A DNA stretch of 41,889 bases from an uncultured Eubacteriales bacterium (GTDB taxonomy: Bacteria; Bacillota_I; Bacilli_A; RF39; UBA660): positions 1 to 41,889 of the forward strand of contig CAJPPJ010000002.1 of NCBI GenBank assembly GCA_905372515.1. Direction: 5' to 3'. Below the pieces are notes generated by a model, which saw only the letters and a list, made by a program, of their open reading frames with translations, was not told the DNA's origin and ran no database searches. The position numbers were made by a program, and so were the translations under genes. This document shows positions 1 through 41,889 of this stretch, one piece after another; position 1 is the first letter of the stretch; each line of letters starts with the position of its first letter.

Positions 1-1
1 C

Positions 2-691
2 CTTTTAAGTATTAATAAATGGGTAGAGGATAAAAATATTTTTGTTTTAACTAGTGGAAGAGGTATAGTAGGAATAAAAAATTTTATTAAAGATTATAAT
101 TTTTCTAAATATTATATTTGCTGTAATGGAGCTATAATTTATGATAAAGTCAATTCAAAAGTATTACATAATGATTATATTCCTAAAGATATAGTAGAAA
201 TTTTATATAATTATGGAATTAAAAACAATATAACAGTTTATTTACATTCTATGAATACTACAGAAACTTATTTAATAGATGAAGATATATATGAAGTAAC
301 ATATATAGTAGAAGAACCTTTTAATATAGATCAACTAGAAAAAATAAGAGAATTTGTATCTACTTATAAAGAAGTACAAATTACTCATGATTATCATAAT
401 AAATATAAAAAATATTATTTGTTTGATATTAATTTAAAAGGTAATTCCAAAGGTTTAGCTATAAAAAGATTATTAGAATATTTAAATATAGATAAATCTA
501 ATAGTTATGGAGTAGGAAATGGAAATAATGATGTTTCTATGACTTATTATGTTAGTAAAATGTTTGCAGTAGATAATGCTTGTGAAGAATTAAAAGAAGT
601 AGCAACAAAAATAGTATCTTCTAGTAATAATGGTGGAGTAAGTGAAGCAATTAATATTGTAATGGGAGAAGAAAATGACAGAAATAGATAA
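2..691 (+). CDS. Cof-type HAD-IIB family hydrolase (sugar-phosphatase-like); 5' end runs off the window
   Basis: The frame of ORF 251..691 stays open back to base 2 (LLSINKWVEDKNIFVLTSGRG...CCNGAIIYD). The C-terminal GVGNGNNDVSM...AVDNACEELKEVA resembles HAD motif IV of Cof/YidA-type phosphatases. The stop overlaps the tkt start. Confidence 0.75.
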   Translation, partial: LLSINKWVEDKNIFVLTSGRGIVGIKNFIKDYNFSKYYICCNGAIIYDKVNSKVLHNDYIPKDIVEILYNYGIKNNITVYLHSMNTTETYLIDEDIYEVTYIVEEPFNIDQLEKIREFVSTYKEVQITHDYHNKYKKYYLFDINLKGNSKGLAIKRLLEYLNIDKSNSYGVGNGNNDVSMTYYVSKMFAVDNACEELKEVATKIVSSSNNGGVSEAINIVMGEENDRNR

Positions 692-2603
692 AAAAATTAT
701 TAGTAATATTAGAGGTCTTTCTATAGATATGATAAATAAAGCAAATAGTGGACATCCTGGTATAGCACTTGGAGCAGCACCAATACTTTATACATTATTT
801 GCTAAAGTTTTAAAAATTAGTAGAGAAAATCCTAAATGGATATCTAGAGATAGGTTTATATTATCAGCAGGACATGGTTCTAGTTTATTATATTCATTAC
901 TTTTTTATTTAGATTATTTAAAATTAGATGATCTTAAAAATTTTCGTAGTTTAAATTCTAAAACCCCTGGACATCCTGAAATTGAAACTTTAGGAGTAGA
1001 AATGTCTACAGGTCCACTTGGACAAGGTATTGCTTCATCAGTGGGTTTTGCTATAGCCGAAAAATATCTTAGTAATTATTTTAATGATGATGTTATTAAT
1101 TATAAAACTTATTGTTTAGTAGGAGATGGAGATTTAGAAGAAGGTGTTGCTTTAGAAGCAATGAGTATAGCAGGAAATTTAGCACTTAATAACTTAATAG
1201 TATTATATGATTCAAATGAAGTAACACTTGATGGAAGTTTATATAACTCAAGTATTGATAATATAGAATTAAAAGTAAAATCTATGAATTGGAATTATAT
1301 TTTTGTAAAAGATGGTGAAAATATCTTAGATATTGAAAATGCTATAAAAGAAGCAAAAAGAAGTGATAAACCAGTACTTATAGAAATTAGAACTGTAATT
1401 GGAAGATATTCTTTATTACAAGGAACTCATAAAGTCCATGGAGCTCCTTTAACAGAAGAAGATATAGAACAATTAAAAGAAAAATTGGATTTAAGAAATC
1501 AAGAATTTTCTGTTTCTAAAGAAACTATTGATGAATTTCAAAAAATGGTTGATGATAGAAATGATTATGTTTATGAAAATTGGTTAAAGAAGAAAGATAT
1601 TTTAGATGATAAATTAAAAATTGAATTAGATGATTTTATTAATAAGAAATATGATTTAAATTTTGAAGGTCTTAGTGGGGAAGATGAAGCAGTAAGAGTT
1701 GCAAATAGTAAAGTACTTAACCTTATTGCTAAAGAAAATCCATTTATAATAGGTGGTAGTGCAGATTTAAGAGAATCTACTAAAGCTTCTATAACTGATA
1801 GTGGATATTTTAATAAAGATAATTATAAAAATAGAAATATTGCTTATGGAATAAGAGAACATGCGATGGGAGCTATAAGTAATGGTTTAGCATTATCTGG
1901 CTTAATACCTTTTGCATCTACATTTTTATCATTTTCAGATTATCTTAAACCTAGTATTAGATTATCTGCTCTTATGAATCAATTTGTTATTTATATTTTT
2001 ACTCATGATTCAATAACAGTAGGTGAAGATGGACCAACTCATCAACCGGTAGAACAACTAGTATCTTTAAGAAGTATACCTAATTTAGATGTTTATAGAC
2101 CAAATGATATAAATGAAGTAATAGGTGCTTATAAAGCTATGTTTAAAAGAAGAAAAGCAAGCTGTTTAGTAGCAAGTAGAAATAAAACTAAGTTAAAGAA
2201 TGAAACACAGATCAAATTAGTAGAAAAAGGTGGATATATTTTAAAAGAAACAAAAGATGTAGATTTTGTAATTATATCTTGTGGAGAGGAACTTGATTTA
2301 GCTGTAGATATTTTTGATGATTTAAGTTCTAAAGGTTATAACTTAAGATTAGTATCTATGCCATCTTTAAATATATTTAAGGAACAAAGTGAAGAATATC
2401 AAAAATCAGTATTAACTGATAAAGAAAAATTTGTTATTGAGTTTTCATCTTCTATGTCATGGACATCGATAACTGATGAAAAACATATCTTTTCTGTCAA
2501 TTCTTTTGGAAAAAGTGGAAAAGTTAAAGATATATTAGAGTATTTTAATTTAACTCATGATACAATAGAAAAAGAAATATTAAAAATGTTAAATGAGAGG
2601 TAA
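675..2603 (+). CDS. tkt: transketolase
   Basis: 642 aa. ThDP-binding motifs are present: NSGHPGIALGAAP, CLVGDGDLEEGV and HDSITVGEDGPTHQPVEQL. RBS GGGAGAAG lies upstream of the ATG. Confidence 0.96.
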   Translation: MTEIDKKIISNIRGLSIDMINKANSGHPGIALGAAPILYTLFAKVLKISRENPKWISRDRFILSAGHGSSLLYSLLFYLDYLKLDDLKNFRSLNSKTPGHPEIETLGVEMSTGPLGQGIASSVGFAIAEKYLSNYFNDDVINYKTYCLVGDGDLEEGVALEAMSIAGNLALNNLIVLYDSNEVTLDGSLYNSSIDNIELKVKSMNWNYIFVKDGENILDIENAIKEAKRSDKPVLIEIRTVIGRYSLLQGTHKVHGAPLTEEDIEQLKEKLDLRNQEFSVSKETIDEFQKMVDDRNDYVYENWLKKKDILDDKLKIELDDFINKKYDLNFEGLSGEDEAVRVANSKVLNLIAKENPFIIGGSADLRESTKASITDSGYFNKDNYKNRNIAYGIREHAMGAISNGLALSGLIPFASTFLSFSDYLKPSIRLSALMNQFVIYIFTHDSITVGEDGPTHQPVEQLVSLRSIPNLDVYRPNDINEVIGAYKAMFKRRKASCLVASRNKTKLKNETQIKLVEKGGYILKETKDVDFVIISCGEELDLAVDIFDDLSSKGYNLRLVSMPSLNIFKEQSEEYQKSVLTDKEKFVIEFSSSMSWTSITDEKHIFSVNSFGKSGKVKDILEYFNLTHDTIEKEILKMLNER

Positions 2604-2606
2604 TAT

Positions 2607-3794
2607 ATGAAAATATTAAAAAAATTAATTGTTTTAACAATTGTCTTAATTGGATTTACAGCTAATGCTCTTACAGTTACAGATGGAGCTATAGTTGGAA
2701 AAATGGTCATCAATAAAAGACCTACAGTAGTAAATGAACTTATTACAGTAAATTATGTATTTTTATACAAATCTAATAGAAACTCTAATATTCAAATAAA
2801 ATTAGAATATCCAAAAGAGTATTTATCAGCAAGATTTGTAGTATCACTTCCTGGAAAACCAAATCCAGCTTGTAAGTTTACAACATCTGATGTTATTACA
2901 TGTTATAATGTTGAACATTCAAAAGAACAATTAATAACTGTTATGTTTAAAATAGTTAAAACTTTTGATACAGATAAGAAAATAACTGCATCAATAGCAA
3001 GTGATTATGATAAAGTAAAATTTTCTACATCAAAATCAGAAATTACTATTCCTAAAATAAAAGCAAAAGATGGAAGTTTTATAAAAGTAGCAGAAAAACA
3101 TGAAGTAGCAGTAGAAGAAAATCAATCATTAAACTACGAAGTAACAAAAGAATATAAAGATAAAAAATTAACTTTTACATCTAGTGATCCTAGTATTGTA
3201 ACAGTAGATAAAGATGGAATTTTAACAGGAGTTAAAGAAGGTACAGCTAAAGTAACTATTGCAACAGAAGATGATCAAAAAACTGTAGAAGTTAAAGTAA
3301 CTCCTAAAGCAAAAGAAGAATGTACAGTAAATAAAGTAACAGTTACTAAACCTAGTAAATTTATTAGAGTAGGAGAAGTATTTTCTTTAGATGTTAAACC
3401 AGATAATACATGTTTTGATAAGAGAAATTTAAAATATGAAAATAGTGATAGTAGTGTTGTATGGGTTGATACTAATGGATATTTAGTAGGTTTAAAATCA
3501 GGTAAAGCACATGTTAAAATAATGTATAATGGTAAAGAACTTGCTAATTTAGATGTTCAAGTTGGACTTGAAAAGAAAAAATCTAATAATTCACTTTTAA
3601 TAATTATAGTATTAATTGTAATAGTTATAGTAGTAGTTTTATATTTCTTCTTAGGTAAGAAAAAGAAAGATTATCCATCATATGATCCAAGTGATGATAA
3701 AGATGATTACAGTAGTAGTAATACTAATAATAACAAGACAAAAGAAACTGATAATGAAGAAGAGTACTTTGATGGAATAGATTTAGACGTATAG
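2607..3794 (+). CDS. type I membrane surface protein with two bacterial Ig-like (Big_2) domains
   Basis: N-terminal signal peptide (MKILKKLIVLTIVLIGFTANA). Two Big_2-like segments (TFTSSDPSIVTVDKDGILTGVKEGTAKVTIA and YENSDSSVVWVDTNGYLVGLKSGKAHVKI). C-terminal TM helix (LLIIIVLIVIVIVVVLYFFL) followed by an acidic tail. Confidence 0.7.
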   Translation: MKILKKLIVLTIVLIGFTANALTVTDGAIVGKMVINKRPTVVNELITVNYVFLYKSNRNSNIQIKLEYPKEYLSARFVVSLPGKPNPACKFTTSDVITCYNVEHSKEQLITVMFKIVKTFDTDKKITASIASDYDKVKFSTSKSEITIPKIKAKDGSFIKVAEKHEVAVEENQSLNYEVTKEYKDKKLTFTSSDPSIVTVDKDGILTGVKEGTAKVTIATEDDQKTVEVKVTPKAKEECTVNKVTVTKPSKFIRVGEVFSLDVKPDNTCFDKRNLKYENSDSSVVWVDTNGYLVGLKSGKAHVKIMYNGKELANLDVQVGLEKKKSNNSLLIIIVLIVIVIVVVLYFFLGKKKKDYPSYDPSDDKDDYSSSNTNNNKTKETDNEEEYFDGIDLDV

Positions 3795-3803
3795 GGAGGT
3801 TAA

Positions 3804-4022
3804 ATGTTAAAAGATATATTATTAATTCTTTTAGGAATTGGAATAGGATCGTTAATTGGATTCTTAATAGCTAAAAAATATATGGAAAAATATTTAGAAA
3901 AGAATCCTCCAATTAATGAAGATATGATTAAAATGTTAATGAATCAAATGGGAAGACCAGTGAATCAAAAACAAATTAACCAAATGATGAAACAAATGAA
4001 AAACAAACAACAAACTAAGTAA
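3804..4022 (+). CDS. UPF0154/YneF-family small membrane protein
   Basis: 72 aa. One N-terminal TM helix followed by [37 protein letters not shown], which matches the YneF-type pattern from memory. RBS GGGAGG. Confidence 0.7.
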
Positions 4023-4040
4023 ATTTAGTTTGTTGTTTTT
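4005..4040 (+). terminator. rho-independent terminator after the yneF-like gene
   Basis: A 13-bp perfect stem (AAACAACAAACTA at 4005-4017, TAGTTTGTTGTTT at 4026-4038) runs into a T tract. Confidence 0.6.
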
Positions 4041-4118
4041 ACATATAAAAATAATCTTTAATTTATTTTAAGTTTTAAAAAAATTTATAAGTTATAATAA
4101 CTATAATAGAGGTTTATT

Positions 4119-6977
4119 ATGAAACATAAAAAATATTTGATTATATTAGTAGTATCACTTTTATTTTTAAGTTCTTTTCTACTAATTAATAGGAATAATA
4201 TTACTAAGAAAAAAGTGTTAAAAGAATTAAACTATGATGTAACTTATGAACAAGCTTTTCCAGATCCTAATTTAAGAAGAGGTATAATACTTTGTATTAT
4301 GCGTAATAAGTGTGGAGATACAGATTATAATTCGGGAGCATATAATTATGAAAAATATTATGAAACATTATCAAAATGGCCTTCTACAAATAATTATTTT
4401 GATAAATATTATCAAGCACTTGCTTATCAAACTAGACCTGAATATGGAGCATTAATATATGATTCTGACATTCAAATTGAAGAATCAAAAAAAATAAAAA
4501 AAGAAGATTTAGAAAAAATAAAAGTGTTGATATCTAGAAGTTTTACAGAAGATGTAACAACTTTGCAAGGAATAGAATATTTAACAAATTTAAAAGCAAT
4601 AGTATTATCAAATGTCAAACAAGAAAATTTAGACTTTTCATATAATAAACTATTAGAAGTTTTATTAGTTAATATTAATGATAATCATCATACTTTTCAA
4701 AAAACAACAAAATCTCTAAATCTTAGTCAAAATACTATGCTTAGAGAACTATCTGTAACTTTAGCATCAGAAGATAGTAATTTAGATTATTCTCATTTAA
4801 ATAATTTAAATACTATAGTAATAACTGATAGTAAAATTAGAAGTATAATTTTACCAAATAATTTAAGAAAAGTTGATTTAGCTCGTAATCATATAACAGA
4901 TATTGATTTAAGTCATCATCATAATCTAGAACATTTAAGATTACAACAAAATCCTCTACATCAAATAGATATAAAAACTTTAAATAATTTAAAGTATTTA
5001 AATTTGCATAATACTTTAATTAATCAAAGTTTAGATTTAAGTAAAAATGTAAAACTAGAGGAACTTTATTTGGGTCTAGATGGGGGGAAAATAGAAACCT
5101 TAGATTTAAGTAATAATCCCAATTTAACTAATCTTTATGTAAGATCTCAATTAAAAAAAATTAATTTAAATAATAACCATAATTTAAAAGAACTAATATT
5201 AAGATATAATCATTTAGAAACTTTAGATTTAAGTAAAAATTTAGTATTAGATAATCCGGATTTAGATGGTAATCATATAGCAAATTTGAAAATACCTAAT
5301 CATATAACAGGTGGTAGTGTACAAACAGTTAAATTTAAAGTTAAGAAAAATTCATATCAAGAATTACCATTACTGTTAAATGACAATAAAGTTTACTTGA
5401 ATAATAGTATTAATTTTACTAGAAATGGTGACAAATATGTATTTAATAAGTTAGGAACTTATAATGAACAAGCAATTAATCAAATTCATGGATATACATA
5501 TCATGTAAATGCTCAAGTAGAAGTAGTAGCAGGTGAAGAAGATAGTTTTAATCCTATAGTAAATCAAGGTGATTATAAACCTGAAATAGATGAAGATATT
5601 TCTAAAGAAAATATTAAAAAGATGATTACTAATTTACCAAGTAATATTAAAAATTTTGAAATAGTTAGTCCTTTACCAACTAAATTTAATAATAAAGGTA
5701 AACATAATGTAAAAGTAAGAGTAACATTTAGCGATGATACATTTAAAGAGTTTGATGTACCAGTTAATATTTATGAAAAAAGATATATTTCACCAACAGT
5801 AAATCTTTCTCCAAATCCAGCAGAAGTTTTAGAAGGAAAAGCAGTAAATATTAATATTACAAGAACTTATGATCAAGAAGAAAGAATAGATGATGTTAAT
5901 TTTATAAAATACATAAAAGATACCGATATAGATACTTTTGGATGTACAGGTTTACCAAGTGGTTTAACATGTGATTTATCAAAAATAAGTGGAACATTAA
6001 ATTATATATTTACTGGAACAGAAGAAGTAAAAGAATTTGATTTTATATACAAAGAAGGTTGGAATAAAAGTGGTAAAATTACAAAGCAAGTCAAAATTAA
6101 ATTATTAAGAGATACAGATGGGGACGGAATACCAGATAAAGATGATGATGATAAAGATGGTGATGGATATTCTAATGCAGTAGAAATAGCTAAGGGAAGT
6201 GATCCATATAATAAAAATTCTACACCAGATATGACAAAGAAAAAACAATTGGACGAACTTGTAAAAGAATTAGAAAAATTAATAAATGATACTAAAAAGA
6301 ATCCGTTTGATAATAAAAATAAAAATGATGTAGATAATCTAAAAAATAATATTTTACCTGATAAAGAAAATAAAAAAAATGATATAAAAAATTCATATAA
6401 TGATATGACTTCTGATACTGATTTAGAAAAATTAAAACAAAAGGTACAAAAAGAAATAGATGATTTAAAACAAGAAATAAATAAACTAAGGGATAAAGCT
6501 AACTTTGAAGAATTGGATAAAGAGATAGCAAAACCTATAGAAGATATTTATACACCAGAGACAGTAAAACCACTAAAAGATAAAATAGAAGAAGCTAAAA
6601 ACATGTCTAGAGATACTTCTACACAAAGTGAAGTAGACGATATGACTAGAATTATAAAAGATTTAAGAGATAAATTAAAAATAAATAAAGAGAAACTTAA
6701 AGAAAAAATAGAAGAGTTAGAAAAGAAAATAGATGAAGGTAAATGTTTAAATGAAGAATGTAAAAAAACATTAGAAGATGCTAAAGATTTATATAATAAG
6801 TCGTCTATTACTAAAGAAGAAATGTTAAATATGATAGCTAGAATTAATAGCTTACTTAATAAAAATGAAACTATTGTTAATCCAAAAACAGGTGTTGCTA
6901 CTTATTTATTTATATTGATATTAATAATTATAATAAGTGTAGTTCTTTTCAAAAGAAAGAAAAATTATATTAGATAA
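4119..6977 (+). CDS. internalin-like leucine-rich-repeat surface protein with Rib-like domain, TSP3-type Ca-binding motif, coiled coil and NPKTG cell-wall sorting signal
   Basis: N-terminal signal/anchor, then an internalin cap-like YEQAFPDPNLRRGII. About 22-aa LRRs follow (LDLSKNVKLEELYL, LDLSNNPNLTNLYV, LDLSKNLVLDNPDL). Also present: KVRVTFSDDTFKEFDVPVNIYE (Rib-like), DTDGDGIPDKDDDDKDGDGYSN, and a long K/E-rich coiled coil. The C-terminus is NPKTG, a hydrophobic helix, then KRKKNYIR. Confidence 0.8.
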   Translation: MKHKKYLIILVVSLLFLSSFLLINRNNITKKKVLKELNYDVTYEQAFPDPNLRRGIILCIMRNKCGDTDYNSGAYNYEKYYETLSKWPSTNNYFDKYYQALAYQTRPEYGALIYDSDIQIEESKKIKKEDLEKIKVLISRSFTEDVTTLQGIEYLTNLKAIVLSNVKQENLDFSYNKLLEVLLVNINDNHHTFQKTTKSLNLSQNTMLRELSVTLASEDSNLDYSHLNNLNTIVITDSKIRSIILPNNLRKVDLARNHITDIDLSHHHNLEHLRLQQNPLHQIDIKTLNNLKYLNLHNTLINQSLDLSKNVKLEELYLGLDGGKIETLDLSNNPNLTNLYVRSQLKKINLNNNHNLKELILRYNHLETLDLSKNLVLDNPDLDGNHIANLKIPNHITGGSVQTVKFKVKKNSYQELPLLLNDNKVYLNNSINFTRNGDKYVFNKLGTYNEQAINQIHGYTYHVNAQVEVVAGEEDSFNPIVNQGDYKPEIDEDISKENIKKMITNLPSNIKNFEIVSPLPTKFNNKGKHNVKVRVTFSDDTFKEFDVPVNIYEKRYISPTVNLSPNPAEVLEGKAVNINITRTYDQEERIDDVNFIKYIKDTDIDTFGCTGLPSGLTCDLSKISGTLNYIFTGTEEVKEFDFIYKEGWNKSGKITKQVKIKLLRDTDGDGIPDKDDDDKDGDGYSNAVEIAKGSDPYNKNSTPDMTKKKQLDELVKELEKLINDTKKNPFDNKNKNDVDNLKNNILPDKENKKNDIKNSYNDMTSDTDLEKLKQKVQKEIDDLKQEINKLRDKANFEELDKEIAKPIEDIYTPETVKPLKDKIEEAKNMSRDTSTQSEVDDMTRIIKDLRDKLKINKEKLKEKIEELEKKIDEGKCLNEECKKTLEDAKDLYNKSSITKEEMLNMIARINSLLNKNETIVNPKTGVATYLFILILIIIISVVLFKRKKNYIR

Positions 6978-6999
6978 AGTTTATACTTTATCTTTTTTA
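6973..6999 (+). terminator. rho-independent terminator after the LRR gene
   Basis: GATAAAGT-TTAT-ACTTTATC hairpin followed by TTTTTTAT. Confidence 0.6.
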
Positions 7000-7044
7000 T
7001 TTTTAAATTTAACAATATATAGTATAATTATCTTAGGAGATACT

Positions 7045-8217
7045 ATGAGAAGACTATTTACTTCAATAGAATTAAGTTCTAATTATATAAAATTAATTAT
7101 ATTAGAAAAGATTCAAAATAAGTTTTATTGTTTGTATTCAGATGTTACTGATGCTAGTGGAATATCTAAAGGTTTAATTATTGATAGTAGCGAAGTTATT
7201 AGTTCTTTAAAAAAGGCTTTAAAAAAAGCTTATGATAAAACTAATTTAAAAATAGATAAAGTTATACTTACAATAAGTCCAATAGATGCTAATTTTATGG
7301 TAGTATCATCTACTACTTATGTAGATAATATAGATGGTATAGTAAATCAAAATTTTATAGATAAAAGTCTAAATTCTGCAGTAGATAGTAAAAAGGATTT
7401 AAAAGATGAATTAGTTATGACTAGTCCTGTGACTTTTAAATTAGATGATAATCAAGTTTTAGATCCAGTTGGTATGACAGGAAATAAATTATATGTAAAA
7501 GCCGTAGCTTCTACAATGGCAAAAAAAAATCTCTATCCATACTTTAATGTTTTTAATACTTTAAATATAGATGTACTTGATATTTGTTATTCTTTAGTTG
7601 GAGATTTTGAAGCTAATAAATCAAAAAATGATAAACTAGAACACGGTGTAGTAATAAATATTGAAGAAGATATAGTGAATATTGGAATATTTAATAAAGG
7701 TATTTTAATAAAAACTGACTATTTAAAAATTGGTAGTAGTGCTATAGATAAAGATATTAAGTATATTTACGATTTAAAAGAAGAAGATATTAAATATTTA
7801 AAAGAAAATTTTGCATCATTATCTAGTAGAGCTAATTATAAATATGATACAATTGAACTTAATACTAGTAATGGTAATTTAATAAAAATAAAAGAAAGTG
7901 ATGTAGTTAAAATTATTACTAGTAGAGTTACTAATATTTTAGATTTAGTAAAAAATAAGTTTAAAAACTTAACAAATAAAGAAATAAATTATATAATTGT
8001 AACAGGAGAATTAACAGAATTAAATGGATGTTCTCAAGTTGTAGAAAAAGTTTTAGGACCTAAAAGTAAAATTGGTAATATAAAACTTATAGGAGCTAGA
8101 AATAATATATATTCAAGTGTAATTGGTTCTATATATTATTTAGAAAATAAATATAAAAATATTGGAATGTTAAATTCTTTAGAGATAGAAAAAATAAATT
8201 CTAAAGAATATGAATGA
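7045..8217 (+). CDS. ftsA: cell division protein FtsA (divergent)
   Basis: 390-aa actin-like protein immediately upstream of ftsZ. It has the SHS2/FtsA-like layout (IELSSNYIKLIILE..., GVVINIEEDIVNIGIF, IIVTGELTELNG). It ends in TGA (8215-8217). Confidence 0.8.
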   Translation: MRRLFTSIELSSNYIKLIILEKIQNKFYCLYSDVTDASGISKGLIIDSSEVISSLKKALKKAYDKTNLKIDKVILTISPIDANFMVVSSTTYVDNIDGIVNQNFIDKSLNSAVDSKKDLKDELVMTSPVTFKLDDNQVLDPVGMTGNKLYVKAVASTMAKKNLYPYFNVFNTLNIDVLDICYSLVGDFEANKSKNDKLEHGVVINIEEDIVNIGIFNKGILIKTDYLKIGSSAIDKDIKYIYDLKEEDIKYLKENFASLSSRANYKYDTIELNTSNGNLIKIKESDVVKIITSRVTNILDLVKNKFKNLTNKEINYIIVTGELTELNGCSQVVEKVLGPKSKIGNIKLIGARNNIYSSVIGSIYYLENKYKNIGMLNSLEIEKINSKEYE

Positions 8218-8231
8218 TCTAGGAGGAAAGA

Positions 8232-9344
8232 ATGTTTGATGAATTAACCAATGTAAGAGCTGCTAATATTAAGGTAATTGGTGTTGGTGGTGGAGGTTGT
8301 AAAGCCGTTAATAGAATGAAAGAGACAGTTGAAGGTGTTACTTTTATTATTGCTAATACTGATTTACAAGATTTAACTACAGCTAATGCTGATGTTAAAA
8401 TTCAATTAGGACAAGAATTGACTGGTGGTAGAGGAAGTGGTGCTAAACCAGAAGTAGGTAAAAAAGCAGCACAAGAATCTAAAAAAGAAATAGAAGATGC
8501 TTTACAAGGTGCACACATGGTATTTATTACTTGTGGAGAAGGTGGAGGAACTGGAACAGGAGCAGCTCCAGTAATCGCTGAAATAGCACAAAACTTAGGA
8601 GCACTTACAATTGCAGTAGTTACTAAACCATTTTCATTTGAAGGTAAATCTAGAATGAAGAATGCTCAAATAGGTATAGAAGAATTAAGAAAACATGTAG
8701 ATTCTTTAATTGTAGTACCTAATGATAATCTAGAAACTTTAATAGATAAGAATACACCTGTATTACAAGCATTTGGAGAAGTTGATAATGTTTTAAGACA
8801 AAGTGTTCAATCAATTTCTGATTTAATTAATTTCCCTGGAGATATTAACTTAGATTTCTCTGATATTACTACTACTATGAAAGATAGTGGAACAGCAGTT
8901 ATAGGTATAGGTGTTGGTACAGGAGAAGATAGAGCGATTCAAGCAGCTAAACAAGCAGTACAATCTCCGCTTTTAGAAAAATCTATAGTTGGAGCTACTA
9001 AAGCAATTATTAATATAACTGGTGGAAGTAATTTAACATTATATGAAACTAAACAAGCAGTTAAAATTATAGAAAGTTATGCTCAAACAGATTTAAACGT
9101 ATTCTATGGAACTATAATTAATAAAAATATTAGTGATGATCAAATTATTGTTACAGTAATAGCGACAGGTTTTGAAGATTATGCTAAAGCACCTTCTTCT
9201 GATGAAACAACAGAAGTATTAGATGTACAAAAAAGAGAAGAAATAGAACCTGTTAAAGAAGTAAGTCATTCATATGATGATATAGATACTGATACAGATA
9301 GTGATTATGTATTACCAAGTTTTTTAAGAAATAAAAATTATTAG
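8232..9344 (+). CDS. ftsZ: cell division GTPase FtsZ
   Basis: IKVIGVGGGGCKAVNRM, the tubulin signature GGGTGTGAAPVIAEIA, and NLDFSD. The acidic C-terminal tail ends in the conserved peptide-like DYVLPSFLRN. Confidence 0.98.
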   Translation: MFDELTNVRAANIKVIGVGGGGCKAVNRMKETVEGVTFIIANTDLQDLTTANADVKIQLGQELTGGRGSGAKPEVGKKAAQESKKEIEDALQGAHMVFITCGEGGGTGTGAAPVIAEIAQNLGALTIAVVTKPFSFEGKSRMKNAQIGIEELRKHVDSLIVVPNDNLETLIDKNTPVLQAFGEVDNVLRQSVQSISDLINFPGDINLDFSDITTTMKDSGTAVIGIGVGTGEDRAIQAAKQAVQSPLLEKSIVGATKAIINITGGSNLTLYETKQAVKIIESYAQTDLNVFYGTIINKNISDDQIIVTVIATGFEDYAKAPSSDETTEVLDVQKREEIEPVKEVSHSYDDIDTDTDSDYVLPSFLRNKNY

Positions 9345-9374
9345 AAGTTATAAAATATAACTTCTTTTTATTTT
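9343..9374 (+). terminator. rho-independent terminator after ftsZ
   Basis: AGAAGTTATA-AAA-TATAACTTCT perfect 10-bp stem followed by TTTTATTTT. Confidence 0.7.
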
Positions 9375-9403
9375 AAAGTCTTTAGTTTATAATATAGTGT
9401 GTT

Positions 9404-11917
9404 ATGAAGAGAAATGAAGTAGACAGAACAAAAATTAGCCCTATGATGAGACAATATCTCGAAATAAAAGATGATTATTTAGATGCTATAGTATTTTATA
9501 GACTAGGTGACTTTTATGAGATGTTTTTTGAAGATGCTTTAATTGGTTCCAAGGAATTAGAGCTTGCTCTTACTGGAAGAGATGCTTCTCTTGAAGAAAG
9601 AGTACCAATGTGTGGTGTACCTGCTAAAGCATATAGTGTATATGTAGAAAAACTTGTAGATAAAGGTTATAAAGTAGCAATATGTGAACAATTAGAAGAT
9701 CCTAAAACTACAAAAGGTATGGTTAAAAGAGGAGTTATTCAGGTTGTTACTAAAGGAACTATACTTGATAATTTTATAGATTCTAAAACATCTAATTATA
9801 TTGCTAATATATATGCTTTTTCATATTGTTATGGAATATCTTATACTGATATAACAACAGGGTATTTTTATGCTTTTATTATTGATAAAGATGTAGAAAA
9901 AACAATTTTAAAAGAAAATATTAAAGAAGTAATAGTAACTAGTAATACTAGTAAAGAAATAGTTAATAATTTAAGAAATAATAATGTATTAGTAACAATA
10001 AGTGATGATATAGATACAAATAAAGAATATAGTTATTTATATAAAGACTTAGAAGATGAAAGATTAAAGATTGCTTCTCAACATCTACTTTCTTACTTAG
10101 AATATGTAAAAAAGGGAGATTTAAAACACTTACAAAAAATAATAAGTTTAAAATCCAATAACTTTTTAGAATTAGATGATAATACAGTTAGAAATTTAGA
10201 ATTAATTAAAACTTTAAGAACAAAGGAGAGAAGAAATTCTTTATTAGGTTTTATTGATAAAACAGAAACTGCAATGGGATCTAGAACATTAGAATATAAT
10301 TTACTTCATCCTTTAAGAGATAAAGAAGAAATAATGAAAAGATATGATAAAGTTGAAAAACTTTTAACAGAATTTATTATATCTAGTGAATTAAAAGAAA
10401 CTTTAAATAATATTTATGATTTAGAAAGAATAGTTTCAAGAATTTCTTATGGTAATTTAAGTGGTAAAGATTTATTACAATTAAAAAATAGTATATATTA
10501 TTTAAAAGATTTAAAAAAAATCGTAAAAGATTTAAATTTTGATTATGAAATAGATACTTTAGATGATTTATATAATTTATTAGAAAGTTCTATTAATGAA
10601 GATATACCAATTATTTTAAATGAAGGTAATCTAATTAAAAGTGGTTATTCTAAAGAATTAGATAGTTTAAGAGAGATAAAAAATAATTCTAAAAAATATA
10701 TACTTGAACTTGAGAAACAAGAAAAAGAAAAGACAGGTATAAAAACTTTAAAAATATCTTACAACAAAGTTTTTGGTTATTATATTGAAATAACTAAAGC
10801 TAGTTTAAAAGATGTTAAATTAGAAGGTTATATAAGAAAACAAACATTATTTAATTCAGAAAGATTTATTACAGAAGAGTTAAAAGAAAAAGAAGATATA
10901 ATATTAAATGCTTCTTTAAAAATAAATGCTTTAGAATATGAATTATTTACTGAAGTAAAAGAAAAAGTTAAAACTTATCTACAAATAATACAAAAAAATG
11001 CTAAAAATATAGCAGAAATAGATATGTTGTTATCTTTTTCAATAATAAGTAGTAAGCATTCTTTAGTAAGACCTAAGATAAATGAAGAAAATATAGTTGA
11101 TATAGAAGCTGGACGTCACTTAATAGTAGAAAGTGTTACTAGTAATTATGTAGACAATTCTATTAAAATGAAAGAAGATACATCTATTCTTTTAATAACA
11201 GGACCAAATATGGCTGGTAAAAGTACTTATATGAGAGAATTGGCACTTATTGTAATAATGGCTCAAATGGGATGTTTTGTACCTGCTAAGAGTGCCAATA
11301 TTATGCTTTTTGATAAAATATTTACAAGAATAGGTGCAAGTGATGATTTAATATCGGGAGATTCTACATTTATGATTGAAATGAAAGAAGCTAGTTTCGC
11401 TTTATCTTCTGCTACTAAAAATTCTTTAATTTTATTTGATGAATTAGGAAGAGGAACAGCAACATACGATGGAATGTCACTTGCTCAAGCTATGCTTGAA
11501 TATATTCATAACGAAATAGGATGTAAGACACTGTTTTCTACTCATTATCATGAACTTACTAATTTAGCAAAAGATTTAAAACACTTGAAAAATGTTCATG
11601 TTAAAGCTATAGTTGAAGATAAGACAATAATATTTTTACATAAGATAGAAAATGGTAGTGTAGATAAAAGTTATGGTGTTAATGTAGCTCATTTAGCAGG
11701 AGTTAATAAAGAGATAGTAGATAGAGCTAGTGAAATACTTAAAAGCTATGAAAAAAAGAAGAATACTAAAGAAATAATTCAAGATTCATTTGTTTTTGAA
11801 GAAGAACAAGAAACTAATAAAAGATTAGAAACTTTAAAAGAAATGGATTTAAATGCTATGACACCACTTGAAGCACTTAATTTTTTATATGAATTGAAAA
11901 AAGATATGGAAGGGTAA
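9404..11917 (+). CDS. mutS: DNA mismatch repair protein MutS (MutS1 type)
   Basis: 837 aa. Mismatch-binding N-terminus TPMMRQYLEIK...GDFYEMFFEDA, Walker A GPNMAGKSTYMR, and STHYHEL. Confidence 0.97.
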   Translation: MKRNEVDRTKISPMMRQYLEIKDDYLDAIVFYRLGDFYEMFFEDALIGSKELELALTGRDASLEERVPMCGVPAKAYSVYVEKLVDKGYKVAICEQLEDPKTTKGMVKRGVIQVVTKGTILDNFIDSKTSNYIANIYAFSYCYGISYTDITTGYFYAFIIDKDVEKTILKENIKEVIVTSNTSKEIVNNLRNNNVLVTISDDIDTNKEYSYLYKDLEDERLKIASQHLLSYLEYVKKGDLKHLQKIISLKSNNFLELDDNTVRNLELIKTLRTKERRNSLLGFIDKTETAMGSRTLEYNLLHPLRDKEEIMKRYDKVEKLLTEFIISSELKETLNNIYDLERIVSRISYGNLSGKDLLQLKNSIYYLKDLKKIVKDLNFDYEIDTLDDLYNLLESSINEDIPIILNEGNLIKSGYSKELDSLREIKNNSKKYILELEKQEKEKTGIKTLKISYNKVFGYYIEITKASLKDVKLEGYIRKQTLFNSERFITEELKEKEDIILNASLKINALEYELFTEVKEKVKTYLQIIQKNAKNIAEIDMLLSFSIISSKHSLVRPKINEENIVDIEAGRHLIVESVTSNYVDNSIKMKEDTSILLITGPNMAGKSTYMRELALIVIMAQMGCFVPAKSANIMLFDKIFTRIGASDDLISGDSTFMIEMKEASFALSSATKNSLILFDELGRGTATYDGMSLAQAMLEYIHNEIGCKTLFSTHYHELTNLAKDLKHLKNVHVKAIVEDKTIIFLHKIENGSVDKSYGVNVAHLAGVNKEIVDRASEILKSYEKKKNTKEIIQDSFVFEEEQETNKRLETLKEMDLNAMTPLEALNFLYELKKDMEG

Positions 11918-11918
11918 A

Positions 11919-13256
11919 ATGAAATTAAAAGATATATATGAAAATATAGAAAATCCAGTTGATGATAATACTATAAGATATCTATATGATAATTATGGTT
12001 ATATGAATACTTATGATTTAGTAATAGGACGTTCTACTAAACCTAATACTCTTTATGATAAGAGACAAAAAGATGATTATAATAAGTTATTATTTGAAAA
12101 ATGGAAAGAAAGTATTTTAAATTTAACTGAAGAAAGAAGAAGAGAATTAAAAAATAGATATAATTATAAAGATATTGATAGAATAACTTCAATTTTATCT
12201 TCCCCTTTATTAAATAATTATAGACTTGATACATCTGAAGGTATATATAGATTTTTGGTGTCAGAAAAGTTAGATATGGCTTACTTTTGTTTACCAGAAA
12301 ATATACTAGATGATAAATTTAAACATACAGTAAGTGAAAAAATTGATATAAGTAAAGATGAATATTATGCTACTCATCATGTTAATCATAGATTATATGT
12401 AAATATTGATAATGATAATCTATATAAATTTACAAAAGAATTAGTAGAAAAATTAGATGAAAAAAATTTGCCATTCTACTTTAAAATGGAAGATACAAGT
12501 AATAGAAAAGATGGATTTGTTTTATATTCTGACACTAGAAATTTAATTAAATATATGGAATGTTTAGATGAAGTGTTTGAAAAAAATAAAGATTTAAGAG
12601 ATAGTATTCATTCTCCACTTATGTTCGCAGGTAAGATAAGTCCATATTATTCTATTGGAGATGAACCTATACAAAATACTAATTTGTATTCATTTAATAC
12701 TTTAAGATCTACTTGTGTAGATAATGCTATGAATAATACTATAAGAAGATGGATGTATGAAAATCAAAACATTAAATTAAAAAGAAAAGGTCAAGTAATA
12801 GGATTTAAAGATTATTTAACAGATAAAGTGATAGATATGTTAATAGATGATATTTATAATAACAATCGTAAATATAAAAATTATTATAATTTAGATGAAG
12901 ATGTATTTCTTGCTAAAAATTTACCAAATTTTAAAGAATCTTTACGATTAAGTGTTGATGATTATGTCAATGGTAAAAATTCAGATTTAGTTAAGGTATA
13001 TGAAAAGAAAGAATTAAATCCTAAAAAATATGAAAGTCCTAGATTTTTAGGGGCAATATCACCATTAATTATTGATGTGTTAATAAAAAAAGAACTTGGT
13101 AATAAAATAATTCATAATTTTGCAGATTGTAGTGGATATTTTAAATATTATTTACAAGAACAATTAAAAGCTAATAATATTGATATAGAAAAACCATGTT
13201 TTAATACAGATACAAAAGAAAAATTTGAAAATACAATTTATAGAAGAGGAAGATAA
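11919..13256 (+). CDS. hypothetical protein, translationally coupled to mutS (possible HopA1-like family fold; not MutL)
   Basis: The ATG lies 1 nt after the mutS stop. The 445-aa ORF has typical codon usage. The central pattern RLYVNI...PFYFKM....RKDGFVLYSD...SIGDEP....YSFN.LRS is reminiscent (from memory) of the Pfam 'T3SS effector HopA1' family. I saw no GHKL or MutL endonuclease motifs. Confidence 0.7.
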   Translation: MKLKDIYENIENPVDDNTIRYLYDNYGYMNTYDLVIGRSTKPNTLYDKRQKDDYNKLLFEKWKESILNLTEERRRELKNRYNYKDIDRITSILSSPLLNNYRLDTSEGIYRFLVSEKLDMAYFCLPENILDDKFKHTVSEKIDISKDEYYATHHVNHRLYVNIDNDNLYKFTKELVEKLDEKNLPFYFKMEDTSNRKDGFVLYSDTRNLIKYMECLDEVFEKNKDLRDSIHSPLMFAGKISPYYSIGDEPIQNTNLYSFNTLRSTCVDNAMNNTIRRWMYENQNIKLKRKGQVIGFKDYLTDKVIDMLIDDIYNNNRKYKNYYNLDEDVFLAKNLPNFKESLRLSVDDYVNGKNSDLVKVYEKKELNPKKYESPRFLGAISPLIIDVLIKKELGNKIIHNFADCSGYFKYYLQEQLKANNIDIEKPCFNTDTKEKFENTIYRRGR

Positions 13257-13279
13257 TAAAAATATTATCTTTCTTTTTT
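13250..13279 (+). terminator. rho-independent terminator
   Basis: AAGATAAT-AAAAAT-ATTATCTT hairpin overlapping the stop codon, followed by TCTTTTTTG. Confidence 0.55.
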
Positions 13280-13363
13280 GTAAAATTATGACAAATTATC
13301 TTATCTTATTTTATTTTTAGTTTCATTTTTTATTATACTTAAATTAATTGAGAGGAAAGTATA

Positions 13364-14041
13364 ATGAAAACATTTGATGAAATAAAAAATGAAATTACAA
13401 AGCATAGATTAGAAGGAATAGAAAGATTTCAAGAACAGTTAGTTGATCCTAAAAATCAAGCTGATGAAGAAGTTAAAAATACTGCAAAAAACTATATTCA
13501 ATATTGTAAAAGAGACTTAGATAATATTGATGAGTTAACAACTATGAAGATAGCTAGAAATGTTAATGATTTAATTAAAGATATACAATATGGTTTTTAT
13601 CAAGATATGGATAAATATTTTAAATCTTTTGATGATTTTGTAGATGATTGGGTAATAAACACACCGCCTTTAATGAATGAAAAACAATCATTTCCAAATC
13701 ATTATAGTACATCATTTTATGATTTAGGAATGACAAAAGATGATTTAGAATGTCTTAGAGGAACAAATCCAGATACTATAGATTTTGGAGATAAACTACG
13801 TCAAAAAGCTAATGATTTTTATGGTATTAATATACCAATGGGTAGAGAAGTAAAACAAGCTAAAAAAGAATTAGATGAAATAAGAGATGTTGATTCTATT
13901 GAATATGCTCAGGCTTTTGTAAATTTAAAAGAAAAAGAAAGAGATGCAGGAGAATTTTGGAAGGGTGGAGTAGGAATTGTAATAATATCTGATATTCCAC
14001 AATATCAAGATGCTAAAAAACGTACTGCTAAAAGTAGATAA
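13364..14041 (+). CDS. hypothetical protein (225 aa, acidic, no TM)
   Basis: Clean ORF with RBS GAGAGGAAAG. I recognise no motif. Confidence 0.65.
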   Translation: MKTFDEIKNEITKHRLEGIERFQEQLVDPKNQADEEVKNTAKNYIQYCKRDLDNIDELTTMKIARNVNDLIKDIQYGFYQDMDKYFKSFDDFVDDWVINTPPLMNEKQSFPNHYSTSFYDLGMTKDDLECLRGTNPDTIDFGDKLRQKANDFYGINIPMGREVKQAKKELDEIRDVDSIEYAQAFVNLKEKERDAGEFWKGGVGIVIISDIPQYQDAKKRTAKSR

Positions 14042-14055
14042 GTTTAAAACATGAG

Positions 14056-14086
14056 AAAAAAGTGTTAATTAGTAACACTTTTTTTA
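14056..14086 (+). terminator. rho-independent terminator
   Basis: AAAAAGTGTTA-ATTAG-TAACACTTTTT hairpin with a T run. Confidence 0.65.
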
Positions 14087-14097
14087 ATTTTTATAAG

Positions 14098-14106
14098 TGC
14101 TATAAT
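14098..14106 (+). promoter_or_regulatory. candidate extended -10 promoter element (TGcTATAAT) only 6 nt upstream of ATG 14113
   Basis: TGCTATAAT is followed by AAAAAT then ATG. No Shine-Dalgarno lies in between, so a leaderless or near-leaderless mRNA is possible. Confidence 0.3.
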
Positions 14107-14112
14107 AAAAAT

Positions 14113-16532
14113 ATGAGAACATTTAAGAAAATAGGTATTTTAATTTTTGTATTATTAATAGTATTAACATCTAGTATTTTTATATTTACTAAGAATAGTA
14201 ATATAAAAAAGGAACAAAAGAAAAAGGAATTTAATTATAATTTGACATGGGAACAACTCTTCGGAGATCCTACTTATAGACAAATGATTTTATATCAAAT
14301 TCTCATACCGAAAAGTTCTTATGAATATAATTTACGAGATGTTAGGGGAAACCATGTTATCACTAATGCTACAATAGCTGCTATAGCTACAAAAGAAAAA
14401 CAAAAGATAACAGAAGCAGAACTTGCTTCAGTTACTGAACTTTTTCCATTAACTCCAGAAAATGAAAAGAATAATCCTAATTATATTCCAACAGGTGTTA
14501 AGAGTGCAAAAGCATTTGATCATGTTTTTTTGCATCTCCCTTTTATTATAATTGTTACTTGTATAATTTAACTAGTATTGAAGTTAATACTGATAAATTT
14601 ACTAGAGAGTTATATCATGAGTATCAAGATAACTACATAAATAATTATCCAAAATGTTTAAATTTAAGAAAATTAAAAATAAATAATTATGGTTCAACAT
14701 TACTTGAGTTAGGAAGAAATAGTTTAGTAGAAGATTTTGAAATAATTAATCATAAAAATGATTATACTACATCTTTAGTTATTGATAATAATACTGGTTA
14801 TTTTAAATACGAAAATGTAAAATCCATAAAAGGAAAAGGAAACTTTACGTTATATACTCATTATGGAACATCAGATCATCATGGTTTTGGTTATCATACT
14901 AATATGAAATTAGAAAAATTTATTATTGATGGAACAACAGATGATGTAGTAACTGCTAAAGAAACAGTAGCTAAAACAACTGAAACTGAGATAAGAGTTT
15001 ATCAAGCTAAAAATCCATGTAAATATACTTTATCAGGAGATAATTTAACAAAAGTAGAATTTGGTGATTCAAAAACTGAAATATGTCCAGAAAAGAGTTT
15101 TATAAAGCTAAGAGATGTTCCTAAACTAAAAAATGTAGAAATAACTTCATATGCAGAGTTTGATCAATTTGATTATGAAAATAATCAAATTAATTATGCA
15201 AAAATATCTGATAATCGAAAATATAGTGATAGAACTATTAATTTAAGAAATAATCCTGTAAAAGAAATTCGTTTTGAATATTCTACTTCTTCAAACAGAA
15301 TAACAAAATTATTTAAAGAATTAAGTTTAACTGTTGGAGAAGGTGAAGAAATTAAATTTTCTCATTCAACATATGGAATTAAAAAAACTTCTGTTATAGT
15401 AGATAGTTCTAGTAAAGAAGAGTATACACCAGAAGAAGTAAATAATTTAACTCCTAAAAGTTTAAATGATGTTAATGGAGTCTTTTTAAGTAAAAATTAT
15501 GCTGGTAATGATAAAGGATATTTATTTTCTACTTTAGGTATGAAGACATTAAAGGTATTAGAATTAGATTCTAATGATAACAAATATAAAGTTAGTGGAA
15601 TTATGAAAGTAGAAGTTTTAAAGACATCTATGGCATCTAAATTTGTTCCTCAATATATACCTAGTTATCCTAAAAAATTTGTTTATGAAAATGAAGAAAG
15701 AGATTTATGTATAACAAAATCAGTAAGTGATCTTCCAATTATTAACAAAGATGATATAGTTTCAGTAGAAGAATGTGTTAAACCTAAAAAAGGATTACAA
15801 ACTGATGGTTATAGAAAAGTTGCATTTAAAGATAAAAGTGTAAAATATCTTCCATTAGAATATTACGGATATAAATATGTAACTAAAAAAATTGATTGTA
15901 AAGATTTATATTCTAAGAATGAATCTTATATTTATGGAAATAATAATAAAGTATTTTTAAGAAAGTATAAGAAAATATATCAAAGCGAATGTATACATAA
16001 TAATGAAGATTATACATGTACAGCAATGTATGAAGATAATTGTGATAATTATAAGTTAGAAAATACTTTATTAGATAGTAAAAACTATCAAAAGATTATT
16101 ATGAAAGTAGAAGAAATTGTTCCTTGGGGACATAGTAAAGTAGAAGATAAATTAAAAGAAAATGCAAGTGCAACACCATCAGGAATATTTAATATTCATA
16201 ATCTTGAACCTGGTAAAACAGTTATGGATAGTGGAGACTATTTATATAATGAAACAACTCAAACAGTTACAAAAAATTTAGATTGGAAAAAAGATGAAGA
16301 TAAAAGAGTTATTTCATATGTTAGTTATGAAGATGAAACAAGAACTAAAGAAAAAGAAAGATTTGTTGTAACAACTATTTTAAGAGATACAGATAATGAT
16401 GGAATACCAGATGAAATAGATGAAGATGATGATAATGATGGAATAAGTGATGTTCAAGAAGCAATAGATGGAACAAATCCAAAAGATAAAAATAGTTATA
16501 AAGTAAAGATTTGCTATAAAATAACTGGATAG
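14113..16532 (+). pseudogene. internalin-cap/TSP3-motif surface protein interrupted by a frameshift in a T7 tract (14525-14531); paralogue of 4119..6977
   Basis: Two ORFs (14062..14571 and 14559..16532) overlap in different frames. The upstream part has a signal peptide (MRTFKKIGILIFVLLIVLTSS) and the cap motif NYNLTWEQLFGDPTYRQMIL, similar to NYDVTYEQAFPDPNLRRGII of the LRR protein. The downstream part has no credible start (TTG, no RBS) and ends with DTDNDGIPDEIDEDDDNDGISD. One extra T in the T7 run gives ...AFDHVFFASPFYYNCYLYNLTSIEV. Confidence 0.65.
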
Positions 16533-16609
16533 TAAATCTTTTTTTGATTTTTAATTTTTAAGGTATATAATGAAATTGTAGAAACAATTAGGATTGGAGA
16601 AAAAGATTT

Positions 16610-18121
16610 ATGGAAAAGAAAAATAATATAGTTAAAATACTTATATTTACAGGAATAGGTTTAGTAGCACTTTTAGGAATAACTTTTTTAATGTCAAAAG
16701 TGTTATTTAAAACTAATAATAGTGGTACAAATAACAGTAATGCATTTTTTGTAAGAAATTCAAAAATTAGTAAATATGCTATTTATAAAAAAGATGGAAG
16801 TAAAATAACAGATTTTATATATAAAAATACAAGTAATTTTATAAACGGATATGCAGTAGTTACTTATTCTGATAATAAAAAAGCTATAGTAGATGAAAAT
16901 GGAAAAGAAGTGATAAAAAAAGGTGAATATGACTACATTTTCTATAGTGGAGGAAATTACTTACTTGTATCAACAAACAAACAAGTTAGTAAGTTATTAA
17001 ATTATAAATTAAATGTTATTAAAGAAAATAAAGATTTATCTATGCTTACAATAAATACTAAAAGATTCTCTGTTGTAACTGATAAAAAGAAAATTTATGT
17101 ATATTCTTTTACTGGAAAATTAATGTATGAACTAGAATATAAAGGATATACAACTTCTTCAAATATTTATTCAATTGAAAGTAGTGTAGATGAAGTAGCA
17201 TCTTTCTATTATGATAAGAAAAATTATGTATTTGATACAAAGCAAGAAAAATTTGTTATATCAGTAAATACTGATACTAAATATGGTGCTTCTCTTACAG
17301 ATGTTAAAAATCGTAATTCATATGTAGTTTATGGAGATAAAGACTATATAGTTGTGAATAATAAAGTAGTAGCAGAAAAAGAAAAAGGATCTATTAGAGT
17401 AGAAAAATACAATATATTTTATAATGGTAAAGTTATATTAAAGAAAAATGGAGATCTTGGTATAGAATTCGATAAAGATTCTAAAATTACATATAATAGT
17501 GTAGATAGTTATTTAAAAGAAATAAAAGATACTAAAAAAATAGAAGTATATCAAGATGGTAAATTAATAACAACAATAGATGGAATATTAACTAGATCAG
17601 GAATTTCTAGTGGATATTCTTCAGATCCATATTATGTAATAAGAAATAAAGATAAATATTTATTAGTTGATAAAAGTGGTAAAATTTTAATGTCTCATGA
17701 CTTTATATTAGATGTAAATATAAAAGTTAATTCTATTAAAGTAAAAGATGGTAAACAATATTATTATGTAGATTTAAATAATAAAGAACTTAGTCCTAAA
17801 TCAGATGAAGATAATATGGTTAGATTAGGAGAAAAATACTACTATAAAAAAGATAATAAACTTATTGAATGTAAAACAGAAAAAGAACTAGATTATAAGT
17901 ATTATATACAAAATTCTTTTATTAAAGGTACTGATGCTGACATATATATAATATTACGTAATAAAGAAGCTACTAAATATGCTTTATTTAATACAAAAAC
18001 AGCTAAGATAGTAGGAGAATATACAAAATTTGTTTCTTTATATAAAGATTATTATATAGTAGGAGGTAAATATTACTCTTATATCAATAACAAAGTTTTT
18101 TATGACGATAATAATAAATAA
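16610..18121 (+). CDS. membrane-anchored WG-repeat (KWG-type) protein
   Basis: N-terminal TM helix (ILIFTGIGLVALLGITFLM). Repeated units are of the type F.NGYAVV...NKKAIVDENGKEVIK and KYLLVDKSGKILM. Confidence 0.65.
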   Translation: MEKKNNIVKILIFTGIGLVALLGITFLMSKVLFKTNNSGTNNSNAFFVRNSKISKYAIYKKDGSKITDFIYKNTSNFINGYAVVTYSDNKKAIVDENGKEVIKKGEYDYIFYSGGNYLLVSTNKQVSKLLNYKLNVIKENKDLSMLTINTKRFSVVTDKKKIYVYSFTGKLMYELEYKGYTTSSNIYSIESSVDEVASFYYDKKNYVFDTKQEKFVISVNTDTKYGASLTDVKNRNSYVVYGDKDYIVVNNKVVAEKEKGSIRVEKYNIFYNGKVILKKNGDLGIEFDKDSKITYNSVDSYLKEIKDTKKIEVYQDGKLITTIDGILTRSGISSGYSSDPYYVIRNKDKYLLVDKSGKILMSHDFILDVNIKVNSIKVKDGKQYYYVDLNNKELSPKSDEDNMVRLGEKYYYKKDNKLIECKTEKELDYKYYIQNSFIKGTDADIYIILRNKEATKYALFNTKTAKIVGEYTKFVSLYKDYYIVGGKYYSYINNKVFYDDNNK

Positions 18122-18129
18122 TATAAAAG

Positions 18130-18161
18130 ATTACTATACATAATGTATAGTAATTTTTTTT
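18130..18161 (+). terminator. rho-independent terminator
   Basis: ATTACTATACA-TAA-TGTATAGTAAT perfect 11-bp stem followed by T8. Confidence 0.7.
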
Positions 18162-18224
18162 ATGATATTTGACAAAATGAGAAGTTCTAATATAAAATAT
18201 ATATCACTTGGAAAAGAGGTAATA

Positions 18225-18917
18225 ATGACAAATATATTTACGAGTGATCAAGCTATTAAAGCAGCAGAAGGTGATCCCTCCGTTATTTTTGAACTAATTA
18301 GAGCTGATAATGATGAGTTATTAAATTATATGTTAGAAGAAGATTTAATAGATGTTAATCTTGTAGCTAGCAATAAAGATAGTTTAGCAATTAAACTATT
18401 AAAATCTTTTAAATATGATTTGGTTTTAAAAGTAATAAAGAATAAAAATTGGGATATTAATTATCAAAATGAAGATAAAGAAAGTTTTGGACATATACTT
18501 GCTAAAATAAATAATGTAGCAGTAGTACCATTATTTAAAGAATTAAAGAAAAATAAGTATTTTGATATTAATTTACGTAACAAAGATAATAAAACTATTT
18601 TTGATATTAGTGTAGAAAATCATAATTCTTATATATCTACTAAGATTATTGAAGATGAAAGATTTAACAATATTGATATATTTGAATTTTTAAAATTCTA
18701 CGAAACTTATATGAATACTAATGAATATGGAAAATATTCTAAAATCAATATGATAGATAGTATTTTAACAATGGATGGAAGATATGTTAGTACAAGAATG
18801 CAAGAGTTACTTAATCATTTGAAAGACAATGTTAAAAATATTAAAAAAGATATTGAAAAAGATGACTATAATTTATTGAAATCTATTATTAAAGAATGTG
18901 TATACCAATATATTTAA
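18225..18917 (+). CDS. hypothetical protein with ankyrin-repeat-like periodicity
   Basis: I prefer ATG 18225 (RBS AAGAGG) to the ORF-track start at 18162, which lies inside the terminator T run. Repeats of the type DIN(Y/L).N.D..(S/T)....(L/I) occur about every 33 aa. This is a weak call. Confidence 0.45.
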   Translation: MTNIFTSDQAIKAAEGDPSVIFELIRADNDELLNYMLEEDLIDVNLVASNKDSLAIKLLKSFKYDLVLKVIKNKNWDINYQNEDKESFGHILAKINNVAVVPLFKELKKNKYFDINLRNKDNKTIFDISVENHNSYISTKIIEDERFNNIDIFEFLKFYETYMNTNEYGKYSKINMIDSILTMDGRYVSTRMQELLNHLKDNVKNIKKDIEKDDYNLLKSIIKECVYQYI

Positions 18918-18962
18918 AAATTCTAGTCAATAATGAAAAATTATGGTAAAATATGAAAAGAA

Positions 18963-18996
18963 CAAGTGGGAATTAAAAATCCCACTTGCTTTATTT
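18963..18996 (+). terminator. stem-loop plus T-rich tail upstream of rimP (terminator of the previous gene or leader attenuator)
   Basis: CAAGTGGGA-ATTAAAAA-TCCCACTTG 9-bp stem followed by CTTTATTT. GGAGGAG and ATG 19006 follow immediately. Confidence 0.5.
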
Positions 18997-19005
18997 GGAG
19001 GAGAA

Positions 19006-19260
19006 ATGAAGGATAAAGTTATTAAAGCTTTAGGGGATAAGTTAGATAAATATAAAGTATTTATTGATGATGTATTTGAAGAAATGGAAGGTAATAATCA
19101 TTATCTTAGAGTAGTAGTAGATGCAGATTTTGTTATTGATTCTGACTTAATATACGAAGTAAGTTCAGTTATAGATAAAGTATTAGATGAATTAGATTTA
19201 ATAGAAGATTCATATATTTTAGATATATATACAAAAGAAAAAGGTGAAGTAAATGAATAG
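19006..19260 (+). CDS. rimP: ribosome maturation factor RimP, N-terminal domain only (84 aa)
   Basis: HYLRVVVDADFVIDSDLIYEVSSVIDKVLDELDLIEDSYILDIYT aligns to B. subtilis RimP [44 protein letters not shown]. It sits directly upstream of nusA and overlaps it. Start chosen after the hairpin, with RBS GGAGGAG. Confidence 0.7.
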   Translation: MKDKVIKALGDKLDKYKVFIDDVFEEMEGNNHYLRVVVDADFVIDSDLIYEVSSVIDKVLDELDLIEDSYILDIYTKEKGEVNE

Positions 19261-20338
19261 TAAAGAATTTTTAAAAGCAGTTGAAATATTAACGAAAGAA
19301 AAAGGATTAGATAAAGAAGTTATATTTGATGCTATGGAATTAGCACTTACTAGTGCTTATAAGAAAAATTTTCATTCTTTAAATAATGTTAAAGTTTTTA
19401 TAGATAAAGTAAAAGGTGATATTAAAATATATTCTTTTATTACAGTAGTAGAAGATGAAAAGAAAGATAGTGAAGAATTTAATCCTGAAACTGAAATAAC
19501 TTTAACTGAAGCTAGAAAGATAGATAAGTTAAAAGAAGTAGGAGATACTTTTGATACTGAAGTAACACCAAAAGATTTTGGAAGAATAGCTACTGCTACT
19601 GCTAAACAAGTAGTGCTTCAAAAAATTAAAGAAGCAGAAAGAAGTTCTATTTTAAAAGATTTTGAAGATAAAGAAGGAGAAATGCTTTTAGGAACAGTAG
19701 AACTTGAAGATAGTGATAATTACTATATAGATTTTGGTAGAATAAAAGGTTTACTTCCTAAAAATGAATGTATACCTAAAGAAGTTATTAAAATAGGTCA
19801 AAAATTAAAAGTATATGTTACTAAAATAATAAGTGATAAATCTTTAACTATTTTATTATCAAGAAGACATTATAATTTTGTAAAAAGACTTTTTGAAATG
19901 GAAATACCAGAAATAATGGATGGTACAGTTTTAATTCATGCAGTAGCAAGAGAGGCTGGTGTAAGAAGTAAAGTATCAGTTGAATCTACAAAAGCTAACA
20001 TAGATCCAATAGGAGCATGTGTAGGAGAAAAAGGAATTAGAATTTCTAATATAATAAAAGAACTTCATGGTGAAAAAATAGATATAATTCCATATGATAA
20101 AAATATAGAAAGATATATATCTAATGCATTATTACCTGCAGAAAATTTATCAGTTATAGTAGAAGATGATAATAAAAATGAAGCCATTATATTTGCAAAT
20201 GATGATAATTATTCTTTAGCAATAGGTAAAAAAGGTATTAATATAAAACTAGCTGCAAGACTTACTAAGTTTAGATTAGATATTAAGACTCAAAAAGAAG
20301 CAGAAGAAATGGGAATAAATTTTAAAAATGAAGAATAA
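19253..20338 (+). CDS. nusA: transcription termination/antitermination factor NusA
   Basis: N-terminal domain, S1 and two KH domains (GACVGEKGIRISNIIKEL, LAIGKKGINIKLAARLT). Synteny is rimP-nusA-ylxR-infB. Confidence 0.95.
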   Translation: MNSKEFLKAVEILTKEKGLDKEVIFDAMELALTSAYKKNFHSLNNVKVFIDKVKGDIKIYSFITVVEDEKKDSEEFNPETEITLTEARKIDKLKEVGDTFDTEVTPKDFGRIATATAKQVVLQKIKEAERSSILKDFEDKEGEMLLGTVELEDSDNYYIDFGRIKGLLPKNECIPKEVIKIGQKLKVYVTKIISDKSLTILLSRRHYNFVKRLFEMEIPEIMDGTVLIHAVAREAGVRSKVSVESTKANIDPIGACVGEKGIRISNIIKELHGEKIDIIPYDKNIERYISNALLPAENLSVIVEDDNKNEAIIFANDDNYSLAIGKKGINIKLAARLTKFRLDIKTQKEAEEMGINFKNEE

Positions 20339-20588
20339 AAAAATACCACTTAGAACTTGTATTGTTACAAAAGAAGTTTTACCTAAACAAGAGTTATTTA
20401 GAATAGTTATAAATAAAGAAAAAGAAGTTAGTATAGATTTAACAGGTAAACAAAATGGTAGAGGTGTATATCTAAAAAAAGATATATCAGTAATAAATAA
20501 AGCAAAAGATTTAAAATTATTAGATAAAAAATTAGAAGTAAAAATAGAAGAAAAATTATATGAAGATTTAATTAACCTAATGAAATAA
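20328..20588 (+). CDS. ylxR: YlxR/RnpM family (DUF448) RNA-binding protein
   Basis: IPLRTCIVTKEVLPKQELFRIV...GRGVYL signature. Position between nusA and infB. Confidence 0.85.
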   Translation: MKNKKIPLRTCIVTKEVLPKQELFRIVINKEKEVSIDLTGKQNGRGVYLKKDISVINKAKDLKLLDKKLEVKIEEKLYEDLINLMK

Positions 20589-20606
20589 GAAAGGTAGGTG
20601 ATTAAC

Positions 20607-22727
20607 ATGATGAGTATTTTAGAATATTCAATAGATGTGAATTTAGATGTAGAAAAGATATTAGCTTTGTGTGATAGTTTAGGAATAGATTATATAGATG
20701 AAAATTCTACATTATCAGATGAAGATATTACAATGTTAGATAATAACTTATCAGAAATTGAAAATTTAGATGAAGAAGAAAGTTTTGATTCAGAAGATGA
20801 AATAGAAGATGAAGAGGAAGAAGAACAATTAGTTGAAAAGTTTGGGTCTAGAAAGAAAATAGAAAAAATAAAAACTAAGATATCAACAAGAGATGATAAT
20901 AAAGCTAATTTTCAATCTGAAAAGAAAAATTTATATAAACATAAGAAAAAGTTAAAATCTAATGTTATTGGAGAAGATGATAATTTTGTAGTATATAAAG
21001 AGGGTATGACAGTAATGGATATTGCAACATCTATGAAAGTAAATCCAGCTGAACTTATTAAAAAACTTATATCTCTTGGTATTATGGCTAATATGAATGC
21101 TTCTCTTACTTATGAAGTAGCAGAAATTTTAGTAGCAGATTATGATAAAACTCTAAAGAAAATAGAAGATACAGATATATCTAAATTTGATGAAGATTTT
21201 GAAATTGCTGATAAAGAAGAAGATTTAGTTGAAAGAGCACCAGTTATTACAATAATGGGTCATGTTGATCATGGTAAAACTTCATTACTTGATGCAATTA
21301 GAGAAAGTAATATTGTTAGTGGAGAAGCTGGTGGTATTACTCAAGCAATATCTTCATATCAAATAAAATATAAAAATAAGCCAATTACATTTATAGATAC
21401 ACCTGGACATGCCGCATTTACAGAAATGAGAGCAAGAGGTGCAAAAGTAACAGATATAATAATTGTTATAGTAGCAGCAGATGATGGTGTTAAACCACAA
21501 ACTGAAGAAGCAATAGATCATGCTAAGGCAGCAGGAGTTCCTATTATAGTTGCGATTAATAAAATAGATAAACCTGATGCTAACAAAGAAAAAACTCTTG
21601 AAGAAATAGCGAGAGCAGGTCTTCAACCAGAGATTTGGGGAGGAGATGTAATAGTTAATTATATTTCTGCTAAGACTAAAGAAGGAATAAATGAATTACT
21701 TGATAATATTTTACTTATTAGTGAAATGCAAGGTTATAAAGCTAATCCTAATAGATATGCTATAGGTACAGTTATAGAAGCATATAAAGATGTAAAAACT
21801 GGTGTCGTAGCTAGTGTTTTAGTACAAAATGGAACACTTAGAATTGGAGATCCAATTTGTTGTGGAACTATTTTTGGAAAAATAAGAAACATGAAAAATG
21901 ATTTAGGAGAATCTATTACAGAAGCATTACCATCAACACCGGTAGAAATTATAGGTTTATCTGAAGTACCAGAAGCTGGAGATAAATTTATGGCATTTGA
22001 AACAGAAAAACAAGCTAAAGAAGTATCGGATAAGAGAATTGCAAGAATTAAGTCTGATGATTTAGGTAAAACAAATATGAGTTTAGATGAATTATTCTCT
22101 GCTATTAAAAAAGGAGAAAAGAGTTTAAATGTTATATTAAAAACAGATACTAAAGGTTCATTAGAAGCTATAAAACAAAGCTTGTCTAAAATTAATATCG
22201 AAGGTGTAGAAATAAAAATAGTAAGAGGTAGTGTTGGAGCTATATCAGAAAGTGACATAGTTCTTGCTAAAGCTAGTGAAGCAATAGTTATAGGATTTAA
22301 TGTACGACCTAGTAGTAATGTAGTAGAAATAGCCAAAACAAAAGATGTCCAAATAAAACTATACGATATTATCTATAAACTTATAGAAGATTTAGAAAAA
22401 TCTATTTTAGGAAGTTTAGATCCAGAATATGAAGAAATAGTTATAGGATCTGCTGAAATTAAGACAGTGTTTAAATTTTCTAAAGTTGGAAATATAGCTG
22501 GATGTAGAGTAATAGATGGAATTATAAGAAATTCATCTAACTGTCGACTTATAAGAGATGGAGTAGTAATTTATACTGGTAAGATTAAGACTTTACAAAA
22601 AGAAAAAGACCAAGTTAAAGAAGTAGCAAAAGGCTTTGAATGTGGTATTACTTTAGAAAATTATCAAGATATAAAAGAAAACGATATAATAGAAGCTTAT
22701 GAATTAAAGGAAATTAAAAAAATATGA
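20607..22727 (+). CDS. infB: translation initiation factor IF-2
   Basis: G domain motifs [17 protein letters not shown] and NKIDK, plus C-terminal IF2 domains. ATG 20607 is preferred (AGGTAGGTG RBS 6 nt upstream) over the track's GTG at 20598. It ends in TGA, overlapping the rbfA ATG (ATGA). Confidence 0.95.
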
Positions 22728-23044
22728 GTATAAGTGTAAATAGAATAGAAAGTACTTTTAAAAAAGAATTATCTTATATACTTGAAAATGCTAAAAATGA
22801 TCATTTAAAAGCTATGACTATAACAGATATTGATTTAACTAGTCAAAAAGAATATGCAAGAGTTTATTTTATGACACATAAGAATGTAGAAAAGACTTTA
22901 AAAGAAGTAAAAAGATCTATGGCATATATAAATAAAGTACTTAGTTCAAAATTAAGTTTAAAAAGATTACCTAGAATAGAATTTATTTTAGATAATTCAT
23001 ATGAATATGGAAAAGAAATAGAAGAGAAACTAAAAAATATTTAG
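22724..23044 (+). CDS. rbfA: ribosome-binding factor A
   Basis: 106 aa with an RbfA-like pattern (R..RI...FKKELS.IL......D.......ITD...T.D...A.VYF). Position directly after infB. Confidence 0.85.
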   Translation: MSISVNRIESTFKKELSYILENAKNDHLKAMTITDIDLTSQKEYARVYFMTHKNVEKTLKEVKRSMAYINKVLSSKLSLKRLPRIEFILDNSYEYGKEIEEKLKNI

Positions 23045-23056
23045 TTTCTTTTTTTT
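23025..23056 (+). terminator. rho-independent terminator after rbfA
   Basis: AGAAACTAA-AAAATAT-TTAGTTTCT stem followed by T8. Confidence 0.65.
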
Positions 23057-23097
23057 ATAAAAAATGCTACTATATTATATAGAATAAGGAGTAATAG

Positions 23098-24354
23098 ATG
23101 AAGAAAAAATTATTTTTATTGTGTATTTTATTATTAATACCATTTATTACTTTTGCTGATGAAGAAAAAGAAAAGAAAGATCATACTTTAACTAATAAAA
23201 ATTTAATAGTTGAATGTATTTATAGTGATGGAGGATTATATTCTTATGAATATAATGAAGCAGAAGATAAGTTTGTAACTAATAGACAAGAATTTTTAGG
23301 AACAGGTAAAAAAGTTGTACCATCCAATATAGTTTTTTTATCAGAACTTACATCTAATAATGAAACGCTTACAGTAGTAGATAAAGATTTAACATGTAAA
23401 AGATATATTTATACTGGTGTATCTAAAAAAGAAGATGAAGAAGCTAGTAAAAAAAATGTTCAAAACATTTATATGTTTATTAAAGGTAGTAATTCTGGAG
23501 AAGATCCTATAAGAATAAATGAAGCAAATATTGATAGTTATACCGGTAAATGGTATACAATAGGTATTCCATTAGTAAAGACAGAGATTAGAAAAGCTTT
23601 AGAAACAGCTATTATAGAACAAAAAAAGCATGAATTAGTAAATCAAAGATATAGATTATTATCTTCTGATACTGTAACACCTAGAAAGATATGTTATTTT
23701 GAATCTTCAACTAAGACAGATAATATTTCCACTAAAAAAGATATAATAAGTGCTCATATATATGACAATTATACTTTAATTAAAACAGCAGATGATTATT
23801 ATAATTTACTTACTAAAGAAGAAAGTAAAACTATTGATAATCTTTGTAAAGAATCAAAAGATGGAAAGATATATTTAAATGATTCAGTAGTATCTGCTAC
23901 TGGAGATTCTAGTGGTGGTGCTAAAATAACTGCTAAAACTTATGATAATAAAAGACAAACACATTTAACAATTTCCGAAAAACAAAGTAAGGTTAACTTT
24001 TTAGAGTATAGAAAAGTATCTGAAAATAATATGCAAGAAAAAGAAAGTGACGATAAACTTTGTGAATCTATTCCAAATGTTGCTAAAGTCTTAAGAACAA
24101 TTATTAGTTTTGGAAGAATAGGAATAGGTGCAATAGTAATAATTCTTATTGCAGTTGAAATACTTCAATTTGTATCTAGTTTGTCACCAAAAGATCAACT
24201 TCCAATTACAATTAAAAAGATTAGAAATAGAATTATATTATTAATAGTTATTTTATTATTACCATTAATTACTAATCTTATTGTTAGTTTATTAAAGAGT
24301 GCAAACACTATAGAAACATCAACTATACAAGTTATAGATTGTTTATTTAAATAG
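23098..24354 (+). CDS. secreted protein with C-terminal two-helix VirB2/TrbC pilin-like membrane hairpin
   Basis: Signal peptide (MKKKLFLLCILLLIPFITFA|DEE), then about 300 aa hydrophilic. The C-terminus is IGIGAIVIILIAVEILQFV, a short K/R loop, then IILLIVILLLPLITNLIVSLL. Confidence 0.6.
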   Translation: MKKKLFLLCILLLIPFITFADEEKEKKDHTLTNKNLIVECIYSDGGLYSYEYNEAEDKFVTNRQEFLGTGKKVVPSNIVFLSELTSNNETLTVVDKDLTCKRYIYTGVSKKEDEEASKKNVQNIYMFIKGSNSGEDPIRINEANIDSYTGKWYTIGIPLVKTEIRKALETAIIEQKKHELVNQRYRLLSSDTVTPRKICYFESSTKTDNISTKKDIISAHIYDNYTLIKTADDYYNLLTKEESKTIDNLCKESKDGKIYLNDSVVSATGDSSGGAKITAKTYDNKRQTHLTISEKQSKVNFLEYRKVSENNMQEKESDDKLCESIPNVAKVLRTIISFGRIGIGAIVIILIAVEILQFVSSLSPKDQLPITIKKIRNRIILLIVILLLPLITNLIVSLLKSANTIETSTIQVIDCLFK

Positions 24355-24362
24355 GAGAAAAC

Positions 24363-26597
24363 ATGCCAATATTAGATATATTAAAAACAATTGATATTGC
24401 AGAACTTGCCGTACAAATAATTGGTTTATTAGCAAGTAGATGGTTTATGCTAAATGGTATTATTTATATAATAAGATCACTTAGTTATTTTGTTGACTCT
24501 CAATTTGTAAATTTAATCGGTATGATTTATAAATATTTTAATTTGCTTTTAAAAGGTGAGATGTTTAATGAACAAATAGTATCTCAATTGTTATCTAGTA
24601 TATATGTATTTATTGGTCTTATTATATTTTTTAGATTAGCAACAGTACTTATAAAATATTTAGTTAATCCTGAAACTATAGAAAGTTCAAGTGATAGTAA
24701 AAGTGGTTTATTTTCAGGACTTGTAAAAAGAATTGTAATAGGTAGTATTATGATTGCTTTGATACCATTTATATTTTCTACTATGAATAAACTTCAAGTA
24801 GCTATAATAGAAGATAATGTTGTACAAAATATTTTTATTCAAAATGAAGCATTTAAAGCTTTTAATAAAAGACATGCTCAAAATGGAGGACAATATTTAG
24901 CAAATTATGTATTAGCAGGTTTTATAAAACCTAATAATAATAGTTCTTCTGCAATTAAGATGAGTTATGAATCAATGAAAAAATCTGCTAATCCTGATTT
25001 AATAAATATAAATGATGGAGTAGTACCAGGAGTTATTGTTAAATATAGTTATACTTATTATTTTATAGTGTCTACATTCGTTCTTTTTTATATCTTTAAA
25101 ATAATGATAGGATATGCTATAGATATTATTACAAGATTTTTTAAAACTCTTTTATATCAACTTATGGCACCTATTGCTATAGTTGAATATATGATTAGTG
25201 GAAATGTTGGAATTTTTGAAAAATGGAAAACTAGTGTAATAGCTAATTATTTATCTTTATTTGTTAGAATGTTATCTATTTGGTTTACAATATTTATCTT
25301 ATCTCTTATGACAGCAGATGGTTTACCAAATGGTAATTTACTTAAGACAGATGATGATTTATTAAGAGCAATAATAATTATAGCTTTAATAGCATTTATG
25401 AAAGATTTACCTAATTATGTTGGTCAAATAATTGGTTTTGATTTAAAACAAGAAAGTTCTGCTATGGGAATAGTTAGTGGAGCTGCTAAAGCTGTTGTTG
25501 GAGCAGCAGGAGCAGGTCTTATGGCTGGAAGTGGAATTATAGGAAGTTCTTTAAACAGGTTAGGTGGAGCTTTAAATAGAAATATTGGTAATAAGTTAGC
25601 TGGAGCTAGAGAGGCTAGTAGAAATGCTCTTAATAGAGGAAGAGAAATGGGACTTAGTGGTGATCAATTAAGGCAAGCTAGTAGAAATGCTATAAGAGAT
25701 TATGGTAATAGCCAAGTAGCAGAAAGAAGAAGTAGAGGTAATGCTTTACAAAGAATGAGAAATACTGCAGCAGAAGGTGTAAGAAATAATGCAATGAATG
25801 ATGTTAGAGATTCTGTTAGTGGACTTACAAGTATTGCAGATCATATATCAGGACTTCATGAAATTGGAGCTCCAGCAGCTGCACAAAACTTATTTAATAA
25901 AATGTTTCCAGAAAATAGAAATCAAGGTGGAGCTCAAAATAATCAACAACAAAATCAAAATAATCAACAACAAAATCCAATAATACCAAGACCTAATAGA
26001 GGAAGACATTTTGACTTACTTAATGAAAGTAATTTAGATAATATAAATGCCACAGGTAATAATCTTACTAGAGATGAATCTATTAATAATATGACTGATT
26101 TCTTGTTTAGAGCAGATAATAATCAAGATTATAGTGATTACCTTCAAGATGTCCAAAATGATAATAATCTTACATCTGGTGTAAGTGCTGAAGATAGAAA
26201 TATTGTTTTAACAAGAGCAGGAATAAATGATCCTAATTCTAATATTGTTAGAAATTCTCATACATTAGAAGAAATAGCTAGAAATATATCTAGTCATTCA
26301 AATGGAACAATAAGCTATGAACAAGCATATGAAACAACTAGAACATATATTGAAGGAGCAGGTATTCAAGCACAAAGTAGATATACTGTAACCGAAAGTA
26401 ATGGAACAACTCATACTATTGATATACCTTGTGTTGATCAAAATGGTAATTTCTTAAGAACAGGAGAATATACTTTATCAGATAATAATATAGCAGATAT
26501 TACTAATGATATTAAAAATAACTATTGGGGAGAAACAGCAAGAGATTACTTTGATACTAATTTACAAGAAAATAATGGAGGAGTATCTAGAAAATAG
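24363..26597 (+). CDS. polytopic membrane protein with VirB6/TrbL-like organisation and long N/Q/R-rich tail
   Basis: At least 6 predicted TM helices over the first 360 aa or so. A Gly/Ala-rich stretch (GIVSGAAKAVVGAAGAGLMAGSGIIGSS) follows, then about 340 aa of low-complexity hydrophilic tail. The start lies 8 nt after the upstream gene (RBS GGAGAA). Confidence 0.6.
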   Translation: MPILDILKTIDIAELAVQIIGLLASRWFMLNGIIYIIRSLSYFVDSQFVNLIGMIYKYFNLLLKGEMFNEQIVSQLLSSIYVFIGLIIFFRLATVLIKYLVNPETIESSSDSKSGLFSGLVKRIVIGSIMIALIPFIFSTMNKLQVAIIEDNVVQNIFIQNEAFKAFNKRHAQNGGQYLANYVLAGFIKPNNNSSSAIKMSYESMKKSANPDLININDGVVPGVIVKYSYTYYFIVSTFVLFYIFKIMIGYAIDIITRFFKTLLYQLMAPIAIVEYMISGNVGIFEKWKTSVIANYLSLFVRMLSIWFTIFILSLMTADGLPNGNLLKTDDDLLRAIIIIALIAFMKDLPNYVGQIIGFDLKQESSAMGIVSGAAKAVVGAAGAGLMAGSGIIGSSLNRLGGALNRNIGNKLAGAREASRNALNRGREMGLSGDQLRQASRNAIRDYGNSQVAERRSRGNALQRMRNTAAEGVRNNAMNDVRDSVSGLTSIADHISGLHEIGAPAAAQNLFNKMFPENRNQGGAQNNQQQNQNNQQQNPIIPRPNRGRHFDLLNESNLDNINATGNNLTRDESINNMTDFLFRADNNQDYSDYLQDVQNDNNLTSGVSAEDRNIVLTRAGINDPNSNIVRNSHTLEEIARNISSHSNGTISYEQAYETTRTYIEGAGIQAQSRYTVTESNGTTHTIDIPCVDQNGNFLRTGEYTLSDNNIADITNDIKNNYWGETARDYFDTNLQENNGGVSRK
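25935..25976 (+). repeat. perfect 2 x 21-bp tandem repeat (CAAAATAATCAACAACAAAAT) inside the tail-coding region
   Basis: Read directly from the sequence. It encodes QNNQQQN twice and is in frame (7 codons per unit). Confidence 0.9.
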
Positions 26598-26747
26598 GTA
26601 CTTCTTTATTTATTATTGGTTAGTTAAGTGCTTCAAAAATAACTAAAATAAATTACATTTCTTCTTAAATTACAAATTTTTAATTATTTTTTGTAAATAT
26701 AAATAAAATGCAGTATAATAGTAGTCGTTTGTTCAGGGGGAATTTAT

Positions 26748-28270
26748 ATGAAATTAAAAACAAGTGCTAAGTTATATGTTTATATGATATTTGCTTGGTT
26801 AGTTTTGCTTGCATTATCGTTTAAAGATTTTTATTACTCTTTTAGAGGAGTTGGTAATAATTATGTATTATTTATTCTTTTAGTTATGAATACATTATTT
26901 ATATGCTATTTTTGGTTAAATGGTATGAAAGAAATATTTTATGTATTCTTTTATTGGAAAAATAAGAATAAAATTATAAAGATACCTAGAAAGAAAATAA
27001 CAGATAATCCAAAAGTTATACTACTATATTGTACATGTAATGATTTTAATGCTGATAGTTTAGCTAAATCTATGAAACAAAAATATTCTAATTTTGAAAC
27101 TTATATATTAGATGATTCTAAAGATAAAGAATATATTAAGACAGTAAATGCTTTTGCAAAAGAAAATAATGTGAAAGTTATAAGAAGGAAAGATAGAATA
27201 GGTTTTAAAGCAGGTAATATTAATCATTTCTTAAAAGGAAAAGAAGATTATGATTATTTTGTAATATTAGATAGTGATGAAGTAATACCAAAAGATTTTA
27301 TTACAAAAGCTCTTAAATATTTTTATTCATATAAGAATATTGGAATATTACAAGCTAATCATATATCTTCAAGAAATGTTAACTTTTTTATGAAAGTTTT
27401 TTCTAGAGGAGTTGATTCTCATTGGCCAACATATCAATCAGTTAAACATAATTATGGATTTTTATCATTACTTGGTCATGGTGCTATGGTAAGTAAAAAT
27501 TGTTATAAAGATACTGGAGGTTTTCCTCATGTAGTAGCAGAAGATCTATGTTTTTCAATAGAAGCTAGGATGAAAGGTATACTACAGCTTTTGCACCTAA
27601 TATTGTTTGTGAAGAAGAATATCCAGTTGATTATCTAGCATTCAAGAAAAGACATTTAAAATGGACTCAAGGAAATATGAAATTTATTAAAACATATACT
27701 AAGAGAATTATGAAATCTAGTTTAAAATGGTTTGAAAAGTTAGATATTGTATTATTTACTTATAGTTTACCTTTAACAGCATTCTTTGGTATTTATATTA
27801 TACTTAACTTAATTGTATTTCCGTTACTTGGCTATTCTTTAGGATATTCACCATTATTATTAATACCTACTGTAGTATTTTTAATAGCACCTATGGTAAA
27901 TGATATTATTTATTATTCAAAGAAAAAGATAGGGACATTATTTTTACTAGCATATTCATTACTTACTTTTGTTTTATATGGTTCAATGTTTTATGTTAGT
28001 TTAGAAACATCATTTAAAGCTATCTTAGGTAAAAAGGCATATTTTCATGTAACACCTAAAACAAGTAAAAGTATAACTTTAAAAGAGGCATTTAAAGTTA
28101 ATTTAAAAGAATTTATTTTTGGAGTAATATTAACTTTGATAGCAACTTTATTAACTAAAAATTTTTATGCAGTAATTTTGCTTGTTATACCAGTAGTATT
28201 AGCACCAATATTAATCTTAATGAGTAATATTAATGTAATATTTATGAAAAATATACAGAGTAAAGAATAA
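26748..28270 (+). pseudogene. processive family-2 glycosyltransferase (cellulose/PNAG/hyaluronan-synthase-like), frameshifted near 27577
   Basis: N-terminal TM helices are followed by the motifs YILDDSKD, ILDSDE and VAEDLCFS. After a -1 frame change the sequence reads YTTAFAPNIVCEEEYPVDYLAFKKRHLKWTQG (QxxRW-like) plus 4-5 C-terminal TM helices, which is ORF 27677..28270. One extra G (GG to GGG at 27576-27577) restores ...EARMKGYTTAF... Confidence 0.7.
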
Positions 28271-28276
28271 AATATA

Positions 28277-28309
28277 AAAAGCTATTGTAAAAACAAACAA
28301 TAGCTTTTT
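28277..28309. terminator. bidirectional rho-independent terminator between the convergent GT2 gene and rpmB
   Basis: AAAAGCTATTGT-AAAAACAA-ACAATAGCTTTT. The 12-bp stem is flanked by A and T runs on both sides. Confidence 0.7.
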
Positions 28310-28320
28310 AGTTTAGATTA

Positions 28321-28352
28321 AAATAAAAAAATATCTCTTATATTGAGATATT
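28321..28352 (-). terminator. rho-independent terminator of rpmB
   Basis: On the minus strand: AATATCTC-AATATAA-GAGATATT followed by TTTTTATTT. Confidence 0.55.
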
Positions 28353-28524
28353 AAATTAATCCTAACTTTCTAAAAGTTCTTAATTCTTTTGCACTAATTC
28401 TTATTTTAGTTCCATTAATTTTTACAACTTGAAGGTTTAATCCTTGTTTTTTTCTAGTTGCATTTAAAGCATGAGATCTTAAATTTTTAAAGTTAGGTTT
28501 TCTGCTTGTTACATTAATTGCCAT
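28351..28524 (-). CDS. rpmB: 50S ribosomal protein bL28
   Basis: Not in the ORF track (57 aa). The reverse-strand translation is MAINVTSRKPNFKNLRSHALNATRKKQGLNLQVVKINGTKIRISAKELRTFRKLGLI, a typical L28 pattern (SHA.N.T.R....NLQ). RBS AAGGAGG is present. Confidence 0.85.
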   Translation of the reverse strand: MAINVTSRKPNFKNLRSHALNATRKKQGLNLQVVKINGTKIRISAKELRTFRKLGLI

Positions 28525-28556
28525 GATGCCTCCTTGTTTAATTAATTACTTTAAGA

Positions 28557-28585
28557 TTTTAACATATTGGTTTAATCTAGTCAAT
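28557..28585 (-). promoter_or_regulatory. sigma-A type promoter for rpmB (TTGACT-17 nt-TAAAAT)
   Basis: The reverse complement of 28557-28585 reads TTGACTagattaaaccaatatgtTAAAAT. The -10 element ends 33 nt upstream of the rpmB ATG. Confidence 0.55.
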
Positions 28586-28676
28586 ATACTTACTTTAGCT
28601 ATACATAAATTTAATAAAAAGTAATCTAATAGAATTTAATAAGAAATTAATTTATAATAGTTATTAAAGAGGGAAT

Positions 28677-31538
28677 ATGTATACACCTATATATTTAAAA
28701 ACAAATTACTCATTTTTAGAAAGTACTATTAGAATTGAAAAACTAATAGATTTTGCAGTAGATAAAAAATTTAAATATGTTTGTATTACTGATATAAATA
28801 TGATAGCTGTTATGGAGTTTTATCATTTAGCTAAAAAACATAATTTATTACCAGTAGTAGGTTTAGAAATAACTTTATCTGCTTTAAAAGTTTTAGTATT
28901 TGGTAACTATTATTCACTTATTAAACTTGCGACTTTATCTAGTGAAAAAGAACTGGATATAGATGATTTATCTGATGATTTAACTTATGTTTTACCATAT
29001 GATTCTAAATCTCTACTAGATGTATTAAAAAATAAAAATATTTATTTAGGATATAAAAATGAAAAAGAAGAAATAGAACTTAGCTTATTATCTGAAAATA
29101 TTATTTTTTTACCTAAACATACTTCTTTAACTAAAAAAGATGCAGAGAACTTTAAATATTTATCTATGCTTAAAGGAGAAAAAATAGATAAAGAAGAAAT
29201 AAATAATTATTATATAGAAAATATAGATAAACAAGAAGAAACAGATAGATTCTTATCTAATTTTGTTTTAGAAATAAAAAAAGAAGAAGATGTATTACCA
29301 ATATATGATAAAGATAAAGATGCAGAAAAAACTTTAATAGAACTATCTATTAAAGGTCTTTGTTTAAGACTTAATAAAGATTATAAAGATATAGATATTA
29401 GTTATAAAGAACGTTTAAAAAAAGAATTAGATACAATAAATACTATGAATTTTGCTAATTATTTTTTAGTAGTTAGTGATTTTATTAGATATGCAAAAAG
29501 AAAAAAAATACTAGTGTCTCCAGGAAGAGGTTCAGTAGTAGGTAGTTTGGTAGCATATACAATTGGTATAACAGATATAGATCCTTTAAAATATAATTTA
29601 TATTTTGAAAGATTTTTAAATGCTTCTAGGATTACTATGCCAGATATTGATACTGACTTTCCTGATATTTATAGAGAAGATGTAATAGATTATGTTAAAG
29701 AAAAATATGGAAAGGAAAATGTATCTGGAGTAGTGACAGTATCTACTATGCAAACTAAACAACTAGTTAGAGAAATATCAAAACTTTTTTCTGTTGAAAA
29801 TAAAATAGTAGAAAGAATATTAAAATTAGTGGATTCTAAAACATCTTTAAAAGAAGCAGTGGATAAAAGTTTAAATTTAAAAGAAATATTTAATTCTAAT
29901 TTAGAACTTAGAAAAATATATGATTTATGTATATTTTTTGATTCATTTCCACATCATACATCTATTCATGCATCAGCAATAATAATTTCTAATAAAAATT
30001 TAAAAACCATAATACCTTTAATTAAAAGTAATGATTTATATTTAACTTCGTATACTATGAATTATTTAGAAGAATTAGGACTATTAAAAATGGATTTTTT
30101 AGGTATTAAGAATTTAACAACTATTATGAATATTATTAATGATATTAAAAAGAATACAAACGAAGAAATAGACTTTAATAAGATAGATTTAAATGATAAA
30201 AAGACATTAGAATTATTTAGAAATGCTAATACTAAAGGTATATTTCAATTCGATAGTATTGGTATGAGAAGATTTTTATATAATTTAAAAGTAGATAATT
30301 TTTCGGATATTTATGCTGCAATAGCTCTTTATAGACCAGGTCCTCAAGAAAATATTCCTAGTTATATAAGAAGGAAAGAAGGTAAAGAAAAAGTTGAATA
30401 TTTAGATAAGTCTTTAGAACCTATCTTATCTTCAACTTATGGAATTTTAATATATCAAGAACAACTTATGGAAATAGCTCATATTTATGCAGGTTTTACT
30501 TTAAAAGAAGCAGATTCTTTTAGAAAAGCAGTATCTAAAAAGAATTTAAGTGATTTAAAAGAACTAGAAGAAAAATTTATAAGTTCATCTTTAAAATTAA
30601 ATAGGGATATTAATGTTACTAAAAAAATTTTTAATTTAATATTAAAATTTGCTAATTATGGTTTTAATAAATCACATTCTGTAGCTTATTCTGTAGTAGC
30701 ATTTAAACAAGCTTATTTTAAAGCACATTATAAAGAATATTTTTATAAAGAAATATTACTTAATGAATTAAATGATAAGGAAAAAACAGAAGAATATATT
30801 AATGAAGCGAAAGTACTAGGAATAGAAGTTAAAGGACCTAATATATTAAAATCAACTTTAGAATATTCTTTAGAAGAAAATAAATTATATTATCCACTTA
30901 TTGGTATTAAAGGAATAGGTTTAGTCTTAGCAGAAAAGATAAATAATATTACTAAATCTCTTGATATATATGATATGTTTGTAAAATTATATGAAATAGG
31001 TATAAGAGAAAATATTTTTGAAATATTAATAAAGTCAGGAGCATTTGATTCTTATAATATAAATAGAAAAAGTTTAATGGAAAGTTTATCATCTCTTATT
31101 AATTATGCTGAATTAAAACTTAATTATTTTTCAGAAGATATTAAACCTGTAATAGTTAGTTATAAAGATTATACTGAATTAGAAAAACTAGAAATGGAAA
31201 AAGATCTTCTAGGATTTTATTTATCTAGTTATCCTACATCTATATATAAAAAAGATGGTTTTATTGAAGTTAAAGATTTAAATAAATATATAAATAAAGA
31301 AGTTACAATAGTACTTTATATTAATAGAGTAAAAGAAATAATAACTAAAAATGGTGAAAAAATGGCATTTGTCGATGCTAGTGATAAAGATAAAGTTTCT
31401 TTAACTATTTTTCCAAAGACATATAAAGATATAGAGATAAATAAAAAAGATATTGTTGAAGTTAAAGGACAGGTAGTTATTAGAAATGCTGAAAGACAAA
31501 TAATAGTTAAAACTATAAAAAAAATAACAAGTATTTAA
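28677..31538 (+). CDS. dnaE: DNA polymerase III alpha subunit, DnaE type (short, PHP metal ligands degenerate)
   Basis: Polymerase core motifs are present: GRGSVVGSLVAYTIGITDIDP, MPDIDTDF, LLKMDFLGIKNL, RPGP, FANYGFNKSHS, and a C-terminal OB-like region. The N-terminus reads IYLKTNYSFLES where HLHVHSEYSLLDG is usual. Confidence 0.93.
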   Translation: MYTPIYLKTNYSFLESTIRIEKLIDFAVDKKFKYVCITDINMIAVMEFYHLAKKHNLLPVVGLEITLSALKVLVFGNYYSLIKLATLSSEKELDIDDLSDDLTYVLPYDSKSLLDVLKNKNIYLGYKNEKEEIELSLLSENIIFLPKHTSLTKKDAENFKYLSMLKGEKIDKEEINNYYIENIDKQEETDRFLSNFVLEIKKEEDVLPIYDKDKDAEKTLIELSIKGLCLRLNKDYKDIDISYKERLKKELDTINTMNFANYFLVVSDFIRYAKRKKILVSPGRGSVVGSLVAYTIGITDIDPLKYNLYFERFLNASRITMPDIDTDFPDIYREDVIDYVKEKYGKENVSGVVTVSTMQTKQLVREISKLFSVENKIVERILKLVDSKTSLKEAVDKSLNLKEIFNSNLELRKIYDLCIFFDSFPHHTSIHASAIIISNKNLKTIIPLIKSNDLYLTSYTMNYLEELGLLKMDFLGIKNLTTIMNIINDIKKNTNEEIDFNKIDLNDKKTLELFRNANTKGIFQFDSIGMRRFLYNLKVDNFSDIYAAIALYRPGPQENIPSYIRRKEGKEKVEYLDKSLEPILSSTYGILIYQEQLMEIAHIYAGFTLKEADSFRKAVSKKNLSDLKELEEKFISSSLKLNRDINVTKKIFNLILKFANYGFNKSHSVAYSVVAFKQAYFKAHYKEYFYKEILLNELNDKEKTEEYINEAKVLGIEVKGPNILKSTLEYSLEENKLYYPLIGIKGIGLVLAEKINNITKSLDIYDMFVKLYEIGIRENIFEILIKSGAFDSYNINRKSLMESLSSLINYAELKLNYFSEDIKPVIVSYKDYTELEKLEMEKDLLGFYLSSYPTSIYKKDGFIEVKDLNKYINKEVTIVLYINRVKEIITKNGEKMAFVDASDKDKVSLTIFPKTYKDIEINKKDIVEVKGQVVIRNAERQIIVKTIKKITSI

Positions 31539-31584
31539 ACTATATTGTAAATTGTGTTAGAATATTAAACGTAAAGGAGAAAAG

Positions 31585-32397
31585 ATGGAACTAGTTTTTA
31601 AAACTAATGATTATTTATTAGCATGGTATTTACTTTTTAAACCATCTACTGATACAGAGTTTCAAAAAATTAAATTAAAACTTTGGAAAAATTATACTGA
31701 AGAATATAAAAAAATTGAAAAAGATAATGTTAAAATAATGCAAGATACAGATAATTTTATACCTAATAATGATTTAATATATGATAAAATATTTGAGACA
31801 GATTACTTTAAAAAATATAAGACAAAAACTGATAAAAATATGTTTATGTTAAGAGAAGCATATGATATTAATAAAAAAGTTATAGATAAAGAATTAAAAG
31901 ATATTTTAAAACATAAAATTAGAAATATTTATGAAGTAATAGTTATGTATCCAGAATTAAATATATCAGAATATGTTAAAAATAATCCCAAAAAAGTTAT
32001 AGTGTGGGGAAGAAAAGAAGATGAAGAAGATGCTTTAGGATCAGTGTTTAAAATATTATATACTGCATTAAAATATGAACTTAGTGATTTAAAAATATCT
32101 AGAGAAAATATTTTAAGTTCTATAATAGATATGATTATAACTAATGAATTACAATCAAGATTATTAAATAAATCTTGTTATGAAGAAGGTTTTAAAAAAC
32201 TATTAGAAATAAAACATACTTTATATCCTTATTTTCTTATGTATTTAGGTATTATAGAAAAAGAAGAACTTCTTAAAAGAAGTAAGTATGATAATATAAA
32301 ATTTGATGTAAAAGTTATAGAAAATGGATTAGCAAAAATTGATATAAAAGAATTTATTACATTTTGTGATGAAAATTATCAATATTTAATTCATTAA
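31585..32397 (+). CDS. hypothetical protein (270 aa) between dnaE and polC
   Basis: Clean ORF with RBS AAAGGAGAA. I recognise no motif. Confidence 0.65.
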   Translation: MELVFKTNDYLLAWYLLFKPSTDTEFQKIKLKLWKNYTEEYKKIEKDNVKIMQDTDNFIPNNDLIYDKIFETDYFKKYKTKTDKNMFMLREAYDINKKVIDKELKDILKHKIRNIYEVIVMYPELNISEYVKNNPKKVIVWGRKEDEEDALGSVFKILYTALKYELSDLKISRENILSSIIDMIITNELQSRLLNKSCYEEGFKKLLEIKHTLYPYFLMYLGIIEKEELLKRSKYDNIKFDVKVIENGLAKIDIKEFITFCDENYQYLIH

Positions 32398-32408
32398 TTG
32401 GAGGAAAG

Positions 32409-35400
32409 ATGTTAGATAATAAAAAAATATTTGAAGTTTTAAATATAACTGATGATAAGTATATAAATTCTATAGAATTTACTAAAATAAAACATAAAAC
32501 TAAAGATAAGATTTTATTAGTTTATATAACATCAAAAATAAGATTAGATTTAGATTTTTTTCATAAATTAAAAGAAGGATTTAAATCTCTTTTTTTAGTT
32601 AATGAAGTAGAAATATTTTTAGAAGTAGATGAATATAAAGATGATTACTTTAAAGATTATTACGAAGAGTTAATAGAAGATTATAAAGATTTGTCTATTT
32701 ATAGATATTTAAATAGTATTTATAAGAAAGATGGAGTTTATAAAATAGATGTAATAAATGATGCTGAAAAAGAAAAAATTCAAGATGTAGTTGATAATAT
32801 AAGTGAAGATTTGAAAAAATTAGGTTATTTATATGATATAGATCTTTATATTAATGAAGAAAAAAATAAACTTCTTGACATGGAACTAGAAAAAGAAAAA
32901 CAAGCAAGTTTAAATAGTGTTAGTTTTAGTGACAATAAACCTAGTTATACACCAACTTCACCTATAGTTAGAACTAATTTAAGAGAAATGAAAAATGATT
33001 ATGAAATAACATCATTAAATAATTTAGTAGTAGATTCATCTAAAGATAATATTTATTGTGTAAGAGGAATTATCTTCGAAGTTGAATTTCGTGAAACTAA
33101 AAAAGAAAATGATATTTATATAGTTAAGATAAATGATGGTACTAATTCTTTGGTAATTAAGACTTTTGTTAAGAAAACTGATAGTGAAATGCAAAGTTTT
33201 TTAGGAAAATTATTAAAAATTGGTAATAATATTTGTGTAAGAGGAGTATTATCACATGATCAATACGATAATGGTGAACTTAGTTTAATGTTTAGAGAAA
33301 TAAAACAAATAGAAATAGTAAAAGAAGAAATAAAAGAAAAAAGAAAATCTAGAGTAGAACTTCATGCTCATTCTAAATTATCAGTTCTTGATTCTTCAAT
33401 CGATCCAAAAGATTTAGTTAAACATGCTTATAAGCTTGGACATAGAGGAGTAGCTATAACAGATCATGATGGAGTTTTAGCATTTCCAGAAGTTTTTAAA
33501 GAAGTTAAATCTATTAATAAAACATTATCTGAAGAAGAAAAATTTAAAGCTTTATATGGTACAGAATTAGTACTTGTCGATGATTTTGTAGAAATAGTTA
33601 TTAATCCTAAAAGAAATGTATTAGATCAAGAATATGTAGTATTTGATACAGAAACAACAGGACTTGAAGCTAAAGATAAAAATCAAATGATAGAAATAGG
33701 TGCTGTTAAGATTAAAAATGGAAAGATTATAGATAGATTTGATGAACTTATTGCTTGTCCTTATCCACTTGATGAAAAAATAATATCTTTAACTAATATC
33801 ACAAATGAGATGTTAAAAGATAAAAGGAGTGAAGAGGAAGTAGTTAAATCTTTCTTAGAATTTACTTCATCTAGTATTTTAGTAGCGCATAATGCAAGAT
33901 TTGATATGTCGTTTTTAAATTATGCTATAGAAAAGTATAATTTACCAACTATAAAAAATGATATTTTAGATACGCTTATTTTATCTAGATACTTAACACC
34001 AAATGAAAAATATCATAATTTATCCACTATAACTAAAAGATATCAAATAGATTTTAGTGAAGAAGGACATCATAGAGCAGATTATGATGCTGAAGCTACA
34101 GCTTTAGTACTTTTAAAGATGTTTGAAAAATTAGATGTTAAAACAATAGAAGAATTAAAAAAAATAAAAATAATAGATAAGACAATAGTATTTAATAATC
34201 ATATTGAAATGTTAAATGATACTTTTGTAGTATTTGATACAGAAACAACTGGTCTTAATGCAGTAAATGATAAACTTATTGAAATAGGTGCTGTTAAAAT
34301 TAAAAATGGTGTTATTATAGATCGATTTGACGAACTTATTAATCCAGGAATATCTATACCAGAAAAAATTACTGAAATAACTACTATTACCAATGAAATG
34401 GTTAAAGATAAAAGAAGTGAAAAAGAAGTAGTAAAAGATTTTATTGAATGGATTGAAGATTATCCAATGGTAGCACATAATGCTCACTTTGATGTTTCAT
34501 TTATTAGAAATAGTTTAGCTAATAATAATTATGGTAATTTAAATAATCCTGTAATTGATACCTTAGTTTTATCAAGATTCTTAGATAACGAAGAAAAAAG
34601 ACATTCATTATCAGCAATAACTAAAAGATATGAAATAGAATTTAGTGAAGAAGGTCACCATAGAGCAGATTATGATGCTGAAGCTACAGCTTTAGTATTT
34701 CATAAAATGTTACAAAAAATAGCTCCAAGAGATATTTTAACTCTAGATGATTTACCGAATATTATTAATAAAGATGATATTCATAAATTTGGTAGAACCT
34801 ATCATATAAATTTAATAGCACAAAATAGAGAAGGTTTAAAAAATTTATTTAAAATAGTATCTTATGCTAATACTAAATATTTTTATAAAGGAGAAGCTAG
34901 GATACTTAGAAGTGTTTTAGAAAAGTTAAGAGAAAATATTTTAATTTCTTCTGGTTGTTATCAATCAGAAATCTTTGTGGAGTCTAGATATGTATCTGAA
35001 AATGAACTTGATACTATGATAGATTTCTATGACTTTGTTGAAGTTCAACCACCAGTATGTTATTCACAATTAATTGACTTAGGAGATTTTACATCTATAG
35101 AAGAAATAAAATCTAAAATAAAATATATTATTGAAAGAGTAAAATCTAGAGGAAAAATAATAGTTGCAACAGGAGATGTACATACTCTTAATAAAGAAGA
35201 TGAAATATATAGAAAAATTTTAATAAATCAAAAAGTACCTGGTGGAGGAAGACATCCATTAAATAGAAATAATATTAAAAATATTCCAAACACTTATTTT
35301 AGAACTACAGAAGAAATGCTTGAAGAATTTAACTTTTTAGATGAATCATTAAGAGAAGAAATAGTAGTAGATAATACTTTAAAAATTTTAGATTTATGTG

Positions 35401-37340
35401 AAAATATTGAAGTAATTATTGATACTAAAGGAATACCATTTTCACCTAAAATAAAAGATAGTGATAAAGAAACTAGAAGAATAGTCTATGAAAAAGCTCA
35501 TGAACTTTATGGAGAAGAACTTCCAGAATATGTCGAAAATAGAATAGAAGAAGAATTAAAAGGAATAATCGGTGGAGGATTTGATGTTATTTATTTAATA
35601 GCACAAAAACTTGTTAAAAAAAGTAATGATGATGGTTACATTGTAGGATCAAGAGGTTCTGTTGGATCTAGTTTTGTTGCAACTATGATGGGTATTACAG
35701 AAGTTAATCCTTTAAAAGCTCATTATTTATGTCCTAATTGTAAACATTCTATTTTTGAAATAGATGGTAAAAGTATATCAGAAACATATTCTTCAGGTTA
35801 CGATTTACCAGAGAAAAAATGTCCAAAATGTGATAGCTTAATGAAAGGTGAAGGACAAGATATGCCTTTTGCTACTTTCTTAGGATTTAATGCAGATAAA
35901 GTTCCGGATATAGATTTAAATTTCTCAGGAGACTATCAATCTCATGCTCATGACTATACAAAAGTTTTATTTGGAGAAGATAAAGTATTTAGAGCTGGTA
36001 CAGTTGGAACTGCAGCAGAAAAAACAGCATTTGGTTATGTGAAAGCTTACTTAGAAGAAAAAGGTATTACTAATTTTAGAAAAGCGGAAATAGAAAGAAT
36101 TGCTAAGAAGTTAGTTGGTGTTAAAAGAACAACTGGACAACATCCAGGAGGAATAGTAGTAGTACCAGATTATATGGATATTTTTGATTTTACTCCATAT
36201 CAATATCCTGCTAATGAAAAAGGTGAATGGTATACAACTCACTTTGATTATCATGCAATTGATGAATGTCTATTAAAATTAGATATACTAGGACATGATG
36301 ATCCTACAATGATAAAAATGTTAGAAGATTTATCTGGAATAGATATCAAAAATATTAATGTAGGAGATGAGAAAATACTTTCTTTATTTTCTGGAACAGA
36401 AGTAATGAATGTAACACCGGAACAAATTGGTTGTAAAATAGGTACTCTTGGTCTTCCAGAACTTGGAACTGATTTTGTAATTAATATGTTACTTGAAACA
36501 AAACCTAAAACCTTTTCTGAGCTTGTTAAAATATCAGGTTTATCTCATGGTACTGATGTATGGAATAATAATGCTCAAGATCTAGTAAAATCAGGAATAG
36601 AATTTAAAAATATTATTGGATGTCGTGATGATATAATGGTTAATCTTATCAGTTATGGTATAGAACCACTTAAATCTTTTAAAATAATGGAATTTGTTAG
36701 AAAAGGTAAACCATCTAAAGAAAAAGATCAGTGGTTAGAATATGCAGCTATTATGAAAGAACATAATGTACCAGAATGGTATATAGAATCATGTCATAAA
36801 ATAAAATATATGTTCCCTAAAGCTCATGCTTGTGCTTATGTTTTAAGTGCACTTAGAATTGCATATTTTAAAGTTTATTATCCAATATATTACTATGCAG
36901 CATATTTTTCTATTAGAGAACACGATTTTGATGTATATGCTATGGTAAATGGATATGATAAGATAAATGAAACTATTTTAATGTTAGAAGAAAAAGGTTA
37001 CGGAAGAAGTAATAAAGAAGATAGTGTTTTAGGTTGCTTAAGAGTTGTTAGAGAAGCAAGTAGTAGAGGTATCAAGTTCTTAACTCCAAGAGTTAATGAA
37101 AGTGAAGCTAAAAAGTTTAAAGTAATAGATGATAAAACTTTATTATTACCATTTATTGCTATGGATGGACTTGGAGAAATAGTTGCAGAAAATATAGTTA
37201 AAGAAAGAAATATAAAAGAGTATACTAATATAGAAGAATTTGAAAAACGAGGTAAAATTTCAAGCACACTTATAAAAGAAATGAGACTTTTAAATATGTT
37301 TGATGGAATGGACGAATCTAGTCAACTAAGTCTATTTTAG
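32409..37340 (+). CDS. polC: DNA polymerase III PolC-type with duplicated 3'-5' exonuclease domain
   Basis: 1643 aa. PHP-N VELHAHSKLSVLDS and two DEDDh exonuclease units are followed by PHP-C YHINLIAQNREGLKNLF. Also present: GSRGSVGSSFVATMMGITEVNP, Zn-finger-like CPNCKH...CPKCD, PDIDLNFSG, LLKLDILGHDDPT and FPKAHACAYV. Confidence 0.97.
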   Translation: MLDNKKIFEVLNITDDKYINSIEFTKIKHKTKDKILLVYITSKIRLDLDFFHKLKEGFKSLFLVNEVEIFLEVDEYKDDYFKDYYEELIEDYKDLSIYRYLNSIYKKDGVYKIDVINDAEKEKIQDVVDNISEDLKKLGYLYDIDLYINEEKNKLLDMELEKEKQASLNSVSFSDNKPSYTPTSPIVRTNLREMKNDYEITSLNNLVVDSSKDNIYCVRGIIFEVEFRETKKENDIYIVKINDGTNSLVIKTFVKKTDSEMQSFLGKLLKIGNNICVRGVLSHDQYDNGELSLMFREIKQIEIVKEEIKEKRKSRVELHAHSKLSVLDSSIDPKDLVKHAYKLGHRGVAITDHDGVLAFPEVFKEVKSINKTLSEEEKFKALYGTELVLVDDFVEIVINPKRNVLDQEYVVFDTETTGLEAKDKNQMIEIGAVKIKNGKIIDRFDELIACPYPLDEKIISLTNITNEMLKDKRSEEEVVKSFLEFTSSSILVAHNARFDMSFLNYAIEKYNLPTIKNDILDTLILSRYLTPNEKYHNLSTITKRYQIDFSEEGHHRADYDAEATALVLLKMFEKLDVKTIEELKKIKIIDKTIVFNNHIEMLNDTFVVFDTETTGLNAVNDKLIEIGAVKIKNGVIIDRFDELINPGISIPEKITEITTITNEMVKDKRSEKEVVKDFIEWIEDYPMVAHNAHFDVSFIRNSLANNNYGNLNNPVIDTLVLSRFLDNEEKRHSLSAITKRYEIEFSEEGHHRADYDAEATALVFHKMLQKIAPRDILTLDDLPNIINKDDIHKFGRTYHINLIAQNREGLKNLFKIVSYANTKYFYKGEARILRSVLEKLRENILISSGCYQSEIFVESRYVSENELDTMIDFYDFVEVQPPVCYSQLIDLGDFTSIEEIKSKIKYIIERVKSRGKIIVATGDVHTLNKEDEIYRKILINQKVPGGGRHPLNRNNIKNIPNTYFRTTEEMLEEFNFLDESLREEIVVDNTLKILDLCENIEVIIDTKGIPFSPKIKDSDKETRRIVYEKAHELYGEELPEYVENRIEEELKGIIGGGFDVIYLIAQKLVKKSNDDGYIVGSRGSVGSSFVATMMGITEVNPLKAHYLCPNCKHSIFEIDGKSISETYSSGYDLPEKKCPKCDSLMKGEGQDMPFATFLGFNADKVPDIDLNFSGDYQSHAHDYTKVLFGEDKVFRAGTVGTAAEKTAFGYVKAYLEEKGITNFRKAEIERIAKKLVGVKRTTGQHPGGIVVVPDYMDIFDFTPYQYPANEKGEWYTTHFDYHAIDECLLKLDILGHDDPTMIKMLEDLSGIDIKNINVGDEKILSLFSGTEVMNVTPEQIGCKIGTLGLPELGTDFVINMLLETKPKTFSELVKISGLSHGTDVWNNNAQDLVKSGIEFKNIIGCRDDIMVNLISYGIEPLKSFKIMEFVRKGKPSKEKDQWLEYAAIMKEHNVPEWYIESCHKIKYMFPKAHACAYVLSALRIAYFKVYYPIYYYAAYFSIREHDFDVYAMVNGYDKINETILMLEEKGYGRSNKEDSVLGCLRVVREASSRGIKFLTPRVNESEAKKFKVIDDKTLLLPFIAMDGLGEIVAENIVKERNIKEYTNIEEFEKRGKISSTLIKEMRLLNMFDGMDESSQLSLF
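33632..34725 (+). repeat. tandem duplication (offset 588-591 nt) of the exonuclease-domain coding segment within polC
   Basis: GTAGTATTTGATACAGAAACAAC occurs at 33636 and at 34227. An identical 39-mer CATAGAGCAGATTATGATGCTGAAGCTACAGCTTTAGTA occurs at 34071-34109 and 34659-34697. Confidence 0.9.
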
Positions 37341-37348
37341 GGAGAATA

Positions 37349-39070
37349 ATGGATAATATAGTAGAAGAAGTAAGAAAAAAAACAGATATAGTAGATTTAA
37401 TATCAGAATATATACCTTTAATTAAAAAAGGAAAAAATTATTTTGGAGTATGTCCTTTTCATGATGATTCTAATCCATCTATGTCGGTATCGCGAGAAAA
37501 ACAAATATATAAATGTTTTTCTTGTGGAGCTAGTGGAAATATTTATAACTTCTTAATGGATTATGAACATATTGATTTTAAAGAAGCACTAAGTAAATTA
37601 TCATCAAAATTAGGGATTAACATAGAAAATACTACTATTAAAGTAAATAATAAGTTTGATAAATTTTATGAAATATATGATTTAACAAGTAAACTATATC
37701 AAAATAATTTATTATCTGAAAAAGGCAGTAGTGCTAGAAATTATTTGAAGTCCAGAAATATAAGTCTTGAAGAAATAAAAAAATTTAATATAGGTTTATC
37801 TTTTTCTAATAATCAAGTAGTAAAACAATTAGAAAAAAAATATAATTTATTAGATTTAGAAGATGTTGGACTTATTTCTAATAATCATGATATTTTTCAA
37901 AATCGTATTATGTTTCCACTAATGAATTTAGAAAATAAGACAGTAGCATTTTCTGGAAGAATTTATGATACTAATAGTAAAGATTCTAAATATATAAATA
38001 CTAAAGAAACTAATATCTTTAAAAAGGGGGAAATATTATATAATTATTATGCTTGTAAAGAAGATGTAAGAATTAAAAAATATTTAATTTTAGTAGAAGG
38101 TTTTATGGATGTTATAAGACTTTCTACAATAGGTATTAAAAATGTAGTAGCTACTATGGGAACTTCACTAACTATAAATCAAATAAAATTATTAAAAAGG
38201 TTGTCTAATAATATTTATTTATGTTTTGATGGAGATAATCCTGGAAAACTTGCAAATATAAATAATGGTGAAGAACTCATAAAACATGATATTAATATAA
38301 AAGTAATATCTTTGGATAATAATGATGATCCAGATTCATATGTTTTAAAAAATGGAAAAGAAAAATTTGAAACTTTAATAGAAGAAGCGAAAAGTTATCA
38401 AGAATATTATATGGAATATCAAAAAGATAATATTTCTACTACAGATATTAAAGAAGTAACAGAGTATATTAATAAAGTATTAGAAAAATTAAAATATAAT
38501 AATAACGCTATAGAAAAAGAGTTAGTTTTGAAAAAACTTGCAAAAGATTTTGATATATCGTATAATACCCTAGAAAATCGCTTAAAAGATTATAGTTTAG
38601 AAAAAAATACTAATTTAGAAGTAAAAAGCCCTAAAAAAGAAGAAAAAATAACAGTTAATAAATATTATGTTGCTAGTAGAGATTTGATAATGGGAATGTT
38701 ATACAATAACAAAATTATAGATATTTATAAAAACTATAATATTCAGATGATCAATAATAAGTTTGATGCGATTTTAAATGAAATATTATATAGATATGAT
38801 GTTTATGGAAGTGTAGAAGTTGCTGAAATATTTGATGAGTTTATATCGAATGATGAAGAAAGAGAATTCTTTAAAACTTTAATTACTGATGAAGAAGTAT
38901 ATAGTGAGGATTACTATATTGATTGTATTAAAAGTATTAATGAATGTGTAACTAATCAAAAAATCAAATATTTGCAAAAGATGATTGAAGAAGAAAAAGA
39001 TGTTAATAAGCAAATAGAATATCTAAATACTATGGGGATACTGAAAAATAATTTAGAGAAGGGGATTTAA
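37349..39070 (+). CDS. dnaG: DNA primase
   Basis: Zinc finger CPFHDDSNPSMSVS..KQIYKCFSCGASGN, RNA polymerase domain, and Toprim EGFMDV...DGDNPG. Confidence 0.95.
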   Translation: MDNIVEEVRKKTDIVDLISEYIPLIKKGKNYFGVCPFHDDSNPSMSVSREKQIYKCFSCGASGNIYNFLMDYEHIDFKEALSKLSSKLGINIENTTIKVNNKFDKFYEIYDLTSKLYQNNLLSEKGSSARNYLKSRNISLEEIKKFNIGLSFSNNQVVKQLEKKYNLLDLEDVGLISNNHDIFQNRIMFPLMNLENKTVAFSGRIYDTNSKDSKYINTKETNIFKKGEILYNYYACKEDVRIKKYLILVEGFMDVIRLSTIGIKNVVATMGTSLTINQIKLLKRLSNNIYLCFDGDNPGKLANINNGEELIKHDINIKVISLDNNDDPDSYVLKNGKEKFETLIEEAKSYQEYYMEYQKDNISTTDIKEVTEYINKVLEKLKYNNNAIEKELVLKKLAKDFDISYNTLENRLKDYSLEKNTNLEVKSPKKEEKITVNKYYVASRDLIMGMLYNNKIIDIYKNYNIQMINNKFDAILNEILYRYDVYGSVEVAEIFDEFISNDEEREFFKTLITDEEVYSEDYYIDCIKSINECVTNQKIKYLQKMIEEEKDVNKQIEYLNTMGILKNNLEKGI

Positions 39071-39071
39071 G

Positions 39072-40151
39072 ATGTCTAAAGAATTAAAAACTTTTAAAGA
39101 AAGAGAAGAATATTTAATAAAAAAATGAAAAGAAGAGGGATTTATTACATATGAAGAAATAGCTAAGACTTTAAAAGGTTTAGATGTAGATTCTGATAAT
39201 TTAGATGAACTATATAATAAGTTAATTGCTGATAATATAGAAGTTATTTCGGAAGAAGAAAGTGTAGATGCAACAGAAGCAGAATTATTTACTGAAGATT
39301 TAGAAAATAGTAAAGATGTAAAAATAAATGATTCAGTAAAAATGTATTTAAAAGAAATAGGTAAAATTAAACTTTTATCTGCAGATGAAGAATTTGAATA
39401 TGCTAAAAGAGCAGTAGAAGGTGATGAAGAAGCTAAGAAAAAACTTAGTGAATCTAACTTAAGATTAGTTGTATCTATTGCTAAAAGATATTTAGGTAGA
39501 GGTTTAAGATTTTTAGACCTTATACAAGAAGGTAACATTGGATTAATGAAAGCAGTAGATAAGTTTGATCCAGATAAAGGGTTTAAATTTTCTACATATG
39601 CTACGTGGTGGATTAGACAGGCTATTACTAGAGCTATAGCAGATCAAGCAAGAACTATAAGAATACCAGTTCATATGGTTGAAACTATGAATAAATTAAA
39701 AAGAGAAGAAAGGCAATTACAACAAGAATTAAATAGAGAACCAACTGATGAAGAACTTGCTGAAAGAATGGGAATGCCAGTAGATAAAATAAGAGAAGTG
39801 CATAAGATAGGACAAGATCCAGTATCGCTTGAAACACCTATTGGTGAAGAAAATGATTCACATTTAGGAGACTTTATTAAAGATGAAAGCTCTATGTCTC
39901 CAGAAAAATATGCTATTAGTGAAATGTTGAAGAGTGAACTAAATGATGTATTAAAAACTCTTACTGAAAGAGAAGAAAAAGTATTAAGACTTAGATTTGG
40001 AATTGATGATGGTCAAAGCTTAACATTAGAAGAAGTAGGTAAGATATTTGGTGTTACTAGAGAAAGAATTAGACAAATAGAATCTAAAGCTTTAAGAAAA
40101 TTAAAACATCCATCTCGTAGTAAAAAATTAAAAGATTTCTTAATAAATTAA
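39072..40151 (+). CDS. rpoD: RNA polymerase primary sigma factor (SigA/RpoD) with one in-frame TGA at 39126-39128
   Basis: Regions 1.2 to 4.2 are unmistakable ([77 protein letters not shown]). The frame continues upstream through a TGA to ATG 39072 ([29 protein letters not shown]), and that stretch aligns to region 1.1. Confidence 0.85.
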
Positions 40152-40179
40152 TAACAAGTATATACTTGTTATTTTTTTG
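40151..40179 (+). terminator. rho-independent terminator after rpoD
   Basis: ATAACAAGTA-TA-TACTTGTTAT palindrome followed by T7. Confidence 0.7.
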
Positions 40180-40213
40180 TTATGGTATATCCTATAGATA
40201 GGAGGCGATTAAA

Positions 40214-40660
40214 ATTAAAAAAACATTAATAATCTATGAATCTGTTCATCACAAAAATACCAAAAAAGTTATAGATTATATTTCAGAACAATTACCAGTT
40301 AAAACTTTTAGATTAAGTTGTAAAGAAAAAATAGATTTAAAAGAGTTTGATTTATTAATTATAGCTTCTGGAATTTATTATAGTAGACTTCATAAATCTA
40401 TATTTGAATGGTTAAAGAACGAAAATATTAAAAATAAAGAAATAGGAATATTTTATACATGTGGATTTAAATATATGAATTATTCTAAATATTTGCAAAA
40501 CTATATCATTTCAAGTGGTGGAAAATATATCGGGACTTGTTGGTGTAGAGGATATGATAGTTATGGCCTTTTATCAAAAATTGGTGGAATTGCAAAGAAT
40601 CATCCCAATGATAAAGATATGATAAAAATTAAAAATCAAATTATGAAGTGGATGTTATAA
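40214..40660 (+). CDS. flavodoxin-like fold protein, apparent ATT start
   Basis: The frame is open from 40202. Translation (I)KKTLIIYESVHHKNTKKVIDYI...DLLIIASGIYYS...IGIFYTCG is a flavodoxin-like beta1/loop pattern. There is no ATG, GTG or TTG before 40475. GGAGG at 40201-40205 lies 8 nt upstream of ATT 40214. Confidence 0.6.
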   Translation: MKKTLIIYESVHHKNTKKVIDYISEQLPVKTFRLSCKEKIDLKEFDLLIIASGIYYSRLHKSIFEWLKNENIKNKEIGIFYTCGFKYMNYSKYLQNYIISSGGKYIGTCWCRGYDSYGLLSKIGGIAKNHPNDKDMIKIKNQIMKWML

Positions 40661-40816
40661 AAAATTGGTATATAGCAAATTTTTTTGTAGTAAAAACTTA
40701 ATTGAGTATATATAATAACTTTAATGTTTCAAATTCCTAATACTTTATTATATATATTAAATTTATTCTTAACAAATTTAATATTAATAAATGTTTATAT
40801 TTTTAGGAGGAAAAAT

Positions 40817-41167
40817 ATGAGGAATTTAATAAAAATATTTTTAAGTGTTACTATAGTTACAAATTTAATTATATTTAGTGATAAAGTAAATGCTTTAGAA
40901 GTTATATCAAAAGAAATTTTTGAATATACTATAGAACAAACTGCTCCAGAAGATTTAGATTTATCTTTTAAAAATGGAACAATTTATAGTGATAAATATT
41001 TAAAAGAAATAGAAGAGTTTAATGAAAGACATAAAAAATCAAATGATGAAAATAATAATTATCAAATTAATAAAAAAGAAATTTATTATGGTATTACTGA
41101 TATAAATCAGCTATATTACACAGTATCAATGATTTTTTATTTAACTACAATAAAAATAAATATATAG
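40817..41167 (+). CDS. small secreted hypothetical protein (116 aa)
   Basis: RBS AGGAGG lies 6 nt upstream of ATG 40817. Signal peptide MRNLIKIFLSVTIVTNLIIFSDKVNA. The track start at 40724 lies in a promoter-like AT-rich region. Confidence 0.55.
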   Translation: MRNLIKIFLSVTIVTNLIIFSDKVNALEVISKEIFEYTIEQTAPEDLDLSFKNGTIYSDKYLKEIEEFNERHKKSNDENNNYQINKKEIYYGITDINQLYYTVSMIFYLTTIKINI

Positions 41168-41216
41168 TTATTCTTTATTTTCTTGTAAAAAATTAATTTA
41201 ATTATATAATAAACTT

Positions 41217-41816
41217 ATGTTGTCAAAGAGATTAAGATTTATAGCAGATAAAGTTAAAGAAAACTCTAATGTTTTAGATGTAGCATGTGATCATGGATTG
41301 CTTGCTATTTATTTAGAAAAAGAAAAAAATTGTAATGTAATAGGAACTGATATAAAAAATAGTGCAATAGAAGGAGCATTAAGAAATAAAAAAAAATATA
41401 ATGCCAATGTAAAATTTTTTGTTGCTGATGGACTAAGTAAATTAACAAGTGATATTAATACAGTTATAATAGCAGGACTTGGTAGTCAAACAGTAATTGA
41501 AATATTAGATACTGATTTAAAGAATGTTAATACTTTAATTGTTTCAGTTCAAAAAGATTTAGAAGATTTTAGAAGATTTATCCATATTAAAGGATTTAAA
41601 ATAAAAGAATCTTTAGTTTTTGATAAAAGATATTACAATGTATTTTATTTAACTAAAGGAATAGAAAAATATTCTAACATTGAATATAAATATGGAAAAG
41701 ATTTAATAGATAATAAAGAAAATATAAATTATTTTAAAGAGTTACAAAAAAGATATGAAAATAAAAATGATGAAGAATTAGAATTTATAATTAAGAAGTT
41801 AAGTCATAAAGATTAA
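41217..41816 (+). CDS. trmK: tRNA (adenine22-N1)-methyltransferase TrmK (YqfN family)
   Basis: LSKRLRFIADKV...VLDVACDHGLLAIYL...GTDI...ADGL is the TrmK/DUF633 signature. It lies downstream of dnaG-sigA, a neighbourhood also seen in B. subtilis. Confidence 0.8.
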   Translation: MLSKRLRFIADKVKENSNVLDVACDHGLLAIYLEKEKNCNVIGTDIKNSAIEGALRNKKKYNANVKFFVADGLSKLTSDINTVIIAGLGSQTVIEILDTDLKNVNTLIVSVQKDLEDFRRFIHIKGFKIKESLVFDKRYYNVFYLTKGIEKYSNIEYKYGKDLIDNKENINYFKELQKRYENKNDEELEFIIKKLSHKD

Positions 41817-41840
41817 TAAAAACATTAATCTTTATTTTCT
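41808..41840 (+). terminator. rho-independent terminator after trmK
   Basis: AAAGATTAAT-AAAAAC-ATTAATCTTT 10-bp stem followed by ATTTTCTT. Confidence 0.6.
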
Positions 41841-41889
41841 TATTATAAAAAAATGATATAATAGTATCTTAATTATTTGAAAGTGACAA

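Follow-up and report, generated by a model that had tools for sequence, protein, structure and literature searches.

The window, which is the whole 41,889-nucleotide stretch of DNA analyzed here, comes from a genome with a G+C content of 24% and belongs to a gut Firmicute lineage that is uncultured and very poor in G+C. A series of replication genes is located on its forward strand, arranged as follows:

28677-31538, + strand: dnaE, encoding 953 aa, in which the N-terminal PHP motif is degenerate ('IYLKTNYSFLES', 'ITDINM'), from profile matches and PHP residues read by eye
31585-32397, + strand: conserved ORF of 270 aa directly upstream of polC, in conserved synteny
32409-37340, + strand: polC, PolC-type DNA polymerase III, 1643 aa, from the ORF, NF001688 and Pfam (PHP, two RNase_T, DNA_pol3_alpha, finger, HHH_6)
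37349-39070, + strand: dnaG primase, directly downstream of polC, from a profile match

The DnaE protein lacks the PHP histidines and is a polymerase without a proofreader of its own, and the 270-aa ORF has no match in Pfam or NCBIfam. Searches of the window for tRNA genes and Rfam families yielded no matches. A change in the genetic code is unlikely, as the in-frame TGA found in sigA is isolated and TGA terminates ftsA and infB normally.

The polC product was recognized by the curated NCBIfam equivalog model NF001688 with 1860.3 bits (cutoff 873) and by TIGR01405 with a score of 1676 (cutoff 1043). Pfam domains were identified in the order PHP (aa 317-392), two RNase_T stretches (E = 7e-76), the remainder of PHP after aa ~797, DNA_pol3_alpha (1022-1295), finger (1298-1452) and HHH_6 (1554-1636); the pair of exonuclease domains is thus placed between the two halves of the PHP domain, where the initial annotation had located it. 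The polymerase motif reads 'KVPDIDLNFS', with D1167 and D1169 in invariant columns of a 50-sequence alignment; the catalytic aspartates of the Enterococcus faecium enzyme are D972/D974 (PMC12592400). The N-terminal 315 aa show no Pfam match to PF14480, PF11490 or PF01336 (NI/NII and OB), domains that are poorly conserved in PolC proteins (Timinskas 2014, PMC3919608). The protein had been described as about 200 aa longer than usual, and this excess is real, since the NCBIfam PolC model comprises 1445 positions and a single exonuclease domain is found in 117 of the 120 PolCs closest to it; the extra domain contributes ~197 aa. The region concerned is organized as follows:

33354-33593, + strand: N-terminal part of the PHP domain, aa 316-395, with H319, H321, D328, H353 and E386 (Pfam PHP 317-392; invariant columns; residues read from the sequence)
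33624-34148, + strand: exo1, first DnaQ/DEDDh domain, aa 406-580, with D413, E415, D499, H555 and D560 (Pfam, motifs, conservation, AF2 and Foldseek)
34149-34214, + strand: connector between exo1 and exo2, aa 581-602, including a duplicated 'IVFNNHIEMLND' leader (low AF2 pLDDT; leader homology in alignments)
34215-34742, + strand: exo2, second DnaQ/DEDDh domain, aa 603-778, with D610, E612, D695, H751 and D756 (Pfam; alignment to single-exonuclease PolCs)
34797-35198, + strand: C-terminal part of the PHP domain, aa ~797-930, with H799, C850, D923 and H925 (second Pfam PHP stretch; alignment columns invariant or nearly so; residues taken from the sequence)

The PHP halves contain VELHAHS at aa 316 and YHINLIA at aa 798, and the nine-residue signature HHDHEH[C/H]DH, assigned from alignment invariants and motif order, is complete (here HHDHEHCDH); a PHP nuclease is classed as active when all nine metal-binding residues are present (PMC12926913).

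In both exonuclease copies the D-x-E of Exo I, the D of Exo II and the H-x4-D of Exo III are complete: Exo I (DTETTG) begins at aa 413 and 610 (nt 33645 and 34236), Exo II (AHNA) at aa 493 and 689, and Exo III (HHRADYDA) at aa 554 and 750. The 'YVVFD' of the first copy begins at nt 33633 and the 'FVVFD' of the second at nt 34224, an offset of 591 nt that becomes 588 nt past a one-codon indel. The copies are 58-60% identical in protein (58% over 190 aligned residues) and 70% identical in DNA. These measurements agree with the head-to-tail duplication at an offset of 588-591 nt, the protein identity of about 55-65% and the retention of every DEDDh catalytic motif in both copies that had been proposed by eye.

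An AF2 model (mean pLDDT 85, pTM 0.74) folds both exonuclease domains confidently, with pLDDT values of about 80-94 across the two and about 84-94 in exo1, whose columns in the underlying alignment are covered by three sequences only. The sole long segment of the modeled region with pLDDT <50, aa 577-596, corresponds to the connector, and its low confidence may reflect flexibility. The model aligns with the E. faecium PolC structure 9qpc_A over 1172 columns (TMq 0.67). When exo1 was modeled alone, its best Foldseek match was the exonuclease domain of 9qrn/9qpc (TMq 0.78, rmsd 2.1), and comparison with Escherichia coli epsilon gave a TMt of 0.85-0.87; an RNase H-like DnaQ fold is therefore predicted for exo1 as well as exo2. 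The native C-terminal tail 'INKDDIHKFGRTYH', which leads into the second half of the PHP domain, is kept by exo2 and is modeled as continuous at high pLDDT.

The second copy also looks like the counterpart of the canonical proofreader in several alignments, because MAFFT places the single exonuclease domain of relatives against exo2, its mean distance to single-exonuclease PolCs is shorter (0.42-0.44, versus 0.49-0.62 for exo1), it retains more of the family-conserved positions (183/195, versus 163/195 for exo1), and it carries the PolC-type residues R/S, as do other PolC exonuclease domains, at the positions where exo1 has Y535/N537 like free-standing paralogues. The PolC-conserved positions lost in exo1 include D425N, P450C/I and I520L.

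The double-exonuclease architecture is found in two clusters of 1643-aa proteins, P0001 and P0002, with 21 and 374 member sequences (~395 together; 61 were read and 30 are listed). At least 22 distinct full-length variants, on contigs of up to 848 kb, were found among them, and both motif sets are present in every full-length one. Two GTDB species genomes hold the complete 405-aa double-exonuclease region, and independent ENA, NCBI and Logan assemblies encode PolC proteins of 1642-1643 aa. A more distant protein, P0003 (1631 aa, on a 156-kb contig), shares 57% PolC identity with the window, the same architecture and the gene order dnaE-orf-polC-dnaG. These observations confirm that the two-exonuclease PolC is genuine and is kept in a small group of uncultured AT-rich gut bacteria. 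An exhaustive search of 1.84 billion representative proteins identified no second PolC lineage with two exonuclease domains: the long PolCs P0011 (1651 aa), P0123 (1642 aa), P0159 (1607 aa) and P0172 (1918 aa) each contain one RNase_T domain and have their excess length elsewhere, and P0191 and P0197, initially scored as having two stretches, also contain one domain each. P0134, considered as a possible fourth double-exonuclease lineage, is a 582-aa PolC fragment with an exo1-like exonuclease domain, followed by a pilin-like gene; it is uninformative because the gene stops after this single domain on a 2.5-kb scaffold.

In a tree of exonuclease domains, exo1 of the three proteins makes up a clade with 95.5% bootstrap support, against 0-4% for pairing of the copies within a genome; in a tree of the non-exonuclease columns, the three double-exonuclease PolCs form a clade (99%) whose sisters are the single-exonuclease proteins P0052 and P0014. 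Together, the two clades point to a single old origin, at the root of the double-exonuclease group, so that the second copy would have been gained once, before the lineage of the window split from that of P0003. As to its source, related gut Bacilli contain a large family of stand-alone exonucleases of 198-203 aa (P0296-P0415) that are 51-59% identical to exo1 and whose best NCBIfam match is the exonuclease segment of the PolC model. They are encoded by real genes on long contigs, distant from polC, adjoining a Band_7/zinc-ribbon gene and, in one of two contexts, followed by spoIIGA and a sigma-factor gene. It is possible, if rather doubtful, that exo1 arose by the insertion or fusion of such a free-standing gene of ~199 aa instead of an in situ tandem duplication, a question of origin and not of function. 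Y535/N537 and an 'LKKI..I' tail are common to exo1 and the stand-alone proteins, and the mean distance of exo1 to them (0.73) is smaller than that to PolC exonuclease domains (0.85). However, the diagnostic columns of exo1 are divided 13:13 between the two groups, a neighbor-joining tree including the stand-alone proteins and distant PolCs joins them to exo1 with only 14% bootstrap, and the shared residues could represent convergent loss of intramolecular contacts. In addition, the 'IVFNNHIEMLND' leader of exo2 is homologous to the native PolC leader 'IVINPKRNVLDQ' between PHP and exonuclease, which fits tandem duplication of leader and domain together. Among the 120 best stand-alone matches, none has a longest contig equal in length to that of a double-exonuclease PolC cluster, a very weak hint that the clade may lack the stand-alone gene. 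Capture, if true, would mean that the clade moved a trans-acting exonuclease into its polymerase; in either case, attention is drawn to an unnamed family of free-standing PolC-exonuclease-like enzymes in gut Firmicutes.

The two copies also appear to have exchanged sequence in the following tracts, both of which were delimited from alignments:

34064-34109, + strand: Exo III tract of exo1, in concerted evolution with 34652-34697 and containing a 39-nt identical run
34652-34697, + strand: partner Exo III tract of exo2

The identity of 34071-34109 with 34659-34697 is exact and the run is maximal, as the initial annotation had observed in suggesting gene conversion or unusual constraint. As stand-alone proof this run was set aside, since a match at 13 codons whose amino acids are already the same has a probability of about 0.002 under the codon bias of a genome with 24% G+C; over the entire exonuclease domain, 79 identical codons were observed against 69.6 expected, a slight excess. 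The case for conversion is carried instead by lineage-specific changes common to both copies: both copies in the window encode EEG and both copies in L003 encode EDN, and synonymous TAT/TAC and GCT/GCA differences between these lineages recur in both. Among the 11 sites at which both paralogues share a lineage-specific state, five lie within 28 nt (34064-34091), with a scan P of about 0.008 that is optimistic because sites 34064-34066 may represent one mutational event. Site 34070, within the proposed tract, shows the orthologue pattern, suggesting patchy exchange. Short-tract gene conversion between the copies around Exo III is thus supported by the substitution patterns, and exo1 and exo2 may still be swapping short stretches there. 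The double-exonuclease polC would be an example of concerted evolution within an essential gene.

Estimates of dN/dS were 0.13-0.17 for exo1, 0.11-0.13 for exo2, 0.10-0.12 for the N-terminal part of PHP and 0.06 for the polymerase core, and dN was higher in the connector than in any other segment. At shallow divergence exo1 is not faster than exo2 (dN 0.060 versus 0.074), whereas at deep divergence exo1 is the faster-evolving copy, with 52.6% identity between the window and L001 against 60.8% for exo2. Despite this divergence of exo1, DxETTG, AHNAxFD and HHRxDYDA are unbroken, and none of the 10 catalytic positions varies among 18 full-length variants or in P0003. Judging from these comparisons, both copies are held under purifying selection with their catalytic sites complete.

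We consider it probable that a genuine doubled module is present, gained once and long ago, maintained by purifying selection and subject to ongoing gene conversion, in which exo2 is the canonical copy and exo1 a probably active extra exonuclease. According to this model, the proofreading DnaQ/DEDDh module within the PHP domain occurs as a tandem pair, both members of which have been retained. The second would be the counterpart of the normal cis-proofreader, keeping the PolC-specific residues and modeled as running into the C-terminal part of PHP. The first, a 3′-5′ exonuclease that most probably is still catalytically active on the evidence of its sequence, evolves somewhat faster, has lost a few PolC-specific residues and is linked to exo2 through a connector of low AlphaFold confidence; it would provide the replicase with another editing site. 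A candidate role is the editing of 3′ ends beyond the reach of a putatively docked exo2, such as those that might be left by DnaE, which has no proofreader and whose gene lies two genes upstream. A full division of labor may be suggested more tentatively still: both DnaQ domains would be active, the docked exo2 editing the primer terminus in cis and exo1, perhaps once free-standing, editing ends that exo2 is unable to reach, whether made by DnaE, ribonucleotide-terminated or frayed. The idea that the second exonuclease compensates for lost mismatch repair was weakened by the presence of a full-length mutS within the window.

It is unlikely that exo1 is non-catalytic, serving in binding of single-stranded DNA or 3′ ends, as a spacer or as a protein-interaction module, with its catalytic residues kept only for folding or metal binding. 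The loss of PolC-conserved positions and the faster evolution of exo1 at deep divergence would be consistent with such a role, for which the inactivated C-terminal half of DNA polymerase epsilon offers a precedent, one of the inactivated second exonuclease or polymerase modules that exist in other replicases. On the other hand, all five DEDDh residues and their motifs are invariant across exo1 domains of 52.6% identity and across the 18 variants, such residues are normally lost in inactivated DEDD domains, and the dN/dS of exo1 is the same as that of exo2. The reverse assignment, in which exo1, at its native junction with the PHP N-terminal part, is the working cis-proofreader and exo2 the accessory domain, is more improbable again: the native PHP strand and leader do directly precede exo1 and dN/dS is equal in both copies, but exo2 is closer to single-exonuclease PolCs, some PolC-specific residues lost from exo1 are still present in it, and it is exo2 that is followed by the high-pLDDT native tail into PHP, exo1 being followed by the low-confidence connector. 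An assembly or scaffolding artifact, in the form of a repeat stutter or chimera, is refuted for practical purposes, in line with the initial annotation: the window is metagenome-type sequence and contains one apparent error elsewhere (the sigA TGA, which is GGA in orthologues), but 30% of nucleotides differ between the copies, no stop codon interrupts the frame, and the many independent assemblies and the 57%-identical P0003 agree on the architecture.

Bacterial replicases almost universally proofread with one DnaQ-type exonuclease. Two intact cis copies, kept across 57% PolC identity in two known lineages, would constitute a natural experiment on the number of usable editing sites, the routing of primer ends and the separability of cis proofreading from proofreading in trans (of DnaE), with D413A/E415A and D610A/E612A as clean mutational handles. 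If both DnaQ domains are active, the window PolC would, together with its intact PHP signature, become the first replicative polymerase in which two, and possibly three, editing sites work in one chain.

A canonical PolC, as in Bacillus subtilis, Geobacillus kaustophilus (3F2B) and E. faecium (9QPC/9QRN), shares with the window protein an N-terminal region, a PHP domain split by the exonuclease, palm, thumb and fingers, and HhH; it differs in having one DnaQ domain instead of two in tandem with ~197 aa extra, and the window protein has no Pfam match for NI/NII or OB. The single exonuclease domain is the canonical architecture, present in 86% of PolCs, and the variants listed by Timinskas (2014) include forms that lack Exo and forms in which OB is duplicated, none with two Exo (PMC3919608). 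A 2026 survey of PolC likewise makes no mention of a two-exonuclease architecture (PMC12926913), and our literature search found no report of a replicative polymerase with two DnaQ-type exonuclease domains, as the initial annotation had supposed. This novelty is qualified by the Clostridia, in which PolC/DnaE1 enzymes that combine in cis two putative proofreading nucleases of unlike type, a PHP that looks active and a DnaQ domain, have already been described (PMC12926913). Those polypeptides resemble the window protein in carrying more than one putative proofreading nuclease, but their nucleases have different folds, whereas here it is the DnaQ module that occurs twice, bringing the candidate sites to as many as three. 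The DnaQ domain of B. subtilis PolC can complement DnaE3 in trans (PMC12926913). Precedents for the separate steps also exist: the tandem OB duplication in Lactococcus PolC is a domain duplication that affects OB instead, and the exonuclease fused to the N-terminus of Bacteroidetes DnaE1 is an independent gain of DnaQ, in single copy and at another place (PMC3919608).

The stand-alone exonucleases P0296-P0415 resemble exo1, including the C-terminal helix and the Y/N at 535/537, but are separate genes elsewhere with no polymerase attached. Tandem DEDDh domains as in the window also occur in P0135, P0179 and P0258 (two RNase_T with BRCT), P0139 (three RNase_T with GIY-YIG and UVR) and P0150 (two RNase_T with a DinG-type helicase), which are repair-type proteins and not replicative polymerases. 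In the catalytic subunit of the family B replicative DNA polymerase epsilon of eukaryotes, the whole exonuclease-polymerase module is tandemly duplicated and the second module is inactivated, whereas both exonuclease copies of the window PolC carry catalytic residues. Since it has two RNase_T domains instead of the canonical one, the protein is classified from its sequence as a variant of PolC-type DNA polymerase III with a doubled exonuclease domain.

The polC product (1860 bits with NF001688, a 1445-position NCBIfam model whose cutoff is 873) carries the Pfam domains DNA_pol3_alpha, finger and HHH_6, together with a PHP domain and two stretches of RNase_T (PF00929; E = 7e-76) containing all ten catalytic residues expected of two DEDDh exonucleases. 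The tandem exonuclease domains proposed in the initial annotation were thus recovered, with motif coordinates that were right to within 1–3 nt. The features of the gene are as follows.

32409–37340, + strand: polC, 1643 aa
33354–35198: PHP region (Pfam PHP, aa 317–392), interrupted by the exonuclease domains
33624–34148: exo1, the first exonuclease domain (aa 406–580; catalytic D413, E415, D499, H555, D560)
34215–34742: exo2, the second exonuclease domain (aa 603–778; catalytic D610, E612, D695, H751, D756)

The two copies, spaced at 591/588 nt in the DNA, show 58% protein identity over 190 aligned residues and 70% DNA identity overall (62% at third codon positions), and the 39-nt identity between 34071–34109 and 34659–34697 is exact and maximal.

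The arrangement is real and occurs beyond the window. Among the 120 closest PolCs, two exonuclease domains were found in three protein clusters only: the window's own (P0001, with 21 members), another at 91% identity to it (P0002, with 374 members) and P0003 (1631 aa, 56–57% identical over the full length). Examination of 61 cluster members, of which 30 are listed, identified at least 22 distinct full-length variants of 1642–1643 aa, and both motif sets were present in every full-length variant examined (drawn from assemblies in ENA, NCBI and Logan, with contigs as long as 848 kb). Two species-representative MAGs in GTDB, CAUUHY01 and CAUTAF01 (“uncultured Eubacteriales”), likewise encode all 405 aa of the double region; all remaining genomes found with this query matched a single copy. 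Recurrence in independent assemblies, in the two MAGs and in P0003 bears out the earlier view that the duplication is not an assembly stutter. The gene order around P0003 on a 156-kb contig (dnaE, a 266-aa ORF, polC, dnaG) is the same as in the window, whose G+C content is 20–28%; the relatives carry the labels of Bacilli or Mollicutes MAGs, with the gut of humans (Hadza) and rabbits as the source of some of their records.

An exhaustive HMMER search of 1.84 billion representative proteins was performed with the 405-aa double region. P0003, representing the clade, scored 415 bits over query residues 2–405 in one stretch, and the runner-up scored 253 bits and matched a single copy. Since a double-exonuclease PolC should rank near the top and none from another lineage did so in this search, no other such lineage is indicated. 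No further case emerged from PolCs of unusual length or from those given as having “2 stretches”: all contain a single RNase_T domain. Tandem RNase_T domains do occur in non-polymerase proteins (P0135, P0179, P0258, P0139 and P0150), as two copies with BRCT, three with GIY-YIG and UVR, or two with a DinG-type helicase. A 2.5-kb metagenome scaffold (L042, 556–2482) encodes a 582-aa N-terminal PolC fragment (P0134) that ends just after the exonuclease domain and is followed by a pilin-like gene; either this polC is truncated or the scaffold is chimeric.

A neighbor-joining tree of the exonuclease domains unites all three copies of exo1 in one clade (95.5% of 200 bootstraps), and pairing of both copies from one genome receives 0–4%. 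On 776 columns outside these domains, the three double-exonuclease PolCs likewise form a clade (99%), with the single-exonuclease PolCs P0052 and P0014 as nearest outgroups; a single gain of the second domain, at the root of the clade, follows from these trees. The more canonical, conservative copy is exo2: MAFFT aligns the relatives' single domain with it, its mean distance to single-exonuclease PolCs is 0.42–0.44 (0.49–0.62 for exo1), and at 65 columns conserved at ≥85% in 147 single-exonuclease PolCs it keeps 183 of 195 states (163 of 195 for exo1). Between the window and L001, a locus of the same clade, exo1 is 52.6% and exo2 60.8% identical. Comparison of the window with the L003/L004/L005 lineage (dS about 0.4–0.6) gave the following dN/dS values.

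exo1: 0.13–0.17
exo2: 0.11–0.13
PHP-N, the N-terminal half of PHP: 0.10–0.12
polymerase core: 0.06

The ten catalytic positions, five in each domain, are invariant in 18 full-length variants and in P0003, and with exo1 identity down to 52.6% at deep divergence, it is implausible that about 18 motif residues were retained by chance. Both modules are therefore intact DEDDh domains under selection, with an old single origin.

A search with exo1 alone identified more than 100 stand-alone proteins of 198–203 aa that are 51–59% identical to it. These (P0296–P0415, about 199 aa) represent a large unnamed family in related gut Bacilli, about 55% identical to PolC exonuclease domains; their best NCBIfam match is the exonuclease segment of the PolC model, and NCBIfam holds no dedicated model for them. 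Two are real genes on long contigs (L038, 8001–8597; L040, 8001–8600), each adjoining a Band_7/zinc-ribbon gene, which in L040 is followed by spoIIGA and a sigma-factor gene. In a word-index search with a 207-aa exo1 query, P0001–P0003 were missing from the best 120 matches although they contain the query, so absence from such lists does not mean absence from the database. Capture of a stand-alone gene as the source of exo1 would fit the shared Y535/N537 (“EKYHNL”, versus “RHSLS” in PolC exonucleases and exo2) and the similar C-terminal tail; diagnostic columns are divided 13:13 between stand-alone and PolC affinities, and the grouping of exo1 with the stand-alones has only 14% neighbor-joining support. 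In favor of in situ tandem duplication of leader plus domain, exo2 has a leader (IVFNNHIEMLND) homologous to the native PHP-to-exonuclease one. Judged from these sequences, tandem duplication is the likelier origin, with capture a considerably less probable one, and the stand-alone-like residues of exo1 may reflect loss of intramolecular contacts.

Gene conversion across Exo III had been suggested on the basis of the 39-nt run. By itself the run is weak evidence (13 identical codons, P about 0.002 given the same amino acids and strong codon bias), and it is the four-way comparison of paralogues and orthologues that speaks for conversion. Both window copies carry GAA-GG(A/T) (E-G), TAT and GCT, versus GAT-AAT (D-N), TAC and GCA in both L003-lineage copies. 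Across 540 aligned positions, 108 sites follow the orthologue pattern, four are “cross” sites and 11 are “concerted”, five of the latter lying within 34064–34091 (scan-statistic P about 0.008). The window E-E-G is probably derived and copied between paralogues, because the relatives and P0003 carry E-D at its first two positions. Because the tract is patchy, being broken by an orthologue-pattern site (34070), and three of its concerted sites lie side by side, the evidence that the copies exchanged short tracts is good but not overwhelming.

The genes dnaE-orf270-polC-dnaG-sigA (28677–40151 in the window; also L001 and L003–L005) bring together both replicative polymerases, primase and sigA; among the loci compared, dnaE adjoins polC in the double-exonuclease clade only.

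28677–31538: dnaE (PHP region, 28677–29060)
31585–32397: 270-aa ORF directly upstream of polC, without Pfam or NCBIfam match
39073–40151: sigA/rpoD

The position of the 270-aa ORF is conserved in the clade (37–93% identity) and in the single-exonuclease loci L006, L009, L010 and L012 (31–36%), which suggests an uncharacterised partner of polC. The sigA frame contains a TGA at codon 19 (39127–39129; LIKK*KEEGF) in place of the GGA (Gly) of the L003, L004 and L005 orthologues (LIKKGKEEGF). TGA is the normal stop of ftsA and infB in the window, so that this codon has the look of a single nonsense mutation or an error in the sequence, not of recoding. Elsewhere in the window, 9404–13256 holds full-length mutS (domains I–V), whose downstream neighbor is, in place of mutL, a 445-aa ORF with only a weak HopA1 match; several large ORFs (2607–6977 and 14559–18121) with Big_2, LRR, TSP3 or WG-repeat matches look like surface or secreted proteins, and ORFs at 23098–26597 gave no family matches.

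An AlphaFold2 model of PolC aa 300–1480 (50-sequence alignment, exo1 covered by three sequences only) had a mean pLDDT of 85.1 and a pTM of 0.74. Both exonuclease domains were modelled confidently (10-residue block means mostly 80–94), as was the junction of exo2 with PHP-C, the C-terminal half of PHP (75–97); the exo1–exo2 connector (aa 577–596), the sole long stretch below 50, is of low modelling confidence. The model matched full-length Enterococcus faecium PolC (9qpc_A) with a TMq of 0.67, and exo1 alone (pLDDT 84.7) matched best the 9qrn/9qpc exonuclease domain (TMq 0.78, rmsd 2.1 Å), followed by other DnaQ domains. In 9QPC this domain lies at the periphery under the thumb, flanked by strands 3 and 4 of PHP (PMC12592400).

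Both copies are probably active catalytically, exo2 presumably as the docked cis-proofreader. More tentatively, exo1 might be a tethered extra editor, possibly for DnaE-made or otherwise inaccessible 3′ ends. The neighboring DnaE lacks its own proofreader and, read by eye, has IYLKTNYSFLES and ITDINM where PHP histidines are expected; according to a 2026 survey, the PolC DnaQ domain of Bacillus subtilis can complement DnaE3 in trans (PMC12926913). Because all nine residues of the PHP metal-site signature HHDHEHCDH are retained in PolC (H319, H321, D328, H353, E386, H799, C850, D923 and H925), PHP is a possible third nuclease site by the criterion of that survey. Compensation for lost mismatch repair is unlikely, since full mutS lies in the window.

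Full-text literature searches returned nothing relevant to a double-exonuclease PolC, and term searches of the 2026 survey, which covers >3000 complete genomes, found no mention of one (PMC12926913). In PMC5054071, “two exonuclease domains” denotes a single domain that has two InterPro entries. Together with the HMMER result, this agrees with the initial view that the architecture is not known to have been described. The 315-aa N-terminal region of the window PolC (32409–33353), in which Pfam detected no NI, NII or OB domain, differs from that of most close relatives. The double-exonuclease PolC is of moderate-to-high value for replication biology, its mechanism being a proposal. Set beside the catalogue of Timinskas et al. 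(2014; PMC3919608), in which 86% of PolCs are canonical, 6% are without Exo, a tandem OB duplication occurs in Lactococcus and a double Exo is absent, it is a real new architectural variant, without an earlier description found, that is confined to a small uncultured clade.
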